Virus record (IMG/VR): IMGVR_UViG_3300046804_000816
Span: 1 to 64,000 of that record
DNA from: a virus
Direction: 5' to 3' (one strand)
Length of the DNA stretch: 64,000 bases
Below, one piece after another: positions 1 to 64,000 of the stretch (position 1 is the first letter of the stretch; each line of letters begins with the position of its first letter). Position numbers and translations under genes: made by a program. The notes under the pieces were generated by a model. It saw only the letters and a program-made list of their open reading frames with translations, did not search any database and was not told the origin of the DNA.

Positions 1-696
1 GTTGTCAGAGCTCATCCAATGTACGTCAAAAACAAGCCAACAAAAATCGTAGCTGTCAAGGAAGATACAGAAGTCACCGAAGCTGAAGACGCAGTAGCAA
101 AGCAAATCGCAGCTAAGAAAGACGCGATGAAGAAGCAGATTCGTCAGAAGATTGCGCAGAAGCAAATGAGCGTTATGCAGCAAAAGGCTCAGAAGAAGCT
201 TCAGACGATCAAGGCTGGCAATGACAAATGCACCTGCGACTCGACAAACGAATCAAAGATGAAATGCGAAGTTCATGGTGGTAAGGATGCGAAGCTCGGC
301 AAAGAGCCAATCGAAGTAAATCCTCCTCTTAAGGAAGCTTCTAATCTTCCCAAGTCTGTCATCAAGAAGGGACATGAGATTGCGAAGTCGCTGATCAAGA
401 ATAAGTCTTCTGTTCGCGAGCCATATGCAGTTGGAATGGCTGCTGCTAAGAAGTCTGCTGGTATCAAGGAAGACGCAGAGCAGGTCGACGAAATCTCAAA
501 GATGAAGGCAATCAGAACAGCTGTAAAGCGTCAGACTGCCGCTCATGGTGCTGCAATCGAACGCGGCGATGAACTGAGCGATAAGGAGCAGAGCAAGGTA
601 AATAAGAGTCAGGCTCTCATCAAAAAGAAGTACGGCGAGAAGGGCGATAAGATCGTTCATAAAGCCGTCGGTAAGAGAATTGGCTATCAGGACTAA
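1..696 (+). CDS. Lys/Ala/Glu-rich putative internal virion (head) protein; probably extends past the 5' edge of the window
   Basis: Frame is open from position 1 (ORF track starts at ATG 19). Low complexity, with repeated (L/I/V)xE motifs like T4 prohead-protease sites. Confidence 0.5.
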   Translation, partial: VVRAHPMYVKNKPTKIVAVKEDTEVTEAEDAVAKQIAAKKDAMKKQIRQKIAQKQMSVMQQKAQKKLQTIKAGNDKCTCDSTNESKMKCEVHGGKDAKLGKEPIEVNPPLKEASNLPKSVIKKGHEIAKSLIKNKSSVREPYAVGMAAAKKSAGIKEDAEQVDEISKMKAIRTAVKRQTAAHGAAIERGDELSDKEQSKVNKSQALIKKKYGEKGDKIVHKAVGKRIGYQD

Positions 697-699
697 ATA
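692..699 (+). promoter_or_regulatory. T4-type late promoter variant (ACTAAATA)
   Basis: Resembles TATAAATA and lies upstream of structural-type genes. Confidence 0.5.
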
Positions 700-753
700 G
701 CATACTTATATTATGCCGAGTAGTCACTAACGAAAAGCGGAAAGGAAAGACAA

Positions 754-1491
754 ATGGCACTTTGGGGTTTTTCAAGAGAGTCAACACAAGTAGCATCTGG
801 TGCAAACACAGAAGCTTCTATCCGTAAGGGTTATCGCCCACTTCCACAAGCATCAGGAACTCAACAACCTGACGCCGGCGGAAATATTGAAGTAGCTAAC
901 AAGCGCAATGTAATTGCTACGACAGCTGGTTGGGTTCGTCGCGTTAACAAACGTGATATCCATGGTAATCAGCGTCAGATCGACGAAACGCTTGTAGCTG
1001 CTGCACCGGGATCTGGTTTCTATTACACATCAAACACACATCTTGGTCGTCCAGATATCGTTGAGATCTTCGTCAAGACGAACGCGAACAATGTGATTTC
1101 TGCAAACGTATCGGCTAACCTGTATGTTGTGTTCAATATGCCAGTTCATCTTCGCGCATCATCGAACGCACTGTCAATCAACATTGCAAATACAGTCGGT
1201 GGTAACAACGGCGTTGCTCGTATCGCAGCTTCTGCTGCTGCTCGCGCAAATGTTGCTAACAACGTTCTCGTATTTACGATGCCTAAGCTGCAGGGTGGTG
1301 CTGGTTCTGCTAAGGCTACATATCACATCAATGCACAGTCGATCATTGTAACAGGCAATCCACTCTACAATCCAGAGCAAGGAACGACTCATGCAGCTAA
1401 TCTTGTAATTACGGGTGCAGTTGCTAACGGTCTATCAAATGGTTGGGGCAGCCGTATTACCAACTTCACAGTATCGCCAAGAGGCGTTTAA
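754..1491 (+). CDS. putative virion structural protein
   Basis: MALWG start, GWVRR motif and Ala/Asn/Val-rich beta composition typical of T4-like structural proteins; SD-like AAAGGA upstream. Confidence 0.55.
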   Translation: MALWGFSRESTQVASGANTEASIRKGYRPLPQASGTQQPDAGGNIEVANKRNVIATTAGWVRRVNKRDIHGNQRQIDETLVAAAPGSGFYYTSNTHLGRPDIVEIFVKTNANNVISANVSANLYVVFNMPVHLRASSNALSINIANTVGGNNGVARIAASAAARANVANNVLVFTMPKLQGGAGSAKATYHINAQSIIVTGNPLYNPEQGTTHAANLVITGAVANGLSNGWGSRITNFTVSPRGV

Positions 1492-1509
1492 TAGATTTGG
1501 AGTCGCTAG

Positions 1510-1890
1510 ATGGCTGATAAAAAGGTATCGCAACTTACAGCATTGACGACCACAGCGGCTCCAGATCTGCTGATGATCGTTGATGATCCGAACGGAACGC
1601 CAGTATCGAAGAAGATCACAGTAAAGAACTTCTTCGGTTCTGTTCCTTCAAATACAGTATTCAGTGCAAACGTAACTGTGAGCGGTAATCGCGCACAGTT
1701 CGCTTCTAATGTTAATGTTACAAAGACTCTTACTGCTAATGTTGTTAAGATCACATTTGGTACAACGCCAGGATCTAACAACGCAACAACTGTTGGTATG
1801 GCTGTAGGAGAAATGCGTTTCACAAATACACATTTATATATCGCAGTTAATGCAACAACAATCAAGCGCGTAGCACTGGGTACATTCTAA
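1510..1890 (+). CDS. putative virion structural/fibre-associated protein
   Basis: N-terminal MADKKVSQLTALT...DLLMIVD motif and C-terminal YIAV..TIKRVAL, both common in phage fibre/decoration proteins. Confidence 0.55.
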   Translation: MADKKVSQLTALTTTAAPDLLMIVDDPNGTPVSKKITVKNFFGSVPSNTVFSANVTVSGNRAQFASNVNVTKTLTANVVKITFGTTPGSNNATTVGMAVGEMRFTNTHLYIAVNATTIKRVALGTF

Positions 1891-2225
1891 TGAGTATCGA
1901 AGCAGCAGGTTCATACGTTGTCACTAAAGCTGCATCAGCGGCTGGTGGATTATTTGGCGGATTGACTATGTTTGCTTTCATGAGACCATCTTCAGTGCTA
2001 GACGCTACCATTCGTGGTGGTGTCTGCACAGGATCAGCAATTATATTTGCTCCTATCATTTGTGAGTTTCTAGAAACAAAACAATCGATTGATCATCTTC
2101 TTGCAGCAGGAGCAGTCACTGGATTTTTAGCGTGGGGCGTGTTGTCTATGACAGCGCGCTTTTTTATTAAGGCAGAAGCGGCCAATAAAGATATCGTGGA
2201 GGCCGCTAAGGAAATTAAACAGTGA
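1890..2225 (+). CDS. holin-like small membrane protein
   Basis: 111 aa with about 3 hydrophobic segments and a charged C-terminus; near the spanin pair. Confidence 0.45.
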   Translation: MSIEAAGSYVVTKAASAAGGLFGGLTMFAFMRPSSVLDATIRGGVCTGSAIIFAPIICEFLETKQSIDHLLAAGAVTGFLAWGVLSMTARFFIKAEAANKDIVEAAKEIKQ

Positions 2226-2226
2226 G

Positions 2227-2616
2227 ATGAAAGGTACTTTGGACGATAATAATTTTTTTCTTTATGCTGCACGAAATTACTTAAATCCTTGTGTAGATGA
2301 AAATGAATTCTTAGAAGATTTGGCTAGAATAAAGAATCTTCGAAGACTGTTCAGTAGATATGAAAATCGCGGCGAGCTAAAAGAAAGATTGATATTAAAT
2401 CATTTGATGGTTTTATATAATGTCTTTGAGCATAGAGCGCTTACTCGAATGTTGGCCTTTAAGCTGTATGATCATTTGCATCTACTGAAACCGTTTCTTT
2501 TGTTGCTGAACTATTGGCCGGAGCGTATAGAAAACATTGGTCCAGACAGTGAAACAATTAGATCAAACGATATCATCATGGACATGCGAATAGTCGAGAC
2601 GCTGAGGAAAATCTGA
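2227..2616 (+). CDS. conserved T4-like phage hypothetical protein
   Basis: NFFLYAARNY.NP and ELKERLILNHL.VLYNVF motifs are widespread in T4-like phages. Confidence 0.7.
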   Translation: MKGTLDDNNFFLYAARNYLNPCVDENEFLEDLARIKNLRRLFSRYENRGELKERLILNHLMVLYNVFEHRALTRMLAFKLYDHLHLLKPFLLLLNYWPERIENIGPDSETIRSNDIIMDMRIVETLRKI

Positions 2617-3125
2617 TGATTAACGAAGTAGTAAAGCCGGCTGACAAACATAGCAAAGGTCCGTTCGCTATCGCTACTAAAACACGCGCTGGTGCTCTAA
2701 GAAGAGTTCCTGATACTCGTTTCGATACGTGGGATAGCGCACATAAGTATGGTATGCAATATCACACAGATCGTTATGGTTCGCAGATGTTTCATGTCGT
2801 TCATCATCCAGACGCAAAGAAAAGAATTAATGAGGATCTAGGCGGCGGTCCTGGAAGCCCAACAACTGGCGGGATCGCTAACGTAGCAGGCGCTGGAGTA
2901 AGCACAGAACCTGTGCATTGGAGCAAGCGTCAACCTCGCATTGGTATGAAAGGCACTCTTAAGAAATACGGACAGCCGATGATGTTCAAAGCTGTCATCC
3001 GCAGAAAAGCAACAAACGAAGCTACTGTATTCTACAAGGCTCTTGGAAAGCGCGTCAAGGCGGTCAGTCGCACGAGCGCTATGGGTAACGGAAGCGACGG
3101 ATCGGAATCAACACATAAAGGATAA
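2616..3125 (+). CDS. hypothetical protein (possible internal head protein)
   Basis: ORF coupled to its neighbours; repeated (I/T)NE motifs. Confidence 0.5.
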   Translation: MINEVVKPADKHSKGPFAIATKTRAGALRRVPDTRFDTWDSAHKYGMQYHTDRYGSQMFHVVHHPDAKKRINEDLGGGPGSPTTGGIANVAGAGVSTEPVHWSKRQPRIGMKGTLKKYGQPMMFKAVIRRKATNEATVFYKALGKRVKAVSRTSAMGNGSDGSESTHKG

Positions 3126-3128
3126 GTC

Positions 3129-3590
3129 ATGGGGCTGAAAATCAAGCTAATAATCGCTTGTGTATTATTCACTGTGATGACTAGCGGATATTTCTATATC
3201 ATGGCTCTCCAAGGCAAGCTCGAAGCAGCAGCCGAAATTCAGCAACGAATGGAAGGGGTTATCGAGCAGCAGAAAGTTGTTCTTGAGAAACAGCAAGAAG
3301 ACACTCGTAAAATGCAAGAGCTGAACAACGAGATGTCTAAGAAGTTCTCACAAACACAACAAGAAGTTGCGCAGCTAAATCAAAAGTTCGCCAATCGCGA
3401 TCTTGCTGCATCCTCTCTTAAGAATCCAGACGAAACAGAAATGAAAGTTAATCGTGGCACGAAGGATGCGCTGCGTTGCAATGAACTTATTACGGGAGCT
3501 AACTTGACAACCGACGAAAAGAATGGTAAAGTAAGAAATGGAATATGTAATGATCTTATCAAGGAGTTGATTGCGAAGGAAAAGCCATGA
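3129..3590 (+). CDS. inner-membrane spanin (Rz-like)
   Basis: N-terminal TM helix and long coiled coil, followed by an overlapping lipoprotein gene. Confidence 0.7.
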   Translation: MGLKIKLIIACVLFTVMTSGYFYIMALQGKLEAAAEIQQRMEGVIEQQKVVLEKQQEDTRKMQELNNEMSKKFSQTQQEVAQLNQKFANRDLAASSLKNPDETEMKVNRGTKDALRCNELITGANLTTDEKNGKVRNGICNDLIKELIAKEKP

Positions 3591-3949
3591 AGAAATTAGT
3601 TATTGCGTTGTTTGCTGTTGGATTAGCTGGCTGTTCAGAAACAGCCAAAGTTCTTGACAAGCCAGTTCTATATGAAAGAGCGGAGCTTGTTGTTCCTGGT
3701 GTTGCGCCAGTTTCTCAGGCTAATGTCACATGGACTATTATTACGCCAGAGAACTACGAAGCGAAGATCAAGGAAATCGAAGGGCGCGGCGGAAACGCTG
3801 TGTTGTTCGCACTGACGCCACAAGGCTATCAGAATCTGTCGATGAACGTTGCGGAACTCCGTCGATACATTCAACAGCAACAAGCTGTAATCGCAGCGTA
3901 TCAGAAATACTACAAGACAGAAAAGCCACCCCAGCAACCAAAGAGATAG
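3587..3949 (+). CDS. outer-membrane spanin lipoprotein (Rz1-like)
   Basis: Lipobox LAGC; ATGA overlap with the i-spanin; GYQNLSMNVAELRRYIQQQ motif. Confidence 0.7.
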   Translation: MKKLVIALFAVGLAGCSETAKVLDKPVLYERAELVVPGVAPVSQANVTWTIITPENYEAKIKEIEGRGGNAVLFALTPQGYQNLSMNVAELRRYIQQQQAVIAAYQKYYKTEKPPQQPKR

Positions 3950-3952
3950 TTC

Positions 3953-3981
3953 TTGACAATCTTCCTTGAATTTATTATAAT
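3953..3981 (+). promoter_or_regulatory. sigma70-type early promoter for primase (probably leaderless)
   Basis: TTGACA-N17-TATAAT, with the ATG 7 nt after the -10. Confidence 0.8.
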
Positions 3982-3987
3982 GAACTT

Positions 3988-4995
3988 ATGTCTGCTATCA
4001 CTGATCACAAGTATGCACAGATGATCTCGCACAGGCTTTCGCTGTTCAAGCGGAAGTCTGATCGAATCTATAACTTCCGTTGTCCCTTCTGCGGCGACTC
4101 TCAGAAAAACAAACTGAAGGCTCGCGGCTATCTATTCGAGAAATCCGGTGGACTCATATATAAATGCCATAATTGCGATGTGGGCGCTAGCCTTGGTAAG
4201 CTCATCGATCTTGTTGACCCTGGCCTTGCTAGATCTTACAGGCTGGAGTCCTATAAAGAGCGCGTTGCGGCTAACAATGAAACTTTCGTCATTCCTAAAG
4301 AAGAAGCCGTAGTAGTACGTCCATCAATTATTCTCGACGATTTGCTTCATCGAGTGGATTTACTACCATCGCATCATCGCGCAGTTGAGTATGTTAAGTC
4401 GCGAAAGATACCCAAAGAACGTTGGGAAGATCTTTATTACGCTCGCGATATGAAAATCCTAGAACAGCTTAATCCTGCATACGAAGGTCGTTTGGCTTCC
4501 GATGAGCGTTTGGTTATTCCATTTCGACGTGAAGATGGATTGCTTACTGGCGTGACTGGTCGCGCTATGGGTAACTCCACGTTGCGATACGTGACTGTAA
4601 GAATTACCGACGATCCGTTGATCTATGGTCTAGATCGCATAAAACGCGGAAAGACTATATACGTCACAGAGGGCCCAATTGATAGTATGTTTCTTGACAA
4701 TGCTATCGCTGCGGGAGGAACAGACTTTGCGCGGGCCCTATATAACATTAGCGGTGAGAACGTAGTTCTTATCTTCGATAATCAGCCTCGCAACAAACAG
4801 ATTGTGAAGCGTGTTGAAACATTCGCTGGACGTGGATATCCTATGGTTATTTGGAATTCGTCTTGGAATTATAAAGATATAAATGATGCTATTTTATCTG
4901 GATGCAGTAGTTCTGAGATTGAGTACATACTAAATAAATCCACGTTTAAGGGTCTCGCCCTCAAACTGGCTATCCGAGATTGGAAAAAATGCTAA
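3988..4995 (+). CDS. gp61: DNA primase (T4 gp61-like)
   Basis: NFRCPFCGDS...CHNC zinc finger; TOPRIM motif VTEGPIDSMF; FDNQPRN. Confidence 0.95.
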   Translation: MSAITDHKYAQMISHRLSLFKRKSDRIYNFRCPFCGDSQKNKLKARGYLFEKSGGLIYKCHNCDVGASLGKLIDLVDPGLARSYRLESYKERVAANNETFVIPKEEAVVVRPSIILDDLLHRVDLLPSHHRAVEYVKSRKIPKERWEDLYYARDMKILEQLNPAYEGRLASDERLVIPFRREDGLLTGVTGRAMGNSTLRYVTVRITDDPLIYGLDRIKRGKTIYVTEGPIDSMFLDNAIAAGGTDFARALYNISGENVVLIFDNQPRNKQIVKRVETFAGRGYPMVIWNSSWNYKDINDAILSGCSSSEIEYILNKSTFKGLALKLAIRDWKKC

Positions 4996-5055
4996 CGCAG
5001 GCGCAATGTCTGCGAATGAGAATTATTGTCTAAGAAATAAGAAACGGAGTAATCT

Positions 5056-6963
5056 ATGTCAAATTCACTTCCCACGCTCTATCAACAATTCATCCACCTG
5101 TCGCGCTATTCACGTTTTCTTTGGGATGAAGGTCGTAGAGAAAGTTGGGATGAGACTATTGGTCGTTTCTTCAATTTCTTTGAGTCACATCTGAAAGAGC
5201 AGCACGGCTACGATATCAAGGACTATCGTAGAGAGCTGGAAGACGCTGTTCTGTCACAGAAAGTCATGCCATCTATGCGTTGCGTTATGACTGCCGGCGA
5301 AGCTCTCAAGCGCGAGAACGTTGCTGCATATAACTGCTCGTATGTTGCAGTCAATACGCCACGCTCGTTTGACGAGATTCTGTACATTCTCATGAATGGC
5401 ACAGGCGTTGGATTCTCTGTCGAGTCAAAGGACGTTGAGCAACTTCCAGTTATTGCAGAATCATTCTATCCTTCAGAAACAACAATCGCTGTGGCTGACT
5501 CCAAGCTCGGTTGGGCTAAAGCTCTTAAGGAACTCGTTCATCTTCTCTATTCCGGTCAGATTCCTAAGTGGGATCTTAGCAAGATTCGTCCAGCCGGCGC
5601 ACCGCTAAAGACGTTCGGTGGTCGTGCTTCTGGTCCAGAGCCGCTTGACGCACTATTCAAGTTCTGCGTTGATATCTTCAAGAAGGCTGCTGGTCGTCGT
5701 CTAAACACATTGGAGTGCCATGATATTGTTTGTAAAATTGCAGACATCGTTGTCGTTGGCGGCGTTCGCCGTTCTGCTCTTATATCACTGTCAGACTTGA
5801 ACGACGATCGTATGCGCACAGCGAAGTCCGGTCAGTGGTGGCTCGGCGAATCGCAGCGCGCTCTTGCTAACAATTCAGCCGTCTATAAGGAGAAGCCAGA
5901 TATTGGCTTGTTCATGGAAGAGTGGAAGTCTCTCTATGAATCTAAGTCAGGTGAGCGCGGCATCTTCAATCGCGCATCAGCAAAGGCGACTGTGAATAAG
6001 CATGGTCGTCGCGACGTTAACTACGACTTCGGAACTAATCCATGCTCAGAGATCATTCTACGCGACAAGGAATTTTGCAATCTAACGGAAGTTGTTATCC
6101 GTGCTACGGATACGATGGAAGATCTGAAAGAAAAGGTATACTGGGCGACTATCCTTGGCACATGGCAGTCCACTCTTACGAACTTCCGCTATCTTTCTTC
6201 CGCGTGGAAAAAGAACTGCGAGGAAGAGAGGCTTCTTGGTGTTTCCCTAACTGGTATCATGGACAATGAGCTTACAAATGGAAAAATCCCTGGACTTGCA
6301 GAAAGACTCGAAGAGCTTAGAGCAATCGCCGTTTCTACCAATGCAAAGTTCGCGAAGGAGTTGGGTATACCGCAGTCTGCTGCTGTCACTTGTGTCAAGC
6401 CCTCTGGCACTGTTTCTCAGTTGTGCGATTCTGCTAGCGGCATTCATGCTCGTCATAATCCATATTATATTCGCACCGTTCGTGCTGATAAAAAGGATCC
6501 TCTGGCCCAGCTGATGATCGACGCTGGTGTTCCAGTCGAAGATTGCGTAATGCGTCCGAACAACGTATATGTGTTCTCGTTCCCGATGAAGGCTCCAGAG
6601 AACGCTGTGTTCCGTACGGATATGTCTGCTATAGAACAGTTGGAACTTTGGGTTACGTATCAGGATCACTGGTGCGAGCACAAACCATCTGTCACTATCT
6701 CCGTCAAAGAACATGAGTGGCTCGACGTTGGTGCGTGGGTATATAATCATTTCGACAAGATGTCTGGCGTTTCGTTCCTTCCGTTCAGCGATCACGTTTA
6801 TGCGCAAGCACCTTATCAGGATTGCTCGAAGGAAGACTATGAAGCATTCGCTGCGAAGATGCCTAAAGCGATTGACTGGAATAAGCTCAGAGACTATGAA
6901 AAGACCGACACTACAACGGGAGCGCAGGAGCTTGCTTGCGTCGCGGGCGGCTGTGAGGTCTGA
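5056..6963 (+). CDS. nrdJ: class II (adenosylcobalamin-dependent) ribonucleotide reductase
   Basis: GTNPCSEI active site, TCVKPSGT, VVGGVRRSALI, C-terminal ACVAGGCEV. Confidence 0.92.
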   Translation: MSNSLPTLYQQFIHLSRYSRFLWDEGRRESWDETIGRFFNFFESHLKEQHGYDIKDYRRELEDAVLSQKVMPSMRCVMTAGEALKRENVAAYNCSYVAVNTPRSFDEILYILMNGTGVGFSVESKDVEQLPVIAESFYPSETTIAVADSKLGWAKALKELVHLLYSGQIPKWDLSKIRPAGAPLKTFGGRASGPEPLDALFKFCVDIFKKAAGRRLNTLECHDIVCKIADIVVVGGVRRSALISLSDLNDDRMRTAKSGQWWLGESQRALANNSAVYKEKPDIGLFMEEWKSLYESKSGERGIFNRASAKATVNKHGRRDVNYDFGTNPCSEIILRDKEFCNLTEVVIRATDTMEDLKEKVYWATILGTWQSTLTNFRYLSSAWKKNCEEERLLGVSLTGIMDNELTNGKIPGLAERLEELRAIAVSTNAKFAKELGIPQSAAVTCVKPSGTVSQLCDSASGIHARHNPYYIRTVRADKKDPLAQLMIDAGVPVEDCVMRPNNVYVFSFPMKAPENAVFRTDMSAIEQLELWVTYQDHWCEHKPSVTISVKEHEWLDVGAWVYNHFDKMSGVSFLPFSDHVYAQAPYQDCSKEDYEAFAAKMPKAIDWNKLRDYEKTDTTTGAQELACVAGGCEV

Positions 6964-6965
6964 TT

Positions 6966-7121
6966 GTGCCAGAGAAGGATATGACTTGCCCGTGTGGCGA
7001 ATATGAGTATCTTATCTGCTACGAAAAGCGCGGAAAGAAGCTAGATCCAATCTATTGCCCTTTCTGCGGTGCAGATGCGGACGACGTAGAGATCGAAGAG
7101 CTAGAGGAAGACGAGGACTAG
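6966..7121 (+). CDS. small zinc-ribbon protein with acidic tail (51 aa; not in ORF track)
   Basis: GTG start; translates MPEKDMTCPCGEYEYLICYEKRGKKLDPIYCPFCGADADDVEIEELEEDED. Confidence 0.6.
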   Translation: MPEKDMTCPCGEYEYLICYEKRGKKLDPIYCPFCGADADDVEIEELEEDED

Positions 7122-7133
7122 CTATATAAGTTC

Positions 7134-7595
7134 ATGGCTTCATATGAGAATCCGTGGACATTTGACGGAAAAGAGTTTGATAGTGAGGATATCGGGAACT
7201 CGTACGGTTTCGTATATGTTATCACAACACCAGCAGGCCAGAAGTACATTGGTCGCAAGTACTTCTGGTCTGTCAGAAAAGCGAAGGGTAAGTCCCGTCG
7301 CCAACGTTCAGAATCAGACTGGAAATCATACTACGGTTCCAGTGAAGTTCTCAAAGAACAAATCAAAACAACAGACAAATCTTTGTTCAAGCGAGAGATC
7401 ATCTCGCTACACAGTACAAAGGGACGCGTAAATTATGAAGAAGTGCGCGAACAGTTTGCGCATGAAGTATTGGAACGGGATGATTATATAAATGACAACA
7501 TCAATGGCAAGTGGCATCGAAGCCCAGAACACATCAGAAGTAAATCCAGATTCTCTTCCATCGCATCTGGGCGGTCATCTCAACAGAACCCATAA
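7134..7595 (+). CDS. GIY-YIG endonuclease (endonuclease II-like)
   Basis: YGFVYVIT...KYIGRKYFW...SDWKSYYGSS motif. Confidence 0.85.
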   Translation: MASYENPWTFDGKEFDSEDIGNSYGFVYVITTPAGQKYIGRKYFWSVRKAKGKSRRQRSESDWKSYYGSSEVLKEQIKTTDKSLFKREIISLHSTKGRVNYEEVREQFAHEVLERDDYINDNINGKWHRSPEHIRSKSRFSSIASGRSSQQNP

Positions 7596-8094
7596 TGATC
7601 GTGGGGTATTGACATTTCTCATGAATGAGTATAATATAAAGACGTTCCTAGATATTGGGTGCGGTCCTGGTGGTATGGTTGAGTTGGCACAGATGCGTGG
7701 ACTTGATGCAGTAGGCGTTGATGGCGACTGGACTGTCGAGCGCCCACAAGATGTTCGCGTTATGATTCACGACTATACAGTTGGTCCTACGCAATGGACT
7801 CGCGAGTTTGATCTTGGCTGGAGCGTCGAGTTTCTTGAACACGTAGAAGAAAAGTATCAAGACAACTATATGCAGGACTTCGCGCGTTGTAAATATGTCG
7901 TAGCAACTGCTGCTCCGCCAGGTTATCCTGGTCATCATCATGTCAATTGTCGTGAGCAGGAATATTGGCACGACGTTTTCAATAAGTATGGATTGGAGTA
8001 TGATCACGACGTGACGATGAAGATCAGAGAAGTATCAACTATGCAGAAGCCTTTTATGCAACGTACAGGTATGTTCTTCAGGAGGAGAACTTGA
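7492..8094 (+). CDS. class I SAM-dependent methyltransferase
   Basis: FLDIGCGPG motif I, SVEFLEHV, GHHHVNC; start codon uncertain. Confidence 0.85.
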   Translation: MTTSMASGIEAQNTSEVNPDSLPSHLGGHLNRTHNDRGVLTFLMNEYNIKTFLDIGCGPGGMVELAQMRGLDAVGVDGDWTVERPQDVRVMIHDYTVGPTQWTREFDLGWSVEFLEHVEEKYQDNYMQDFARCKYVVATAAPPGYPGHHHVNCREQEYWHDVFNKYGLEYDHDVTMKIREVSTMQKPFMQRTGMFFRRRT

Positions 8095-8495
8095 GCAGAA
8101 GTTGTGGTACATGTACTTCTTGTTGTGAAGGCTGGGTATATGGCTCAGCCAACGGCCGCGAGTTCTGGAGGGGCCGCCCGTGTCACTTCGTCAAGAAGTG
8201 CGTAGGCTGCACGATATATGAAAACAGACCAGAAGATCCTTGCAAGAGTTTTAATTGCAACTGGTTGCTAGATGAAAATATTCCCGACTGGATGCAACCT
8301 AATCAGTCTGGAGTTATTTTACAGTGGAGAACCGTCGATGGGAAAGCGTATCTAGAAATGAACGAAGCCTGCGATAAAGTTTCTTCCGAAGTTCTTTCAT
8401 GGGTTATACAATACGCTATTCAAAACAAATTGAATCTGCAATATCAGTTAAACGGTGTATTTAACAGGATCGACTTTAACGAGCTAATCAAATAA
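8091..8495 (+). CDS. YkgJ-like Cys-cluster (Zn/Fe-chelating) protein
   Basis: CGTCTSCC...C...CTIYENRP..CKSF.C pattern. Confidence 0.75.
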   Translation: MSRSCGTCTSCCEGWVYGSANGREFWRGRPCHFVKKCVGCTIYENRPEDPCKSFNCNWLLDENIPDWMQPNQSGVILQWRTVDGKAYLEMNEACDKVSSEVLSWVIQYAIQNKLNLQYQLNGVFNRIDFNELIK

Positions 8496-8506
8496 GGAGA
8501 TAGTAA

Positions 8507-9220
8507 ATGAACGGTTATGTTCCATTCAATACAATCCCAACAGAAGCAGATCGTCTAGCATATGATCTTGGTCTGCGCAATCATATGTTGCAGGTCTATA
8601 ACTACATGACTGTTGCGCTCGGTCTCAGCGGTCTTGTAGCGATGGGTCTTAACTTCAATCCTACTCTTATGGCGCTGATCTGGGGTACATCGTTCAAGTG
8701 GATCGCCATCTTCGCCCCGCTGGCTGCTTCTTTTGCTTTTGCGTTCTTCTTCGAGAAGTTCACTGTTAGAAGCGCACAGATGGCTCTTTTTGCATTTGCT
8801 GCTCTGATGGGACTGTCGCTGTCGTCAATCTTTCTTGTGTTTAAGCTAGGAAGTATCGCACAGGTGTTCTTCATCGCAGCATCGACGTTTGGGCTCGCGT
8901 CAATCTACGGCTACACGACGAAGCGCGACTTGACTAGCATGGGATCGTTTCTTATCATGGGAGCGATGGGATTAGTAGTCGCCGGCCTCGTCAATCTGTT
9001 CCTGCAGAGTTCTGCGTTCGCGTTCGCAATCAGCTGTCTTGGCGTTCTTATCTTTACTGGTCTTACAGCCTATGACACGCAAAACATCAAAGAAACGTAT
9101 GACACAATCGAAGGCGTAGAGCGCGAGAAGGCTGGTGTGTTTGGTGCGTTGCAGCTCTATCTCGACTTCATCAATATATTCATGAGCCTGCTGCAGATCC
9201 TTGGAGATAAGAAAGAATGA
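8507..9220 (+). CDS. Bax inhibitor-1/YccA family membrane protein
   Basis: About 7 TM helices; YGYTTKRDL, TAYDTQ.IK and GALQLYLDFINIF motifs. Confidence 0.92.
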   Translation: MNGYVPFNTIPTEADRLAYDLGLRNHMLQVYNYMTVALGLSGLVAMGLNFNPTLMALIWGTSFKWIAIFAPLAASFAFAFFFEKFTVRSAQMALFAFAALMGLSLSSIFLVFKLGSIAQVFFIAASTFGLASIYGYTTKRDLTSMGSFLIMGAMGLVVAGLVNLFLQSSAFAFAISCLGVLIFTGLTAYDTQNIKETYDTIEGVEREKAGVFGALQLYLDFINIFMSLLQILGDKKE

Positions 9221-9945
9221 TCGAACCGATCCGCATATTCGTTGGAACATCGGCTAACAACGAAGACGCTGAAGCCGAAATGGTGCTGGAGTACACGCTC
9301 CGCAAGAACACGACGCATCCATTAGATATTACATGGATGCGTCAGACAAAAGACGAAGATAGTCCGTGGGGTGGATGGCAGACTCAACGCTGGTCCACTC
9401 CGTTCTCAGGCTTCCGTTGGGCTATTCCAGAGGTATGTGGTTATCATGGTCGCGCTATTTACATGGATGTTGATCAGCTTAATCTTCGTGATATTGCTGA
9501 TCTTTTTTCGGTGGATCTTAAAAATCATCCCTTGGCTGCTCGCCGCGGTGCTCGCTTTGGTGGCCACGAGTTTTGTGTTATCGTATTTGACAACGAACGT
9601 ATGGGTGATCTATTGATGCCCACTGCGCGCATGAAACCAAATCCAGATATCCATCATCGTTATATCGGTATGTTTTCTGGGTCTGATTATGTGCTAGACC
9701 TCGATCCGCGTTGGAATTGTCATGATGGAGACGGATTACCTATTGACAACATCTGGCACCTGCATTATACTAAGATGAGTACCCAGCCGTGGAGACCTGC
9801 TTGGTTCACAGGCAAAGGCGAAGAGCATCCGCGTCAAGATCTTGTCAAGTTATGGCACGATATGCGCGCAGAAGCAGTTCTCAATGGATACACGCCGCAA
9901 CTCAGTAACGAAACTTTTGGCGAGTATAATATCATAGGTCAATGA
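9217..9945 (+). CDS. GT-A glycosyltransferase (GT8-like)
   Basis: TPFSGFRWAIP...GRAIYMDVD (DxD), WN, HYT..TQPW motifs. Confidence 0.8.
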   Translation: MIEPIRIFVGTSANNEDAEAEMVLEYTLRKNTTHPLDITWMRQTKDEDSPWGGWQTQRWSTPFSGFRWAIPEVCGYHGRAIYMDVDQLNLRDIADLFSVDLKNHPLAARRGARFGGHEFCVIVFDNERMGDLLMPTARMKPNPDIHHRYIGMFSGSDYVLDLDPRWNCHDGDGLPIDNIWHLHYTKMSTQPWRPAWFTGKGEEHPRQDLVKLWHDMRAEAVLNGYTPQLSNETFGEYNIIGQ

Positions 9946-9946
9946 T

Positions 9947-10663
9947 ATGAAATTGTTTACATCATGTGATTCTGTCTATCTTCGCCTACATGCGCCCGCG
10001 CTCGTAGCTTCTGCTGCTTGCAACGACAACTCTATCCACGTCAACGTATGCAATGCGGAAGCGGATGATAGAGAATTCCTAGATAATCTTAGTTCTGAGT
10101 ATAATAAGCTCGCGGGCTGGCCAGGTAGTGAGTTCTCCTGGAGCATGAGCACTCCATTTGCTGAATCGAATACAAAAGAAGAACGCAGAACTGTTTATGC
10201 GTGCGACAGATTCCTTTCCGCGATTCCTGTCTTAGAAAATCATAAAGAAGATCTTCTTATCATTGATACAGATTGTCTGATCATGAAACATATCTATGAT
10301 ATTGAAGAATATCAAGTTGGTCTGTTCTTACGGGATCCGCTTCCAGGAACGCAGGGATGGGAAAACGCTGGCAGTCGTGTGGCTGCGGGCGCTGTGTTTG
10401 TTTCACACGACGCAGTTCCATTCCTCGAAACAGTGGCTCAACGTATAAAGCAAGGACCGCTTGCGTGGTTTCTGGATCAAGTGGCTATCAATGAAGCATA
10501 TCAAAATCATATAAAAGACTATCACTATAAGTATTTCAATTCGCAGTTCATGGACTGGGAATTTATTGAAGGAACGACGATCTGGACTGGTAAAGGTCCG
10601 CGTAAGTATGATAATCCAACATATGTGTCCAAGAAGAACGAGTTCGATAGGATGATTCGATGA
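9947..10663 (+). CDS. putative nucleotide-diphospho-sugar transferase (GT-A)
   Basis: IIDTD (DxD), AAGAVF, WFLDQ.A and IWTGKG motifs. Confidence 0.65.
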   Translation: MKLFTSCDSVYLRLHAPALVASAACNDNSIHVNVCNAEADDREFLDNLSSEYNKLAGWPGSEFSWSMSTPFAESNTKEERRTVYACDRFLSAIPVLENHKEDLLIIDTDCLIMKHIYDIEEYQVGLFLRDPLPGTQGWENAGSRVAAGAVFVSHDAVPFLETVAQRIKQGPLAWFLDQVAINEAYQNHIKDYHYKYFNSQFMDWEFIEGTTIWTGKGPRKYDNPTYVSKKNEFDRMIR

Positions 10664-11619
10664 GAAAGATTCTGATTATGTTTCCCAGGCTTGATGTGAC
10701 ATTCAAGCAAGGACCTGTTACTGCACAGCGCGGTCCCATCCCGCCGATTCGTATTCATTGGCAAAACATGGGAAATATGCTTTTGAATTATCATCGAATC
10801 AAAGGCGACGATGTAAAGTTCATAGAAAAGCCACTGTGGCAGTTTACTCCCGAGGAAGCAGAGCGTTCCGATGCGGATATTGTTTATGTCCCACACAAGT
10901 CGCTCGAGACGTTTCCTGTTCGCGACAAGATCGTTCGCTACTATATGCAATCTGTGTTTCCGTGGCAGTTCTATATCGACTCTAAAGGATTCGCAGGCGG
11001 AGCTTCGTGTTATCCGTTTTTGTTCGATAAGAATAGAATCGTTCCTCCTGGCAGTTTCTACGCACAGATGCAAGCTCGCGCAGCGACAGGAGGAAGTAAA
11101 TTCGATCAGCCGCCTAAGAAGAATCTGAGTCTACCTGACGATTTTGTATTCTTTCCTTGTCAGATTCCGCACGATGAAACTATTAGATTTCATTCGGACG
11201 TTACAGTCGAACAAGCTCTCGAAGCGACTTGCAAAGCGACAGAACAGCTAAATATCCCGCTGTATGTAAAAGGGCATCCCGTGAATCCCATGAGTATGGT
11301 AGATCTCATGTCGATTGCCGCTAAATACAGACACACAAGATGGATCGACGATGTAAGCATACACGAGATTATTCCTCGCGCGCGAGCAGTCGTAGTTGTG
11401 AACTCTGGAACTGGTATGGAAACACTGCTACATAAAGTGCCAGTTGTCACGTTCGGGCGTTGTGAGTATGATTGTGTGAGTAATAGGGCTACGACTGATA
11501 CCATCGTCGATATCCTCAAGGATCCTAAGTTCGACGAGAAAGAGGTACGAGCATTTTTTGAGTCGTGGTACGAATGGACCTACGACACGAGAAGTATCAA
11601 ATCTTTCGAAGGACTATAG
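10660..11619 (+). CDS. capsule polysaccharide biosynthesis protein (KpsS/KpsC-like, beta-Kdo transferase-like)
   Basis: FFPCQIPHD, VKGHP and VVVNSGTGMETLLHKVPVVTFG motifs. Confidence 0.75.
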   Translation: MRKILIMFPRLDVTFKQGPVTAQRGPIPPIRIHWQNMGNMLLNYHRIKGDDVKFIEKPLWQFTPEEAERSDADIVYVPHKSLETFPVRDKIVRYYMQSVFPWQFYIDSKGFAGGASCYPFLFDKNRIVPPGSFYAQMQARAATGGSKFDQPPKKNLSLPDDFVFFPCQIPHDETIRFHSDVTVEQALEATCKATEQLNIPLYVKGHPVNPMSMVDLMSIAAKYRHTRWIDDVSIHEIIPRARAVVVVNSGTGMETLLHKVPVVTFGRCEYDCVSNRATTDTIVDILKDPKFDEKEVRAFFESWYEWTYDTRSIKSFEGL

Positions 11620-11628
11620 GAGAAACAA

Positions 11629-11994
11629 ATGTCATATTGGGGCTATCATCTCATTCTGGATTGCGCAGAACTTGACAACGCAGCAATTACCAGCTATGAT
11701 ACTATTTACAACTTCACCAAGCGGCTTGTCAAAGATATCGACATGGTAGCATATGGCGAGCCGCAGATCGTAAACTTCGGTTCTGGTAACAAGGCTGGAT
11801 ACACTCTCGTCCAGCTGATTGAGACCAGCAATATCTGCGCTCACTTCGTACCTGATGATGGTATGGGTGGAAACGCAATGTATCTCGATGTGTTCTCTTG
11901 CAAGGAGTACGACGATCAAGTGGTCATCGCTCTTGTCAAGGAATACTTTGGTGCTAAGTATGTTCGACCAAACTATTTGACTAGACAGGCCTAA
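11629..11994 (+). CDS. speD: S-adenosylmethionine decarboxylase proenzyme
   Basis: GYHLILD, GYTLVQLIETSNICAHF and YLDVFSCK motifs. Confidence 0.88.
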   Translation: MSYWGYHLILDCAELDNAAITSYDTIYNFTKRLVKDIDMVAYGEPQIVNFGSGNKAGYTLVQLIETSNICAHFVPDDGMGGNAMYLDVFSCKEYDDQVVIALVKEYFGAKYVRPNYLTRQA

Positions 11995-12004
11995 GGAGGA
12001 TATT

Positions 12005-12583
12005 ATGGAATATGATGAGTGGTTGAGAATCCAGCACGAAGCAGCTAGTATTAATCGTGTTGGCACAATCGTTCCTGCGGTAGTATTCAAGACTCGCGTG
12101 CGCGACGACTCTATCGAAGGTCCGAATCCTTATCGCTGGCAAGATGTGAACAGCTATGATTACTTTGGTGGCAAGCGCGTGATTGTATTCTCGCTTCCTG
12201 GGGCTTTTACTCCGACTTGTTCGACGTTTCAGCTGCCTGGATTCGAGAACAACTATCGCGCGTTCAAGGATCGCGGTATCGACGATATTTACTGTATCTC
12301 AGTGAATGATGCGTTTACGATGAATGCTTGGGCTAAGTCTCAAAACATTCAGAATGTCAAGTTAATCCCCGACGGAAACTGCTCATTTACGAGCAAGCTC
12401 GGTATGACTGTTTCGAAGGAAAATCTGGGATTCGGCGATCGTTCCTGGCGCTATGCTATGATCGTCAATAACGGCGTCATTGAAGCGTGGTTTGAGGAGC
12501 CAGGATTTAGTCATAACTGCGACACTGATCCATACGGAGAGACGTCTCCAGAAAACGTCTTGGAGTGGCTTGACAGAAACTAA
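12005..12583 (+). CDS. peroxiredoxin (Prx5/redoxin type)
   Basis: LPGAFTPTCS..QLP, SVND.F.MNAW and RSWRYAM motifs. Confidence 0.92.
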   Translation: MEYDEWLRIQHEAASINRVGTIVPAVVFKTRVRDDSIEGPNPYRWQDVNSYDYFGGKRVIVFSLPGAFTPTCSTFQLPGFENNYRAFKDRGIDDIYCISVNDAFTMNAWAKSQNIQNVKLIPDGNCSFTSKLGMTVSKENLGFGDRSWRYAMIVNNGVIEAWFEEPGFSHNCDTDPYGETSPENVLEWLDRN

Positions 12584-12591
12584 TTCAAATC

Positions 12592-12666
12592 GCGGCGGTA
12601 ACTCAGTGGTAGAGTCACAGTCTTCCAAACTGTTGGTCGCGGGTTCGATTCCCGCTCGCCGCTCCA
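12592..12666 (+). tRNA. tRNA-Gly(TCC)
   Basis: Cloverleaf; anticodon arm ACAGT-CTTCCAA-ACTGT; U73; encoded CCA. Confidence 0.93.
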
Positions 12667-12686
12667 AATATCGCGAAGGACTAAAT

Positions 12687-12770
12687 ATGTTATTCGCGAT
12701 AGGCTTCCTTCTTTGGATGCCATTGACTGTAGGACTCGTCCTATTTCTATATAATGTTATCATCAATTAA
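12687..12770 (+). CDS. 27-aa hydrophobic peptide
   Basis: AAGGA SD; MLFAIGFLLWMPLTVGLVLFLYNVIIN. Confidence 0.4.
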   Translation: MLFAIGFLLWMPLTVGLVLFLYNVIIN

Positions 12771-12779
12771 GGAGAACAT

Positions 12780-13295
12780 ATGAGAAATACACTCGCTGCA
12801 CTCGCAGTGGTTCTTGGTGCGACTAGCGCCGTAGCCGCTGACCTTCCAGGAAAGAGTGCTCCCGCTGCACCAGCGCCTATCTTTACTTCAAAGGCATACT
12901 ATGCCGGAGTGAATGCTGGTGGAGTTGTCACTGATGGAATCAATACGGATGCACCTTGGACCTTTGGCGTTGTTGGTGGCTACAATGTCATCAGCCTCGG
13001 ACCTATTGGTGTAGCCGCTGAAGGTACCTATGACTATAAGAAGGGCGGAACGAACGACGTGGCTGGCAATGTAGTCAGCGGATATAAGTTCGGCTCGTTC
13101 ACACCATACGCTCTCGTTGGTGTCGGCTATCGTTGGGCTGATGTCAAGAACGAAGCAATCTGGAACGTCGGTGGCGGTCTGAAGTTCTCGCTGACTTCAT
13201 CGCTCGATCTCGACGCTCGCTATCGTCGTGTTGATAACTTCGACCGTAAGGCTGGCGAAGATCGCGCAACGGTTGGTGTGAACTACAAGTTCTGA
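12780..13295 (+). CDS. outer-membrane beta-barrel protein (Omp25/RopB family)
   Basis: Signal peptide followed by AADLP.K.AP.AP motif, amphipathic beta strands and C-terminal VGVNYKF. Confidence 0.88.
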   Translation: MRNTLAALAVVLGATSAVAADLPGKSAPAAPAPIFTSKAYYAGVNAGGVVTDGINTDAPWTFGVVGGYNVISLGPIGVAAEGTYDYKKGGTNDVAGNVVSGYKFGSFTPYALVGVGYRWADVKNEAIWNVGGGLKFSLTSSLDLDARYRRVDNFDRKAGEDRATVGVNYKF

Positions 13296-13301
13296 TGGTT
13301 G

Positions 13302-13333
13302 GAGTCGCGTATATAATCGCGGCTCTTTTATTT
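13302..13333 (+). terminator. intrinsic terminator
   Basis: GAGTCGCG/CGCGGCTC stem followed by a T-rich tail. Confidence 0.6.
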
Positions 13334-13336
13334 CTA

Positions 13337-13385
13337 GCGACTGGGTCAATGCTCTGGTGGGCGTTTGGCCCAGTCGTTTTTCTTT
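13337..13385 (+). terminator. second intrinsic terminator
   Basis: GCGACTGGGTCAA/TTGGCCCAGTCGT stem followed by TTTTCTTT. Confidence 0.7.
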
Positions 13386-13493
13386 ATGGGATGCCACTAT
13401 GCGGCTAGATTATAAAACGGCTAATCTTAGGTCCTAAAACTAGCCGGTTTGAAACGTAACAAAATCTGTTACGATCGTAACGAAAATAAGGCC

Positions 13494-13522
13494 TTGACAA
13501 TCCCACCCCAACCCTATACATT
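13494..13522 (+). promoter_or_regulatory. early sigma70-type promoter
   Basis: CCTTGACA-N17-TACATT. Confidence 0.7.
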
Positions 13523-13626
13523 TAGGACTATAGGGGATCCGCCCCTATAGCGTAGCTTTAGCTTATAGTTAAGCCGTAGCTTATAGCTTAGTTAAAGCCC
13601 GCTTAATCGTAACCGTAGGGGTTAAC

Positions 13627-13773
13627 ATGACCTTAGCTTATATTTACGCCACCTTCCAAGGTCTAGCTTCAGTAACCGACAAAATCGCGTACCTTCGTGA
13701 GCTTGAGCGTATGGGTTTGCCGTACGACCTTAACTATAGCCGCTTAATCGCTGCTTGGGAAGCTCAGGCTTAA
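13627..13773 (+). CDS. 48-aa early hypothetical protein (not in ORF track)
   Basis: AGGGG SD; MTLAYIYATFQGLASVTDKIAYLRELERMGLPYDLNYSRLIAAWEAQA. Confidence 0.6.
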   Translation: MTLAYIYATFQGLASVTDKIAYLRELERMGLPYDLNYSRLIAAWEAQA

Positions 13774-13798
13774 CCATAAAATAATTCGATTAGGGGCC

Positions 13799-13827
13799 TT
13801 GACAATCAGCCCCTAATCGCGTACAAT
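13799..13827 (+). promoter_or_regulatory. early sigma70-type promoter inside an 11-bp inverted repeat
   Basis: TTGACA-N17-TACAAT. Confidence 0.8.
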
Positions 13828-13856
13828 AAGAATATAGGGTGAATTGAGAGGATTCC

Positions 13857-13961
13857 ATGAGTACCAGTGATATCGCCATTCTTATAGCTCCGCTCGCGTT
13901 CCTTTGGATCGTGATGATCGTGGGCTTCACTGTAGCTCATATTCTCGATAATCGCCCTTGA
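13857..13961 (+). CDS. 34-aa single-TM early peptide (not in ORF track)
   Basis: GAGG SD; MSTSDIAILIAPLAFLWIVMIVGFTVAHILDNRP. Confidence 0.55.
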   Translation: MSTSDIAILIAPLAFLWIVMIVGFTVAHILDNRP

Positions 13962-13986
13962 CAACCGCGGGGCGACCCGCTAGAAT
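13958..13986 (+). promoter_or_regulatory. early sigma70-type promoter
   Basis: TTGACA-N17-TAGAAT. Confidence 0.8.
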
Positions 13987-14019
13987 CAATAATGTGACCA
14001 CCAACGAAAGGTTTATACT

Positions 14020-14583
14020 ATGAAAGCCCAGTATGTCATCGATCTTCTCAAGAATAACAAGAATCGCTTCACCGCGAAGCAGCTTGAGTCTGCTACCGGT
14101 ACGCCCCGCCGCGCTCGTCGCGCGCTGTTCCTTGCCCGCAAGGCTGGCGTAGTCCTCGAAGCGATCCGCGACGGCGGCAAGGCCGTTATCGCGTACCAGC
14201 TCCAGGGTGCGATCTCGCAGAGCGCGCTCGCCGCTGCTACCGCCGCTCCAGCCCGTAAGGCTTCCAAGGCCAAGACTCCCAAGGCTGCGGCTAAGGCTAA
14301 GAAGGTTATCAGCAAAGAAGTCGCCGCGATCGTTGCTAAGAACAAGGCTCCGTCCAAGTCGACTGAAGAAGTCGACGCGGTCAAGGCCAAGAATCTGGCT
14401 ACGATGAAGGAAGTGACCAAGCGCGAGAAGACGGCCCTTGACAAGATCAAGGAAGATACCCGCGCAGAATTCGATGCGCTCGAGGCGGAGTGGGAAGCGG
14501 AAGAAGCCGCTCGGGCTGAACAGCTCGCCGCTCGCGTTGCGGTCGCTGAGAATCTTCCCCGCGCGAACGTTCTCGCTGACTGA
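14020..14583 (+). CDS. early basic DNA-binding-like protein (wHTH-like N-terminus, Ala/Lys-rich linker)
   Basis: FTAKQLESATG.PRRARRALFLAR is HTH-like; KASKAKTPKAAAKAKK is histone H1-like. Confidence 0.55.
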   Translation: MKAQYVIDLLKNNKNRFTAKQLESATGTPRRARRALFLARKAGVVLEAIRDGGKAVIAYQLQGAISQSALAAATAAPARKASKAKTPKAAAKAKKVISKEVAAIVAKNKAPSKSTEEVDAVKAKNLATMKEVTKREKTALDKIKEDTRAEFDALEAEWEAEEAARAEQLAARVAVAENLPRANVLAD

Positions 14584-14609
14584 TTCTTAGCTTAACAGTA
14601 CCACGGGCC

Positions 14610-14638
14610 TTGACAATCCAGTCATCCCGTGGTATCAT
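14610..14638 (+). promoter_or_regulatory. early sigma70-type promoter inside a 9-bp inverted repeat
   Basis: TTGACA-N17-TATCAT with extended -10 TG. Confidence 0.8.
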
Positions 14639-14662
14639 TAAGCCAAGATGAAAGGTTTCGCT

Positions 14663-15304
14663 ATGATCAAGTTGTCCAAGGCTTCCAAGATGCCGGCTAA
14701 GTCCTGGTCGCTCCAGGCCCGTGCTACCTGCCCTGGTTCTATCGACAAGGCTACCAAGTTGCCCGTTGCTGTTTGCGCCGGTTGTTATGCGAACGAAGGC
14801 TTCTATATGATGCCCGACGCGATCAAAGTCCGCGAGCACAATCGCGAAGACTGGAAGCGAGCAGAATGGGTCGATGATATGGTCAAAGAGTTGAAGCGGC
14901 AGAAGTTCTTCCGCTGGTTTGATTCTGGCGACGTATATCACCCCGCGCTCGCGTTCAAGATCTTTTTGGTTATGCAGAAGACGTCGCATGTCAAGCATTG
15001 GCTTCCTACCAAGTCTTACAAGGTACCGCGTATCCGCGCGATCCTGGAGCGTATGAAGACTCTTGACAATGTGTCCGTCCGCTATTCGTCAGATTCTATG
15101 ACTGGCGAGTTCGAGGCGGATCACGGCTCGACGGTTATCCCGTTCGCTGATAGCGAGACGAGCGCGACTAAGGTTTGCGATGCGTATGAGCGCTCTGGCA
15201 AATGTGGCGACTGCCGCGCCTGCTGGAACAAGGAAGTCGCTGTTGTTGCGTATCCGGCCCACGGTCGTCGTATGGGTCGTATGGTGAAGGACTTGGCTGC
15301 ATGA
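14663..15304 (+). CDS. GP88-like (radical SAM-like Fe-S) phage protein
   Basis: TCPGS...VCAGCYA, FRWFDSGD, HWLPT and KCGDCRACW motifs. Confidence 0.75.
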   Translation: MIKLSKASKMPAKSWSLQARATCPGSIDKATKLPVAVCAGCYANEGFYMMPDAIKVREHNREDWKRAEWVDDMVKELKRQKFFRWFDSGDVYHPALAFKIFLVMQKTSHVKHWLPTKSYKVPRIRAILERMKTLDNVSVRYSSDSMTGEFEADHGSTVIPFADSETSATKVCDAYERSGKCGDCRACWNKEVAVVAYPAHGRRMGRMVKDLAA

Positions 15305-15426
15305 GAAAGAATCATATAGCGAAGGATCTTCGCACACCTAAATATCGTATGCGCGTCGTGCGATCTCGCAAGGCGTACAAAAGAAAAGGTCGCGTAGCTC
15401 AGCTGGATAGAGCATCAGACTTCTAA
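15301..15426 (+). CDS. ArfA-like (alternative ribosome rescue factor A-like) peptide whose ORF runs into tRNA-Arg
   Basis: MRKNHIAKDLRTPKYRMRVVRSRKAYKRK matches the ArfA core N-x-I-x3-L-x2-P-x-[FY]-R-x-R-V...Y-x-R-K; ATGA-coupled to the upstream gene. Confidence 0.55.
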   Translation: MRKNHIAKDLRTPKYRMRVVRSRKAYKRKGRVAQLDRASDF

Positions 15427-15464
15427 TCTGAGGGTCGATGGTTCGAATCCATCCGCGATCGCCA
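15388..15464 (+). tRNA. tRNA-Arg(TCT)
   Basis: Cloverleaf; TCAGA-CTTCTAA-TCTGA; CCA. Confidence 0.95.
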
Positions 15465-15477
15465 TTAGGAGAGTAAC

Positions 15478-15768
15478 ATGAAAGTCGTAGCATTAGCCGC
15501 CGTCGCCATGATTGCATTGACTTCCACCGCAGAAGCGCAGTATCGTCGCGATCATCGCCATGGCTACCGCGCGCCAGCGCCGCACTATCATGTCGCGCCT
15601 CGCCGCAACAACTGGGTGCCATACGCCGTCGGTGGACTTGCGCTCGGCGCTCTTGGTGCTGGTGCATACTATTACAATCGTCAGCCCGTATGTTGGGATG
15701 AACCAGTTTACAACTACGACAGATACAATCGCCCTCGCTTGATGGGATACGAAAGAATCTGCCAATAA
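15478..15768 (+). CDS. secreted protein resembling rhizobial BA14K-like proteins
   Basis: Signal peptide, Arg/His-rich stretch and GGLALGALGAG glycine zipper. Confidence 0.55.
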   Translation: MKVVALAAVAMIALTSTAEAQYRRDHRHGYRAPAPHYHVAPRRNNWVPYAVGGLALGALGAGAYYYNRQPVCWDEPVYNYDRYNRPRLMGYERICQ

Positions 15769-16137
15769 ATGGAGATGAGTGTGACCAAGATAGTATATAA
15801 TGCTTGCTACGGTGGCTTTGGTCTTTCACATAAAGCGATCCGTCGTTATGCAGAACTGGCTGGATATACGGTTCAAGAAGTCGTCTACGAAGGTATGCAG
15901 GATAGAACATATCTTGACATTATAGATAAGAACGGCGAACAAATGTGGGATAGCGATATCAAGCGCGATGATCCGTTCCTCGTTCAAGTCGTAGAAGAAC
16001 TTGGCAAAGAAGCGAGCCATGATGGAGCTGATTTGCGTATCGAGGATCTTCCTTCTGGGACTAAATATCGAATCGAAGAATACGATGGATATGAAACCAT
16101 CGAAACAATAGACGATATTAGATGGAGTATAGCATGA
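15769..16137 (+). CDS. conserved phage hypothetical protein
   Basis: KIVYNACYGGFGLS...RDDP.LVQVVEELG...IEEYDG.E motif. Confidence 0.75.
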   Translation: MEMSVTKIVYNACYGGFGLSHKAIRRYAELAGYTVQEVVYEGMQDRTYLDIIDKNGEQMWDSDIKRDDPFLVQVVEELGKEASHDGADLRIEDLPSGTKYRIEEYDGYETIETIDDIRWSIA

Positions 16138-16364
16138 AGAAGATCTTGATTGTTTCGGGAATTGGTCTTGCGTTGGCTGGATGTAGTGCAACAACGACTA
16201 CGGTGTACACTCGTCCAGTTCCTGCGGTTGCGGTTCATCATCCGCTTCCATCCGCGTATCCTGGCGCGCCATATCCGTATCGTCGGCCGCCTGTGCATTG
16301 CTATAGTACATGGGATCGCACGCCGTATGGTATGCGCGAGCGTCGTATCTGCCAACGTTGGTAG
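16134..16364 (+). CDS. small Pro-rich lipoprotein
   Basis: MKK..LALAGC lipobox. Confidence 0.6.
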   Translation: MKKILIVSGIGLALAGCSATTTTVYTRPVPAVAVHHPLPSAYPGAPYPYRRPPVHCYSTWDRTPYGMRERRICQRW

Positions 16365-16373
16365 AATAAGTTT

Positions 16374-16450
16374 CCGTGTGTAGCGCAGTCTGGTAGCGCA
16401 CGTGCTTTGGGAGCATGGGGTCGGGAGTTCGAATCTCTCCACACGGACCA
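16374..16450 (+). tRNA. tRNA-Pro(TGG)
   Basis: Cloverleaf; CGTGC-TTTGGGA-GCATG; CCA. Confidence 0.95.
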
Positions 16451-16548
16451 CTAAATATCCTTCTCTTCGCCTCTCGAGAGATAGAGCCTGGAATAGGCAG
16501 GATGGGGTACTATAGTCCCAAGAGTGGCCCTTTATATGAAAGATAAAT

Positions 16549-16875
16549 ATGTTAAGAGCGTTCATCATCTCTGCGACTGTTCTGTTCGCAACTCCCGCCC
16601 TTTCTAAGGGAGAGATGAACGCGACTTGGTATCAATGCTGCAAACGAACAGCCAACGGCGAGAAGTTTGATCCTAATGGTATGACAGCCGCGCATAGAAC
16701 GTATCCATTTGGTACTATGTTGCGCGTCACACACAAGGATAAGTCCGTTGTTGTTCGTATAAATGATAGAGGACCGTTTAGAAAAGGATATCAGTTAGAC
16801 TTGGCTCGAGGTGCTGCATTTGCCATTGGATGTCGTAGTTCGTGCAAAGTGAAATATGAAATTATTCCGCGATAG
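16549..16875 (+). CDS. RlpA-like double-psi beta-barrel lytic transglycosylase
   Basis: ATWY, TANGEKFD..MTAAHRT.PFGT, VVRINDRGP and LDLARGAA motifs. Confidence 0.88.
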   Translation: MLRAFIISATVLFATPALSKGEMNATWYQCCKRTANGEKFDPNGMTAAHRTYPFGTMLRVTHKDKSVVVRINDRGPFRKGYQLDLARGAAFAIGCRSSCKVKYEIIPR

Positions 16876-16941
16876 CTCAGCTGGTAGAGCAGGTGACTGT
16901 TAATCACCGGGTCCCTGGTTCGAGTCCAGGTCGCGGAGCCA
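16866..16941 (+). tRNA. tRNA-Asn(GTT)
   Basis: Cloverleaf; GGTGA-CTGTTAA-TCACC; CCA. Confidence 0.95.
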
Positions 16942-16994
16942 TTTTTAAGTATGCGAACGACGTCTTTTTGAAAAGTATGCGTTCGACTACTTTT

Positions 16995-17069
<75 letters not shown>

Positions 17070-17073
17070 GTTT

Positions 17074-17149
17074 GGGGACATAGCTCAGTTGGGAGAGCGA
17101 TTGCTTTGCAAGCAATAGGTCTGCGGTTCGATCCCGCATGTCTCCACCA
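17074..17149 (+). tRNA. tRNA-Ala(TGC)
   Basis: Cloverleaf; G3:U70 pair; ATTGC-TTTGCAA-GCAAT. Confidence 0.95.
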
Positions 17150-17152
17150 AAA

Positions 17153-17343
17153 TTGAAATGAACGTGGGGTTGCCCTTTCATTTCAATAGATGCTTTGTGG
17201 GTTTGCTGAAACGCTAGGAAACCCTCACGGTTGGTCGCGCTAAATAGACCCGACGGGAGCCACGGTTAGCTCCCACATTCACACCGCGTTGGTCGTCGCG
17301 GGATAACAAGTCTCGTTTCGGGGGTGTAAAAGCTAACGACCAA
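17153..17343 (+). ncRNA. candidate structured RNA(s) in a tRNA spacer
   Basis: Several hairpins and a possible pseudoknot (ACACC/GGTGT crossed with TTGGTCGT/ACGACCAA); no ORF. Confidence 0.4.
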
Positions 17344-17350
17344 TTTATTC

Positions 17351-17426
<76 letters not shown>

Positions 17427-17428
17427 TA

Positions 17429-17579
17429 TTCGATGAGCAGAGCAGAAGAACGGTTATAGACTCGAGATCTATAACGAGGTCGGGATGATGGATGCCTACA
17501 TATTACGGTAGGTTAATCTTATCTTAAAACCTTGGAAACCCGTGATCTGAAAAGGATAGCGCTGTCCGTCCTCATCGAA
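17429..17579 (+). ncRNA. candidate ~150-nt structured RNA between tRNA-Thr and tRNA-Cys
   Basis: Closing stem TTCGATGAG/CTCATCGAA with internal hairpins GTTATAGA/TCTATAAC and CCTAC/GTAGG. Confidence 0.5.
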
Positions 17580-17586
17580 CCTTATC

Positions 17587-17661
17587 GCTACCTGAGCAGG
17601 ACGGTAATGCGCGGGACTGCAAATCCTTGAGAACCCAGTTCAATTCTGGGAGGTAGCTCCA
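17587..17661 (+). tRNA. tRNA-Cys(GCA)
   Basis: Cloverleaf; GGGA-CTGCAAA-TCCT; U73; CCA. Confidence 0.9.
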
Positions 17662-17666
17662 AAAAT

Positions 17667-17750
17667 GCGCCTGTGGTGGAATGGCAGACACGGCAGACTT
17701 AGAATCTGTTGCCGCAGGGCGTGGGGGTTCAAGTCCCTCCAGGCGCACCA
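17667..17750 (+). tRNA. tRNA-Leu(TAG)
   Basis: Cloverleaf with long variable arm; GCAGA-CTTAGAA-TCTGT. Confidence 0.95.
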
Positions 17751-17752
17751 AT

Positions 17753-17760
17753 ACTAAATA
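17753..17760 (+). promoter_or_regulatory. late promoter variant (ACTAAATA)
   Basis: T4 late-like motif upstream of the autotransporter-like gene. Confidence 0.5.
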
Positions 17761-17833
17761 GTACGGTATATTGTACTGACTGACTTCGCTATGATGTTGA
17801 TGACTTACACTCGTCCACACATAGGAGGTCCAG

Positions 17834-19804
17834 ATGAGAAAGATTTTAGCGGCTGCGGTCGCTCTATTTGCGCTTACAACTACAGCTCTTGCTGATAACG
17901 TTCTTATTCTTGGCGGAGAAGGCGACTCTCACGTTTCCGTCAAAACAGAACTTGAAGCAAAGGGACACACAGTAACATATCAAGCTGGAACAGGAAGTCC
18001 TGGCAGTCTTGCTGGATATCAGCAGGTCTGGGATATGCGCTACGGCACAGCGCTCTCAGCCGATGATATGGCTAAGTATGACGCATTCCTGAAGAACAGA
18101 GGATATCTATATCTTTCTGGCGAGCACGCTGGATTCGCTGTTAGAAACAACAGTATCAGCGCATTCACAAGCTCCCTTGGTGGTGGAACCATCACCGTAG
18201 GTGGTAGCCCACAAAACAATCAGTCAGGAAACGGAACATATTTCCCTAACGGCGAAACAGTAGACTTCGCTGCTGCAGCAACCATTACCAGTGCTGGTGG
18301 TCGTGTACTTTCTGCCGACGCAAGCGGAAACGCAACAGCCAAGATGTGGATCGGTAACGCCGGCGATCTTGGTGCAACATACAATGGTACAGTCGTTGTT
18401 GTTGCAGATATCAACTGGACGCAGAGCGCGTTCTATGACGCTAACAACGAAGCATTCCTTGAGCAACTTATCAAAGGAATCGTAGCAGGCACTGTAGGCG
18501 GAACAATCAGCAACTCCGGTAACGGAGCAGCTGGTGGCGGTTCTACTGTTACAATCACCAGTGCTACTGGCACTATCGTCAGAACGACAACAACTGCGAC
18601 TGGAACACCTGTTGTTACTACGCAGACAACGACTGGAACAACAACTCGTTCTACAGCAGTTACATATGGTACGCCAACTGTAACCTCTGCTAACAGAGAC
18701 GCTGCTGCGCGCGATGGCAAAAATGTCAATGTTACTCGTACGGTCACGACAACGACTGTTACGCCAGTGACGACAACTCACACCGACACGACACCAGTAA
18801 CGACTGTAACAACTACGACAACGCCTACCGTCACGACTGTAACTTCTACACCAGTTACAACAATCACAAAGTCTGATGGAACGACTGAAGTTGTGAACGG
18901 TACGCCAACTGTACAGACATACACATCTTACACAGCGACAAATCAAACGACTGTAACAAATCAAGTTCAGACAACTGCTATAAACTCATCTACTACAGCT
19001 GTTGCAAGCACAAACTCTACGAAGAGCGCTTCTATCCTTGGAACGAAGGATGCAATCGCTTCGCGCAACATGAATCTGTTTGCGGTAGATGCTCTTAGCA
19101 CGAAAGATGGAGTCTGGGCTTCGCCTACTGCTCGCTACACTCAGACTGTAGGAAACTATCGTATTGGCGGAATCTCTGGTGGATATCAGACGACTGTGGA
19201 TAACAACACATTCGGCTTCGCTGCATACTACGAGATGGGTGAGAGCAAGGACTTCGTGAACTCATCGACGGATCAGAAGTCATACGGTGCTCTTGTTTAT
19301 GCAATGACGAAGCAAGACTATGCTTGGTTCCGCGTTGCTCTTGGTGCTTCGCAAAGCGAATACAAGAACACAACGTCGATTCCTGAGTTCGCTCTTGTAA
19401 ATTCTTCAAGAGTGAAGCAGAACAACTTCTATGCCGACATTGCTGCATATGCTCCTGAAGCATACGTAGGCTTTAGACCACTTGTTGGCGTAATCGTAAA
19501 TGACAGCATGATTGCTTCTGCATCTGAATATGGCTCGCTGCTTCTGTCGACCATTCCAAGCACGGATTCGTCGATCAAGGCAATGCCATATATAGGATCG
19601 AGATTCGAAATTGATGAAGATGTGTCTGCAGAACTTCGCGTTATCCAGTCGCCCGACTTCAAAACTGTTATAAGTACAAGAGGAACAGTAAAGAAGGAAA
19701 TCTATGACGGCATTTTTATTGATCTGTCAGCAGGATTTGACAAGGGCATATCAGTAGACTATAATAATGCTATTGGTAAGGCTGGTCTAAAGGTGAAGTT
19801 CTGA
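17834..19804 (+). CDS. autotransporter-like outer-membrane protein with Thr-rich stalk
   Basis: Signal peptide, globular N-domain, Thr/Val/Pro-rich stalk of about 200 aa, and a C-terminal amphipathic beta-barrel ending GLKVKF. Confidence 0.7.
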   Translation: MRKILAAAVALFALTTTALADNVLILGGEGDSHVSVKTELEAKGHTVTYQAGTGSPGSLAGYQQVWDMRYGTALSADDMAKYDAFLKNRGYLYLSGEHAGFAVRNNSISAFTSSLGGGTITVGGSPQNNQSGNGTYFPNGETVDFAAAATITSAGGRVLSADASGNATAKMWIGNAGDLGATYNGTVVVVADINWTQSAFYDANNEAFLEQLIKGIVAGTVGGTISNSGNGAAGGGSTVTITSATGTIVRTTTTATGTPVVTTQTTTGTTTRSTAVTYGTPTVTSANRDAAARDGKNVNVTRTVTTTTVTPVTTTHTDTTPVTTVTTTTTPTVTTVTSTPVTTITKSDGTTEVVNGTPTVQTYTSYTATNQTTVTNQVQTTAINSSTTAVASTNSTKSASILGTKDAIASRNMNLFAVDALSTKDGVWASPTARYTQTVGNYRIGGISGGYQTTVDNNTFGFAAYYEMGESKDFVNSSTDQKSYGALVYAMTKQDYAWFRVALGASQSEYKNTTSIPEFALVNSSRVKQNNFYADIAAYAPEAYVGFRPLVGVIVNDSMIASASEYGSLLLSTIPSTDSSIKAMPYIGSRFEIDEDVSAELRVIQSPDFKTVISTRGTVKKEIYDGIFIDLSAGFDKGISVDYNNAIGKAGLKVKF

Positions 19805-19809
19805 TAAGT

Positions 19810-19885
19810 ATCCCACAAGCATTTAGGGGCGATGTAGCGGTCTCCAAAACCGCAGAGCGGGGTTCGAGTCCTCGGTGGGGTGCCA
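19810..19885 (+). tRNA. tRNA-Trp(CCA)
   Basis: GCGGT-CTCCAAA-ACCGC; G73; CCA; atypical D-arm. Confidence 0.85.
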
Positions 19886-19899
19886 GAGTTTAATAGATT

Positions 19900-19983
19900 G
19901 GAGGATAGCGTTCATGGTGAGCAATCGGTCTTGAAAACCGAGCCCCCGCAAGGGTGATGGTTCGATTCCTTTATCCTCCGCCA
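19900..19983 (+). tRNA. tRNA-Ser(TGA)
   Basis: Long variable arm; TCGGT-CTTGAAA-ACCGA; G73; CCA. Confidence 0.9.
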
Positions 19984-20036
19984 ATAATGCCCGGCTCCGT
20001 GGCTACTATCAAATTACGGGCCCTTCCTTTACATTC

Positions 20037-20112
20037 GCCCACGTAGTCCAACGGCAGAGACAAGAGACTTAAAATCTCTAGAGTGTCGGTTCGAGTCCGA
20101 CCGTGGGTACCA
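20037..20112 (+). tRNA. tRNA with TAA (Leu) anticodon and a short variable loop
   Basis: AGAGA-CTTAAAA-TCTCT; 76 nt; A73; CCA. Confidence 0.88.
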
Positions 20113-20113
20113 C

Positions 20114-20121
20114 TATAAATA
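20114..20121 (+). promoter_or_regulatory. T4-type late promoter TATAAATA
   Basis: Exact T4 late consensus. Confidence 0.7.
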
Positions 20122-20127
20122 CAAGCG

Positions 20128-20601
20128 ATGAATAACATGAATCTTGATGAAGTGCGTGAGTTCATTCGGAACTGCTCCGAATCAACTTGCATTTATATTG
20201 GTGCAGACTCCGAGAGATACAGGGGTAAGGATGACTTATGGTACGCAGACTACACAGTCGCCGTTGTGGTTCACTATGACGGGGCTCGTGGTTGCAAAGT
20301 TTTTGGATCCGTATCCACAGAGCGCGATTTCGATCAGCGTAAAAATAAGCCCGCATATAGGTTGATGAACGAGGTCTATAAAGCGGCACAGCTTTATATG
20401 GATCTCGCAGAAGCAATCGGTGATCGTCATGCGGAAGTTCATCTAGATATCAATCCAGACATTATTCACGGAAGCAGTTGTGTCGTTCAGCAGGCTATCG
20501 GTTATATTCGCGGCACATGCAATGTGACCCCTAGAGTAAAGCCGCAAGCATTCGCAGCCAGTTATGCAGCAGACAGAATGAAGGAGCTGTTAGCGTCATG
20601 A
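20128..20601 (+). CDS. RNase H-like YkuK family protein
   Basis: IYIGADS, RLMNEV, EVHLDINPD and KPQAFAASYAAD motifs. Confidence 0.85.
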   Translation: MNNMNLDEVREFIRNCSESTCIYIGADSERYRGKDDLWYADYTVAVVVHYDGARGCKVFGSVSTERDFDQRKNKPAYRLMNEVYKAAQLYMDLAEAIGDRHAEVHLDINPDIIHGSSCVVQQAIGYIRGTCNVTPRVKPQAFAASYAADRMKELLAS

Positions 20602-21191
20602 GTTATACATTCGAGAATTTCGTTCTTACATACGACAACTTTTTCACACCAGAAGAATGTCAATCGGTCATCGACTGTTTCCATCGTTTTGAGAATGCTG
20701 GATTTACCATGAGCAGACAAGCTCAGGGAAGCAAATCGCACGAAAAGAAAGACGATCAATTATATGTAACATCTTTGCTTTCTACTCAAGAATTTGATAT
20801 TTCAGATCTAGAACCATTTAATTTATTTAACCGTAAGTTCTGGAATGAAGTCTATCCTAAGTATGCAGAGAAGTATAGCATAATCGGCGGATTCCCTCAT
20901 CACACGATCCGACTCATTAAACTACAGAAAACTGAAGTTGGTGGCGGTTATCATGTATGGCATTGCGAAGATGATAATCCAGGAAATATGCGTCGTATGA
21001 TGACATTCATTCTATATCTGAATAATGTGAGTGATGGAGGAGAAACTGAATTTCTTTACTATCCCAAGAGAATCGCGCCACAGGCTGGACGACTGATTCT
21101 GTGGCCTGCGGGATATACCCACACTCATCGTGGCAATCCACCAATCAGCAACACGAAGTACATTCTTACTGGTTGGGTAGAAATGAGCTGA
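20598..21191 (+). CDS. 2OG-Fe(II) oxygenase (prolyl 4-hydroxylase-like)
   Basis: GYHVWHCE, YLN...GGETEF and THTHRGNPP..KYI.TGW motifs. Confidence 0.9.
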   Translation: MSYTFENFVLTYDNFFTPEECQSVIDCFHRFENAGFTMSRQAQGSKSHEKKDDQLYVTSLLSTQEFDISDLEPFNLFNRKFWNEVYPKYAEKYSIIGGFPHHTIRLIKLQKTEVGGGYHVWHCEDDNPGNMRRMMTFILYLNNVSDGGETEFLYYPKRIAPQAGRLILWPAGYTHTHRGNPPISNTKYILTGWVEMS

Positions 21192-21194
21192 TCT

Positions 21195-22097
21195 ATGAAA
21201 ATTCTTGTTTCGTTTTCCGGTGGATTTGATTCCACTTACATTATGTACAAATTGTTGACAGAAACGACACATGAAATTACGGCTGTATGCTTTTATGGTT
21301 ATCATAAAGATATTTGTATGAGCGCTCAGCCGTCTTTGAGTAAGATTCAGCCCAATCTCGATATAATAGTGCAAGAGCTGAAAAAGATCAGAGACTTCAC
21401 GTTTATCACGAAAGAAATACAACGCGAAGAATTTACTGAAGACAATGCGTTTCTATCGCGCTATATTGTAAAAGACAAGCTGCATGCAATCGCTAGCGGT
21501 CCTTTAGATTATTTTATTTGGTGGGCGATTCCAGGAGTTAATGCTGGATCGTACGATACTCTCGTGCATGGCATTTCCTGGGAACAAATGCGCAAGAAAT
21601 ATAAAACGACAGATGGAACTGAAGGAAGTCCGAAGCACGTCGAAGCAGAAAAGAAACTGAAACAATATGCGCCCACTGCTCGTATGTGGTTTCCATTATT
21701 GAATCATGATTTTCATTATCAGTTTAACAGATGGCATATCTTTAAGTACATGCCAGAAAACCTGCAGAGATATTGCATTTCTTGTGCGTCGCCAACTGTC
21801 AATGAAGAATCAATAAAAGAACCGTGTGGATATTGTTTCAAATGTTTGTGGGATAAGTTCACTAAGAATGTCGTTGAACACGATGTGATGAACGCGGAAC
21901 AGCTTGAAGAATATCGCTATAAGAAAGCATTAGAGTATGGTGGCGGAAATGGCATTACAGCCACTATGCGTTATTGGATTCCCGTAGAAATGCAAGCCCA
22001 AAAATCGTATTATCATGTTGATGGACTTGTTCTCGACACCAAAGAAAAGGTGCAGCAATATATGCAGAACAAGAACTTCGACTATCTTGTGAAATAG
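21195..22097 (+). CDS. QueC-like PP-loop ATPase
   Basis: N-terminal SFSGGFDS PP-loop; C-terminal SC...PCGYCFKC zinc site. Confidence 0.65.
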   Translation: MKILVSFSGGFDSTYIMYKLLTETTHEITAVCFYGYHKDICMSAQPSLSKIQPNLDIIVQELKKIRDFTFITKEIQREEFTEDNAFLSRYIVKDKLHAIASGPLDYFIWWAIPGVNAGSYDTLVHGISWEQMRKKYKTTDGTEGSPKHVEAEKKLKQYAPTARMWFPLLNHDFHYQFNRWHIFKYMPENLQRYCISCASPTVNEESIKEPCGYCFKCLWDKFTKNVVEHDVMNAEQLEEYRYKKALEYGGGNGITATMRYWIPVEMQAQKSYYHVDGLVLDTKEKVQQYMQNKNFDYLVK

Positions 22098-22172
22098 GGC
22101 GTATAGCTCAAGCGGTAAGAGCAGGCGCCTTATAAGCGTCCGATCTGGGTTCGAGTCCCGGTACGCCCACCA
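22097..22172 (+). tRNA. tRNA-Ile(TAT)
   Basis: GGCGC-CTTATAA-GCGTC; acceptor stem GGGCGTA/TACGCCC; A73; CCA. Confidence 0.88.
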
Positions 22173-22180
22173 TTTTCTTC

Positions 22181-22209
22181 TTGACAACTGACCTATTTGA
22201 CCATATAAT
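22181..22209 (+). promoter_or_regulatory. sigma70-type promoter
   Basis: TTGACA-N17-TATAAT. Confidence 0.85.
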
Positions 22210-22235
22210 GGTAATTGTGATGAGGGGTCAATATC

Positions 22236-22628
22236 ATGCCATTACTGCCAGCCTATTACACGACTACGAATCTGCGTAAGCGCAAAGCACGTAAGCCAAC
22301 TCAGGCTATGATTGATTCACAACGTGTGACACAAGAATTGCTTGATCGTGTTGGTTATAGTAAGCCAACTAAGACTAAGAAGAAGTTCTCATATTCATTG
22401 GCTGTCGAATCTAATGCTGCTCCACTGACCAACACGATTCCTGGCGGTATCGCTGCGAAGCGTGATAAGTTGACTGAGCATAAGTGGAAGCGTGGTGCGG
22501 AAGAATCTGCTGCGACTGTCAAGGCTATCGAAGAGAAAGCGAAGCGTGTTGCGCCAGCATATAACAAAGGTGCAGTTCAGTATATCACAGACGAGACTGA
22601 TGCAAAGTATCTCGGTCGTAAGATCTAG
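22236..22628 (+). CDS. conserved basic phage protein
   Basis: C-terminal APAYNKGAVQYI motif seen in T4-like phages. Confidence 0.7.
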   Translation: MPLLPAYYTTTNLRKRKARKPTQAMIDSQRVTQELLDRVGYSKPTKTKKKFSYSLAVESNAAPLTNTIPGGIAAKRDKLTEHKWKRGAEESAATVKAIEEKAKRVAPAYNKGAVQYITDETDAKYLGRKI

Positions 22629-22664
22629 CTATATACTGATGAAGAATCTAAATGGAGTGCGTGA

Positions 22665-23645
22665 ATGACTAAACTAAAGATCACTGGATTGAAAGAATCT
22701 TCTACAACAATCGATCCTACAGATAATGGCACATTTGAACATATTGGTGCTAAAGGTGGCACTGAGCAGATGTACCAAGGATTGATTCAGCGTTTGCCAC
22801 CTGAACTTGTCGATAAGTTCAATATCATTTGTTCTCGTGTCCGTGCAGTAGATCCAAACAAAAAGAACATTCTTTGGTTGCACGACACATGGGACGATCC
22901 AGAATCACAACATTTGAAGGATCTGAAAAGCCTTGAGCGATTCGAAAAACTCGTATTCGTATCACACTATCAGCAGTCCACTTACAATCTTGGGCTTGGA
23001 GTGCCCTATTCAAAGGGCATCGTACTACAGAACGCGATCGTCCCTATTGAAGAACACGTCAAACCTAAAGGAACGATTAATCTCATTTATCACACGACGC
23101 CGCATAGAGGATTAGAAATCCTTGTTCCGGTCGTCGAGTTCTTGGCTAGTCGTGGCGTAGACTTTCATCTAGACGTCTATTCTTCGTTCAAGATCTACGG
23201 ATGGGAACAACGCGACGAGCCGTACAAGGCTCTGTTCGATCGCTGCAATCGTCATCCGAACATTACGTATCATGGATATCAGCCAAACTCTGTTGTGCGT
23301 GAAGCACTGAAGAAAGCGCACATCTATGCGTATCCTAATATCTGGCCAGAGACGAGCGCAATCTCTGTGATCGAAGCGATGAGCGCTGGTTGTACGGTAA
23401 TCTGTCCTAACTTCGCTGCTCTTCCTGAAACGTGCGCCAACTTCGCAGTCATGTATGGCTGGGATGAAAACGCCAATGTCCACGCAAATCAGTTCGCTGG
23501 CATTCTTAAAATGGTCATCGACGGATTCTGGGATGACCATAATCAGGATAGGCTAAGGCTACAGAAAATCTACTTCGACAACTTCTATAATTGGGATCTT
23601 CGGGCTATTCAATGGCGCGATTTCTTGGGCTCGATTAGTTCTTGA
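22665..23645 (+). CDS. GT-B glycosyltransferase (GT4-like)
   Basis: GGTE, WLHD, TPHRGL and YPNIWPETSAISVIEAMSAG motifs. Confidence 0.88.
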   Translation: MTKLKITGLKESSTTIDPTDNGTFEHIGAKGGTEQMYQGLIQRLPPELVDKFNIICSRVRAVDPNKKNILWLHDTWDDPESQHLKDLKSLERFEKLVFVSHYQQSTYNLGLGVPYSKGIVLQNAIVPIEEHVKPKGTINLIYHTTPHRGLEILVPVVEFLASRGVDFHLDVYSSFKIYGWEQRDEPYKALFDRCNRHPNITYHGYQPNSVVREALKKAHIYAYPNIWPETSAISVIEAMSAGCTVICPNFAALPETCANFAVMYGWDENANVHANQFAGILKMVIDGFWDDHNQDRLRLQKIYFDNFYNWDLRAIQWRDFLGSISS

Positions 23646-23670
23646 CAACCACTTTGCCATATGATATACT
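23642..23670 (+). promoter_or_regulatory. sigma70-type promoter
   Basis: TTGACA-N17-TATACT with extended -10 TG. Confidence 0.8.
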
Positions 23671-23693
23671 TATCATAATGGTAGGAGAAACGT

Positions 23694-24827
23694 ATGGCAA
23701 AGAGTCTACTATCCGTAAAGGTCAAGAAGCGTAAGGCTATTCTGCCACGTGGCGCTGATTCCAAACATATGGGTCCAGAGCCAACGTGGGATGATATTGC
23801 TTTCCTGAACGAGAGCGATATCCGCCTGCGCGAGATGACAGCCTACAACTGGTACAACTACTTCTACGAGCCCAAAGAGGGGCGTAAGTTCATCGTAGAG
23901 TTCATGGAAGACGCGGGTATGTCTCGCGCTTCCATCGCGATGTTTGGACGTCTGCCTGATTCTCAGATTAGCAGCTCGGTCGCAGCTATGGCTCGTATGT
24001 ACACGATGGGTCTAGCTGACGACGAGCGCAAGACTAAGATCGAGACCAAGATTATTGATATGTGTCGCAAGGCCGCAGATCTCGCTCGCGCGAGCGCGAA
24101 GGCTGCAATTTCTGCGCCAGTCAAGGCTGACTCTTCAAAGATTCTTATCGCAGAAGTCGAGGGTTATGTAGATGACAATTCCGACAATCTGTACAACTTC
24201 TATGAATGGCTGAAAAAGAAAGAAGCAAAGCCATCGGAAGTCAAAGCACTGATCGACTACTATGTTCCTTGGCTTCAAGAACTGATTGAGGCTAATGAAC
24301 GTACCGTCGATCCAGATCTCAAAGAAGCCTACAGCTATATGTCAAAGAAAGAGCTGAAGGCCCGCATGACTATGTTTAGCAATCTCGTTGGCGATTGCGA
24401 GTCGTATCTGTCGAACAATCGCAAGACGACTGTGCGCAAGCCACGTAAGACTAAGCCAAAGTCTGCAGACAAGATTGTATCTAGAATCAAATTCCAGAAG
24501 GAACATACAGAACTCAAGCTGGTGTCGATTGATCCGTCGAAGATCGTTGGCTCATCTGAGTTGTGGCTCTTCAATACGAAGACCAATGTTCTCGCTCATT
24601 ATGTCGCAGCTGAAGCGACTGGACTGACAGTGAAGGGAACTACGATCCAGTCGTTCTCAGATAAGTCAGAACAGAAGAAGTTGCGTAAGCCCGCAGATGC
24701 GTTGCCTAACATTACAGGCGCTACAGCCAAAGCAGCAGAACGTGCATTCAAAGCATTGACCACGAAAGCGAGTAATCCTAATGGAAGAATCAATGAGCAG
24801 ACAATCATCCTCCGAGCCATCAAATAA
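23694..24827 (+). CDS. conserved T4-like hypothetical protein
   Basis: GPEPTW, AYNWYNY and LRKP...NGRIN...IILR motifs. Confidence 0.75.
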   Translation: MAKSLLSVKVKKRKAILPRGADSKHMGPEPTWDDIAFLNESDIRLREMTAYNWYNYFYEPKEGRKFIVEFMEDAGMSRASIAMFGRLPDSQISSSVAAMARMYTMGLADDERKTKIETKIIDMCRKAADLARASAKAAISAPVKADSSKILIAEVEGYVDDNSDNLYNFYEWLKKKEAKPSEVKALIDYYVPWLQELIEANERTVDPDLKEAYSYMSKKELKARMTMFSNLVGDCESYLSNNRKTTVRKPRKTKPKSADKIVSRIKFQKEHTELKLVSIDPSKIVGSSELWLFNTKTNVLAHYVAAEATGLTVKGTTIQSFSDKSEQKKLRKPADALPNITGATAKAAERAFKALTTKASNPNGRINEQTIILRAIK

Positions 24828-25143
24828 CAACGTTGTAATGTTCCCTGGCGCTCGTGTTAGATTGATTGCGCCTCTTGAAGATCAAGAAGCACGCGAAGCA
24901 TCACAGCGCGCATATATCGACGAAGTGACAGAAGCCTATGCAACACAGCTGGCTAATAAGCTAGGTCAACAAGGCTTCGATGTATTCACGAAAGAGTTCG
25001 ACAAGCATTTTGGCTTTACGATGGAAGCCTTTCGCGCAACGTTGCTCAAGACAATGGGACTAAGCCACCCGTTCCACGAAATGGTTGAAGCAGCGGTCGA
25101 AGCCATTCTTCATCAAGATGACGATGAAGAAGATCCGGCTTGA
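24793..25143 (+). CDS. hypothetical protein
   Basis: NNVVMFP motif; in operon context. Confidence 0.6.
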   Translation: MSRQSSSEPSNNNVVMFPGARVRLIAPLEDQEAREASQRAYIDEVTEAYATQLANKLGQQGFDVFTKEFDKHFGFTMEAFRATLLKTMGLSHPFHEMVEAAVEAILHQDDDEEDPA

Positions 25144-25168
25144 CAATCATATCCTATAGTGATATGAT
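25140..25168 (+). promoter_or_regulatory. sigma70-type promoter
   Basis: TTGACA-N17-TATGAT with extended -10 TG. Confidence 0.8.
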
Positions 25169-25188
25169 ACAATTATGCAATGGAGTAA

Positions 25189-26052
25189 GTGATGATTCTC
25201 GTCGATTTCAGCCAAGTCATGATTTCAAATATCATGATGCAGCTAGCCAACAATGATAGTAAGCTCGAAGAAGATATGGTTCGCCATATGGTTCTTGCGA
25301 GCATTCGTTTGTACAAGAAGAAGTTTGGCTCGGAGTATGGCGAGATCGTTATCTGTGCCGACGGTCCTTCGTACTGGCGGCGCGAGATCTATCCACACTA
25401 CAAGGCTGGTCGTCGTAAGGCGCGTGAGAAATCTGCGCATGACTGGAATCTTATCTTCAATGCGCTGCACAAGATCCGCGATGAGATCGCTGAGAATATG
25501 CCGTATCCAGTTCTACGATTCGAGCGCGCAGAAGCTGATGATATCATTGGCGCTCTTTGTCACGCATATGGTCAGCACGGTATCGTCACTGAAAAGATTC
25601 TTATTATCTCTGGCGATAAAGACTTTGCGCAGTTGCAGAAGTATGATAATGTCGCGCAGTATTCGCCAATCACTAAGAAGTTCATTACGCCTGACGTAAA
25701 TCCAGAACGATTCAAGCAGTATCATATTCTGCAAGGCGATTCTGGTGACGGCGTACCTAACTTCTTGTCAGCTGACGACACATTCGTATCTGGCGGGCGT
25801 CAGAAGCCGCTTCCTAAGAAGAAGCTCGAAGAGTGGACGCTCATGAGTCCTGAAGAATATTGTCAGGGTGAGATGTTGCGCAATTATCACAGGAACAAGA
25901 TGATGGTTGATCTAGACTGCATTCCTGAAGACTTGCAGAGTGTGATCGTGTCTAAATACAATGAGTACCAGCGCAATCCGCGCGCCAAGATCTTCAACTA
26001 TTTCATCCAGCATCGACTGCGCCAGTTAACAGAATCTATCGGAGACTTCTAA
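25189..26052 (+). CDS. rnh: T4-type RNase H (5'-3' exonuclease)
   Basis: ILVDFSQ, YWRR...YKAGR, EADDIIG, SGDKDFAQL and GDSGDGVPN motifs. Confidence 0.93.
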   Translation: MMILVDFSQVMISNIMMQLANNDSKLEEDMVRHMVLASIRLYKKKFGSEYGEIVICADGPSYWRREIYPHYKAGRRKAREKSAHDWNLIFNALHKIRDEIAENMPYPVLRFERAEADDIIGALCHAYGQHGIVTEKILIISGDKDFAQLQKYDNVAQYSPITKKFITPDVNPERFKQYHILQGDSGDGVPNFLSADDTFVSGGRQKPLPKKKLEEWTLMSPEEYCQGEMLRNYHRNKMMVDLDCIPEDLQSVIVSKYNEYQRNPRAKIFNYFIQHRLRQLTESIGDF

Positions 26053-26243
26053 TGATTTACGTTCTAATCGTTGTTTCATACTTTGCTGGCGCAGGTGGCA
26101 ACGGTCAGACCGTGACTTTCCAAGAATTCAATAATAGAGAAGCGTGTCAATACGCCGCAACTGTAATCCGTGAGAAGAAGATCTCAGGTTATACCTGGGA
26201 TAATTATAAGTTAACATGCGTCCCGAAAGGAGAAATCAAGTGA
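26052..26243 (+). CDS. small hypothetical protein
   Basis: QEFNNREAC...CVPK motif. Confidence 0.6.
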   Translation: MIYVLIVVSYFAGAGGNGQTVTFQEFNNREACQYAATVIREKKISGYTWDNYKLTCVPKGEIK

Positions 26244-26311
26244 CGTACAAGGTAACCGCACGATTCGTTGAATATCCATATGTACAATCTTTTGACAACA
26301 AGGAGTCTGTT

Positions 26312-26797
26312 ATGAATGAGCAAGTTAATATGAATGATCTTGAGCAAGAACTCGTTTCCGTTATCAATCAGTCGACCAACAAGTCGATGGATATTGATCT
26401 TAATCGCTATAAGAACTTCGTTATGACTGTGACGAGTGAGCAGAGTCGCGTGATGGGCTCGTTCATTGAGCGTGCGGCTACGATTCACTATGGCAGTCAG
26501 CATCTGAATGTTCCGCTGCTTATGACTGCGCTGATTGGTCTTACGAGTGAGTCTGGCGAAGCGCAGGAAATCATGAAGAAGGTCTTGTTCCAGGGTAAGC
26601 CGTACACTGACGAGACGCGTGTTCTGCTTAAGAAGGAGCTTGGCGATGTTATGTGGTACTGGATGAACGCATGCAATGCTCTGCAGCTCGATCCTAATGA
26701 GGTTATCTCTCACAATGTCGATAAGCTGCAAGCCAGATATCCTGGTGGAACATTCAATGCGTTCTACTCCGAGAATCGCAAAGAAGGAGATGTTTAA
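26312..26797 (+). CDS. mazG: MazG-like nucleotide pyrophosphohydrolase
   Basis: GLTSESGE..EI.KK, KKELGDVMWY and NVDKLQARYP motifs. Confidence 0.88.
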   Translation: MNEQVNMNDLEQELVSVINQSTNKSMDIDLNRYKNFVMTVTSEQSRVMGSFIERAATIHYGSQHLNVPLLMTALIGLTSESGEAQEIMKKVLFQGKPYTDETRVLLKKELGDVMWYWMNACNALQLDPNEVISHNVDKLQARYPGGTFNAFYSENRKEGDV

Positions 26798-27225
26798 TGG
26801 CACTTGATACAAACAAGTGTATGGCGACTATCATTGATCTCATTGAGAAAGAGAAGAGTCGTAATAAGCAAGTCGATCTGTTGAAAGAGCATAGTTCTTA
26901 TGCTCTTAAGACAGTCCTTGGTTACGGCATGGATCCTAATGTGAAGTGGTTGCTTCCTGACGGCGATCCGCCATACAAGCCGCTCTTTGATGCAGCGGAT
27001 CAAGAAGGGCGCTTCTATACAGAATGCAAGAAGCTGATCTACTTCGTCGATAGCGAGGAGGGACAACAGGTTAAGCAAGTTCGTCGTGAACAGCTGTTTA
27101 TTCAGATTCTTGAATCTATCGATCCGCGCGATGCGAAGCTTCTTCTTCGTATGAAGAACAAGAAGCTGAAAGTCAAGTTGGATGCAGTCAAGGAAGCATT
27201 CCCTAATCTCGCTGGCAATTGGTGA
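26797..27225 (+). CDS. conserved T4-like hypothetical protein
   Basis: LPDGDPPY and RREQLFIQILE...EAFP motifs. Confidence 0.75.
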   Translation: MALDTNKCMATIIDLIEKEKSRNKQVDLLKEHSSYALKTVLGYGMDPNVKWLLPDGDPPYKPLFDAADQEGRFYTECKKLIYFVDSEEGQQVKQVRREQLFIQILESIDPRDAKLLLRMKNKKLKVKLDAVKEAFPNLAGNW

Positions 27226-27228
27226 TTT

Positions 27229-27807
27229 ATGAATACAGCCTTTATCATTGGTAACGGTACGACCCGTAAAGGGTTTGATCTTTCCAGACTCAAGTCGTAT
27301 GGAACAATCTATGGATGCAATGCGCTTTATCGTGATTTCCCTGATCACTCTATTCCTGATTTCCTCGTTGCTATTGATGACGGTATTATTGCAGAGATAG
27401 AAGGAAGCGCATTTCCTTCTAGACGTGTGATCATTCCGCCTATGGATGAGCGATGGGAACCGGCTGAATGTAATATTGGTCGTCCTCGTAGCAATGCAGG
27501 CATGAATGCAATGCGCGAAGCTATCAAGGCTGGATACGATCAGTTGATCTGTCTTGGCTTTGATTTCATGATCGAAGACGACAAGCAACTACTGTCGAAT
27601 ATGTACGATGGTACGGAAAACTACGGACCCAGCACTCGTGCGAACGCAGCTGATAACCCTGGTCGCCTGAACTATATGCAATGGCTTGTATCTAAGAATC
27701 CAGAAGTGGACTTCATTTATATTTTTCCTAGCGACTTGACAATTAGCAAGATTCATGGTAAAAATGTATATTACAACTCTTACGAAAACCTTCTGAAGCA
27801 TACATAG
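27229..27807 (+). CDS. Rossmann-like protein (sialyltransferase/MptE-like fold)
   Basis: IIGNGTTR, YGCNALYRD, PDFLVAID and LGFDF motifs. Confidence 0.6.
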   Translation: MNTAFIIGNGTTRKGFDLSRLKSYGTIYGCNALYRDFPDHSIPDFLVAIDDGIIAEIEGSAFPSRRVIIPPMDERWEPAECNIGRPRSNAGMNAMREAIKAGYDQLICLGFDFMIEDDKQLLSNMYDGTENYGPSTRANAADNPGRLNYMQWLVSKNPEVDFIYIFPSDLTISKIHGKNVYYNSYENLLKHT

Positions 27808-27833
27808 ACATACAAATCTCAGAAGGAGGGATT

Positions 27834-29219
27834 ATGGTCAAGAAAATCTTTTTAGAAAAGTCTTATCGCGATCAGATGGATCATGTTCTGGGTAAGTTCC
27901 TGGATCATGATTGCTATGATCTTGTGCTTACTGAAGACACTGATGTTTATGAGCCATTGACGCCACTACAGATTATGATGGGCGAAACACATAGCGAGAA
28001 GAACATTCTGTGCAAGTTCCGTAAGAATGTGTTTCCTAAAGAGATGACCGATAAGGCTTATACTGCGCTTCGTTCCGGCGCGCTGATGTCAGACAATCGT
28101 GGTCTTGCTGCAGGCATCGAGCGCGATACTGAGTTTCAGAAACTGCCAGACGGTCAGGGGCAGCGTCGTTGGGTTACGCAACGCGAGAAAGCTGTTCTTC
28201 AGTATATCATGGATGGCAGTCCTAAGTCGATTGCTGGTGAAGATCGGCTGCTGGAAATCTACGAGACTACATCTAACAAACCTTTGCAAGGACGTGGCTC
28301 TGGTGCTAACAAGTCTCTCGCAGAAATTGGTGCTGGTGCTATCTGGATCGTGCATAAGACGACTGAGTTCAAGTTCGACGACTGGTTCTTTTCCATCAAA
28401 GATCTTTCTCCCGAAGAACGTAGAGACAAAGCGCAGTATGTTCTCGATGAACTGATTTCTGCTTCAACGTATGCTAATGGCGTTCGTTCAGGCGTCGGTG
28501 GCTTCATGGATCGCTATCCGCGTATTCCATTCTGTCGTGAGACTGGCTGGAGTGCGAATCACAAAGAACTGTATGAAGACGCGCTTCCGCTGTTCCATGC
28601 TGCTGCGAATGTTTACAAGAACGAGCTTCCCGTAAGATACATGGGTCAGATGGAAGCTATGGAGCGTCTTGGTCCTGATTGGCAGATTGGTCATACGCCT
28701 TACACAACGCTCACTATCAATCGCGACTTCCGCACAGCAGCGCATCGCGACGTTGGTGATCTCTGCGAGTCCTGGGAAACGCATGAGAATCCGCGTGGAT
28801 TTAGCAATTTGCTCGTACTAGATAATGGAAAGAACTACAACGGATTTTATCTGTGCTTCCCTGAGTTCCGCGTTGCAGCAGATATTCGTGCTGGCGATTT
28901 GATTATGATGAACGCGCATCGTATTCATAGCAATAGTCCTGCATTTGATTATGAAGAAGGCTTTGAGCGTATGTCGGTCGTGATGTACTTCCGCGAGTCC
29001 ATGCTTAATTGTGGCTCTAAGAAGTACGAAGAAACGAGAAAGCGTTTTGTTTATTCTCGTCGCGATAATAAAGATCATCCTCTCTGGCATACAGGTTGGA
29101 ATGGTGTCTCACCAAATATGTGGGAAACTGAAGAATGGGCTAACTTCTTGGGTAACAGCGGATTCCCAGAGGAAGCAAATGAAATCCTACATAATCTTGG
29201 TCTAGAGCCAGCGCACTAA
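27834..29219 (+). CDS. TET/JBP-family 2OG-Fe(II) nucleobase dioxygenase
   Basis: YTTLTINRDFRTAAHRD (HxD), GDLIMMNAHRIHSN (distal His), ERMSVVMYFRE (2OG-binding Arg) and DRYPRIPFCR. Confidence 0.82.
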   Translation: MVKKIFLEKSYRDQMDHVLGKFLDHDCYDLVLTEDTDVYEPLTPLQIMMGETHSEKNILCKFRKNVFPKEMTDKAYTALRSGALMSDNRGLAAGIERDTEFQKLPDGQGQRRWVTQREKAVLQYIMDGSPKSIAGEDRLLEIYETTSNKPLQGRGSGANKSLAEIGAGAIWIVHKTTEFKFDDWFFSIKDLSPEERRDKAQYVLDELISASTYANGVRSGVGGFMDRYPRIPFCRETGWSANHKELYEDALPLFHAAANVYKNELPVRYMGQMEAMERLGPDWQIGHTPYTTLTINRDFRTAAHRDVGDLCESWETHENPRGFSNLLVLDNGKNYNGFYLCFPEFRVAADIRAGDLIMMNAHRIHSNSPAFDYEEGFERMSVVMYFRESMLNCGSKKYEETRKRFVYSRRDNKDHPLWHTGWNGVSPNMWETEEWANFLGNSGFPEEANEILHNLGLEPAH

Positions 29220-29232
29220 CAAAGGATTTGTA

Positions 29233-30792
29233 ATGTATTGTGTGATTCCAGCTGCGGGTCGTGGTGTTCGTTTCCATGAGCTCGGAAAGCACTACCCCAA
29301 ATGTGTTCTTCCGTTTCAAGATGTACCAATTATCGTTCACAACATTAGACTGGCTCTCGATTCGGGAGCCAGAGAAGTATGTATCGTAGTCGGACATCAA
29401 GGAAACAAGATTCGCGAAATCGTTGGGATGTACTTTCCTGAAGATCCACGAATTGTGTTTGAAGAATACAGAACAGCCGCAGATAGAGAAGGACCTGGCG
29501 TCTCGATCTACTGCGGCATCCCTTCAGATATCAAAGAAGAACCTGTTCTCGTTCTTCTCAGCGATATCGTCATTACTTCTCCCACGCTAAATTCATACAG
29601 AACGTCCTGGATTAGCACGCAGAAAGTTGCTGATTGGGAACGTTGGTGTATGGCTGAAATAAAAGAAGACGAAATCGTTGCATTTCATGATAAGCCAAGA
29701 GATATGCCACCAACAGATCGTGCTGTCAGTGGCGTTTACTATTTCCAGAACGGTGAGTTCTTTAGACATTGCTTGATTGATGCAATTCATGGTACGCGCG
29801 AAGGAGAAGTACAAATATCTTCTGCGATGTCGCGTTACATGAAGCAAGAAAAGATTCACAGCAAGAATCTTGATATCATTGACTTTGGCACGCTGGAAGA
29901 ATATCTTCAGAACAGAAGCGTTCCCAATTCGCGCAGTTTCAATAGTCTCTTTCCCTCCAGCGACGGCACGACTATCACGAAGACTTCTGTCGTTCATCCA
30001 GACAAGATTCATGCAGAAGCGAACTGGTACGATAATCTACCGACTCCCATCAAAGTGATGACGCCACGCATCTTCGACAAGAAGTTGTATGGCGATCGTC
30101 CGACTTACACGATGGAGCGCGTCGATAGTCCTACGTTGCGCGAGCTTTATCTGTATCTCGAATCTGATCCTATCTTCTGGGCTGAGATCTTTACGAAACT
30201 GTTTGATCTTACCGACAAGTTCAAATTCTATTTCAAGCCAGGCAAGCCACAGTTCTTCAAGAAGATTGCTGAGAAAACCCATCAGCGATGCTTGCTGATT
30301 GAGAAAGATAGTCCTAGATGCCAGGACGTTGACTTTATAGAAAAGTTCACGAAGATGGCTGAAGACGGCGAGTTTGATATATTCCCCGATTCGCTGTTTC
30401 ACGGCGATCTGTGCTTCTCGAATGTGTTCTTTCATCCAGGCAGCAAACAGATCAAGCTGATCGACCCGCGCGGTGATGCGTACGGTAACATTCTGTATGA
30501 TTTGGCTAAGATTACACATTCAGCCTATTATCCATACGACTATGTGGACGCGGAGCTTTATCTAAATAAGAATGGCGAGACGTTGTACTTTGATAGTGGT
30601 AAAGAAATTGTTCGCCAAGCATACAAGAAACTATTCGTAGCCAAATATGGCGAATCTGCTTGGCGCATTAATTTGTTCTTGACAGCGTCTCTATTTTTGA
30701 GTATGATACCACTTCACTCACACAACAAGGTGAATCAAGAGTTATTCTATGCCCTCTATCGTAAGGCGGCCGCAGACAGCGGAATTGTTTGA
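29233..30792 (+). CDS. sugar-phosphate nucleotidyltransferase fused to an APH/choline-kinase-like domain
   Basis: N-terminal IPAAGRGVRF...PKC and SGVYYF; C-terminal RSFN, FHGDLCFSN, IDPRG and YDLAK. Confidence 0.85.
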   Translation: MYCVIPAAGRGVRFHELGKHYPKCVLPFQDVPIIVHNIRLALDSGAREVCIVVGHQGNKIREIVGMYFPEDPRIVFEEYRTAADREGPGVSIYCGIPSDIKEEPVLVLLSDIVITSPTLNSYRTSWISTQKVADWERWCMAEIKEDEIVAFHDKPRDMPPTDRAVSGVYYFQNGEFFRHCLIDAIHGTREGEVQISSAMSRYMKQEKIHSKNLDIIDFGTLEEYLQNRSVPNSRSFNSLFPSSDGTTITKTSVVHPDKIHAEANWYDNLPTPIKVMTPRIFDKKLYGDRPTYTMERVDSPTLRELYLYLESDPIFWAEIFTKLFDLTDKFKFYFKPGKPQFFKKIAEKTHQRCLLIEKDSPRCQDVDFIEKFTKMAEDGEFDIFPDSLFHGDLCFSNVFFHPGSKQIKLIDPRGDAYGNILYDLAKITHSAYYPYDYVDAELYLNKNGETLYFDSGKEIVRQAYKKLFVAKYGESAWRINLFLTASLFLSMIPLHSHNKVNQELFYALYRKAAADSGIV

Positions 30793-31141
30793 AAACAGCC
30801 TTGTGGTCGATCTAGATCACACACTATGCGTTGGCGATCTTAACATACACAGTTCAGTCGACCGATACGCCAGCGCAGAACCAATCACAGAAACAATCGA
30901 GAAATTGCGTGAAGCGCATAGTAAAGGCTGGTACATTACCATTCTTACTGCGCGCCATATGCGCACAACGAACAACGACGTTGAGTATGCGTTCAACAAG
31001 CTAGGCAAAATCACTGAAGACTGGCTTGATAGACACAACGTTCCGTTCGATCAACTTGTGTTTGGTAAGCCATATGGTATGTGGTATATCGACGATAAAG
31101 CAATGACATTGGATACATTTGTAAATGACTTCGAGCCCTAA
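30749..31141 (+). CDS. HAD-superfamily phosphatase (capsule-biosynthesis type)
   Basis: DLDHTL (DxDxT), LTARHM and FGKP...YIDDKA motifs; the true start may be later. Confidence 0.85.
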   Translation: MPSIVRRPQTAELFENSLVVDLDHTLCVGDLNIHSSVDRYASAEPITETIEKLREAHSKGWYITILTARHMRTTNNDVEYAFNKLGKITEDWLDRHNVPFDQLVFGKPYGMWYIDDKAMTLDTFVNDFEP

Positions 31142-31955
31142 GATTATAATCACTACGTTCATGCGCGAAGACAAGCAGAAAGCTGTCTTCCAGATTCCTG
31201 CGTCGTTGCACGAGCACGTCTATATGTTCACGCGAGTAGATCGCGTCGATGAGCTGCGTAAGTATGTTCCTGAAACGATTCGCATCATCGGCAATCCTAT
31301 GGATATCGACGGCATCGCAGATATTCGTCAGCGTTGCATCGAGCAAGTTCCGAAGGGAAAGGTGTGGGTCATCGACGATCTCTGCACCTTTGGATGGCGC
31401 GACGATAATCTAAAACAGTACAACGATATGGACAAGCAGAAATGGCTAAGTCTGTATAACAAGATGAACGATATGCTCGACGAGTATATGCAGGTAGGTA
31501 TCTCAGCTCGCGGCGGCAACAATCATGTGACAGATCCCTTCAAGGAAGTCGGTCGTGCATACACCACGTATGGATTGCGCACAGACTGGATGGAGCGCGA
31601 AGGTATTCGTTTCGACGGTATGTATCAGCAGAATCCGAACGTAAAGCTCTACGAAGATTACTGGATCACGCTCTCGATGCTGACTAAGGGATTCAAGAAC
31701 GCGATCATCTACAACTTCTTCTTCAATTATGTTCACAACAACACTGGAGGTAATTCAACATTCAGAACGCTAGAACTACAAGAACAAGCAGCGTATGAAT
31801 TGCAAAAGCATTTCCCTCAGTTCGTTACAGTAGAAACTAAAGAAGGAACATGGGGAAAGATGGGTATGGAGAATCGTAAAGAAGTTCGCATACAGTGGCA
31901 GAAAGCATATCAAAGCTCACAGTTCACTAACAATCTCGAATCGTTCTTCTCGTAA
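31125..31955 (+). CDS. TET-associated GT-A glycosyltransferase (TAGT/GREB1-like)
   Basis: GIADIRQ, VIDD, EDYWITLSMLTKG, GGNSTFRT and RKEVRIQWQKAY motifs. Confidence 0.75.
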   Translation: MTSSPKIIITTFMREDKQKAVFQIPASLHEHVYMFTRVDRVDELRKYVPETIRIIGNPMDIDGIADIRQRCIEQVPKGKVWVIDDLCTFGWRDDNLKQYNDMDKQKWLSLYNKMNDMLDEYMQVGISARGGNNHVTDPFKEVGRAYTTYGLRTDWMEREGIRFDGMYQQNPNVKLYEDYWITLSMLTKGFKNAIIYNFFFNYVHNNTGGNSTFRTLELQEQAAYELQKHFPQFVTVETKEGTWGKMGMENRKEVRIQWQKAYQSSQFTNNLESFFS

Positions 31956-31966
31956 AGGAAACAAGA

Positions 31967-32326
31967 ATGTCTTCAATGGATTTCATCGTCGGAGTACTCG
32001 TCTCGGCTGCATCGTGGATGATTGGTATCGCGCTCGCACGATACGTGATGCGTAAATATCTTGGATGGGGCGACACAGCTACGGAAATCAGTTCTACGCA
32101 TACAGACGACATCGTCGACTTCGACAAAAGCGAGCGCCCGTACATTCCTATTCGTATTGTTAAAGAACATGGACAGTACTATGCGTGGTTCGCGCTGAAT
32201 GATTCGTTCATCGGTCAGGCTGATAAGTTATATGAGCTGCGCCAAATGGCCCACGACAATATACTAAAACAGATCGGGCTTAGACTTGAGTTTGACATCG
32301 ATTTGAAGCAAAAGAAAAAGCCTTGA
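31967..32326 (+). CDS. membrane-anchored hypothetical protein
   Basis: N-terminal TM helix; AAGGA SD. Confidence 0.6.
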   Translation: MSSMDFIVGVLVSAASWMIGIALARYVMRKYLGWGDTATEISSTHTDDIVDFDKSERPYIPIRIVKEHGQYYAWFALNDSFIGQADKLYELRQMAHDNILKQIGLRLEFDIDLKQKKKP

Positions 32327-32351
32327 CAATTATCCTATAGCGCGCTAGAAT
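32323..32351 (+). promoter_or_regulatory. early sigma70-type promoter
   Basis: CCTTGACA-N17-TAGAAT. Confidence 0.8.
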
Positions 32352-32378
32352 TAAGAGTTAGCTATGGAGTAATCAAAA

Positions 32379-32672
32379 ATGTCTATGGTTCAGCTCAAGG
32401 CGCGCTATAGTGAAGCTAAAGTAGCAGGTAAACGAAAATCCAAGGTTTGTAAGTTCAATCCTAACATAAAATATGTCGAACACAGTCTAGCTCTAGTTGA
32501 AGCTAAAGCTATACTACACGATCGTGATCTTAGCTTTACCGATAAATTCTCGATCTTAGCTATAATTAAAATCATCGAGCGTAAGCTAGACTTTCATTAT
32601 AAGCACAACGACTTCGACTTGACTATAGCTACAGCAGAGCTCAAGCGCGCCAGAAAATTATTAAAAATATAA
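32379..32672 (+). CDS. early basic hypothetical protein in a TA/AGCT-rich island
   Basis: GGAG SD; own promoter and terminator. Confidence 0.6.
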   Translation: MSMVQLKARYSEAKVAGKRKSKVCKFNPNIKYVEHSLALVEAKAILHDRDLSFTDKFSILAIIKIIERKLDFHYKHNDFDLTIATAELKRARKLLKI

Positions 32673-32684
32673 ATCCAGCAAAAT

Positions 32685-32714
32685 CAGGGGCTTAGTCGCT
32701 AAGTCCCTGTTTTT
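32685..32714 (+). terminator. intrinsic terminator
   Basis: CAGGGGCTTAG/CTAAGTCCCTG stem followed by a T tract. Confidence 0.75.
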
Positions 32715-32721
32715 ATTAGCC

Positions 32722-32750
32722 TTGACAACTCGCCCTTTCCGTGATAGAAT
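32722..32750 (+). promoter_or_regulatory. early promoter
   Basis: TTGACA-N17-TAGAAT; shares CCGTGATAGAAT...ATATGATGAAA with the next promoter. Confidence 0.85.
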
Positions 32751-32777
32751 GTATATATGATGAAAATGGAGAAAAAA

Positions 32778-32981
32778 ATGAGTGACACGAAAACGGTAGT
32801 GAAAAAGCTGGTTTCTTCGGTTGCAGATGCCAATGGTTATGCGTATACCGCAGGTTACCTTGAATCGCTGCTTGTAGAGATTATCGAGCGAAACGTCAAG
32901 GATAAAGACAAGCTCCAGCTGCTGCATGTCGAGCTTCTGATGAAGGCTATCGACGCCAAATTAGATAAAATGGCCGCTTGA
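32778..32981 (+). CDS. early hypothetical protein
   Basis: GYAYTAGYLESLL motif; GGAG SD. Confidence 0.65.
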   Translation: MSDTKTVVKKLVSSVADANGYAYTAGYLESLLVEIIERNVKDKDKLQLLHVELLMKAIDAKLDKMAA

Positions 32982-33006
32982 CAACCGTCTCCGCCCGTGA
33001 TAGAAT
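32978..33006 (+). promoter_or_regulatory. early promoter
   Basis: TTGACA-N17-TAGAAT. Confidence 0.85.
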
Positions 33007-33031
33007 ATGTTATATGATGAAAGGAAACGAA

Positions 33032-33271
33032 ATGGCTAACCTTACCGCTTATCAGGTTCTCCGCCTTATCGCCAACGCCAAGTTCCGTCAGATGGATTCC
33101 TACGATCTTCAGGCGTTCGCTGGCGTTGAGAACACCGATGCGCTGATTCACTACGCGGATGAAGCCTACGAAAAATATACGATCATTCTCGACGGTGAGA
33201 AAGTCTGTCTGGTCGACGAGTGGGGCTACGAGTCTCACTACGAGCTTGGCGAGAACGTTTTCGCTCGATAG
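33032..33271 (+). CDS. early hypothetical protein
   Basis: AAAGGA SD just downstream of the promoter. Confidence 0.65.
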   Translation: MANLTAYQVLRLIANAKFRQMDSYDLQAFAGVENTDALIHYADEAYEKYTIILDGEKVCLVDEWGYESHYELGENVFAR

Positions 33272-33280
33272 GGGTATATC

Positions 33281-33478
33281 ATGTCTATCAATGAATATGT
33301 CACATTGGCTGAGCGCATTGAGTCGCTGATTCGACGGACTGGGACTTACAATAAGTCCAAAGAGCGCATTCTCGAAGAGTTGCTCTTTATCGCGCAAGAT
33401 CTTCGCGCTCAGGCTGATTGGTTAGATGCGGCTATGGAAAAGGAGCTTTGCGATGAACGACACGTTTCTGCCCGCTGA
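33281..33478 (+). CDS. hypothetical protein
   Basis: ORF with SD in early operon. Confidence 0.6.
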   Translation: MSINEYVTLAERIESLIRRTGTYNKSKERILEELLFIAQDLRAQADWLDAAMEKELCDERHVSAR

Positions 33479-33656
33479 TCCAGCGTCTTCGCGCGACGAG
33501 ATCGTCGAAGCATTGTATGAGCGCCTGAAGGAAGTGCGTCGAGCGAGCTTAGTCAAGTTTCCGCTCGAAGACGAATTTGAACTGGGTATCAACTGTCGTC
33601 TAGCCAACGAAGCTGAGTGGCTGGAAGATCTGCTCGACAAGATTGAGAGGAGCTGA
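33453..33656 (+). CDS. hypothetical protein
   Basis: AAGGAG SD. Confidence 0.6.
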   Translation: MNDTFLPADPASSRDEIVEALYERLKEVRRASLVKFPLEDEFELGINCRLANEAEWLEDLLDKIERS

Positions 33657-33658
33657 CT

Positions 33659-34147
33659 ATGCCTAACTGGTGCCACAATATCTTTACGGTTTCGCACGAA
33701 GATCCCGCGATGATCACTAAGTTCGCGGAAGCTCTAAAGGCTGAGAATCTGTTCCAGACATTTGTTCCGCTCTCGACCGAAGAGTGGGAATATGGTACAG
33801 CCACGGAAGAGTGGGGCACCAAGTGGGACGTGACGTATGGCGATGTTTCTATCGAAGAAGATGGTAAGACTTGCCACGGCTGGTTTGAAACAGCGTGGGG
33901 TCCAGGCATTCGCGCATACGAAAAACTGTTTGATCACGGCTTCGACGTTGATGTTGTTTATCATGAGCCTGGAATGTGCTTCGCTGGTCGATTTACTTCG
34001 CCGTTCGATGACTACTGCGTAGAGTATGACTTCTCGAACGAGAACTGGCGCGAGGAAATCGACGACGATGAAATAGTCGATATGCTAGAACAAGAATACC
34101 AAAACTGGCTAGAGTGGCAGGAAGAAGAAAATCAAGAGGTGAAGTGA
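33659..34147 (+). CDS. DUF1281/YubB ferredoxin-like protein
   Basis: MPNWCHN, WGTKWD, FETAW.P and YHEPGMCFAG motifs. Confidence 0.8.
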   Translation: MPNWCHNIFTVSHEDPAMITKFAEALKAENLFQTFVPLSTEEWEYGTATEEWGTKWDVTYGDVSIEEDGKTCHGWFETAWGPGIRAYEKLFDHGFDVDVVYHEPGMCFAGRFTSPFDDYCVEYDFSNENWREEIDDDEIVDMLEQEYQNWLEWQEEENQEVK

Positions 34148-34347
34148 TGCCTTACGTTGAAGTAGAGATCGATCTTCACGACTTTGAAACAGAAGACTTG
34201 ATCAGAGAACTGAAGAATCGAAACCGTTACAATGAGCAAGACATTGATGTCTTATACAAGATTCGCTCAGCCTATATACTAGAGAAGCCAGAGCAGTTTC
34301 GTAAGACTTTGGAAAAGATTCTAGATGAGAATGGTATGCGTGTATGA
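34147..34347 (+). CDS. hypothetical protein
   Basis: VEIDLHDFETEDLIRELKNR motif; coupled ORF. Confidence 0.6.
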   Translation: MPYVEVEIDLHDFETEDLIRELKNRNRYNEQDIDVLYKIRSAYILEKPEQFRKTLEKILDENGMRV

Positions 34348-34574
34348 CCGACGAAGAAATCGTAAAAGATCGTTTCGTGAAGTTCATCTACGAAACGATG
34401 GAACACATCGATCGTGGTACGCCTGGCGACAACGCCAGATTCATCACGAACGTGACTTTCGAAGTTATACTGAAAACGTGGGAAGACGTACACGGCGCAG
34501 AGAAGATGGCTGAATATTTCTATCAGATCGCGGACTCGCTGGTCGATAGGTCTAATCTGGAGAATCTGTTTTGA
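34344..34574 (+). CDS. hypothetical protein
   Basis: Coupled ORF. Confidence 0.55.
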   Translation: MTDEEIVKDRFVKFIYETMEHIDRGTPGDNARFITNVTFEVILKTWEDVHGAEKMAEYFYQIADSLVDRSNLENLF

Positions 34575-35149
34575 TTATTGGCATCTGTGGATTGATCGGC
34601 TCGGGCAAAGGTACCGTAGCTGACATTCTAGAAGAGCATCATTGTTTCGATAAAGTATCGTTCGCAGATACGCTGAAGAACGCAGCCGCAACGATCTTTA
34701 GATGGGATCGTGCTATGCTCGAAGGCGATACCAAGGACTCGCGTGAGAAGCGCGAACAAGTCGACGAATGGTGGGCTGAGCGTCTTGGTATTCCCGACTT
34801 CTCGCCTCGTTATCTGCTTCAGTACATGGGCACCGAAGTGATGCGAAACAATCTCCATCCCGATATCTGGGTTCTATCGCTGGAACGTAAGATTATCGAG
34901 TGTGGTCCTGGCGACTATGTTGTGCCCGACGTTCGCTTTCCTAACGAGATCCGTATGATCAAGCGGAATGGCGGAAAGGTATGGCACGTTCAGCGTGGCG
35001 AGTTGCCTGATTGGTTTGGGCAGAATCCTTCGCACATTCACGCGAGCGAGACTTCGTGGAACAACGAGATATTCGACGCCACGATTTACAATAATGGCAC
35101 AATCGACGATCTAAAACTAACTGTTGACAACCTGCTCAAAGCGTGGTAG
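34571..35149 (+). CDS. deoxynucleoside monophosphate kinase (T4 gp1-like)
   Basis: GLIGSGKGT P-loop, SFAD.LK, LQYMGTE, DVRFPNE and HASE motifs. Confidence 0.92.
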   Translation: MIIGICGLIGSGKGTVADILEEHHCFDKVSFADTLKNAAATIFRWDRAMLEGDTKDSREKREQVDEWWAERLGIPDFSPRYLLQYMGTEVMRNNLHPDIWVLSLERKIIECGPGDYVVPDVRFPNEIRMIKRNGGKVWHVQRGELPDWFGQNPSHIHASETSWNNEIFDATIYNNGTIDDLKLTVDNLLKAW

Positions 35150-35152
35150 AAT
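35124..35152 (+). promoter_or_regulatory. sigma70-type promoter
   Basis: TTGACA-N17-TAGAAT with extended -10 TG. Confidence 0.75.
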
Positions 35153-35169
35153 ATACTATGTAATGGAGA

Positions 35170-35550
35170 ATGGTTATGAATGTTGGCGAAGAAGTCACTA
35201 TCCGCGTTCGCGATCCGCGCGATCCCGCGGTTTTTGCTGCTGGCGTAGTACATACGATCAGCGAATATACTGGCAAGATCCTGCCTAATCCCAAGTGGGT
35301 ATCGAGCGACGTTATCTGCCTATCCACCGGCGATACGCTCTTTCCGTTCCGTATCATCGATCGCGAGCGTATCATCGATCTGGGTATTCCTGCGGCTGCT
35401 TCTTCTGCGCCGCGTACAGAAACGTTCATCGTGAACGGTTCAAAGCCTGGAACGACTTATACTGTAACACGCGATGGCTCTCACTGGAGCTGTACTTGTG
35501 TTGGCTTTGGTTTCCGCAAAGATTGCAAGCACGTCAGGGAGTGTAAGTGA
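35170..35550 (+). CDS. SWIM zinc-finger protein
   Basis: YTVT...WSCTCVGFGFRKDCKHV. Confidence 0.8.
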   Translation: MVMNVGEEVTIRVRDPRDPAVFAAGVVHTISEYTGKILPNPKWVSSDVICLSTGDTLFPFRIIDRERIIDLGIPAAASSAPRTETFIVNGSKPGTTYTVTRDGSHWSCTCVGFGFRKDCKHVRECK

Positions 35551-35768
35551 TGACTGACATTGTTCAATGGCTACGCAACAAATCTAGCGAACATAACATG
35601 TATCGCTGCGATGAAGCCGCCGACCGCATTGAGCAACTGGAGGCGGCTTTGCGGGCGGTCGTAACAAACTGGGAAGTCCCAACATACGGGCATGATGCGG
35701 ACAAATTAGACAATGTTTTTGACGCAATAGAGTTAGCCCGCGCTGCGCTGGAGAATAAAAATGACTGA
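35547..35768 (+). CDS. hypothetical protein (RIEQLEAALR module)
   Basis: MTDIV..LR...EAADRIEQLEAALR...ARAALE. Confidence 0.6.
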   Translation: MMTDIVQWLRNKSSEHNMYRCDEAADRIEQLEAALRAVVTNWEVPTYGHDADKLDNVFDAIELARAALENKND

Positions 35769-35955
35769 GCGTTTACCACCAGATGTGTTCTATGAATACG
35801 ACGAAAAGAAAAGCGCATTTCTTCGTGATCGCATCGAGCAACTGGAAGCGGCGCTGCGGGTCATATGCGATGGCCCGCGTGATGCTGACAAATCTTACCC
35901 TGAATTGCTTGCGGAAGTACGTTGTGAAGCCCGTGCTGCGTTGGAGAAGAAGTGA
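35761..35955 (+). CDS. hypothetical protein (RIEQLEAALR module)
   Basis: Shares both modules with the upstream ORF. Confidence 0.6.
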   Translation: MTERLPPDVFYEYDEKKSAFLRDRIEQLEAALRVICDGPRDADKSYPELLAEVRCEARAALEKK

Positions 35956-36167
35956 TGGACACGGTTCGCATTGAATATATGATGGTGAACGGAGACGGCG
36001 CAGTCGTCATGAACTGGACTACCCATGCAGGATCTGTTCAGAACGATCCTCAGGTTTATGTTTCTCGCGCATACAGTATGCTAAACGCATTCAGCAACAA
36101 TCGCGATAGAGTTCGTGTTCGTGTTGTGAGCGAACAGACCAATCGAATAGTGGATATCATTCAATGA
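35952..36167 (+). CDS. hypothetical protein
   Basis: Coupled ORF. Confidence 0.55.
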   Translation: MMDTVRIEYMMVNGDGAVVMNWTTHAGSVQNDPQVYVSRAYSMLNAFSNNRDRVRVRVVSEQTNRIVDIIQ

Positions 36168-36598
36168 GTGATAAAGATCTTATAGAAGGAATCCATAAAG
36201 CATTCGAAGATATCGACGCAGAATATGCGAAGATGGCAGACGAGTGCGATCCCGATCTCAAACTGGCTGTGACTAAATGGGTTATGAAGCACATCGTCGA
36301 GCATGCGCGCGATGGAGGCACCTATCGCTATCTTATCTACGATCGTTTAGGTTTCGATGAATCTGCGTATGTTCCGCTCTGCTCTGATGGAATGACTATC
36401 AGCAACGAATTTGATTTATCGTTGAAGAAAACTGTTGCCGATTGTTTAGAAAGAAACGACGTCGAAGCAGCAAAGCGAGCATTAGGTTTCTGTGATGAGC
36501 CAGGATGCTATAACAAAGCCAGTTGCGGATATCCTGTTGGCGAAAAGCAATATCGATATTCCTGCGGTGATCACTACAGAATGTATGATAAAAAGTGA
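36164..36598 (+). CDS. hypothetical protein with C-terminal Cys cluster
   Basis: GGTYRYLIYDRLGF; CDEPGC...C...C..H. Confidence 0.65.
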   Translation: MSDKDLIEGIHKAFEDIDAEYAKMADECDPDLKLAVTKWVMKHIVEHARDGGTYRYLIYDRLGFDESAYVPLCSDGMTISNEFDLSLKKTVADCLERNDVEAAKRALGFCDEPGCYNKASCGYPVGEKQYRYSCGDHYRMYDKK

Positions 36599-36813
36599 TG
36601 CGATACTACTCTTACAACGAATACGTTGAAGATCCTGATATCAACTCTGTGGTTACGGTATCAGAAGAAGACATTCGCAGGGACTATTGGCCATTCTGGT
36701 ATGGTAAGATGTGTGAGAAGTATGGAAAAGAGCATGTCGATGCAAATTACTCTTTTGAAGAATGTCTAGAAGATTGGATTGTTGTAAATTGGGCGTGGGA
36801 GGTGAATGAATGA
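36595..36813 (+). CDS. conserved phage hypothetical protein
   Basis: YWPFWYGKM...ECLEDWIVVNWAW motif. Confidence 0.65.
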   Translation: MMRYYSYNEYVEDPDINSVVTVSEEDIRRDYWPFWYGKMCEKYGKEHVDANYSFEECLEDWIVVNWAWEVNE

Positions 36814-36962
36814 GACTGAAAGACTCGTACAATCAAATGCTCGATCATCTAGAAAAGGAAGTTGAGAAATTCATCCAGGATATTATTAGACTCGAGAAAG
36901 AAAATCTCGAACTGAAAGCGCGTGTGAAACAATTAGAAGAGGAACTGTCTAATGCTAAGTGA
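36810..36962 (+). CDS. 50-aa coiled-coil protein (not in ORF track)
   Basis: ATGA-coupled; GGAGG SD; LEKENLELKARVKQLEEEL heptads. Confidence 0.55.
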   Translation: MRLKDSYNQMLDHLEKEVEKFIQDIIRLEKENLELKARVKQLEEELSNAK

Positions 36963-37074
36963 TCTCGAACTTCTGGTCTGTCAGGATATGTTGGCTGCAG
37001 GCTATGATCCCACGTTGTGGGCTGATGTCGTGGAGTATTGGAATGAGTATCTGAATGTGGTGTATCTGGGCTAA
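36952..37074 (+). CDS. 40-aa hypothetical protein (not in ORF track)
   Basis: MLSDLELLVCQDMLAAGYDP...EYWNEYL; GAGG SD. Confidence 0.45.
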   Translation: MLSDLELLVCQDMLAAGYDPTLWADVVEYWNEYLNVVYLG

Positions 37075-37204
37075 AGCTCTCGGCGAAAAGGCTGGAAACG
37101 ATGATAGAGAAGCAGACAGAATTGCACTCATTCGCACAGTCATCGTCTTGTGCTACATTATCACAAACATATTCATCGTCGCAGGAGTTATTAGACATTG
37201 GTGA
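37055..37204 (+). CDS. 49-aa conserved membrane protein of T4-like phages (not in ORF track)
   Basis: MWCIWAKALGEKA...EADRIALIRT...TNIFIVAGVIRHW. Confidence 0.65.
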   Translation: MWCIWAKALGEKAGNDDREADRIALIRTVIVLCYIITNIFIVAGVIRHW

Positions 37205-37437
37205 ACAAGCCACTAGAATGGTGGGTCGAATGGGTTTCGACAGCCATATTGATTATTGGGGTAGGCCTAACAGCATGGAACATATATCCGCTGAACATAT
37301 ATCTTTCGCTCGCTGGAAACGTGGGCTGGTTTGTTGTTGGCTGGATGTGGCGTAAATATTCACTCTTGACAATTCAGCTAATTGTTAGTATCATATATGT
37401 TGCTGGTCTGTTACAGCACTATGGAGTATGGTTATGA
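37198..37437 (+). CDS. small 3-TM membrane protein
   Basis: EWVSTAILIIG.GLTAWNIYPLNI hydrophobic pattern. Confidence 0.65.
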   Translation: MVNKPLEWWVEWVSTAILIIGVGLTAWNIYPLNIYLSLAGNVGWFVVGWMWRKYSLLTIQLIVSIIYVAGLLQHYGVWL

Positions 37438-38099
37438 AGATTGGCATATTGTCCGATTTGCACATGTCGAGCGTTCGCCCTTGGGACTTTGAGCCTGAGG
37501 ACGATGTGTTTTATATTTGTGCTGGTGATATCAGCGAGCAACACTTTTTTCGTGAAGAGTTCATTCGTAAACACGCAGATCATATGTTCGCTATCCTCGG
37601 TAACCATGATTACTACGGCTCGACGTTCAGCGACGCATATATGCACTTGCTGACGCGGAATGTTGGTGATATCAAGATTGCTGGCGCTACGTTGTGGACC
37701 GATCTCTCGAAGCAACTCGACTGGGTTTATTATGTGAACGGGCTTATTGACTTCCGTTACATCAATGATCTCAATCAGGAAGACATGATCGAGACTCACG
37801 CCTATCACAAGAAGTTTCTGCTGACAAGCGAAGCTGATATCATTGTGTCTCATCATACGCCTTCGCGCCGATCTGTTCACGAACGCTATCAGGGCGATCC
37901 CGTCAACGTATGCTTTGCGAATGATCTAGACAAAGACATCTTTACAATGCGCAAGCCACCGAAGCTGTGGATCCACGGACACACGCACGATCGTTTCGAC
38001 TACATGATTGGCGATACGCGAGTGATCTGTCATCCGCGTGGTTATAAAGGTGAACACAGTGATCATGGTAGCTACAAGCCATTGATCGTGGAGATTTGA
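37434..38099 (+). CDS. calcineurin-like metallophosphoesterase
   Basis: SDLH, AGD, GNHD, SHH.P and HGHTH motifs. Confidence 0.9.
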   Translation: MKIGILSDLHMSSVRPWDFEPEDDVFYICAGDISEQHFFREEFIRKHADHMFAILGNHDYYGSTFSDAYMHLLTRNVGDIKIAGATLWTDLSKQLDWVYYVNGLIDFRYINDLNQEDMIETHAYHKKFLLTSEADIIVSHHTPSRRSVHERYQGDPVNVCFANDLDKDIFTMRKPPKLWIHGHTHDRFDYMIGDTRVICHPRGYKGEHSDHGSYKPLIVEI

Positions 38100-38100
38100 C

Positions 38101-38631
38101 ATGAACAGATTTATTCTCGATAAAGATCCGCGCACTGCGGCTGAGTATCACTGCGACAAACACGTCGTCAAGATGATTCTCGAAGAGTCACAGATGCTAT
38201 CGACGGCGCATCGTATCATTGACGGCGTAGAAATTGTTGGCAAGTCTAAGACTGGTCGCAACGTGAAACGCTGGGTTCTGAACGATACTCGCAACGATAA
38301 GATCTATCAGGCTACACACGTCAACCACCCTTGCACCCAATGGTCGATGCAGACGAACAACAACTACACGTGGTCTGTGTTGTTATTGCGTTACTTGCTC
38401 GATGAGTATAAGTATCGCTACAACAAAGAACATAAATGCGAAGAGTTGTATCCTGTTCTAAGTCTGCTTCCCAGGAATATTAATATCGGACCGCTGACGC
38501 TGTTTCCGCAGGCTATGCCTGACGATTGTAAGCGCGATAATCCTGTAGACGGCTATCGCACATACTACATAGAACATAAGAAGCGATTCGCAAAGTGGAC
38601 AGGTCGTGAAATTCCAGATTGGTTTGTATGA
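38101..38631 (+). CDS. pyrimidine-dimer DNA glycosylase (DenV-like family)
   Basis: HCDKHVVKMILE..QMLSTAH, THVNHPC and PQAMPD motifs. Confidence 0.8.
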   Translation: MNRFILDKDPRTAAEYHCDKHVVKMILEESQMLSTAHRIIDGVEIVGKSKTGRNVKRWVLNDTRNDKIYQATHVNHPCTQWSMQTNNNYTWSVLLLRYLLDEYKYRYNKEHKCEELYPVLSLLPRNINIGPLTLFPQAMPDDCKRDNPVDGYRTYYIEHKKRFAKWTGREIPDWFV

Positions 38632-39236
38632 AAAAGAATGATCATGTACTACATCCCCACATTCTAGTGGGTTCTGTATTCTCACCAGAAGAAATAGAAA
38701 AGATCCACGGATTGGTGGAGCAGTACGATCTGTATCATGGAAGGATCGGTGGGAAAGACACGCCGATTGAAGAAATCGAAAAGGTAAGAATATCAAACAT
38801 TCGATTCTTCGAAAGAAATGGCAAAGCCGTATTTGATACGGAGTGGATCTTTGATCGCGTTGATGATGTTATCAAGCAAGTCAACGAAATGTATTTCGAC
38901 TTCGAACTATACTCGTATCAGTCGTTTCAATATACGACGTATGAAGGAGAACGTAAGGGAACGTACAACTGGCACATGGATAGTTTCACTGGAAGAACGA
39001 AAGAAGAAGATGAACGATATCCAAGAAAACTATCAATGTCGGTTTTTCTAAACGAAGATTATGAAGGCGGAGAATTTGAAGTCTGCACGGGTAGTCAAGA
39101 AAGAGCTAAGAAGTTCAAAGGAAAACCCGGAGACGCAATTGTGTTCCCTTCCTTTATGATTCATCGAGTAGCCCCCGTGACCAAAGGAACTAGAAAGTCA
39201 TTGGTTGTTTGGGTTGAAGGGCCTAGATGGAAATAA
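38628..39236 (+). CDS. 2OG-Fe(II) oxygenase
   Basis: YNWHMD, RKLS, YEGGEF and HRVAPVTKGTRKSLV motifs. Confidence 0.9.
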   Translation: MKKNDHVLHPHILVGSVFSPEEIEKIHGLVEQYDLYHGRIGGKDTPIEEIEKVRISNIRFFERNGKAVFDTEWIFDRVDDVIKQVNEMYFDFELYSYQSFQYTTYEGERKGTYNWHMDSFTGRTKEEDERYPRKLSMSVFLNEDYEGGEFEVCTGSQERAKKFKGKPGDAIVFPSFMIHRVAPVTKGTRKSLVVWVEGPRWK

Positions 39237-39251
39237 TAGTGGAGGACGAAC

Positions 39252-39470
39252 GTGTTTATCAAGCTAACAAATACAGTCGAGCAATACAAAGGTGATCCTA
39301 TCTGGATCAATGCAGACAACATAGTTGCTGTGTATGAATGGTCTAAGATTCCTGGTGGAAGCCTTGTCACGTTCATCTACGGTTCTACAGGCGTAACGTG
39401 GGAAGTCGAAGAAACTGCTGGACAAGTTCTAAAACTGATCGAGTTACATAATCAAATCAAAACGCGATAA
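39252..39470 (+). CDS. FlbD/SwrD-like small protein
   Basis: MFIKLT...PIWINADNI...T.I...VEET..QV pattern. Confidence 0.5.
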   Translation: MFIKLTNTVEQYKGDPIWINADNIVAVYEWSKIPGGSLVTFIYGSTGVTWEVEETAGQVLKLIELHNQIKTR

Positions 39471-39482
39471 GGTACATACATC

Positions 39483-40169
39483 ATGAACACCGCGAAGATT
39501 ATTGGAATTACCAAGCCTACTGGTATTTGGATAGATCATCTGAAGCCAGATGAACTTATCGCTTATGTTGCGCGAGTGAGTAATCCAGGCAATCAAATGA
39601 ACACTGAGACTGCGCCGAAGCTGCTACGCTATCTTGCGAAGCATAAGCATTGGTCGCCGTTTGAGATGGTCAACATTGTGATGGAAATCGAAACGACACG
39701 CGACATTGCTCGTCAGATTCTTCGTCATCGTTCATTCTCATTCCAAGAGTTCTCACAGCGTTATGCTGATCCTACCAAAGATCTTGGCTTTGAACTTCGT
39801 GAAGCTCGCTTGCAAGATACGAAGAATCGTCAGAACTCGGTAGAGATTAGTCCTGCAGAAAGCGAGAGTGCAGCTAATCTCATCAGCGAATGGGAGGACT
39901 ATCAATCGACAGTCCTTGACGAAGCTAGAATTGCGTATGCTTGGGCTATTCAGAACGGTATCGCCAAGGAACAGGCTCGCGCTGTTCTACCTGAAGGCTT
40001 GACTGTTTCCCGTATGTACATGAACGGGACGCTGCGTTCCTGGATCCATTACTGTGAGCTGCGTATGGCTAATGGCACCCAGAAAGAGCATCAGCTCGTA
40101 GCTAAGTCTGCATGGGAACAAATCGTGAAAGAATTTCCTTCCCTTGAGCAAATCCTAGAAAATAACTAA
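39483..40169 (+). CDS. thyX: flavin-dependent thymidylate synthase
   Basis: HWSPFE, QILRHRSFSFQEFSQRY, KEQAR.VLP and TQKEH motifs. Confidence 0.95.
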   Translation: MNTAKIIGITKPTGIWIDHLKPDELIAYVARVSNPGNQMNTETAPKLLRYLAKHKHWSPFEMVNIVMEIETTRDIARQILRHRSFSFQEFSQRYADPTKDLGFELREARLQDTKNRQNSVEISPAESESAANLISEWEDYQSTVLDEARIAYAWAIQNGIAKEQARAVLPEGLTVSRMYMNGTLRSWIHYCELRMANGTQKEHQLVAKSAWEQIVKEFPSLEQILENN

Positions 40170-40181
40170 ATAAAGGATAAG

Positions 40182-40415
40182 ATGCCAAAGTACACATTCG
40201 AGAATACTGAAACAGGCGAAGTCTACGAAGACTTCATGAGCATCTCTGCGATGGAAACCCTTCTCGCGGAAAATCCTCACATCAAACAAATCATCGGCGC
40301 TCCCCTTATTGTTACGGGCGTAGCTTCTGGTCGTAATAAGCCAGACAGCGGATTCCGTGACATTCTGAAGACTATCAAGAAGCGTCATCCACGTTCAACT
40401 GTCAACACATTCTAG
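40182..40415 (+). CDS. FmdB-like small protein
   Basis: MPKYTF...GE...NP...KPDSGFRDIL motif. Confidence 0.65.
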   Translation: MPKYTFENTETGEVYEDFMSISAMETLLAENPHIKQIIGAPLIVTGVASGRNKPDSGFRDILKTIKKRHPRSTVNTF

Positions 40416-40484
40416 GAGGTAACACGGTCCAGAACTCGTTCTCGTTTTCGTAATGTTCCCTACAACAACAACAGCGGAGCAGAT

Positions 40485-41267
40485 ATGATACCTAAATCGG
40501 TAGCTGCAATCATAGACGAAAAATTCTTTGAAGAAGAAGCAAATAAGTATTTGACGAGAAAAGAACGAAAGCAAAAAAAGAAATCGAAAGGCACAGCGTA
40601 TCGACAACCTGTGCTTCCGACAATTGACCGTGTTACACCAAAGACAGCTGCCCAACGTAAAGTCGTAGAAGCGTTTGATTCCGACAAGAATCTGATTCTA
40701 CATGGCTGCGCAGGAACAGGCAAAACATTTCTTGCTCTGTATCTTGCTATGAATTCTATGCTCAATGGTGAGTCGCCGCGCCCTATCGTAATACTACGAA
40801 GCGTGGTGCCGACCCGTGATATCGGATTCCTGCCAGGATCAGTTAGAGATAAAGCTGCTGCGTACGAAGGACCGTATCAAGGCATTATATCTGAGATCTG
40901 CGATAAGCCCTACGAATGGCTGAAGCAGAACGGATACATTCAGTTTGATACAACGTCGTTTCTGCGTGGTATGACATTCCGCGATAATATCATTATCGTC
41001 GATGAGTGTCAAAATCTTAGCGATCATGAAATCCATACTGTCATGACTCGCGTTGGTGAAGGATGTCGCGTTATCTTCTGCGGCGACTTTACGCAAAAGG
41101 ACTATACTCGTGAAGGATCTGGTATGAACAACTTGCTCAAAATTGCAAGTCAAATGAAATCGTTTGAGATTGTGAAGTTTGATAAGCAAGATGTCGTGCG
41201 TTCGGGGTTCGTGCGGGAATATATACTAACACGCACAGAACTTGAAGAACGTGGAATGATAACTTGA
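40485..41267 (+). CDS. phoH: PhoH-like ATPase
   Basis: GCAGTGKT, IGFLPG, FLRGMTF, DECQN and GDFTQ.D motifs. Confidence 0.93.
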   Translation: MIPKSVAAIIDEKFFEEEANKYLTRKERKQKKKSKGTAYRQPVLPTIDRVTPKTAAQRKVVEAFDSDKNLILHGCAGTGKTFLALYLAMNSMLNGESPRPIVILRSVVPTRDIGFLPGSVRDKAAAYEGPYQGIISEICDKPYEWLKQNGYIQFDTTSFLRGMTFRDNIIIVDECQNLSDHEIHTVMTRVGEGCRVIFCGDFTQKDYTREGSGMNNLLKIASQMKSFEIVKFDKQDVVRSGFVREYILTRTELEERGMIT

Positions 41268-41959
41268 GATTTGATCATAGTCCTCATATAGATTTACCAA
41301 GAGCAAAGCAAATCAACACACCATCGGGGCGTCGCTATCAGACCCCCGATGGAAACGTATATCCTTCAATCACTACAGTTTTGGGCGATCAGCCTGAGAA
41401 GAAGAAAGCCATTGCCGAGTGGCGTGCTCGCGTTGGTGCAGAAGAAGCAAACAAGATCAGCTCGCAAGCTGCTAGGCGTGGCACCGATCTTCATAATCTC
41501 ATGGAAAAGTATATTCTAGGAGACGAGATTGATGCAAAGAAAATCATCCCTTCGACCCTCGCACGTTTTCGTCCTGTTCAAAAATGTTTGGACGACAATC
41601 TACAACTTGTGTATGCGTCTGAAACACCGATGTTCTCAGACATTCTCCGCATCGCGGGGACAGCAGACCTAATCTGTGAGTGGAATGGAGAAGTGACCGT
41701 TGTCGATTTCAAGACAGCCACGAAGATGAAGACAGCCAGCATGATCACCGATTACTTCTTGCAGGCTACAGCCTATTCGATTATGTTCGAAGAGCATACT
41801 GGTATCGAATGTCATCACTTCGCCATTCTTATGATTTCTGACGAAGGCGAGTTCCAAGTATTTCCAGGGCGTCGTAATGATTATGTTCGCGATCTTATTC
41901 GCGTGAGGGATCAATACGAATGGAGGAAAAGTCTTGACAACCAGAGCAAAGCCAGCTAG
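41264..41959 (+). CDS. PD-(D/E)XK exonuclease
   Basis: YPSITTVL, RGT.LH, AGTAD, VDFKT and Q.TAY motifs. Confidence 0.88.
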   Translation: MRFDHSPHIDLPRAKQINTPSGRRYQTPDGNVYPSITTVLGDQPEKKKAIAEWRARVGAEEANKISSQAARRGTDLHNLMEKYILGDEIDAKKIIPSTLARFRPVQKCLDDNLQLVYASETPMFSDILRIAGTADLICEWNGEVTVVDFKTATKMKTASMITDYFLQATAYSIMFEEHTGIECHHFAILMISDEGEFQVFPGRRNDYVRDLIRVRDQYEWRKSLDNQSKAS

Positions 41960-41967
41960 AATAAATA
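41934..41967 (+). promoter_or_regulatory. tmRNA promoter (sigma70-type with overlapping late-type AATAAATA)
   Basis: TTGACA-N17-TAGAAT overlapping AATAAATA. Confidence 0.7.
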
Positions 41968-41969
41968 AT

Positions 41970-42245
41970 ATGCTGAGGTCGTTGAGGCGTAAGAAATAAG
42001 CGGATCGGACGCGAGGGCAGTACTCGCCGCCTCCACCATGGATACATCGAGAACCCAATATCGGTTCGCAAGATAAGATGATGGCTATTGTCGGTGTATC
42101 TTTGATGGGGGCGAAATAGGATCGACGGACGTAATAAAGTTGCGAAGAGACCAAAAGCAACGTTTAGATGCAAACGATAATGCACCATCTTACGCCCTAG
42201 CTGCGTAAACGAGCACGGGAGGCGCTTAGGAACAGAAGCCTCCCA
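41970..42245 (+). ncRNA. ssrA: permuted two-piece tmRNA; tag peptide (A)ANDNAPSYALAA
   Basis: Acceptor piece ends GGCAGTA T-loop...CGCCTCCACCA at 42038. Intervening hairpin 42039-42106. Coding piece starts GGGGGCGAAATAGGATCGAC at 42107 (G3:U70). Tag frame 42170-42208. Confidence 0.92.
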
Positions 42246-42266
42246 CTCCCACAATCGAGGTGATTT

Positions 42267-42491
42267 ATGACTGATGACAAGATGATTCGCTTTTCCGTTC
42301 TTCAAATGGCTCAAGCTATGTGCGATCAGGAATTCCTTTTCGCAGCTGAACGCGGCGGCGAACAGAAACCATTTCCAACAACACAGGACGTTATTCGTAA
42401 GGCTAGCGAGCTTATGACTTTCGTTGACGACATTCCCGATCCGATGGTGAAGAATGTTACTCAGCTCTTGACGGAACACAGCGGCAAGTGA
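42267..42491 (+). CDS. conserved phage hypothetical protein
   Basis: IRFSVLQMA...FPT..DVI.KA..L..FV motif. Confidence 0.65.
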   Translation: MTDDKMIRFSVLQMAQAMCDQEFLFAAERGGEQKPFPTTQDVIRKASELMTFVDDIPDPMVKNVTQLLTEHSGK

Positions 42492-42494
42492 GCT

Positions 42495-42833
42495 ATGAAT
42501 ATCTCTACCAAATATGACATCGGTCATACGTTCTGGGTTCCTCGCGTCTATAAGCAGACAGAGAAGCAAGAACTTGTGTGGGAAGGCGAAACGTGGTACA
42601 AAGATGTGGAAGTCTATGTGCCATTCGCCCGTCTTAAAAAGATTGTGTGTATTGAGATTCGTGTTGGTCGCAAGACCGTTATCATGTATGGCGTGAAGAA
42701 CATCGGTGATGATATGGAGAACGAACTTACTCAGTATCATCAGGAAGAAAACATCAACAATTATACCGAAGAACAAGCCCTCGCGATCGCGCGTGAGTAT
42801 GCAGACGTTGGTAAAACATACTACGGAAATTGA
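42495..42833 (+). CDS. hypothetical protein
   Basis: MNISTKYDIG start; abuts tRNA-Gln. Confidence 0.6.
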   Translation: MNISTKYDIGHTFWVPRVYKQTEKQELVWEGETWYKDVEVYVPFARLKKIVCIEIRVGRKTVIMYGVKNIGDDMENELTQYHQEENINNYTEEQALAIAREYADVGKTYYGN

Positions 42834-42909
42834 TCGGGGTTAGTTCAATTGGTAGAACAGCGGACTTTGAATCCGTAGGTTGGTGGTTCGATCCCATCAC
42901 CCCGAACCA
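42834..42909 (+). tRNA. tRNA-Gln(TTG)
   Basis: GCGGA-CTTTGAA-TCCGT; CCA. Confidence 0.92.
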
Positions 42910-42924
42910 CTCTTGGAGTTTGTT

Positions 42925-43533
42925 ATGAAAGTCTATATCGGTCCGTATCGTCTCGATCACATTCGAATGTATTCTTTCTTCGACGATTATATGTCGTGGA
43001 AGCATAAGAAACCATACTGGTCTATTGACGACGAAGAATACACCAAAATCGATAAGCTCCTAGAAAAGTTCTTCGATATTCTGCAGGAAATTGCAGACGC
43101 AACTATCAACAAGATTCTTGCAAAACTGGAGCGCAAGATCAAAGTTCGCATAGATCCTTACGATGTGTGGAGTATGGATAATACTCTGGCATATATTATT
43201 CATCCTATGCTCGTTCAGCTCAAAGAGCAAAAGCACGGCGGACCGTTTGTAGCTGATGAGGATGTTCCTGAGCATCTTCGTAGCGTTTCCGCTCCTCCCA
43301 AGGAAAATGAATGGGATATTGACGCATTTCACTTTGATCGTTGGGATTGGGTTCTTGACGAAATGATCTGGACGTTCAAGACTCTGAATGAAGACTGGAG
43401 TAGTCAGTTCTACACTCCTTCAGGTAAATTCATGGAAGGTGAATTCGACGCTGAAGGTCGTCAGAAAATGCAAGATCGTATCGACAACGGACTTCGTCTC
43501 TTTGGCAAATATTATCAATCACTGTGGGACTAA
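42925..43533 (+). CDS. conserved phage hypothetical protein
   Basis: MKVYIGPY, IDPYDVWSMD.TLA and GLRLFGKYYQSLWD motifs. Confidence 0.75.
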   Translation: MKVYIGPYRLDHIRMYSFFDDYMSWKHKKPYWSIDDEEYTKIDKLLEKFFDILQEIADATINKILAKLERKIKVRIDPYDVWSMDNTLAYIIHPMLVQLKEQKHGGPFVADEDVPEHLRSVSAPPKENEWDIDAFHFDRWDWVLDEMIWTFKTLNEDWSSQFYTPSGKFMEGEFDAEGRQKMQDRIDNGLRLFGKYYQSLWD

Positions 43534-43535
43534 AC

Positions 43536-44348
43536 ATGAGCTTCTATGAAAACTGTGGGAACGATAAGCATCTAAGTATTATCGCTGGTCCTTGTGTGTT
43601 TGAGTCTAAGGATCATGCAGTCGAGACTGCGACTGCTCTGAAAGAAATGTGTGACACATTAAAAGTCAACTTCATTTATAAGACCTCTTTCGATAAAGCG
43701 AATCGAAGCTCTGCGGATAGTTACAGAAGTGCGGGTTTCGACGAGGCGTTTTACGGAATGGAGGCCGTCCGTGCTCGTGGCATCGAGGTTATCACGGACG
43801 TTCACGATCCATGGCATTGTGAACAAGTGCAGGCTGACATTCTTCAGATCCCTGCGTTCCTTTGTCGTCAGACTGATCTCATTCGCGCAGCAGCAGAAAG
43901 CGGTAAGCCTGTAAACGTGAAGAAAGGTCAGTTCCTCTCGCCACAAGAGATGAAGAACGTAGCCGAGAAGCTAAAGAAGTTTGGCTGCACTCAGTATATG
44001 TTCACTGAACGTGGCACAACGTTTGGTTATAACAATCTCGTCGTTGATATGCGTTCATTAGAAATCATGAAGCAATACACAGACAACGTTGTTATGGATT
44101 GTACGCACGCAGTGCAGCTTCCTGGCGGCAACGGCACGAGTTCTGGCGGACAGCGTCAGTTCGTCACTACGATGGCTCGCGCTGCTGTTGCTGTTGGCGT
44201 TTCTGCATTATTCATGGAAGTTCATAACGATCCTGACAACGCGCCTAGCGATGGTCCGAATATGATTCGTCTTGACAACTTCGAGAAAGTATTATATGAT
44301 TTAGTAGAGTTGGATATTGTATCTAAACGGAGTTTGATTCGTGGGTAA
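43536..44348 (+). CDS. kdsA: 3-deoxy-D-manno-octulosonate 8-phosphate synthase
   Basis: IAGPC, SFDKANRSS, QIPAFLCRQTDL, KKGQF, ERG..FGYNNLVVDMR and SDG motifs. Confidence 0.95.
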   Translation: MSFYENCGNDKHLSIIAGPCVFESKDHAVETATALKEMCDTLKVNFIYKTSFDKANRSSADSYRSAGFDEAFYGMEAVRARGIEVITDVHDPWHCEQVQADILQIPAFLCRQTDLIRAAAESGKPVNVKKGQFLSPQEMKNVAEKLKKFGCTQYMFTERGTTFGYNNLVVDMRSLEIMKQYTDNVVMDCTHAVQLPGGNGTSSGGQRQFVTTMARAAVAVGVSALFMEVHNDPDNAPSDGPNMIRLDNFEKVLYDLVELDIVSKRSLIRG

Positions 44349-44820
44349 CATTACAGGAAAAGTCTGGGGTGATACGAGCGTTCTCATTCAGAACGCAGTC
44401 GTCGAACTTCACAAGATTAACGTCAACGCAGGATTTAAATGCTCGGAGCATAAACATGCACACAAGTGGAACGGATTCTACGTCATCAGCGGAGTGCTGG
44501 AAATCCATGTACGAAAGAATGATTACGCCCTCACTGACGTCACTGTTCTTAGAGCCGGTGATTTTACCACTGTGCGTCCTGGCGAGTATCATTGGTTCAA
44601 ATGTGTTGAAGATTGTGTCGCATTAGAACTCTATTACCCCGAGACACTCTCTGAAGATATTCAACGCCGCAGCGTTGGTGGAGCAGTAGAAACCGAGTCG
44701 CCCTGCGTAAAGATCTGTAAGTTGGATCCCGTAACAGGGCGCTGCATCGGATGTGATCGCACCATTGAAGATATCCAAGACTACGGTCTCAAGCATACAC
44801 CCGAAGGATACGATAAGTGA
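44341..44820 (+). CDS. cupin fused to a DUF1289-like Cys domain
   Basis: CSEHKHAHKWNGF and PGEYH cupin motifs; C-terminal SPCVKIC.LD...CIGC.RT..DI. Confidence 0.75.
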   Translation: MGNITGKVWGDTSVLIQNAVVELHKINVNAGFKCSEHKHAHKWNGFYVISGVLEIHVRKNDYALTDVTVLRAGDFTTVRPGEYHWFKCVEDCVALELYYPETLSEDIQRRSVGGAVETESPCVKICKLDPVTGRCIGCDRTIEDIQDYGLKHTPEGYDK

Positions 44821-45056
44821 CAGACACAACAGTCGCGAGCATTATGAGCTCAAACACATTTTGTTCTATGGTTGAACTGCGTATCAATGAAAAGGGTATG
44901 AGCTATCTGGAAGCAATTACTGACGTATGTGAAAAGACTGGGCTTGAGTTTGAGAACGTATCTAAGCTGATGACGCCTACGATGCGTAAGTTGCTTCAGT
45001 CAGAAGCTATGTCACTCAATCTACTCAAGCGCACTGGTTCACGATTGCCGATTTAA
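44817..45056 (+). CDS. gp33: late promoter transcription coactivator (gp33)
   Basis: SYLEAI...CE...KL..EA..LNLL...LPI; synteny with gp59 and gp32. Confidence 0.85.
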   Translation: MTDTTVASIMSSNTFCSMVELRINEKGMSYLEAITDVCEKTGLEFENVSKLMTPTMRKLLQSEAMSLNLLKRTGSRLPI

Positions 45057-45652
45057 TGGAAGGCATGAAAGCATACAGTCGCTACCAAGCACTGAAGCTG
45101 CACTTCACTAGCGACTACGACTTCATCAAATATGGCGGCAAGATTCGCAAGATCAGCGAAGAGTCGTTCCTCAAGCGCAAAGATCAATATCTCTTTCGCA
45201 AACTGGAACGCAAATACAATGACGAAGAACTTACCGACTTCTTCGTAGCTAACTTCGTTTCAAAGGCTGGCGTTCGTTGGGTCGGTGAGATGAATGGTCC
45301 TGAGTCTGAGAAGATATATTTGAATTGGCTGAAACGAATAGAAGCCTTTTCATATTATCTGAAGCAAGATTTGGAAACCATTCTAGATAATTGTAATAAT
45401 AGTGCAAGCCGAATTCTTCTTGTAGAATCAACTCATCCAGTTCTGCTGAAGATGTATATGTCAGGTAAGATCGCAGCCGAAACGATCATCGCATTTGATA
45501 TCGCCTTCGATATTCTTGACAAGTGGAACAAAGAGATCGACGACGTGATCGTATGGCCTGAGTTCTACAAGCAACTTACCAAGTATCGTCCCTTCATTAG
45601 GATTGATAAGGCGGCGATAAAAAAAGTTATGCGCGATGTATTTTCGTCTTGA
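45056..45652 (+). CDS. gp59: helicase loader (gp59)
   Basis: YQALKLHFT.DYDF.KY.GK, RKD.Y.F.KL and KY.PF motifs. Confidence 0.88.
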   Translation: MEGMKAYSRYQALKLHFTSDYDFIKYGGKIRKISEESFLKRKDQYLFRKLERKYNDEELTDFFVANFVSKAGVRWVGEMNGPESEKIYLNWLKRIEAFSYYLKQDLETILDNCNNSASRILLVESTHPVLLKMYMSGKIAAETIIAFDIAFDILDKWNKEIDDVIVWPEFYKQLTKYRPFIRIDKAAIKKVMRDVFSS

Positions 45653-45677
45653 CAACGCGCTATATAACATATATCAT
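45649..45677 (+). promoter_or_regulatory. sigma70-type promoter for gp32
   Basis: TTGACA-N17-TATCAT. Confidence 0.7.
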
Positions 45678-45725
45678 GAATAATGTGGATAAGACGTAAG
45701 ACACAAAACATACGGAGACATACAC

Positions 45726-46634
45726 ATGAACGAATCATTTTCTGCCCTCAAGCGCCAGCGTACTTCTTCGCTGGAGCGCCTCACCAAAGAAATCAATAAG
45801 CTGGCTAACAAGGAAACATCTTCTAACGAAGACGATCGTTTCTGGCAGCCTGAAGTTGATAAGGCTGGTAACGGTTACGCCGTTATTCGTTTCCTTCCTG
45901 CGCCTCAGAACGAGGAACTTCCGTGGGTTCGTATCTGGAATCATGGTTTCCAGGGTCCTGGTGGCTGGTACATCGAGAACTCGCTGACAACTCTTGGTCA
46001 GCAAGATCCCGTTTCCGAGATGAACTCCAAGCTGTGGAACTCTGGTAACGAGAAGGACAAGGAGATTGTCCGTCAGCGTAAGCGTCGTTTGACCTATATC
46101 GCTAACATCTACGTTGTCAAGGATCCAGCTCATCCCGAGAACGAAGGCAAGGTATTCCTCTACAAGTTCGGTAAGAAGATCTTCGACAAGATCAATGAGA
46201 AGATGAATCCTCAGTTCGAAGATGAGAAGCCAATGAATCCTTTCGATTTGTGGGCTGGTGCTAACTTCAAGCTGAAGATCCGCAAGGTTGAAGGATATCG
46301 CAACTACGACAAGAGCGAGTTCGAAGATTCTTCTCCGCTCTCTGACGATGATGCTGATATGGAAGCTATCTGGAAGACTGAGTATTCTCTCGCAGAACTC
46401 GTTGCTCCCGATAAGTTCAAGAGCTACGACGAACTGAAGAAGCGTCTGGATAAGGTTCTTGCTGAACCTACCTCTCGCAAGAGTGAGGAAGACGATATCC
46501 CTTTTGATCGTCCCGTTTCCCGTCCCGCTGCTGCGCCTGCAGTTGGCAAAGCGGCTTCTGCACCGAAGAAACCTACCGTCGATGAAGACGACGATCTGGA
46601 GTTCTTCAAAAAGCTCGCTGAGGATGACGACTAA
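45726..46634 (+). CDS. gp32: single-stranded DNA-binding protein (gp32)
   Basis: DKAGNGYAVIRFLP, WYIENS.TT, GKKIFDKI, NYDKSEF and acidic tail. Confidence 0.96.
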   Translation: MNESFSALKRQRTSSLERLTKEINKLANKETSSNEDDRFWQPEVDKAGNGYAVIRFLPAPQNEELPWVRIWNHGFQGPGGWYIENSLTTLGQQDPVSEMNSKLWNSGNEKDKEIVRQRKRRLTYIANIYVVKDPAHPENEGKVFLYKFGKKIFDKINEKMNPQFEDEKPMNPFDLWAGANFKLKIRKVEGYRNYDKSEFEDSSPLSDDDADMEAIWKTEYSLAELVAPDKFKSYDELKKRLDKVLAEPTSRKSEEDDIPFDRPVSRPAAAPAVGKAASAPKKPTVDEDDDLEFFKKLAEDDD

Positions 46635-46669
46635 TCGTAGGACTTATTCCTTTCACCTACGATTCAACT

Positions 46670-46695
46670 GGAGGAGCTTCGGCTCCTCCTTTTTT
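46670..46695 (+). terminator. intrinsic terminator between convergent genes
   Basis: GGAGGAGC-TTCG-GCTCCTCC followed by T6. Confidence 0.9.
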
Positions 46696-48721
46696 ATTGA
46701 TAATGAACGTTCTGTCTAGCGATGAATGGTTGCAACGCAGGATTAGAAACTTCCATAGGCAAGTTCTGTCCAGACACATTATTTGTTTCGCCACCAGAAG
46801 AAGAACCGACGTTCGTAGTCGATGAGTTATTCATTACGACTGGCTCAAGCGGTCTTACAGAACCGCTCATGCGCATTTCTTCACCTCTCCTAAGGGCGTC
46901 TACGTCTTGCTGTCTATCAAACTGTTCCATTCTACCGCGAAGCAGTTCTGGACGAGTGCGTTCCGCAGCTTTTATTCCCGCTTCAGGTGAGTATTGTTTA
47001 TCTGTCAGTGGATTGTAATAGATGGGGACTTGTGTCTTTTGACCACCGATATCCCTGTCAATATAATATGTTTTGTTTGCTTCGCTGTAATCTTCGCCAC
47101 CTGCACCAGTTGATATCTTAGCGAATCCTGCTTTATCTTCTCTAGTAGCCTGACCCAATACTTGTCCGCGCGCACGAGCTCTTAGTGCGCTTGTTCCAGT
47201 CCCTTTTAGCTTTTCACCTGTAACTGGATTATATGATAGTGCTTCATTCGTTTGTTGCTCCGAACTACCAAACGGTCTAGCGCCGTCACCTTCTCCTGGC
47301 ATTGGAATCGCATCGCGTATTCTTCTTCTTGGCGCGCCAGGAGGAGCTGCAGGTTTAGCAGTTCCTCCACCAGAATTCCTTTCGGCCATACCTTCTTGAT
47401 GCGCAGTGATAGCTAGTTTACCGTGAAGCGGATCTGCTGCTATTTCTGGAGGAAGAGCAATACCTTTTCTTCCCATCTCTTTGTACTGAGCAGCTTTTGC
47501 AGCAATCTCGGGATCAACACTTGACGGTGTAGCCGCAGGAGCTCCTTCTGGCGCGCCGCTAGTTTGCGGTGGAGTAACAGCTTTATTTCCTGCAATTTTT
47601 CTATCTATGTCTCTTTGCTCATTAGCTAAAACAGGATCCTTATTGTTTTCGTTTAGAGACTGATCCCAGTTTTTTCCCGCCGCGGTAGGAGCCGTCGGAG
47701 GCGAAGTTGGTGCGGTTGATGCTCCTGGAGCTGCAGGAGTAGAAGGAGCTCCTCCTCCAGCAGGTTTTTGTGCGCCGCTTACTTCTTCACCAGTTTTGAA
47801 ATTGAACGTTTTACCTTCGTCTGGATGTCCTGGTTTAATAATTCGTATTAAATCAGAACCCTTTCCGCCGGGTTGTTGTATCTCGCTTCCTTTAGGCGCA
47901 GGACCCAATCCTTTACTCGTAAGGAACTCGGTTATACTATTCTGACGTTGTTCTCTCTGAGGACCAGACTTAGCTGCCATAGCAGCCGCAGCTTGTTCAG
48001 TCGGTTGTGTTACTTCTTGCTTATACTGTTCTGACTCGTATAACTCTTTTAGCTTCTTATCAAGACCAAAGTAAGAATACAACTTATCAGCGATACCAGC
48101 AGAACCAAAGATAGCTGTAGCCAAAGCAAGCATGCTACCGCCAGCTGCAGCAAGGAATGCGCCGCCTAGACTTGATGCAAAGAATGTAGCTAGTGATCCT
48201 AAAGCACTCGCACCCATTTGACTTAGGAAACCACCGAGCGCAGAAATAGCCTTTGCTCCACCTAACATAGATGTTACAACATCAGTAATTGTTTTGGTTA
48301 TATCTGTTGCTGATCCTGGTGCTGTAGTTGGCGTGCCAGCTTTTATTTCTGGAGTGACAGGAGCAACTGGCATAGGAGCTCCTTCAATAATCGTGTCTCC
48401 ACCTAAAGCCAAACCAGAAAGATTCACACGACTAGCTGCTATCTCAGAATTAAGTCCTCTAAAATCTTTAACAATAGTTTTTCCAAGATCTCTGAGAGAC
48501 TTTATAGTTTTGTTTATTCCAATTACAGTTTTTTTAGCTGTTTCATTGATACGAGCAAGTTGAGTAGTAAGATCGCTCAACATAATAACAAGACCACCAA
48601 AGTCCGATTCCTCAAACATTGTTGAGGATTTTTTTTCAACTCTTTCGTTCTGAGCTTTTGGTTCAGGCTTCGGACGCTCTGTTGCTTCTACTCTACCTGT
48701 AGCTAATTGTGCAATAGCCAT
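46694..48721 (-). CDS. tail/baseplate hub or tape-measure-like protein
   Basis: Coiled coil, Gly/Ala hydrophobic segment, Pro/Ala linkers and PVVMNNS C-terminus; located in the hub locus. Confidence 0.55.
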   Translation of the reverse strand: MAIAQLATGRVEATERPKPEPKAQNERVEKKSSTMFEESDFGGLVIMLSDLTTQLARINETAKKTVIGINKTIKSLRDLGKTIVKDFRGLNSEIAASRVNLSGLALGGDTIIEGAPMPVAPVTPEIKAGTPTTAPGSATDITKTITDVVTSMLGGAKAISALGGFLSQMGASALGSLATFFASSLGGAFLAAAGGSMLALATAIFGSAGIADKLYSYFGLDKKLKELYESEQYKQEVTQPTEQAAAAMAAKSGPQREQRQNSITEFLTSKGLGPAPKGSEIQQPGGKGSDLIRIIKPGHPDEGKTFNFKTGEEVSGAQKPAGGGAPSTPAAPGASTAPTSPPTAPTAAGKNWDQSLNENNKDPVLANEQRDIDRKIAGNKAVTPPQTSGAPEGAPAATPSSVDPEIAAKAAQYKEMGRKGIALPPEIAADPLHGKLAITAHQEGMAERNSGGGTAKPAAPPGAPRRRIRDAIPMPGEGDGARPFGSSEQQTNEALSYNPVTGEKLKGTGTSALRARARGQVLGQATREDKAGFAKISTGAGGEDYSEANKTYYIDRDIGGQKTQVPIYYNPLTDKQYSPEAGIKAAERTRPELLRGRMEQFDRQQDVDALRRGEEMRMSGSVRPLEPVVMNNSSTTNVGSSSGGETNNVSGQNLPMEVSNPALQPFIARQNVHYQ

Positions 48722-51612
48722 TAGAATATCCTCAGAGCTCTAGCTATTCCAAATCCAGCTGCTGCTCCCGCAATAACAAGGGGATTGACGTCTTCCATAC
48801 GTCCGCGCGAAGGAACGTAAGAAGGCTGTTGGAATACTGTTCTTGTGTTGTTAATCATTCTTGTATTGTTCATTATGATAGGTTGTTGCATTCCCATCAT
48901 AGCACTAAAGAAGTCTTGCATCGCGTTCTGTTGCGACATAGCAGCCATCTGTTGTTGCGGCATCATAGACTGTTGTGGTCCAGGACGCATAGCAGGCGGA
49001 GGAGCGGCTCTTGGTGGTGCTGCTGCTTGTTGTTGTGGATTTGGTCCACCTGTAGGAGCTGGAGCAGAACTTCTTTGCGGTCCGCCAGCAACTTGTGTTC
49101 CAGAATCAGCGTCGAATGGTTCTCCACCAATTTTCATAACGTGTGGTGGATCGAATGATGCGTGTGGTCTGTTCAATCCGTACTTCTTAAGATACGGATC
49201 CATCGCTTCTGCAGGACTTACATCGAGCGCTCGTCCCTGCGAGTGAGCTGATCCCTTTCCGCCACCAGGAGCAGTATATTGTTTACCCTGATATGTAATT
49301 GTTGTAGTTTCTCTAGGTTTAGCGGGCGAATAGATTCCAGGCTCTCCTAGAATATTTGCGCGAACCCAAAGTTGTGCTTGATATTCGTCACCACGATATG
49401 CGGAGTTGATACGAACAGGTCCACCATATTCTGTTGCAGCTTTGTAAAAGCGTTGCAGAAGATCTGGATCAACTCTTGACAAATCTACGTTAGGACCAAG
49501 AGATACGTTGGAAGGAGGAGATCCCGCAACGTTTTCTTGTCCGCCTGGTCCAGCGAGAGAACCGACTCCTCCTGTTCCTGCAGCAGGACCTGATGGCGCT
49601 GGAGTCGGAGCACCAGCTGCTGGTCCTTGCGTTTGTGGAAGAGTTGGAGTTGGTGTTCCTGGAGGAACTGCTTCTGCGCTTGGAGCCGCGGTCGCTGCAC
49701 CTGGAGGAGCTAGCTCGCCTGGAGTTACACCTTGTTGTGCTGCGTAGGCCGCACCAAGTCTTGTAATACTTGCAACACCGCCTCTATCTCTTACTGCGTA
49801 CCAAGGACCTCTTTCCAATCCAGCAGGTCCGCGGCGTTTCATAAGCTCCAGAGAGAAATCAACTTGTTTTTGCCAATTAGATGCAGATGGCGGCTCGCCG
49901 TATTTCTGCATGAACTCTGCAGCCATACCGCCAGGAGCAATTCTAGTTGGATCTGGAGAAGCGGAATATAGCTGATAAGGACCAAACGAATAACCCTTCG
50001 CGTCCTTATTACCAAATGTCGGTGATCCAATTGTGTTTGCGTTCAGTCCTTCGTAAGCAGCAATACCGAGCGCAAGATTAGGATCTACGCCCATAGCTTG
50101 TGCTTTGCTTACGATATACTGCGCTATATCTTTTACGGTGGGTGGAGCACCTGGAACTGGTGGAAGCGGCGCAACACCAGGAGCTGCTGTAGGTGCACCA
50201 GCCGGCGCTCCTTGCGTTTGTGGAAGAGTTGGAGGCGCGCCACCTGCTACGCCTGCTGGAGCAGCACCCGCGCCAGCAGCTGCCATTGCAGTTGTTCCTG
50301 GCGTTTCTGGAGCACCAGGAAGCGGAGCAACACCACTGCGATCAATTCGTACTGAACCGCCTTCTTGCGATGCCATAGAAAAGTGCATGGTGTCTTTTGA
50401 CGAAGTCCAATCTCCACCCCATCCAAGACCATACTTACGAGCCATCGCAGATACGTTCGATGGCATATCTGTAACTGTTCTTCCGTCGAACAGATGGGGA
50501 TTTGAGCTTGGATTGATATCAATCGAAACGCCTAAAGCATGGAAACTCTTTTGACCAGTTCCTGCGATGTTACGATTAGCATATCCACCAATGCTTTTGA
50601 TTTGATAACCGCTGTTTTCTAGCTCGTCAACAAATCCTTTGAAATTGTTTGCATATTGTTCTGCAACAACATATTGTCTTTTTGAAATAGGAGTTGTCAA
50701 GGTCACCATTCCTGGTGTGCTTGATGGTTGTGCTCCTGCGGATGGTTGTGTTCCTGTTGGTCCTGGTGCTGTTGGTCCGCCGCCTGGAGGAGCTGATGGT
50801 GCTCCACCCATAGTCGTAGCTGCTATGACTGCTCCAGCCCCAATCGCTGCTCCGCCAGCGATCGCAGCAGCACCCATAGCAACATTTCTTCTAGCTCTGA
50901 TTGCTCCTATTCTACCAGCACGCGCTTGAACTTCTGCAGGACGCGATGTTCTAAACGAAGTTGCTTTAGCAACTCTAGTTTGCGTTTCTGCAGCTTTTGC
51001 AACTTTAGAACCAGAAACTGCAGGAACAGCTGATGGTTTTCTAGGACGAGATACAGCGCCACCGGCTTTCGTAGGACCCTTTACGCCAGTCAGCTGTTCA
51101 ATAACAGCATCGCGGAATTCTTCATTCTTTCTTATAAGATTGCGAATCGTGTTCTGATTCTGTTCATATAAAGTATTGGCTATAGATGTCAGCTGATCTG
51201 TTACAGCAGGCATTCTGTTATAAATCAGCTCAGAAGTATCGGCAACTCTTTTTGCGCTGACGATCGTCTTCTGCAAAGAATTTTCAAATTCTTTATTTTT
51301 CTGTACGCCAACTTTCGTAGGAGCTTTTGGCATACCAGTCTTCACGTCGGCATTACTATGAAACGCTTCTTGTAGACGATCGCTTACAGGTTTTCCTGTA
51401 TCATCTACTATAGTACCGTCAGTCTTTTTGAAGTAGGTCGACTTACCAATTTTACCAACAAGATCGCCAAGAGCTCTTTTTCTCTTGACTTTAGCTTCTA
51501 CAGGCGCAGAGTCTAGAGAGGACAGAACATCAGCTGCGTCCTTCTTAGCTTTGTCGCTTCCCTTTTCTAGAATAGCGCGGAGAATGTCTTCTCCGCTTTC
51601 TTTCTCTGCCAT
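48721..51612 (-). CDS. tail-associated muralytic protein (two M15-type peptidase domains and a lysozyme-like domain)
   Basis: SFHALGVSIDIN...WGGDW..KDTMHF; AYEG...SFGPYQL; INSAYR...SAHSQGRALD...DPPH. Confidence 0.75.
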   Translation of the reverse strand: MAEKESGEDILRAILEKGSDKAKKDAADVLSSLDSAPVEAKVKRKRALGDLVGKIGKSTYFKKTDGTIVDDTGKPVSDRLQEAFHSNADVKTGMPKAPTKVGVQKNKEFENSLQKTIVSAKRVADTSELIYNRMPAVTDQLTSIANTLYEQNQNTIRNLIRKNEEFRDAVIEQLTGVKGPTKAGGAVSRPRKPSAVPAVSGSKVAKAAETQTRVAKATSFRTSRPAEVQARAGRIGAIRARRNVAMGAAAIAGGAAIGAGAVIAATTMGGAPSAPPGGGPTAPGPTGTQPSAGAQPSSTPGMVTLTTPISKRQYVVAEQYANNFKGFVDELENSGYQIKSIGGYANRNIAGTGQKSFHALGVSIDINPSSNPHLFDGRTVTDMPSNVSAMARKYGLGWGGDWTSSKDTMHFSMASQEGGSVRIDRSGVAPLPGAPETPGTTAMAAAGAGAAPAGVAGGAPPTLPQTQGAPAGAPTAAPGVAPLPPVPGAPPTVKDIAQYIVSKAQAMGVDPNLALGIAAYEGLNANTIGSPTFGNKDAKGYSFGPYQLYSASPDPTRIAPGGMAAEFMQKYGEPPSASNWQKQVDFSLELMKRRGPAGLERGPWYAVRDRGGVASITRLGAAYAAQQGVTPGELAPPGAATAAPSAEAVPPGTPTPTLPQTQGPAAGAPTPAPSGPAAGTGGVGSLAGPGGQENVAGSPPSNVSLGPNVDLSRVDPDLLQRFYKAATEYGGPVRINSAYRGDEYQAQLWVRANILGEPGIYSPAKPRETTTITYQGKQYTAPGGGKGSAHSQGRALDVSPAEAMDPYLKKYGLNRPHASFDPPHVMKIGGEPFDADSGTQVAGGPQRSSAPAPTGGPNPQQQAAAPPRAAPPPAMRPGPQQSMMPQQQMAAMSQQNAMQDFFSAMMGMQQPIIMNNTRMINNTRTVFQQPSYVPSRGRMEDVNPLVIAGAAAGFGIARALRIF

Positions 51613-51774
51613 TTATCGCCTTGCTTTTTCTTGTTCTTCTTTTAGTCTTTCTAGATACTCAACAAGCATTTTGACGTAGATATCCCTCTCCCACGGAATC
51701 ATCCCATCTATGTCACTCAGCGAGTATTTGTGATACTGCATTAACGAAAAGTTGGTCTGATAATAATTTGCCAA
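51613..51774 (-). CDS. baseplate hub assembly protein (gp51-like small ORF; not in ORF track)
   Basis: LANYYQTNFSLMQYHKYSLSDIDGMIPWERDIYV...; TTG start only, frame open back to 51804. Confidence 0.75.
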   Translation of the reverse strand: MANYYQTNFSLMQYHKYSLSDIDGMIPWERDIYVKMLVEYLERLKEEQEKARR

Positions 51775-51794
51775 CGTATTATGAGAGAGGACTA

Positions 51795-52499
51795 TTAAAA
51801 AAAATCAGACATTCCTTCCAGCGTTACAGTATCTTCTTGTCCGCAACCTTTGCATTTATATGTAAATGTGTGTCGCAGTTTTGGCATAGTATTGATAAAC
51901 TGCATGATCTTAGAAAACTGAGAATTATTCAGCGACTCTAAGAACTGTACTGCATCCTGTAGATTATCAGGTTCGTACACATTCTCCTCGTCGTAAACAC
52001 TGATAATGCACTTAGCCAACATCTCAAGTTCGTCGCGTCCTTCCGAAATCAACTTGACGTCGTTGATACTTGGATAACGCATCTCAACACCAAGTTTGTC
52101 GTCGATCTGAATCTTGTTAGTGTGACCGTCAGTCTTTTCAACTTTTACTGTTTCTAGATTAACTTCAATCGGAGTAACAACTTCGCAAGCTTCTCCCTTA
52201 TAGTTTACTCCCCCAGAATGTCTATACTCTAACTTGATAATTTCGCCAACAGACTTTGCTCGAATATTGAGAAACACATATTCCAGATCAAAATACGGAA
52301 GTTTGTTTACATCAATGTCTTCGCAGCAAGCTCCGATAACTTCTTTGACTGCATCAATCATAGACAACGAGTCTTCAGACTGAGCAGCCATAAGCAATGC
52401 TTTTTCTTCTTTCACCAAGAATGGTCTAAACGAAATTCGTTTTCCAGACGAAGGTAGTTCTAAGCCAAATCGCGGTGTTGCAATCTTTGGTAATGCCAT
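51795..52499 (-). CDS. gp26: baseplate hub subunit/assembly chaperone (gp26-like)
   Basis: MALPK..P, RPFLVKEEK.LL, DLEY.FL.IRAKSVGE and C..C...LEG..DFF motifs. Confidence 0.88.
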   Translation of the reverse strand: MALPKIATPRFGLELPSSGKRISFRPFLVKEEKALLMAAQSEDSLSMIDAVKEVIGACCEDIDVNKLPYFDLEYVFLNIRAKSVGEIIKLEYRHSGGVNYKGEACEVVTPIEVNLETVKVEKTDGHTNKIQIDDKLGVEMRYPSINDVKLISEGRDELEMLAKCIISVYDEENVYEPDNLQDAVQFLESLNNSQFSKIMQFINTMPKLRHTFTYKCKGCGQEDTVTLEGMSDFF

Positions 52500-52509
52500 A
52501 AATCACCCC

Positions 52510-53196
52510 TCACATACGTGTTCTATTAGTTCTATCCCTATCAAAGAAACTACGATTAGGAAATGTATTATTGAGTTCTTTGCTGTGATGATATCTTATT
52601 TCTACTTGCAGTTTTCCATAGCCCTCATCACCCCAGGCTAATTGAATATCATTTACAGAAATAGGATATGCCTCTTCTAGGATAATTTCTGTATGTGCTT
52701 TGTAACCTTCTCCAGAAGAACCGCTTGTCCCAGAAGCGTTCTTTACTGGATAAGAATACTGCACGATCTTTACAGTTCCAATTCCGTCCTGATAATACTT
52801 CGTATCAAATGGTCCACGCACAACAGAACGATCATAGTTCGTGCGATAGTGTCCTACGAAGAAATCTTGCCAACGCATAAAGATCTCGCGCTCGCGCATG
52901 TCTTTTGACAAGATAACTGTCATAGTCACAGGCTGTTGCTGGAAACGATACGGAATCGCGCGCACAGGACCATGATACTGTTGATCAAGCGTCGTCAACG
53001 TTCTACCTGGCATATTCAAAGACTCGATACGAAAACGCATACCCTGATCTAAGCCAAACGAAGTTAGAATGTTAGATACAGCTCCAGTTCTGCTATACGA
53101 TCCAGGTCCACCGAGAATAAGTCCTTCAAAGTGAGACGTGTATGCTATACCAGATTTTGTAATGTTAGACGAAAAGTCTTCTACGTTGAATGGCAT
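52510..53196 (-). CDS. tail tube-like protein / tail tube initiator (gp54/gp19 fold)
   Basis: ESLNMPGR.L.T, ER..F..WQ and EAYPISV motifs. Confidence 0.7.
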   Translation of the reverse strand: MPFNVEDFSSNITKSGIAYTSHFEGLILGGPGSYSRTGAVSNILTSFGLDQGMRFRIESLNMPGRTLTTLDQQYHGPVRAIPYRFQQQPVTMTVILSKDMREREIFMRWQDFFVGHYRTNYDRSVVRGPFDTKYYQDGIGTVKIVQYSYPVKNASGTSGSSGEGYKAHTEIILEEAYPISVNDIQLAWGDEGYGKLQVEIRYHHSKELNNTFPNRSFFDRDRTNRTRM

Positions 53197-53198
53197 TG

Positions 53199-53813
53199 TT
53201 AGATCCTGTTGCGACTATCCGCATAAATGCGTGACTTGTTAGCGCCCACAAATCTATCAAGCGGTAAGAACAAAGCCATTTCCCATTCAGTGGGCTCTAT
53301 GTAAAAGAATTTGGTTCTGACATTCGAAACCAGATATCTTTTGATACATGGTTTGAAAAAACGATATTTGCTTGCTTGTTGCAAAATGTTATATGAAATA
53401 CGAAGACGCGTCGTTTCGTCAAGTTCTTTAGTTGTAGCCGTTTCATATAAAGCGTCCATCAGTTTTGCTCTGAGTGACAACGGCAAATAATGAAGATTAA
53501 TTCCTAAGAAAGAACCTTGTGCTGGAGCAAAACCTGAAACGCGCGAAGATCCGATTGGAAACACAAGTGGATATCTATCATAGTACGGTAGTTTTTCTTT
53601 GTTCTTTGGATCGTACTGAAACAGATACATACGCCCAATAAGCGGCTTATCAGTTAATCGCGTAGCCTGACTTTTAATCATTCGGCTCGGATTTGCGATA
53701 CTAATGCTTTTAGCCTGCTGACGAAACCAGTTTCTTGATTCGCGCTTGATCGACGGAGATACGCCAGCTATAGAGCCGCGTTGAATCATGCGATCGAAGA
53801 TATATGCAACCAT
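53199..53813 (-). CDS. gp2: DNA end protector protein (gp2)
   Basis: GRMYLF.YDPK.K.KLPYYD.YPL, GINLHYLP and PCIKRYL motifs. Confidence 0.92.
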   Translation of the reverse strand: MVAYIFDRMIQRGSIAGVSPSIKRESRNWFRQQAKSISIANPSRMIKSQATRLTDKPLIGRMYLFQYDPKNKEKLPYYDRYPLVFPIGSSRVSGFAPAQGSFLGINLHYLPLSLRAKLMDALYETATTKELDETTRLRISYNILQQASKYRFFKPCIKRYLVSNVRTKFFYIEPTEWEMALFLPLDRFVGANKSRIYADSRNRI

Positions 53814-54256
53814 TAGATTCCTAGTTCCTTCTCCGTCAGTACGACGAATTGCCAATTACGATCGGCGCAGTATTCTTTAGCTGCGTGCCACTTTGCACTA
53901 TTTATTCCAAAAGTCGCGACCTCACGAAGATACTTCTTAGTATGCTGCCCCTTCGCTCTAGGCGCTGGAGGAACTGATTGTGCTCGAGGTTTGATCTCAA
54001 TCATCTTGACGACGACATTCCCATCCTTGTCGCGCATACGAACTATGAAATCGGGAAAGTATCTATGCCACTTACCGTCTAGCGGAGACTTATATGGAAC
54101 AATGACTTCTTCAGATGCCCATTGTATAATGTTAGGATTAGTGTCAAGATAAGCCATGAATCTAAGCTCCCACGAACTGCGATATACAATGTTCGTCGGA
54201 TCGCCTTTATATTTCTGCGGATTCTTGGGTTGGAATCGTCCTTTGTACGTAGCCAT
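53813..54256 (-). CDS. gp4: head completion nuclease (gp4)
   Basis: YKG.F.P.NP.KY.GD, YRSSWE, HRYFPDF, EIKP and N.AKW.AA motifs. Confidence 0.92.
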   Translation of the reverse strand: MATYKGRFQPKNPQKYKGDPTNIVYRSSWELRFMAYLDTNPNIIQWASEEVIVPYKSPLDGKWHRYFPDFIVRMRDKDGNVVVKMIEIKPRAQSVPPAPRAKGQHTKKYLREVATFGINSAKWHAAKEYCADRNWQFVVLTEKELGI

Positions 54257-54272
54257 GCCTTATATGTAGCGG

Positions 54273-54280
54273 TATAAATA
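54273..54280 (+). promoter_or_regulatory. T4-type late promoter TATAAATA
   Basis: Exact consensus upstream of the baseplate operon. Confidence 0.8.
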
Positions 54281-54303
54281 GCAATCAGCAAAAGGAGTCA
54301 CAA

Positions 54304-55374
54304 ATGGTTCTACCACTGTTAGCTAGTTTAGCCGCGCAAAGAGCAAGTATGAGCACTCTGTCTAGAGTTGCTGGATACGCCGCTCTAGCTGGTGCTGGTG
54401 TTGCGTTCGCCGGGCTTGCTGGTGGTAATCTTGTAGGATCTAATCCATTTAATAATGCTCGTTTAACGTTCCCTGATGATTTAGAAACAAACGATCACTG
54501 GATTTCTTTTGAAGCTGTTCAGACGCAAGGCCAAGCATCAAACATTCTTTCATCTTTTAATCTAGGTAATCTCAGTGGGAAATTTACAACTGGCGGAGGA
54601 ATGGCGTTTCTTCCAATGCCGTCGAATGTTTCGACAGATTACAATCCAGAATATACTTCAAAAGAACTTGGTCCTATGGCAGGACAAGCATTAAAACCTT
54701 TTGATCGCGCGATTTATGGAAACAACGAGCTGAGTCAGGGTGCATTAAATGGCGGATCTTTAACTGGATTGTTTACTAGCACAGCAGCTGGTGCAGGATT
54801 ACAAGCCGCTCAAAAAGCTGTAGGAGCCGCAGGTGGCGGAGACGCATTTGATGCTCTACTAAAAGTATCAGCAGGATTAGCTGTTAATCCCCACAAGATT
54901 CTGTTGTTCACTGGCGTCAATTTCCGTGATCATAGCTTCTCGTGGAAACTATCTCCTAAGAATAGATACGAATCCGACATAATCAATTCTATCATTCAGT
55001 TCTTCACGTTCCACTCACATCCAGAATACATTTCTGGCGGATTGTTCTTTAAGTATCCTGAGTTCTTCAAGATCAAGTTCCACTATCCGCAATATCTATT
55101 TGAGATTCGTCCGTCAGTATGTACAGATATTCGCGTCAATTATCATGGGCAAGGATATCCAGCGTACATTAGAAACGCGGATGGCGGAGGAATTCCTGCT
55201 CCAGCCGAAGTAGAGCTGACACTTTCGTTTAAAGAAACAGAAATTGTTACGAAAGATTCACTGAATCCGCCTAGAATAATAATGCAACCAGCTCAGCGAT
55301 CACCGCAACAGTCTCAATCTAATGGTCCTGTTCAAAATACAACAAATGGTCCTACATTTTCTCCAGGAGCATAA
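54304..55374 (+). CDS. gp48: baseplate tail tube cap (gp48-like)
   Basis: LPMP, NP...LLF.GV.FR.HSF.WKL.PKN..E and L.F.E.E motifs. Confidence 0.78.
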   Translation: MVLPLLASLAAQRASMSTLSRVAGYAALAGAGVAFAGLAGGNLVGSNPFNNARLTFPDDLETNDHWISFEAVQTQGQASNILSSFNLGNLSGKFTTGGGMAFLPMPSNVSTDYNPEYTSKELGPMAGQALKPFDRAIYGNNELSQGALNGGSLTGLFTSTAAGAGLQAAQKAVGAAGGGDAFDALLKVSAGLAVNPHKILLFTGVNFRDHSFSWKLSPKNRYESDIINSIIQFFTFHSHPEYISGGLFFKYPEFFKIKFHYPQYLFEIRPSVCTDIRVNYHGQGYPAYIRNADGGGIPAPAEVELTLSFKETEIVTKDSLNPPRIIMQPAQRSPQQSQSNGPVQNTTNGPTFSPGA

Positions 55375-55968
55375 ATGGCTTTTTTCTTCAGACCATATCC
55401 AACAGTTAGATATCGTGTTCCTAAAACGAACAAGACGGTTGCGGCTACGAACATCACCAAGCGATTCGCTGTTACGAATTTTCTAAACAATTCGAAAGCT
55501 ACATTCGACGAATACTTCGTTCAGGATGGAGAACGTCCAGATATTGTTGCTACTCAGTATTATGGCGATCAAACATTGGACTGGCTTGTTTTGCTCGTAA
55601 ACGAAATTCACGATCCATACTTTCAATGGGCTTTGTCTTACGAGCAGTTCAATAGTTATCTTCGTCAGAAATATGGTAGCGTAGAATACACTCAAAGCAC
55701 GATTCATCATTATGAACAGATAGTTCAGATTGGTAGAAATTTCACTGATAATGGAGTTCAACGTATAGTTCCTGAAAAAACTGTAACGATTGATTACGCT
55801 ACATATGTTTCTCTTACTGCGCCTGAAAGAAAAGCTGTTACAATATTTGAATATGAAAATGAACGAAACGAAAACAACAGACACATTTATTTACTGGATC
55901 TAAACTATACGTTGCTGATCAAAGAGCAGCATCCTTATATTTTCGATGAAGGTGGATACGTTAGATGA
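55375..55968 (+). CDS. gp53: baseplate wedge subunit (gp53-like)
   Basis: DGERPD.VA..YYGD..L.WLVLL.N.I.DP and YE...NE..R.I motifs. Confidence 0.88.
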   Translation: MAFFFRPYPTVRYRVPKTNKTVAATNITKRFAVTNFLNNSKATFDEYFVQDGERPDIVATQYYGDQTLDWLVLLVNEIHDPYFQWALSYEQFNSYLRQKYGSVEYTQSTIHHYEQIVQIGRNFTDNGVQRIVPEKTVTIDYATYVSLTAPERKAVTIFEYENERNENNRHIYLLDLNYTLLIKEQHPYIFDEGGYVR

Positions 55969-57224
55969 GTAATGTTGGTACAGGTAATCTTACCCAATGC
56001 ACGATAGCAGGGCAAGATGTGCGATCGTTAGTGAATATGCTAGATTATTTCGAAAGCATATATTCGCCTGCAGCTTCATGCAATATCACGTTAAACGACG
56101 CGAGCGGTTTTCATAATAAAGCTCAGCTCAAAGGTGGAACCGAAGAAGTATCTATTGCGTTTGGTGGACGCGAAGGTGGTTCTATTCGCATGAACTTTAA
56201 GGTTGGTAAAGTTGGCGACAGAATGCGCGCCAAAGAAAACCAAGACATGTATATTATTACATGCGTTCCGCAAGAGTTCATTGAAAACAATCAGAAAGAG
56301 ATAGTCAAGGCATACAAGGACAAGAAATTGTCTGACATGACTAAAGACTGGCATGAAGAATATACAAAAGAAACTAACACGCTAAAGAAAGATCTCGTTA
56401 CAAACGAGGAAAGTGAAGACAAACAAAACTACTTCGGAACGGGACGCAGTCCAACAACGGCTATTCGTTGGGCTGCAAAAGAAGCTAAGTCAAAAGACGC
56501 TAAAGCATCAAACTACGTTTACTATCAGGATCGAGACGGATATCACTTCCGCACGATCGACAAGATGCTTTCTGAAGGTGTAAAGTACACTCTTAGCTAT
56601 TCGCATCAGAACATTGGTAGTCAGGGTGGAGAAGCTGCAAGAAAGATTATAGCGTATGATCAGAAGAGCGACTTCGATAGTATGGATTCAAGTTACAATG
56701 GCGCAGATTCTGATCATTGGTACTACTTTGATCCATCTGTAGGTAAAGTAGACGCAGTCAAAGAAGGCAAACGCGACGGAGCCGGCGACACATCACACAC
56801 AGGTTCTGCACAGCTGACTTCAAAACAAAAGAGTGCGCGCGGCGAACGATTCAACTTTATCGTAGCGCCTGGACAAGGACAAAGTAAGTTTAGAGATTCG
56901 CGTGATAAGAAGATCAGCGAAAATAAAAGAAGCTTACCAGAGCACGGCGCAAAATCATCAGCTGCAATTCAGCTAGATAATTTAATAATCAATGTTCGTG
57001 TTCCTGGCGACACAAACTATAAACCCGGCATCAAAGTGAGACTAGATATTCCTGCGAACCAAGAAAGCAGTGAGCTTGATCCGCGTTCTGGTACGTTTCT
57101 AGTTACATCTGTTAGACATATCACATATAGAGATGAGAACGATTTAAAATATGAGTGCTTATTAGAATGTAAGAGTGATTCGCAAAACAAATCATCATCA
57201 GGTAATTCTGGAGTTACGAAGTAA
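55965..57224 (+). CDS. baseplate hub protein (gp27-like)
   Basis: FESIYSP, YVYYQDRDGYHFRTI and VPGD...G...SG.FLVT.VRH; located before gp5. Confidence 0.65.
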   Translation: MSNVGTGNLTQCTIAGQDVRSLVNMLDYFESIYSPAASCNITLNDASGFHNKAQLKGGTEEVSIAFGGREGGSIRMNFKVGKVGDRMRAKENQDMYIITCVPQEFIENNQKEIVKAYKDKKLSDMTKDWHEEYTKETNTLKKDLVTNEESEDKQNYFGTGRSPTTAIRWAAKEAKSKDAKASNYVYYQDRDGYHFRTIDKMLSEGVKYTLSYSHQNIGSQGGEAARKIIAYDQKSDFDSMDSSYNGADSDHWYYFDPSVGKVDAVKEGKRDGAGDTSHTGSAQLTSKQKSARGERFNFIVAPGQGQSKFRDSRDKKISENKRSLPEHGAKSSAAIQLDNLIINVRVPGDTNYKPGIKVRLDIPANQESSELDPRSGTFLVTSVRHITYRDENDLKYECLLECKSDSQNKSSSGNSGVTK

Positions 57225-57613
57225 TGGCTGAGCCCGGTACAGTAATGGGACAGGATGGACTCAAGTGGTGGGTCGGTACTGTTGAAGATAGAGGTTCTGG
57301 TCAGTATTCTGGCGAAAAGGATAATCTGAAACTCGGAAGAGTGAAAGTCAGAATACATGGTCAGCACACGGAAGACAAAGGACAACTTCCTACGAAAGAT
57401 CTTCCGTGGTGTTATGTAATGAATTCAACTTCTTCTGCATCTATCAGTGGTGTAGGTAGAAGTCCTACAGGAATTGTTGAAGGTACAAAAGTGTTTGGAT
57501 TCTTTATGGATGGAGATGGCGGACAATATCCAATAATCTTTGGAACGCTGCCGCACATTCAACAGAAGGGTGGATCTGGTCCTAACTCTCCAGGATCTGG
57601 AGGAGCTTCGTAA
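57224..57613 (+). CDS. gp5 N-terminal OB-fold as a stand-alone protein
   Basis: WWVGTVEDR...LGRVKVRI.G.H...LPW...GFFMDG..Q.P.I.G. Confidence 0.85.
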   Translation: MAEPGTVMGQDGLKWWVGTVEDRGSGQYSGEKDNLKLGRVKVRIHGQHTEDKGQLPTKDLPWCYVMNSTSSASISGVGRSPTGIVEGTKVFGFFMDGDGGQYPIIFGTLPHIQQKGGSGPNSPGSGGAS

Positions 57614-58380
57614 TGGCTTCAATTACTGTAAAACCTCTTGCGACTATGAACGCTTCGCCTACAATAACAGGCACAGTTTCATTTCAGCGATTTGATTCTA
57701 ATAGAGATCCAAAAGAAACGATTGAGATAATTGTAAACTATAAATCTTACAAATTATTTCAGCAAGTTGGTTTAGATGAAACTGTTACGCCTAACATATG
57801 GAAATTGCAATTTGATGAGTATCTGTATCCAGGAACGTATGAAATTGATGCGCGAGTAATTGACGTTAATACAAAAACTGTTCTTGCGTCGGATACTACG
57901 AACAATGAATTAACGATTCTTCCTCCTCCGGTCAATCAACCTAAAATGACTTTGCTACAGAAAGTAGCATTGGTCAGTCTGCTGATGAGCAGCGTAAGTA
58001 AAATGTTTGGTGGACAGAACGGCATAGGCGGAAATCCTGCAGTTCATCCTACTATTGGCGACGATGCGTCTACGTCTCTTGCTGGTCGCTCGGATCAGGA
58101 ACGTCCGCAAGATCCTCGCGCGAAAAGTAATGTGGACAGAGCAAAATCAAATAAGAACCCAATTCCACCAAAATGTCCGATGACTGTAACTGCTGGCGAT
58201 AATACTTTGTCTGGTGAAGACAGCCCTGATTTTGAACCAGGCAATTTTGATCAGTTCAAAGAACAGATGGGAGATACGTTGTCTAGAGCTAACGAAGCTG
58301 TAAGAGACGCACCAGATGAAGCAGCTGCAATGAACAGTCAGCAGTACAGCACATCAACACCGACTACGGTGCTAGGATAA
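57613..58380 (+). CDS. hypothetical baseplate-associated protein with Ig-like N-terminus
   Basis: SPTITGTV...PGTYEIDARV..DTT.NELTI; coupled ORF. Confidence 0.55.
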   Translation: MASITVKPLATMNASPTITGTVSFQRFDSNRDPKETIEIIVNYKSYKLFQQVGLDETVTPNIWKLQFDEYLYPGTYEIDARVIDVNTKTVLASDTTNNELTILPPPVNQPKMTLLQKVALVSLLMSSVSKMFGGQNGIGGNPAVHPTIGDDASTSLAGRSDQERPQDPRAKSNVDRAKSNKNPIPPKCPMTVTAGDNTLSGEDSPDFEPGNFDQFKEQMGDTLSRANEAVRDAPDEAAAMNSQQYSTSTPTTVLG

Positions 58381-58389
58381 GGAATAGTT

Positions 58390-59103
58390 ATGGCAACTCA
58401 TAATGAACAAAAACCAGGTGGCGATAAATCAAAATATCTAGGCAATCATGTGTACACTACAGAAGCTGGACACATGATTGAAATAGATAATAGTCCTGGC
58501 GATCGTAGAATTCATATCTATCATGCAAGTGGTACATTCATTGAAATAAAAGATGATGGCGCTAGAGTTTCAAAGATTGTACAAAAAGATCAAGAGTATA
58601 ATGAAAACGGTAAAGATCAAAAGATCACGGGCAATTTTAATCTAACGATAGACGGCGATGTTATTACACACGTTACCGGTAATATGAAGACAGAAGTTAA
58701 GGGCGACTACGAGCTCGTTGTTCATGGCGATTATAGAATCAAGTCTGCAGGAAATCATTTCCAGGAAACAGGTGGCGACGAGCGCGTTCAAGTGAACGGC
58801 AAGACTTCCCATCGTACGTCAGGCGATCGCGAACATATTACGGGTGGTAGCAGTGTAGAAAGTATTGGCGCAGATCGTACCGTTACAACGACAGGAAACT
58901 CTGTAAAGATGACGGGTGGCAACGGACTCACTAGCACTGGCGGCGAACAATCTATTATCGCAGGTGGATCTATGGGTGTAGGCGCTGCACGATTAGGAAT
59001 TGCTTCTGTTACAGCAACAGCCATCAGAGCTGGCAGCACGATTAATATGGAAGCGAGTTCAACGAATACAATCAAGGGCAGCACCATTCAGCTGAATCCA
59101 TAA
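58390..59103 (+). CDS. gp5 C-terminal beta-helix spike
   Basis: Y..NHV..TEAGH.IEID.SPG..RIH.YH.SGTF.EI; 8-residue V.G repeats; ends I.LN. Confidence 0.85.
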   Translation: MATHNEQKPGGDKSKYLGNHVYTTEAGHMIEIDNSPGDRRIHIYHASGTFIEIKDDGARVSKIVQKDQEYNENGKDQKITGNFNLTIDGDVITHVTGNMKTEVKGDYELVVHGDYRIKSAGNHFQETGGDERVQVNGKTSHRTSGDREHITGGSSVESIGADRTVTTTGNSVKMTGGNGLTSTGGEQSIIAGGSMGVGAARLGIASVTATAIRAGSTINMEASSTNTIKGSTIQLNP

Positions 59104-59387
59104 TGGGAAACTCAATACATAGACAAGATGACTCGCGTTCGTGCGGTGCAACAACGAACGTTATAGGACAATCAACAGTTTATGCTGGCGGAAAATTAGT
59201 AGCTGTTAATGGCGATCCTAATACGCATGGAGACGGACAATTGATTGCCGCAACCAATAATGTTTATGCTGGAGGTATTATGGTTGTGAATGTTGGCGAT
59301 AATGCGCAAGCAGACAATGCAGATCACTCTAATCCATCAGCGTCTTCTGGATTAGATTCTGTACAAGTAGGCGACCCTGTAATATAG
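59103..59387 (+). CDS. PAAR-type spike tip protein (gp5.4-like)
   Basis: HRQDD.RSCGA, V.AGG...GD repeats and HSNP. Confidence 0.8.
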   Translation: MGNSIHRQDDSRSCGATTNVIGQSTVYAGGKLVAVNGDPNTHGDGQLIAATNNVYAGGIMVVNVGDNAQADNADHSNPSASSGLDSVQVGDPVI

Positions 59388-59394
59388 GTGACAA

Positions 59395-60744
59395 ATGGAT
59401 CAACTCACAATTGACTTCAAAATCAAAACATTATATCCTAATCCTAGAAAAGGACAACTGTATATTGTTGACTGCGTTCCTAAAATGTACGCAGGAACAG
59501 ATAGCATGTTTGATCTATTTGATGATATGTCGCGTAAATTTCCTACGTTGATTAATTATCAATATATGAACGGTTATATGAACAATCCGTTCGGATATGT
59601 TCCGCCAATTTATAAATTAGATCCTAAGTTCGCTGCTACACTCGTTGCGCTCAACGTTGCTGGACAAATTGGTAAGATCACCGGATTGGCTAATGGATTC
59701 CTTCCTCCAGGATTAGACGGACCAGTACAAGCAATCAAAGGTGTTATATCTAATTTCACAAATCAGATTCCTGGTCTTTCTGCAGCAGCCGGCGCAGCAG
59801 CAGATATCGCAAACAATATTGCAAAAATCACTCAGATCAATACGTTAGTTAAGTTATCTCTTGGTGGACCAGCAGGATTAGTGTTCAAAGCGATTACTTC
59901 TAACTTTGGTTTGCCCGCAATCAGCATTTCAATTCCAGGAGTTAATCTCCAAGTAGAAGTTGCTAAATTAGCAGCTGCTGCTTCTAATCCAATTGCGTTT
60001 GCGGCTCAAGCAGCCTTGATATCTAGAACATTCCCGATGATTAATACAAATATGCTGATCGCAAAAATGTTGGGAGTTGCAGGAACAGCTGGACGTGATC
60101 CTTGTACGGGTCTTCCGATTGGAAAACCGTTTAATATTAAGTCAATGGTACCAAATCTAGCGTTCGCAGCTGGTGCTATGGCGCTTAAAGCTCTTCCGGG
60201 TATTACTCCTACTGGTGATGCGCTGAAACCACAGAAAACAGCAAATCCACCAAAGCCCGTTAAACCAATCGAGATGAAAAATCTGTTTGCGGAAGCGGCT
60301 GCTGCATCATCATTGTCAACTCTAACACAACCACTTTCTCAGTTCATGGGAATGATGGCTACTATTGCTCCACAGACTGCTCTTGTCAAACCAAGTCCTG
60401 TAACAACTGCTCTCGGTACACAGAAACTAGTCGGAACATCAAATACAGCGAACTGGGGTTCTGGTGGCTATGGGCGTGATAATTCAACAGCAGAACTGGA
60501 AAGAAAGCGTCTAGAGCTTACTGCTAAGATTGAAAAGCATACTGCAGAACTTGAAGCAATGGTAGATTATAGTAAGCTCACTTCGATGAGTTATCCAGAA
60601 CTAATTAAGAAATATCCAAGAATAACGCCTACAATGAGCGTAGCAGAAGCATTGCATATTATTGAAGAAACTGATGCAAAAGCTAAAGCAGCAGCTAATA
60701 CTGCACCTAAAACATCTAATACAACGAGTACTACAACCGCCTGA
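59395..60744 (+). CDS. hypothetical virion protein
   Basis: Ala-rich ORF in the baseplate operon. Confidence 0.6.
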   Translation: MDQLTIDFKIKTLYPNPRKGQLYIVDCVPKMYAGTDSMFDLFDDMSRKFPTLINYQYMNGYMNNPFGYVPPIYKLDPKFAATLVALNVAGQIGKITGLANGFLPPGLDGPVQAIKGVISNFTNQIPGLSAAAGAAADIANNIAKITQINTLVKLSLGGPAGLVFKAITSNFGLPAISISIPGVNLQVEVAKLAAAASNPIAFAAQAALISRTFPMINTNMLIAKMLGVAGTAGRDPCTGLPIGKPFNIKSMVPNLAFAAGAMALKALPGITPTGDALKPQKTANPPKPVKPIEMKNLFAEAAAASSLSTLTQPLSQFMGMMATIAPQTALVKPSPVTTALGTQKLVGTSNTANWGSGGYGRDNSTAELERKRLELTAKIEKHTAELEAMVDYSKLTSMSYPELIKKYPRITPTMSVAEALHIIEETDAKAKAAANTAPKTSNTTSTTTA

Positions 60745-60754
60745 ACACATTCAT

Positions 60755-60783
60755 ATTATAAAACGATTTTGCGAAGTTGTCAA
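60755..60783 (-). promoter_or_regulatory. consensus sigma70 promoter, antisense to the baseplate operon
   Basis: Minus strand reads GCCCTTGACA-N17-TATAAT. Confidence 0.7.
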
Positions 60784-60795
60784 GGGCTTTTTTGT

Positions 60796-60803
60796 AATAA
60801 ATA
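60796..60803 (+). promoter_or_regulatory. late promoter variant AATAAATA
   Basis: Upstream of gp25. Confidence 0.55.
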
Positions 60804-60819
60804 GGAAAAAGGAATACCT

Positions 60820-61251
60820 ATGAAAAAAAGAGTTCTGCCTTCTTCGCTGAAAAAGCTAGTTTATAAAGATTTCGATCTTTCGTTCAAGCGTCATCCAGTC
60901 ACTGGAAAACTCTTGATTAAGAAAGATGACGAAGCTGTAAAACAAGCTGTAAAGAACGTAGTTCTAACAAATAAGTATGAACGTCCGTTCCACCCAGAGT
61001 TTGGCGGAAACGTAAGAAACAGTCTTTTTGAAACGTTCACGAGCTTTTCGCAAGCTGAACTTTCCGAAAGAATTGCTAGATCTATTGAGAACTACGAGTC
61101 CAGGGTGCAGCTAGTCGCAGATGCGACTTATGGTCCTGTAACTGTACAAGAGTATCCTGATCAGAATGGTATGGCGGTCACGATTCGTTTTCGTAACGTG
61201 GCTACATTGAACGAAGTCACACTAGACATTAATCTTAATAAGGTTCGATAA
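60820..61251 (+). CDS. gp25: baseplate wedge subunit (gp25)
   Basis: YKDFDLSF..HP.T, AVKQAVKN.VLT...ERPF.P.FG and YE.RV motifs. Confidence 0.92.
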   Translation: MKKRVLPSSLKKLVYKDFDLSFKRHPVTGKLLIKKDDEAVKQAVKNVVLTNKYERPFHPEFGGNVRNSLFETFTSFSQAELSERIARSIENYESRVQLVADATYGPVTVQEYPDQNGMAVTIRFRNVATLNEVTLDINLNKVR

Positions 61252-63143
61252 TGGCCGCTAATACAGATCTCATAGTTACAGGACTAGACTTTGATACGAT
61301 TAGATTGAATCTAAGAACGTATATCGCGTCTAAGCCTGAATTTACAGATTACGATTTCAACGATTCAGCACTCGGAACGTTGCTTGATCTTCTTGCATAC
61401 AACACATATTATCAAGCCTTCTATGCAAATATGGCTGCCAATGAAGGATTCCTAGATACAGCTCAATTGTATGATAGTGTTGTTTCAAAGGCCAAAGCAC
61501 TAGGATATACTCCCACGAGCGCGCGAGGAGCGAGCGCGAATGTTCAGCTGATCTTTACTAATTCTTTTGCTAACAACACATTCCGTTCTATTCGCGTAGC
61601 TAAAGACACAAGATTTACATCAACTGTAAATGGTGTTTCATATACTTTCGTTACGCCACAAACATATACTATTGCAGCCAACTCCACTGGAGGATTTGCT
61701 GATTTTGTAAAGATCACCGAAGGCATTCCTCTTACACATAGATTTATCTACAACAGAGGTTCAAATACTTCGTTCGTACTGCCTAATGATAACGTAGATA
61801 CTTCCAGCATTACTGTTACGGTTACAGCCAGCGGAAACACGCAAACATATATTCGTGGCGATAACATTCTCACAACAAACTCTTCTTCTCAGATATACTT
61901 TATTGATGCAGATAAAGAGCAACGATATAAGGTATACTTTGGCGATGGAGTTATTGGTAAACAACCAGCGACTTCTAGCATTGTAGCAATTTCATATCGT
62001 GTATGTAACGGCAATGCACCAAATGGTGCTAACTCGTACACGCTCGTAGGATCTACGATTGATGGACAATCTGGAATTACGATCGTTCCCATCGGTCGTG
62101 CTTCTGGTGGCGCAGAAATAGAAAACATTGATTCTGTTCGCTTCAATGCGCCACTATCATACGAAACGCAAAATCGTTGCGTTACGATTGCCGACTACGA
62201 GCGCATTCTTCTTAGAGAAAATCCAGACATTCAAGCTGTTAGCGTTTGGGGTGGAGAAGATAACGTTCCACCAATTTATGGCAAAGTTTTCATCAGCGCC
62301 AAACCTAAGACTGGAACGCTGTTCTCAACAACGCGCAAAAACGATATTAGAAAGTCGATCGTAAAGTACAACGTACAATCAATCGACACAGAAGTCGTAG
62401 ATCCAACATATCTCTATATCATTCCAGAGATTGATGTTCGTTACTATCCAACACAAACATCGAGAACTCCTGGCGAGATCGCTGACGCTGTTGCTTCAAA
62501 AGTAATTCAGTTTGAAGCAGCTTATCTATCAAGATTTGGTCAGAAGTTTAGATACTCGCGTTTCCTTGACTATCTAGATTCTGCAGACGATGCTATCGTT
62601 TCTACGAATGCTACTATTCGTCTTAGAAAAACATTTATCCCTTCGTTGCTGAATATTAACACATATACATTAAAGTTTAATCATACGTTGCAGCGTTTAG
62701 GCACAAAAGAACTTATTGGCGGCGTATCACAGCATCCAGGATATGGTTCTATCACTTCTTCTCAGTTCGTTTACTCAGACTTTAATTCGTTCTTTGATGA
62801 CAACGGATTTGGTACGCTCAGAATCTACTATCCATCTGGAACCGGACGTCTTGGTCGAGTTTACACAAACTATTCGGCTGGAACTATAGACTATGAAACT
62901 GGAACAGTAACGATTAGCGACTTCGTTCCTACTTCATTTGTTGGCGAAGAAATGTCTATCGTAGCTGCTCCTATTAATCCTAACATTATGCCTTTAAGAA
63001 ATCAGATTCTATTGATGTCGCAGTCAGTAGTTAACGTGATCGACGATAATACAAATAGAACTGTTGCTACAGCATCTAATATCGAAACGATTGGTCAGAC
63101 TGCAACGCTTCTGACACCTACCGGAAGGTTGTATAACTTCTAA
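61251..63143 (+). CDS. gp6: baseplate wedge subunit (gp6)
   Basis: LDFD.I..NL, DY.F.DS.L..LLDLLAYNT, QNRCVT..DY and WGGEDN.PP.YGKV motifs. Confidence 0.93.
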   Translation: MAANTDLIVTGLDFDTIRLNLRTYIASKPEFTDYDFNDSALGTLLDLLAYNTYYQAFYANMAANEGFLDTAQLYDSVVSKAKALGYTPTSARGASANVQLIFTNSFANNTFRSIRVAKDTRFTSTVNGVSYTFVTPQTYTIAANSTGGFADFVKITEGIPLTHRFIYNRGSNTSFVLPNDNVDTSSITVTVTASGNTQTYIRGDNILTTNSSSQIYFIDADKEQRYKVYFGDGVIGKQPATSSIVAISYRVCNGNAPNGANSYTLVGSTIDGQSGITIVPIGRASGGAEIENIDSVRFNAPLSYETQNRCVTIADYERILLRENPDIQAVSVWGGEDNVPPIYGKVFISAKPKTGTLFSTTRKNDIRKSIVKYNVQSIDTEVVDPTYLYIIPEIDVRYYPTQTSRTPGEIADAVASKVIQFEAAYLSRFGQKFRYSRFLDYLDSADDAIVSTNATIRLRKTFIPSLLNINTYTLKFNHTLQRLGTKELIGGVSQHPGYGSITSSQFVYSDFNSFFDDNGFGTLRIYYPSGTGRLGRVYTNYSAGTIDYETGTVTISDFVPTSFVGEEMSIVAAPINPNIMPLRNQILLMSQSVVNVIDDNTNRTVATASNIETIGQTATLLTPTGRLYNF

Positions 63144-64000
63144 TGGCTATCGTAGGATCAAACGAAATATTCAAAAAACTATCTTCGCAGATAGAGTCGC
63201 AGTTTCCTGGCTTTATCCGCGAAGAAGGTCCGCAATTTGTTTCGTTTCTAAAAGCATATTTTGAATATCTAGAACAGTCTGGAAACGCTGTAACTGCTAT
63301 TCGTTCGATACAAGACAATCAAGACATCGATAGAACTGTAGACTCGTTCGTTGAATATTTTAGACGAGAGTTTATGAAAGATATTCCAAAGGACGCTCTA
63401 GCCGATCAGCGTCTTTTGACTAAACACATTCGTCAGTTTTATCTTTCGCGCGGTACGCCAGAGTCGTATCGTTTTCTTTTTCGCGCGCTGTACAACAAAG
63501 AAATCGAATTCTATTATCCTGGTGATGATATTCTGCGCGCATCAGACGGTCGTTGGCTAAAAGAATCAAAGCTGCGCGTCGGCGAACCATCAAATATTAA
63601 TCCAACACAATTTGGCGGTATTAAAGTAACAGGAGCAACATCGGGTGCGACTGCTGTAGTACAAAGCGTCGTTTCTATTATCGCTTCAGGTGTTACAGTT
63701 TATGATATGACCGTCGAAACGGTTAGCGGATTGTTTCAAGATGGCGAGCGTATATTTGATGCGGATGGAAACTATGCAACAGTAAACGCACAGATCGGAC
63801 CAATCACTGATATTAATGTTTCATCTGGCGGCGCATTCCATGAGAACGGCGATCTTGTTGAAATTGGTGGAGCATCTTCATCGACAAGCGCAAGAGGAAT
63901 CATCACATCAGTTACAGATACCAGTGCGTTAAACATTCGTCTTGTTAAGACTGGATCTGGATATACGCGAAACAATACAAGAGTTGTTGTTACTGGCGGA
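63143..64000 (+). CDS. baseplate wedge initiator (gp7-like), 3'-truncated by the window edge
   Basis: ATG at 63143; QFP.FIREEGP.FVSFLKAYFEYLE, FYLSRGT.ESY.FLFR.LY and ILRASDG.W motifs; no stop seen. Confidence 0.8.
   Translation, partial: MAIVGSNEIFKKLSSQIESQFPGFIREEGPQFVSFLKAYFEYLEQSGNAVTAIRSIQDNQDIDRTVDSFVEYFRREFMKDIPKDALADQRLLTKHIRQFYLSRGTPESYRFLFRALYNKEIEFYYPGDDILRASDGRWLKESKLRVGEPSNINPTQFGGIKVTGATSGATAVVQSVVSIIASGVTVYDMTVETVSGLFQDGERIFDADGNYATVNAQIGPITDINVSSGGAFHENGDLVEIGGASSSTSARGIITSVTDTSALNIRLVKTGSGYTRNNTRVVVTGG

Follow-up and report, generated by a model that had tools for sequence, protein, structure and literature searches.

The closest described relatives of the arrangement reported here are the back-up ribosome rescue factors ArfA of Escherichia coli and BrfA of Bacillus subtilis, both of which are made from non-stop mRNAs and are controlled by trans-translation (PMC8012679). 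The message for ArfA (YhdL, PF03889), a small basic peptide of about 55 residues from the gamma- and betaproteobacteria, is truncated by RNase III or by an in-frame terminator, whereas the truncation of the message for the RF2-dependent BrfA, which likewise ends before its stop codon (PMC8012679), is due to a rho-independent terminator. According to a published survey, none of 2376 Alphaproteobacteria genomes contains arfA (PMC11633108), and the label "ArfA" has been given once, in passing, to a phage gene, g10 of Citromicrobium phage RXM (PMC8953757). The transcripts of animal mitochondria are punctuated by tRNAs, whose excision sets where the preceding mRNA ends and may deprive it of a complete stop codon; mitochondrial non-stop mRNAs have been described (PMC9674279).

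The locus described here has elements of each of these systems. In common with ArfA, it would encode a small basic peptide with a P-x-(F/Y)-R-x-R-V core and a K/R-rich tail containing Y-x-R-K, aligning to ArfA residues 12-42; there is a tmRNA in the same system, and the mature message, as predicted from the DNA, would have no usable stop codon. It differs from ArfA in that the product would comprise 29 residues, with G-K-G deleted, no KH and a lysine at the position of A18; the gene is borne by a phage whose host class is reported to be without arfA, and its message would be truncated by RNase P in the course of tRNA maturation. The likeness to BrfA would lie in trans-translation control of a message ending before its stop, and there is no sequence kinship beyond the basic tail. 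Mitochondrial punctuation differs in that the stop codon is usually completed by polyadenylation and in that it is a genome-wide rule, not a means of controlling a rescue factor. Also close are the mini-ArfAs of SAR11, SAR86 and marine phages (35-40 aa), which are of similar length and have a near-identical N-x-IAKDLRTPKY-x-x-R-V core but retain KGKGS, reach the PF03889 cut-off and terminate at ordinary stop codons.

The window that we analyzed is a 64-kb stretch of a 76-kb viral record judged to be 46% complete; the sequence occurs in freshwater and riverine metagenomes. The features pertinent to the argument are as follows.

14610..14638, + strand: predicted sigma-70-like promoter (TTGACA, 17 nt, TATCAT, with TG; 11 of 12 matches), which would drive the ORF and tRNA operon
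14648..15304, + strand: GP88-like ORF, 218 aa (PF17338, E 6e-28)
15301..15387, + strand: ArfA-like ORF of 29 codons without a stop of its own, of the GKG-less mini-ArfA or DUF7230 type
15388..15464, + strand: tRNA-Arg(TCT), CCA encoded (ARAGORN; Rfam 70.2 bits); its 5' end is the RNase P site
15424..15426, + strand: first in-frame stop codon, TAA, formed by U36-A37-A38 of the anticodon loop; not conserved in relatives
15478..15768, + strand: 96-aa ORF that follows, starting 13 nt past the tRNA and preceded by an AGGAG box of its own
41930..42247, + strand: two-piece (permuted) alpha-type tmRNA (alpha_tmRNA, RF01849, 114.5 bits against a cut-off of 50; tmRNA_permuted, RF04321, 96.2 bits)

The initial annotation placed the last of the 29 codons at 15387, immediately before the first base of the tRNA at 15388, with the only in-frame stop codon in the anticodon loop; ARAGORN and Rfam agree on the position of the tRNA, and all three statements stand. 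The junction falls exactly on a codon boundary (AAA/GGT) with no bases between the two genes, and the uncut reading frame from the ATG at 15301 would yield a 41-aa product ending in the anticodon loop. At its other end, the start codon (15301-15303) overlaps the TGA of the GP88-like ORF (15302-15304) as ATGA, an overlap that suggests translational coupling of the two ORFs, and a Shine-Dalgarno-like AAGGA box lies 9 nt 5' of the ATG. No terminator-like site was found on the + strand from the promoter at 14610 up to 16600, and the interval between the tRNA and the 96-aa ORF leaves no room for a promoter or terminator, so this ORF is presumably co-transcribed; the promoter, the absence of a + strand terminator before 16600 and the 13-nt spacing together place the ArfA-like ORF and the tRNA in one predicted polycistronic transcript.

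The ORF is a genuine phage gene. A word-indexed search returned 106 homologues of comparable length (32-70 aa) with a nearly invariant core, N-x-IAKDLRTPKYRMRVV, followed by x-S-K-x-x-Y-x-R-K and often by x-K-H. When 1.84 billion representatives were searched exhaustively with a profile, 1083 clusters scored at an E value of ≤1e-3 and 113 at ≤1e-10, and relatives are encoded on at least 563 IMG/VR contigs. The family consists of basic proteins, mostly of 35-50 aa, many of which are assigned to the Pfam family DUF7230 (PF23876); 35 of 46 aligned relatives match this model at an E value of ≤1, and the window ORF itself scores 17.3 bits (E 0.005), below the 27-bit gathering score, or 15.6 bits in a six-frame search. 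Forms of 52 aa are found in the fused clade described below (L089:3145-3442, L090:3709-4102), and their ATG lies about 60 nt inside a preceding ORF of 70-83 aa in another frame, so their conserved M-T-G-N-S extension may be constrained by the overlap.

The initial annotation had aligned the peptide by eye with the core of ArfA and called for a profile search against ArfA and its phage homologs. Direct comparison failed: neither the 29- nor the 41-aa translation matched PF03889, even at an E value of ≤10, and BLASTP produced no alignment of the 29-mer with E. coli ArfA. Kinship emerged at the profile level, through sequences intermediate between the two. Two of the hits (P0016 and P0037) combine the family core with K-G-K-G-S and carry the ArfA domain PF03889; a search with P0037 returned a clade of 35-40 aa with the pattern N-x-IAKDLRTPKY-K-x-R-x-V-K-x-KKGKGSFKRKK, to which JGI gives the name ArfA, and also recovered the window peptide with an E value of 2e-3 among 5.8 billion sequences. 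The resulting bridge set (A3) has the N-x-IAKDLRTPKY-x-x-R-V core in common with the window family and differs from it chiefly in carrying the KGKGS insert; all 26 of its members match PF03889 (best E 9.3e-11), and its profile aligns with E. coli ArfA with an hhalign probability of 95.9% (E 5.8e-9). For the GKG-less profile, the alignment with ArfA covers residues 12-47 (probability 58.5%, E 9.6e-5) and is interrupted once, by a gap of 3 residues at G-K-G; this accords with the earlier remark that the full KGKGS motif is missing, as the window sequence reads R-S-R-K-A-Y-K-R-K across the gap. When the family profile was compared with all PDB sequences, ArfA chains came first and made up 6 of the 8 top hits, with E values of 0.2-0.6. 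We conclude from these profile comparisons that DUF7230 and the window ORF are probably relatives of ArfA without the GKG loop. DUF7230 was not mentioned in the literature that we searched, and its link to ArfA appears to be undescribed. Hits obtained by tblastn in Vibrio phage Thalassa and Klebsiella phage GF were rejected, being read-through of adjacent tRNAs and not ArfA-like genes.

The junction with the tRNA is shared within a deeply diverged clade of phages. The ORF runs into tRNA-Arg(TCT) at the same point, K-R-K/G, in seven viral loci found by the family scan (L005-L011), in six found by a scan anchored on the GP88-like gene (L085, L090-L093 and L122) and in one from a metagenome scan (L277), and the same tRNA-derived tail is present in records available only as protein (P0002-P0008, P0175); at least 12 distinct DNA sequences have the 0-nt junction and no stop codon before the tRNA. 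Over the 26 codons preceding the tRNA, mean pS in this fused clade is 0.72, near saturation of synonymous sites, and mean pN is 0.165 (pN/pS 0.23). The last four codons vary (TAC/TAT, AAA/AAG, AGA/CGC/AGG/CGA/CGT, AAA/AAG) while Y-K-R-K is kept, and it is thus the amino acids that are conserved up to the tRNA and not the bases of a tRNA leader. Retention of the peptide in hundreds of contigs and of the junction in at least 12 distinct sequences argues that the arrangement did not arise by chance. Beyond the junction, the stop codon lies 12 codons into the tRNA in most fused members, 7 codons in L011, which has a D-loop insertion, and is replaced by TAC in the L090 type (position 38 being C), with the frame remaining open for 37 codons, across the full length of the tRNA; a stop position that drifts in this way indicates that the tRNA-encoded tail is not selected as protein. 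The two genes remain joined with zero spacing despite changing neighbors: nothing separates the GP88-like gene from the ArfA-like ORF in the window and in L085, one extra ORF does so in L086 and L087, and three or four do so in L090-L093.

The tRNA-Arg, for its part, has compensatory double changes in 7 of 21 pairs within the fused clade and none that is broken; judged from this pattern, it is functional and under structural selection. It is established that all tRNA 5' ends in bacteria are made by RNase P. A functional tRNA-Arg and universal 5' processing together imply that the message is cut after codon 29 (15387/15388), and we have high confidence in this prediction. A conserved hairpin that might protect the 3' end made by RNase P was sought in the ORF and none was found (consensus, -4.3 kcal/mol; covariation term positive). 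The tRNA arrays of two members of the fused clade also contain an ARAGORN tRNA with anticodon TCA, labeled "SeC" (L008:4793-4870, L010:4594-4671), which may be a UGA-suppressor tRNA.

The arrangement is confined to one branch of the family. Ordinary stop codons were found in nearly all other family members. Among 43 distinct viral genes of the KGKGS type, none was fused to or adjoined a tRNA; one of 69 genes in the metagenome scan was fused, and so was one of 142 new profile representatives (P0175), both belonging to the same clade. No independent fusion to another tRNA was found among these 43 viral genes, 69 metagenome genes and 150 profile representatives. The fusion, seen in one clade alone, may therefore have a single origin, and non-stop synthesis is, on this distribution, a predicted trait of the fused clade and not of the family. 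Two close relatives whose GP88-like proteins are 90% identical depart from the pattern: the ORF of L089 diverges past A-Y-K-R and runs on for 11 codons to its own stop, with a 190-aa gene between it and the tRNA, and L088 has a deletion of the ArfA-like core but has kept the tRNA. The earlier proposal that RNase P acts as the truncating device thus draws support from the cut implied by a functional tRNA and from the conserved stop-less junction, and the variants that lack the fusion, L089 and L088, count against it; on the related question of whether homologs abut tRNAs or terminators, at least 12 are fused to a tRNA, all in one clade, but most relatives have ordinary stops. A scan for hairpins around the stop codons of 76 distinct unfused genes gave heterogeneous results with no common in-frame terminator; some unfused relatives have terminators 3' of the stop, and in L044 the stop codon lies inside the terminator loop. 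In one tmRNA-bearing phage, an ArfA-like gene that is not fused has a stem of -25 kcal/mol across its stop codon (L082:3124-3181), which could be an RNase III-type site, as in E. coli arfA.

The initial annotation had also pointed to a tmRNA gene belonging to the phage itself. The gene is real: its Rfam score of 114.5 bits is above the gathering cut-off, its tag frame (42170-42208) encodes ANDNAPSYALAA and ends in ALAA, and its extent, 41930-42247, is slightly wider than the 41970-42245 first proposed. Among the remaining fused-clade records, the three with a completeness of 65% or more (G001, G002 and G003) all carry a permuted tmRNA, which scores 107-108 bits in G002 and G003 and 50.4 bits (RF04321) in G001, where the intervening segment is long. 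Three (126-170 kb) of five large phages with unfused ArfA-like genes also carry a permuted tmRNA, at 123-130 bits, and a fourth, of 210 kb, scores just below the cut-off; two of the genomes listed here have terminal repeats.

G006:C1:16306-16676: permuted tmRNA of an unfused-type phage
G007:C1:56045-56341: permuted tmRNA of an unfused-type phage
G010:C1:125533-125745: permuted tmRNA of an unfused-type phage

tmRNA genes are not known to be common in phages. The association of ArfA-like genes with tmRNA looks like a recurring phage pairing, and it suggests a rescue toolkit in which the peptide would have a rescue-related role. No genes for SmpB, an RF-1-domain protein or Pth were found in the 76-kb record (46% complete), so host SmpB and RF2 would be needed. 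The two tools used for small RNAs disagree in places: ARAGORN misses the permuted tmRNA at 41930-42247, even in tmRNA mode, as well as an Rfam tRNA at 17587-17658, and it reports a tRNA-Trp at 19810-19885 that Rfam does not.

We suggest that these elements form a regulatory circuit. The promoter at 14610 would give rise to one message carrying the GP88-like gene, the ArfA-like ORF, tRNA-Arg and the downstream ORFs, and each mature tRNA-Arg would require an RNase P cut at 15387/15388 that leaves a message ending in codon 29 with no stop. As is the case for arfA and brfA, ribosomes finishing the cut message would be expected to stall there with the A site empty. While trans-translation (host SmpB with host or phage tmRNA) had spare capacity, the peptide would be tagged and degraded; once trans-translation was saturated, either ArfA-like factor already present, acting with RF2, or ArfB would release the peptide untagged, and the peptide would then bind more non-stop ribosomes through its basic tail and recruit host RF2. 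The outcome would be a back-up rescue factor whose level follows the tmRNA load, in an alphaproteobacterial host class reported to be without arfA. We place the probability of the full explanation, namely a phage GKG-less ArfA-type gene, a non-stop message generated by RNase P and a tmRNA-dependent back-up factor, at roughly 0.45. The stronger proposition, that of a self-contained viral rescue circuit in which tRNA maturation by RNase P removes the stop codon, the factor accumulates only when trans-translation is saturated and the factor frees, instead of marking for destruction, the products of further phage messages left stop-less by tRNA processing, in a host lineage reported to lack ArfA, is more doubtful, and we advance it tentatively.

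Other explanations deserve consideration. That the frame is a chance opening in the 5' leader of a tRNA might be proposed from its very short length, the lack of a match to NCBIfam and the failure of BLASTP to align it with E. coli ArfA, but the homologue counts (106 near-length homologues, at least 563 contigs and 1083 clusters) and pN/pS already refute this, as do the occurrence of the family in cellular genomes, purifying selection with synonymous change in the last codons, and the start-stop overlap with the upstream gene combined with a Shine-Dalgarno-like box; the probability of a chance frame is negligible. A more substantial objection concerns the activity of the peptide, which could resemble ArfA in sequence but act otherwise, filling the empty mRNA channel or A site without activating RF2; it might, for instance, inhibit rescue by the host, hold on to ribosomes or favor the phage tmRNA. 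E. coli ArfA bearing A18T cannot activate RF2, ArfA cut to residues 1-40 is inactive and the KH motif (K44-H45) of the C-terminal tail is bound in a pocket of the channel through which mRNA enters (PMC8012679). On the alignment, the 29-mer spans ArfA residues 14-42, with its last residue opposite K42, and is 2 residues longer than ArfA 1-40; a lysine is aligned to A18, a small residue in E. coli, the KGKGS loop is absent and the peptide ends before the KH position, where many unfused relatives do have x-K-H after Y-x-R-K. Given that arfA is absent from the 2376 surveyed alphaproteobacterial genomes (PMC11633108), the peptide may also be incompatible with host RF2. Against this, the same lysine occurs in all mini-ArfAs, and with the same core in the chromosomal proteins of Pelagibacteraceae and SAR86, which are more likely to be housekeeping rescue factors; conservation between the families is strongest in the segment that faces RF2; and co-occurrence with a tmRNA of the phage is in keeping with a rescue toolkit. 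In SAR11 and in phages, complete mini-ArfAs end 2-4 residues past (F/Y)-K-R-K, at about K29 of the window peptide, which makes it plausible that the 29-residue product is a complete unit. We consider a non-activating peptide unlikely.

The main rival grants that a real ArfA-like factor is made but attributes the junction to ordinary tight packing, a tolerated overlap: translation would take place mainly co-transcriptionally on uncut polycistronic RNA and end at any stop codon within the tRNA, here after 41 aa, and the missing stop would have no regulatory role. Overlaps between ORFs and tRNAs are indeed frequent among these phages. An RlpA-like ORF of the window (16549-16875) has as its stop the TAG formed by U8-A9-G10 of tRNA-Asn (16866-16941), which it overlaps by 10 nt, and the TAA of a 300-aa ORF (21195-22097) overlaps tRNA-Ile (22097-22172) by 1 nt; the 190-aa ORF of L089 and a 64-aa ORF of L088 also end at the U8-A9-G10 TAG of the tRNA. 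RNase P cleavage would strip the stop codons from the RlpA-like and 300-aa ORFs too. The tRNA-encoded G-R resembles the G-K of R-K-G-K-H in ArfA, the 5' strand of the acceptor stem is invariant in all fused members, most relatives have normal stops and the variant L089 is unfused. RNA data, which consist of assembled contigs from four riverine metatranscriptomes from which ends and levels are not readable, include a contig 100% identical to the window that bridges the junction (15287-15526, comprising the ORF, the tRNA and the next ORF) and another that starts at 15393, with no contig from the four covering 14700-15286; the identity places the phage in these libraries, and the bridging contig means that uncut precursor, or carried-over DNA, exists. 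On the other hand, the tRNA-encoded tail varies in sequence and in length (7, 12 or 37 residues), which argues that it is not selected as protein, and without a cut in the message no functional tRNA could be made. Moreover, the ArfA-like junction is kept at synonymous saturation and the other overlaps are not conserved: in G001 and G005 no tRNA lies beside the RlpA-like gene, and none of the five relatives searched (G001-G005) has the 300-aa gene, so these overlaps are sporadic, whereas the ArfA-like junction is clade wide. Packing without regulation is a possibility to be taken seriously, though an improbable one in our estimation, and we favor the RNase P-generated non-stop message as the explanation of the conserved junction.

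The peptide also has relatives in the cellular genomes, with contigs as long as 678 kb, of Pelagibacteraceae, SAR86, Bacteriovoracaceae and Alcanivorax, with and without GKG. Chromosomal mini-ArfAs of 35-44 aa, with or without KGKGS, are found in Pelagibacteraceae (L166, L172, L177-L179, L183 and L185-L189) and in SAR86 (L167-L176). Unannotated ArfA-like ORFs are also present in cultured-phage records: in Acinetobacter phage 133, one of 36 aa, overlapping the end of gp022, precedes a terminator (L001:1495-1605), and in Roseobacter phage CRP-13, one lies inside the annotated gp52 in another frame (L002:1489-1614). A metagenomic protein of 70 aa (P0107) comprises two tandem ArfA-like modules, one with KGKGS and one without.

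In summary, if our explanation is correct, tRNA excision would constitute a third route to a programmed non-stop message, besides RNase III cleavage and in-frame terminators, and a function would be provided for DUF7230, a large family of unknown function in Pfam. The peptide is short enough for chemical synthesis and hence directly testable. ArfA-type factors would extend to phages and, through the SAR11 genes, to the Alphaproteobacteria. The joint carriage of ArfA-like genes and phage tmRNAs in several groups of large phages suggests a recurring need to clear ribosomes from broken messages, possibly tied to host mRNA decay, dense tRNA arrays or defence nucleases.

What the first reader, a model, noticed from the sequence alone, without database searches (positions are those of the whole stretch)
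27834..31955. Four-gene candidate DNA hypermodification cassette: TET/JBP dioxygenase, self-made NDP-sugar and TET-associated glycosyltransferase
Seen: four tightly spaced, co-oriented genes. They encode a 2OG-Fe(II) enzyme with TET/JBP signatures (TAAHRD, IHSN, ERMSVVMYFRE), a nucleotidyltransferase fused to an APH-like kinase, a DxDxT HAD phosphatase, and a TAGT/GREB1-like GT-A glycosyltransferase. Established: phage TET/JBP enzymes hydroxylate 5mC (or T, as JBP does for base J) in DNA, and associated GTs glycosylate the product. Kinase -> phosphatase -> nucleotidyltransferase is the logic of the ADP-heptose pathway (HldE/GmhB) for activating a sugar phosphate. Inference: the phage makes its own, probably non-glucose, NDP-sugar (pentose or heptose) and adds it post-replicatively to 5hmC or 5hmU. 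Arabinose-5-P, also the substrate of the KdsA encoded in this window, is one candidate precursor. No C5-methyltransferase or dCMP hydroxymethylase is in the window while thyX is, so a thymine-based, base-J-like product is possible.
Basis: partly seen in the sequence, partly recalled or inferred. Interest (0 to 1): 0.92.

Follow-up and report, generated by a model that had tools for sequence, protein, structure and literature searches.

The report
Phage DNA sugar-decoration cassette (TET-based)
An uncultured freshwater T4-like phage carries four adjacent genes that most likely oxidise thymine in its own DNA and cap it with a sugar the phage activates itself; this kind of pathway has recently been described, and here it appears in a new combination of known parts.

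Summary
Four tightly packed, co-oriented genes encode a TET/JBP dioxygenase, a nucleotidyltransferase fused to an APH-like kinase, a small HAD phosphatase and a TAGT-type GT-A glycosyltransferase. All four have intact catalytic motifs.

The kinase/transferase and phosphatase pair is a distant homologue of the phage UDP-arabinose enzymes AfhE/AfhF. It shares their domain order and gene order.

The glycosyltransferase ends in the same tail (NLESFFS) as the related phage's DNA polymerase, which points to docking on the sliding clamp and action on DNA.

In sibling phages the slot after the same TET gene holds other modules instead: epimerase plus TAGT(s), or an amino-acid:DNA transferase plus P-loop DNA kinase. 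The latter is the canonical thymine-hypermodification kit. Seven complete genomes with this TET family have no C5-methyltransferase. Thymine is therefore the likelier substrate, giving 5hmU and then glycosyl-5hmU.

The contig is about 46% complete, and its closest near-complete relatives encode an intact C5-methyltransferase in the missing part.

The sugar is unresolved (pentose such as arabinose, or heptose), and the link to KdsA is not supported.

This is a new variant of a known kind. The scan has noted many similar TET+GT cassettes on other DNA.

The parts
27229..27807 (+). Conserved 192-aa protein of unknown function, directly upstream of the dioxygenase gene
   Evidence: No Pfam hit even at E<=1; phrog_30607 covers the N-terminal 60 aa only. 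It is kept at 75-78% identity next to the TET gene in sibling contigs whatever module follows. Whether it belongs to the pathway is unknown.
27736..27765 (+). Sigma-70-like promoter match just upstream of the dioxygenase gene (weak evidence)
   Evidence: TTGACA-18-AAAAAT, 10 of 12. The total count of such matches in the region is no higher than in shuffles, so this is only a candidate.
27834..29219 (+). TET/JBP-type 2OG/Fe(II) DNA-base dioxygenase (5mYOX), 461 aa, with a ~230-aa N-terminal extension; probable thymine (possibly also 5mC) hydroxylase
   Evidence: Pfam PF12851 3e-15 and phrog_24024 4e-105. H304/D306/H365 and R379 are invariant in 40 homologues. AF2 model pLDDT 86; top PDB folds are CcTet, NgTet1, TET2 and CMD1.
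29233..30792 (+). Bifunctional sugar-1-phosphate nucleotidyltransferase (aa 1-~226) fused to an APH-like sugar kinase (aa ~236-519); AfhE-like
   Evidence: Pfam NTP_transferase/NTP_transf_3 plus a weak APH hit; RmlA/GalU/MurU-type hits. It is 23% identical over 472 aa (E 3e-12) to Bas46 'UDP-arabinose biosynthesis' protein bas46_0146. G9, R13, K23, D111 and H390-G-D392, N397, D411 are invariant, including in Bas46 and DLP6.
30749..31141 (+). Small HAD-superfamily sugar-phosphate phosphatase (AfhF-like; EcbF/BcbF 'capsule biosynthesis phosphatase' subfamily)
   Evidence: PDB 1xpj 7e-16 and 9iqw 1.6e-4. TIGR01689 3e-19, below its cut-off. 28% identity (E 9e-9) to the Bas46 phosphatase. D21, D23, T67, K107, D115 and D116 are invariant. 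It is adjacent to the fusion gene in 72 of 80 cellular loci.
31125..31955 (+). TET-associated GT-A glycosyltransferase (TAGT), probable DNA 5-hydroxymethylpyrimidine glycosyltransferase
   Evidence: PF20691 28.5 bits (cut-off 27.5) and phrog_842 2e-42. R14, D84-D85 and E177-D178 are invariant, matching the R...DDD...EDY/F motif that Pyle et al. report. AF2 model pLDDT 91; top PDB hits are TarP and TarS.
31932..31952 (+). C-terminal tail NLESFFS of the glycosyltransferase: probable sliding-clamp docking peptide
   Evidence: It closely matches the C-terminus of the DNA polymerase of the collinear relative G001 (SLEDFFS). It is kept in GT orthologues down to 39% identity (DLP6, L093). It is absent from all the sugar-nucleotide enzymes. 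A gp45 clamp gene is present in G001.
32685..32709 (+). Intrinsic-terminator-like hairpin, the first strong one downstream of the cassette
   Evidence: 11-bp stem with 6 GC pairs, followed by TTTTTATT.

Best explanation
The four genes form a post-replicative DNA hypermodification cassette of a T4-like phage. The proposed steps are as follows.

Step 1 (inferred from family, fold and context): the TET/JBP dioxygenase uses Fe(II) and 2-oxoglutarate to hydroxylate the C5-methyl group of thymine in phage DNA, giving 5-hydroxymethyluracil. It may also act on 5-methylcytosine if the missing half of the genome supplies a C5-methyltransferase, as its nearest relatives do.

Step 2 (inferred by homology to AfhE/AfhF): the C-terminal APH-like kinase domain of the fusion protein phosphorylates C1 of a host sugar phosphate. 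Arabinose-5-P is the best-supported guess, heptose-7-P the main alternative. The small HAD phosphatase removes the distal phosphate. The N-terminal nucleotidyltransferase domain then converts the sugar-1-phosphate into an NDP-sugar.

Step 3 (inferred): the TAGT GT-A enzyme transfers that sugar to the hydroxymethyl group on DNA. It probably does so while docked on the gp45-type sliding clamp through its polymerase-like C-terminal tail.

The product would be a base-J-like glycosyl-5hmU that shields the genome from host nucleases. In sibling phages the sugar module is an exchangeable unit in a fixed slot behind a conserved dioxygenase gene.
For: All four catalytic centres are intact and conserved.

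Fold evidence: the dioxygenase model matches TET structures and the glycosyltransferase model matches TarP. TarP is the PDB match that Pyle et al. report for their proven GT-A DNA glycosyltransferases.

Linkage: the four genes stay adjacent across 27-45% identity and in different orders, in DLP6, L093 and S-CBWM1.

Slot swapping: the same position holds epimerase+TAGT, epimerase+2 TAGT, or AADT + P-loop kinase in siblings with 75-79% identical TETs. On the TET tree the module label changes at least 18 times. Sister pairs with SH-aLRT 100 include L043 (NTase-kinase) / L044 (AADT) and L090 (AADT) / L093 (NTase-kinase+GT).

Base: PF00145 is absent from 4 complete isolate genomes and 3 complete IMG/VR genomes with terminal repeats that carry this TET family. 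G010 has both an AADT module and a C5-MTase, so the methyltransferase looks independent of the pathway. O'Toole et al. 2026 show that phage 5mYOXs without a neighbouring C5-MT oxidise T, and that they associate with GTs, AADTs, kinases, APH and HAD domains.

Sugar genes: same architecture and gene order as AfhE/AfhF. An APH/HAD/nucleotidyltransferase/GT set from a metavirome contig was shown to put heptose on 5hmC in E. coli (Pyle et al.).

DNA as acceptor: the GT tail matches the polymerase tail. Such tails are found only on the DNA-acting enzymes of these cassettes.

DLP6, which has this cassette, is listed as having restriction-resistant DNA (PMC8228603).
Against: No chemistry has been done on this phage or on any isolate with this cassette.

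The nearest near-complete relatives, G001 and G002, encode an intact C5-MTase, so 5mC cannot be excluded for this clade.

DLP6 was tested with enzymes whose sites contain no T (HpaII, HaeIII, SmaI, ApaI). A T-only modification would not obviously block them. The paper's result sentence is garbled in the held text, so this point cannot be settled here.

Identity to AfhE/AfhF is only 23% and 28%. No arabinose-5-P isomerase (SIS) gene is found in this contig or its relatives, unlike RB69/DLP3. The known arabinosyltransferases are GT-B, not GT-A.

The dioxygenase of this contig's own sub-clade lacks the clamp-type tail.

The Pfam TAGT score is marginal.
Confidence: 0.72

Rival explanations
1. The pathway is the same, but the modified base is cytosine. 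A C5-methyltransferase encoded in the missing half of the genome methylates specific sites, the TET enzyme makes 5hmC, and the GT glycosylates it, as in the Burke 2021 / Pyle 2024 systems.
For: G001 (90% complete, collinear, cassette proteins 76-87% identical) and G002 carry a PF00145 gene at E 3e-53 and 2e-52. The G001 copy has motifs I, IV, VI and VIII intact. All sugar products proven so far for metavirome cassettes were on 5hmC. Clade C2 TET89 and 5mYOX97/176 act on both T and 5mC.
Against: The methyltransferase lies about 65 kb from the cassette, not next to it as in the proven systems. Seven complete genomes with this TET family lack any C5-MTase. Near-identical TETs serve AADT/P-loop kinase modules. 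G010 combines an AADT module with a C5-MTase.
Confidence: 0.17
2. The sugar genes and the GT remodel a host surface glycan (LPS, capsule or teichoic-acid-like polymer) or glycosylate a protein. They sit beside an independently acting dioxygenase only by chance of genome organisation.
For: The fusion-kinase/HAD pair is a common cellular polysaccharide module: the two are adjacent in 72 of 80 cellular loci with no TET, and in H. parainfluenzae they lie within a Glf/GT2 cluster. The GT's best PDB matches are wall-teichoic-acid GTs. The phage carries other glycan genes: GT8-like, KpsS/C-like, GT4 and kdsA.
Against: Adjacency to TET is conserved across very divergent phages and different gene orders. 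The slot alternates with bona fide DNA-modifying modules. The GT is in the TET-associated family and carries the polymerase-type clamp tail. kdsA is uncoupled from the cassette.
Confidence: 0.06
3. The fusion enzyme activates a non-sugar alcohol in the manner of LicC/LicA (for example choline, ethanolamine or a polyol), and the transferase adds a phospho-alcohol or polyol to DNA rather than a glycosyl group.
Against: A dedicated phosphatase is not needed in that logic, yet one is almost always adjacent. The characterised relative AfhE acts on a sugar phosphate. The transferase is a GT-A with the DxD-type motif.
Confidence: 0.05

Closest known systems
Phage UDP-arabinofuranose pathway AfhE/AfhF (E. 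coli phage HY126; RB69 gp52:53/gp51; Acinetobacter phage DLP3 gp82/gp81), as summarised in Lee et al., NAR 2026 (PMC13326640)
   Same: A bifunctional enzyme with the nucleotidyltransferase at the N-terminus and an APH-like kinase at the C-terminus. It is followed by an overlapping small HAD phosphatase whose best structural relative is 1xpj. Homology is detectable (23% and 28% identity; E 3e-12 and 9e-9). The setting is a T4-like phage and the purpose is DNA glycosylation.
   Different: In those phages the acceptor is 5-hydroxycytosine, made before replication by a ThyA homologue. Their transferases are GT-B, and each phage encodes its own arabinose-5-P isomerase. Here the handle comes from a TET/JBP enzyme acting on DNA, the transferase is a GT-A TAGT, and no SIS isomerase is found. 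The sugar here is not established.
Metavirome 5mYOX/TET + GT biosynthetic clusters (Burke et al. 2021, PMC8256090; Pyle et al. 2023/2024, doi 10.1101/2023.12.21.572611), especially 'contig 53' (HAD-APH fusion + cytidylyltransferase + GT-B, giving heptosyl- and diheptosyl-5hmC)
   Same: A TET-type dioxygenase plus a glycosyltransferase plus the kinase/phosphatase/nucleotidyltransferase logic for making the donor sugar. The GT-A here has the R...DD...ED motif and the TarP-like fold described for their GT-A enzymes.
   Different: Those clusters have an adjacent C5-MTase and were assayed on 5hmC. Contig 53 fuses HAD to APH and uses a GT-B. Here the fusion is NTase-APH, the HAD stands alone, the GT is GT-A, no MTase is nearby, and the host genome is a ~160-kb T4-like phage.
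Phage thymine dioxygenases (5mYOX clades C1/C2; 5mYOX97, 5mYOX176/ParB) of O'Toole et al., PNAS 2026 (PMC13229309)
   Same: No neighbouring C5-MT. Association with GTs, AADTs, P-loop kinases, GATase, and APH/HAD domains. Post-replicative action on DNA.
   Different: The characterised enzymes are about 280-300 aa. This family is 430-470 aa, with an N-terminal extension of ~230 aa, and no ParB homologue was found.
Base J pathway of kinetoplastids (JBP1/2 + JGT)
   Same: Thymine is converted to 5hmU by a TET/JBP enzyme on DNA, and a GT-A then adds a sugar.
   Different: Base J uses UDP-glucose from general metabolism, has an epigenetic role and is eukaryotic. Here the donor sugar is made by dedicated phage genes and the role is presumably anti-restriction.
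ADP-heptose pathway HldE/GmhB
   Same: The reaction order kinase, then phosphatase, then nucleotidyltransferase on a sugar phosphate.
   Different: HldE has a ribokinase-type kinase and a cytidylyltransferase-type adenylyltransferase (own knowledge). Here the kinase is APH-like and the transferase is RmlA/GalU/MurU-like. This is an analogy, not membership.

Membership tests
TET/JBP (5mYOX) dioxygenases, Pfam PF12851 | Profile match above the curated cut-off | tested here: met
   56.2 bits against a cut-off of 34.9, aa 233-388.
TET/JBP (5mYOX) dioxygenases, Pfam PF12851 | HxD...H iron triad and the 2OG-binding arginine | tested here: met
   H304-R-D306, H365 and R379 are invariant in 40 homologues.
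TET/JBP (5mYOX) dioxygenases, Pfam PF12851 | Double-stranded beta-helix fold closest to the DNA-base dioxygenases | tested here: met
   Model pLDDT 86. Foldseek top hits are CcTet (E 4e-8), NgTet1, TET2 and CMD1.
TET/JBP (5mYOX) dioxygenases, Pfam PF12851 | Oxidises 5-methylpyrimidine in DNA | not testable with these tools
   Needs expression and nucleoside LC-MS.
Phage T-dioxygenase subclass (O'Toole et al. 2026) | No co-located C5-methyltransferase | tested here: met
   None in the 76-kb contig. None in 7 complete genomes with this TET family. One is present, but about 65 kb away, in G001 and G002.
Phage T-dioxygenase subclass (O'Toole et al. 2026) | Association with thymidine-hypermodification genes (AADT, P-loop DNA kinase, GATase) or GTs | tested here: met
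   25 of 63 classified loci have AADT near the TET gene. PF18724 and PF18751 are confirmed in L044 and L061.
Phage T-dioxygenase subclass (O'Toole et al. 2026) | ParB-like activator (ParB-dependent subclass) | tested here: not met
   No PF02195 match in this contig, G001, G005, G006 or DLP6. If this is a T-dioxygenase, it is ParB-independent.
Phage T-dioxygenase subclass (O'Toole et al. 2026) | Clusters with 5mYOX89/97/176 in their similarity network or tree | not tested
   Their sequences and supplements were not available.
AfhE/AfhF UDP-arabinose pathway | Bifunctional enzyme: N-terminal nucleotidyltransferase, C-terminal APH-like kinase | tested here: met
   Domain hits. Full-length alignment to Bas46 bas46_0146. 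Catalytic residues of both domains are invariant.
AfhE/AfhF UDP-arabinose pathway | Adjacent 1xpj-like HAD phosphatase | tested here: met
   1xpj 7e-16 and 9iqw 1.6e-4. Same gene order with overlapping junction as in Bas46.
AfhE/AfhF UDP-arabinose pathway | Phage-encoded arabinose-5-phosphate isomerase (SIS domain) | tested here: not met
   No PF01380 match in this contig, G001, G002, DLP6 or S-CBWM1. The host enzyme could supply the substrate.
AfhE/AfhF UDP-arabinose pathway | Product is UDP-arabinofuranose | not testable with these tools
   Identity of 23-28% is too low to transfer specificity. A related enzyme set gave heptose in E. coli.
TAGT (PF20691) / phage GT-A DNA glycosyltransferases | Profile match above the cut-off | tested here: met
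   28.5 bits against 27.5, which is marginal. phrog_842 at 2e-42. Many homologues carry a precomputed PF20691 annotation.
TAGT (PF20691) / phage GT-A DNA glycosyltransferases | GT-A fold with R...DD(D)...ED(Y/F) motifs | tested here: met
   R14, D84-D85 and E177-D178-Y179. Model pLDDT 91, TarP/TarS top hits.
TAGT (PF20691) / phage GT-A DNA glycosyltransferases | Genomic association with a TET/JBP gene | tested here: met
   In the same cassette here and in DLP6, L093, S-CBWM1 and more than 10 siblings.
T4-type clamp-binding proteins (gp43-like C-terminal tail) | C-terminal peptide like that of the phage's own DNA polymerase | tested here: met
   For the GT: NLESFFS, against SLEDFFS in the G001 polymerase. 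Not met for this contig's TET, which ends LGLEPAH. Binding to the clamp itself is untested.
HldE/GmhB ADP-heptose enzymes | Ribokinase-type kinase, cytidylyltransferase-type adenylyltransferase and GmhB (HAD-IIIA) phosphatase | tested here: not met
   The kinase is APH-like and the transferase RmlA/GalU-like. HAD-IIIA scores only 25.8 bits against a cut-off of 44.6.

The most novel reading that the evidence does not exclude
The cassette makes a pentosyl (arabinofuranosyl-type) or heptosyl 5-hydroxymethyluracil, a bacterial-virus counterpart of base J built with a phage-activated sugar and installed by a clamp-riding glycosyltransferase. The slot behind the dioxygenase would then be an arms-race hot spot, where closely related T4-like phages exchange sugar modules and amino-acid modules on one common 5hmU platform. 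No glycosylated 5hmU was reported from a phage virion in the papers I read.
Probability: 0.35. Interest if true: 0.7.

Novelty: new variant of a known kind. Interest (0 to 1): 0.5.

Why it matters
DNA hypermodifications decide which restriction, CRISPR and other nuclease defences a phage can escape. They also supply enzymes for DNA labelling and epigenetic sequencing.

This cassette joins two pathways that were described separately. One is TET-type oxidation of DNA, the other an AfhE/AfhF-type route to an activated sugar. It joins them in a widespread group of freshwater T4-like phages. Two cultured relatives, DLP6 and S-CBWM1, carry the same gene set, so the predicted sugar-bearing thymine could be checked at once by mass spectrometry.

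Near-identical dioxygenases are paired with sugar modules in some phages and with amino-acid modules in others. This is a clear natural example of modular exchange of DNA-decoration chemistry. The polymerase-like tail on the transferase suggests that modification is coupled to the replication clamp.

Tried and rejected
- Megablast of the cassette against the phage collection found nothing; protein-level searches were needed.
- A sequence search of the PDB with the dioxygenase gave only noise; the fold search worked instead.
- ParB (PF02195), SIS isomerase (PF01380) and TGT/DpdA (PF01702) searches in this contig and relatives were all negative. ThyA-type (PF00303) was negative in G001, G002, DLP6 and C48C1 but positive in Cr30. 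I therefore dropped a ParB-dependent mechanism, a self-supplied arabinose-5-P and a deazaguanine pathway. A pre-replicative hydroxymethylase is ruled out only for the relatives searched, because PF00303 was not searched in this contig.
- The neighbours of the G001 C5-MTase have no homologues in this contig. This showed that the methyltransferase region is simply not covered by the contig.
- I considered the HAD protein as a polynucleotide-kinase-type DNA 3'-phosphatase (phrog_415, 2e-11). I rejected this because 1xpj, TIGR01689 and AfhF match better, and because it sits next to the fusion kinase in 72 of 80 cellular loci.
- I considered the PHROG label 'phosphoheptose isomerase' for the HAD protein and rejected it as a mis-annotation: the protein has HAD motifs and no SIS domain.
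- The protein atlas search on the upstream 192-aa protein gave only unnamed viral clusters.
- The supplements of O'Toole et al. are not held, so clade placement against 5mYOX97/176 was not possible.
- The careful tree search did not finish in time. The tree cited is the quick IQ-TREE version. I left out 18 loci with too little flank to classify, as well as duplicate sequences.

Full report
**Observation.** The window is the first 64 kb of a 76,273-bp IMG/VR viral contig that CheckV rates as about 46% complete. It belongs to a T4-like phage: gp32, gp59, RNase H, class II RNR, PhoH, ThyX and baseplate genes are present.

They are joined by a 13-nt gap, a 44-nt overlap and a 17-nt overlap.
- 27834-29219 (461 aa) matches Pfam Tet_JBP well above its cut-off.
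- 29233-30792 (519 aa) has an RmlA/GalU-type nucleotidyltransferase domain at aa 1-226 and a weak APH hit in its C-terminal half.
- 30749-31141 (130 aa) has no Pfam hit, but it matches phrog_1238, TIGR01689 ('capsule biosynthesis phosphatase', below cut-off) and PDB 1xpj (7e-16).
- 31125-31955 (276 aa) matches TAGT just over its cut-off and phrog_842 at 2e-42.

The quoted motifs are all present.

**Are the enzymes intact?** In 40 homologues of the dioxygenase, the iron triad H304/D306/H365 and R379 are invariant. Its AlphaFold model (pLDDT 86) finds CcTet, NgTet1, human TET2 and CMD1 as its best PDB matches.

In the fusion protein, the nucleotidyltransferase signature (A8-G9, R13, K23, D111) and the kinase catalytic loop (H390-G-D392...N397, D411) are invariant. 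This holds even when DLP6 and the E. coli phage Bas46 homologue are included. The HAD motifs D21xD23, T67, K107 and D115-D116 are invariant too.

The glycosyltransferase keeps R14, D84-D85 and E177-D178(-Y179). These are the R...DDD...EDY/F motifs that Pyle et al. describe for their phage GT-A DNA glycosyltransferases. Its model (pLDDT 91) matches TarP and TarS best, and TarP is the PDB match those authors report.

**Linkage.** The four genes are adjacent, in the same order, in more than ten related IMG/VR contigs, with proteins 62-100% identical.
- IMG/VR contig L093 and the isolate Stenotrophomonas phage DLP6 have them in the order GT-fusion-HAD-TET and GT-HAD-fusion-TET respectively, at 28-50% identity. 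In DLP6 the HAD gene is unannotated.
- The cyanophage S-CBWM1 has TET-TAGT-HAD-nucleotidyltransferase-APH kinase, with the last two unfused.

Adjacency that survives this much divergence and rearrangement argues for a functional unit.

**What the sugar genes resemble.** Lee et al. (NAR 2026, PMC13326640) summarise the phage UDP-arabinofuranose route. AfhE is a bifunctional enzyme with an N-terminal nucleotidyltransferase and a C-terminal APH-like kinase. It phosphorylates arabinose-5-P at C1. The HAD phosphatase AfhF, whose best structural relative is 1xpj, removes the 5-phosphate. The N-terminal domain of AfhE then makes UDP-Araf.

The fusion protein here aligns over 472 residues with the Bas46 homologue (23% identity, E 3e-12). 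The HAD protein aligns with the Bas46 phosphatase (28% identity, E 9e-9). That phosphatase has the same sequence in the aligned region as PDB 9iqw. The gene order, fusion followed by an overlapping small phosphatase, is the same in both phages.

Those enzymes have different folds for the kinase and the transferase.

The pair is also a widespread cellular module. In 72 of 80 bacterial and archaeal loci that carry the fusion gene, a homologue of the HAD gene lies next to it, and none of these loci has a TET gene. In Haemophilus parainfluenzae the pair sits in a polysaccharide cluster with UDP-galactopyranose mutase and GT2 genes.

**Which sugar is made cannot be settled.**
- Identity to AfhE/AfhF is low.
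- No SIS-type arabinose-5-P isomerase is found in this contig, G001, G002, DLP6 or S-CBWM1.
- An APH/HAD/nucleotidyltransferase set from a metavirome contig produced heptosyl-5hmC in E. coli (Pyle et al.).

I put arabinose or another pentose at roughly 45%, heptose at 20% and something else at 35%.

kdsA is kept in sibling G003, whose slot holds an epimerase module, and it is absent from DLP6, which has this cassette.

**Which base?** The absence of a C5-methyltransferase from the window says nothing. The contig is collinear with positions 86 kb to 157.6 kb, and on across the record's ends to 11 kb, of G001, a 157.6-kb relative rated 90% complete. G001 and G002 each encode a C5-MTase. In G001 it lies at 51 kb, in the part this contig lacks, and has motifs I, IV, VI and VIII intact.

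Other evidence favours thymine.
- Four complete isolate genomes (DLP6, Cr30, C48C1, S-CBWM1) and three complete IMG/VR genomes with terminal repeats carry this TET family and have no PF00145 gene.
- In a census of 79 loci, the commonest neighbour of this TET family is an amino-acid:DNA transferase (PF18724). It is accompanied by a P-loop DNA kinase (PF18751) and sometimes by GATase, amidoligase-like and GNAT genes. This is the canonical thymidine-hypermodification set.
- On a quick maximum-likelihood tree of 63 TETs, the neighbouring module changes at least 18 times. Sister pairs with SH-aLRT 100 carry different modules: L043 fusion-kinase against L044 AADT, L090 AADT against L093 fusion-kinase+GT, and L066 GT against L086 AADT.

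Near-identical dioxygenases thus feed either amino-acid or sugar chemistry. This is most simply explained if they all make 5hmU.

G010 has both an AADT module and a C5-MTase, so the methyltransferase looks independent of the pathway. This fits O'Toole et al. (PNAS 2026). They show that phage 5mYOXs without a neighbouring C5-MT oxidise T, and they list GT, AADT, kinase, APH and HAD domains among the neighbours.

No ParB homologue is present. This family is also about 150 aa longer than the characterised enzymes.

I estimate T at about 65-70%, 5mC at about 17%, and the rest for both or other.

One unexplained point remains. DLP6 DNA is listed as restriction-resistant. The panel used included enzymes whose sites contain no T, but the result sentence is garbled in the held text.

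**Is DNA the acceptor?** Following a lead from earlier notes of this scan, I compared C-termini.
- The glycosyltransferase ends ...NNLESFFS.
- The DNA polymerase of G001 ends ...SSLEDFFS.
- The tail is kept in GT orthologues down to 39% identity (DLP6 LSSFFN, L093 LDDFFG).
- It recurs on TETs and TAGTs of related cassettes, for example L014 SLEDFFA and C48C1 SLEEFFV.
- None of the enzymes that make sugar nucleotides (fusion kinase, HAD, epimerase, Glf) has it.

In T4 and RB69 the polymerase tail binds the gp45 clamp (own knowledge), and G001 encodes a gp45-type clamp. The TET of this contig's own sub-clade lacks the tail (it ends ...LGLEPAH). Clamp binding itself is untested.

**Module exchange.** A conserved TET gene lies upstream and a conserved gene (homologue of 31967-32326) lies downstream. 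Between them, siblings with 75-79% identical TETs carry different modules:
- this fusion/HAD/TAGT module;
- an NAD-dependent sugar epimerase plus one or two TAGTs, which is the 'subclass II' layout of Pyle et al.;
- an unknown gene plus AADT plus P-loop kinase.

C48C1 carries an unknown gene and a UDP-galactopyranose mutase in this position.

This GT gave no tblastn match to the siblings' TAGT genes at E<=1e-4, nor theirs to this GT in the locus census at E<=1e-6. The transferase therefore appears to be exchanged together with its donor-sugar genes.

**Comparison with what is known, and verdict.** The kind of system is known. TET/5mYOX plus GT clusters are described, with proven glycans on 5hmC including heptose and Kdo. 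Phage thymine dioxygenases are described. So is the AfhE/AfhF route.

What differs here is the combination: an N-extended TET family in T4-like phages, an AfhE/AfhF-type donor module, and a GT-A TAGT with a polymerase-like tail. The acceptor is probably thymine-derived.

The scan has noted many TET+GT cassettes on other genomes. I therefore class this as a new variant of a known kind, of moderate interest. Its main value is that two cultured phages carry the same gene set and could be tested directly.

Promoter-like and terminator-like sites (27736-27765 and 32685-32709) are only consensus matches.

Noticed in passing
L001 (Stenotrophomonas phage DLP6, KU682439.2) locus 4907-5287: An unannotated 126-aa HAD phosphatase gene lies between AAY80_028 (the GT) and AAY80_029 (the fusion kinase). 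The TET gene of DLP6, Cr30 and S-CBWM1 is annotated as 'SNF2 DNA repair protein', which looks like a mis-annotation inherited from JBP2.
   Followed up: partly
L003 (Phage C48C1, OQ984149.1) locus 8323-10355: Directly after its TET gene this phage has a 344-aa unknown protein and a UDP-galactopyranose mutase (PF03275, 6e-52). This hints at a galactofuranose-based DNA modification.
   Followed up: no
L002 (Caulobacter phage Cr30) locus 9985-13432: An amino-acid:DNA transferase (PF18724, 1e-52) lies 2 kb downstream of the TET gene, and an annotated inositol-1-phosphate synthase follows shortly after. Cr30 also has a ThyA-type gene (PF00303, 4e-113).
   Followed up: no
window 51795-52499 (- strand): A 234-aa protein in the baseplate/tail region ends ...TLEGMSDFF. 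The tail resembles the polymerase/GT tails and is conserved in G001 (...GMADFF).
   Followed up: no
window 20598-21191 and 38619-39236: Two further 2OG-Fe(II) oxygenases (PF13640; phrog_61) are encoded elsewhere in the window. Their substrates are unknown.
   Followed up: no
window 7492-11619, 22665-23645 and 43524-44820: Other glycan genes are present: a methyltransferase-like gene, a GT8-like gene, a KpsS/KpsC-like 'Capsule_synth' protein, a GT4, KdsA (NF003543, 6e-113) and an adjacent cupin/DUF1289 protein. kdsA occurs independently of the TET cassette type in relatives.
   Followed up: partly
window 34571-35149 and 26216-26797: A T4 gp1-like dNMP kinase (PF21448) lies 2.6 kb downstream of the cassette and a MazG pyrophosphatase about 1 kb upstream. 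Such enzymes accompany pre-replicative base replacement in other phages, yet no ThyA-type hydroxymethylase was found in the near-complete relative G001.
   Followed up: partly
window 21195-22097: A 300-aa protein has only an N-terminal PP-loop/QueC-like match (phrog_1550, 2e-6). No TGT/DpdA gene is present in the contig or its relatives.
   Followed up: partly
PDB 9iqw versus L112 6662-7063 (phage Bas46): The PDB entry titled 'Capsule biosynthesis protein' (9iqw) has, in the aligned region, the same sequence as the RB69-type phage phosphatase of the UDP-arabinose pathway. A structure of an AfhF-type enzyme therefore exists under an uninformative name.
   Followed up: partly
L184 (Haemophilus parainfluenzae MAG) 6544-9197: A cellular version of the module (238-aa unknown, 131-aa HAD, 523-aa kinase-containing protein) lies inside a polysaccharide cluster with Glf, a GlfT2-like GT, GT2s and an acyltransferase.
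   Followed up: partly
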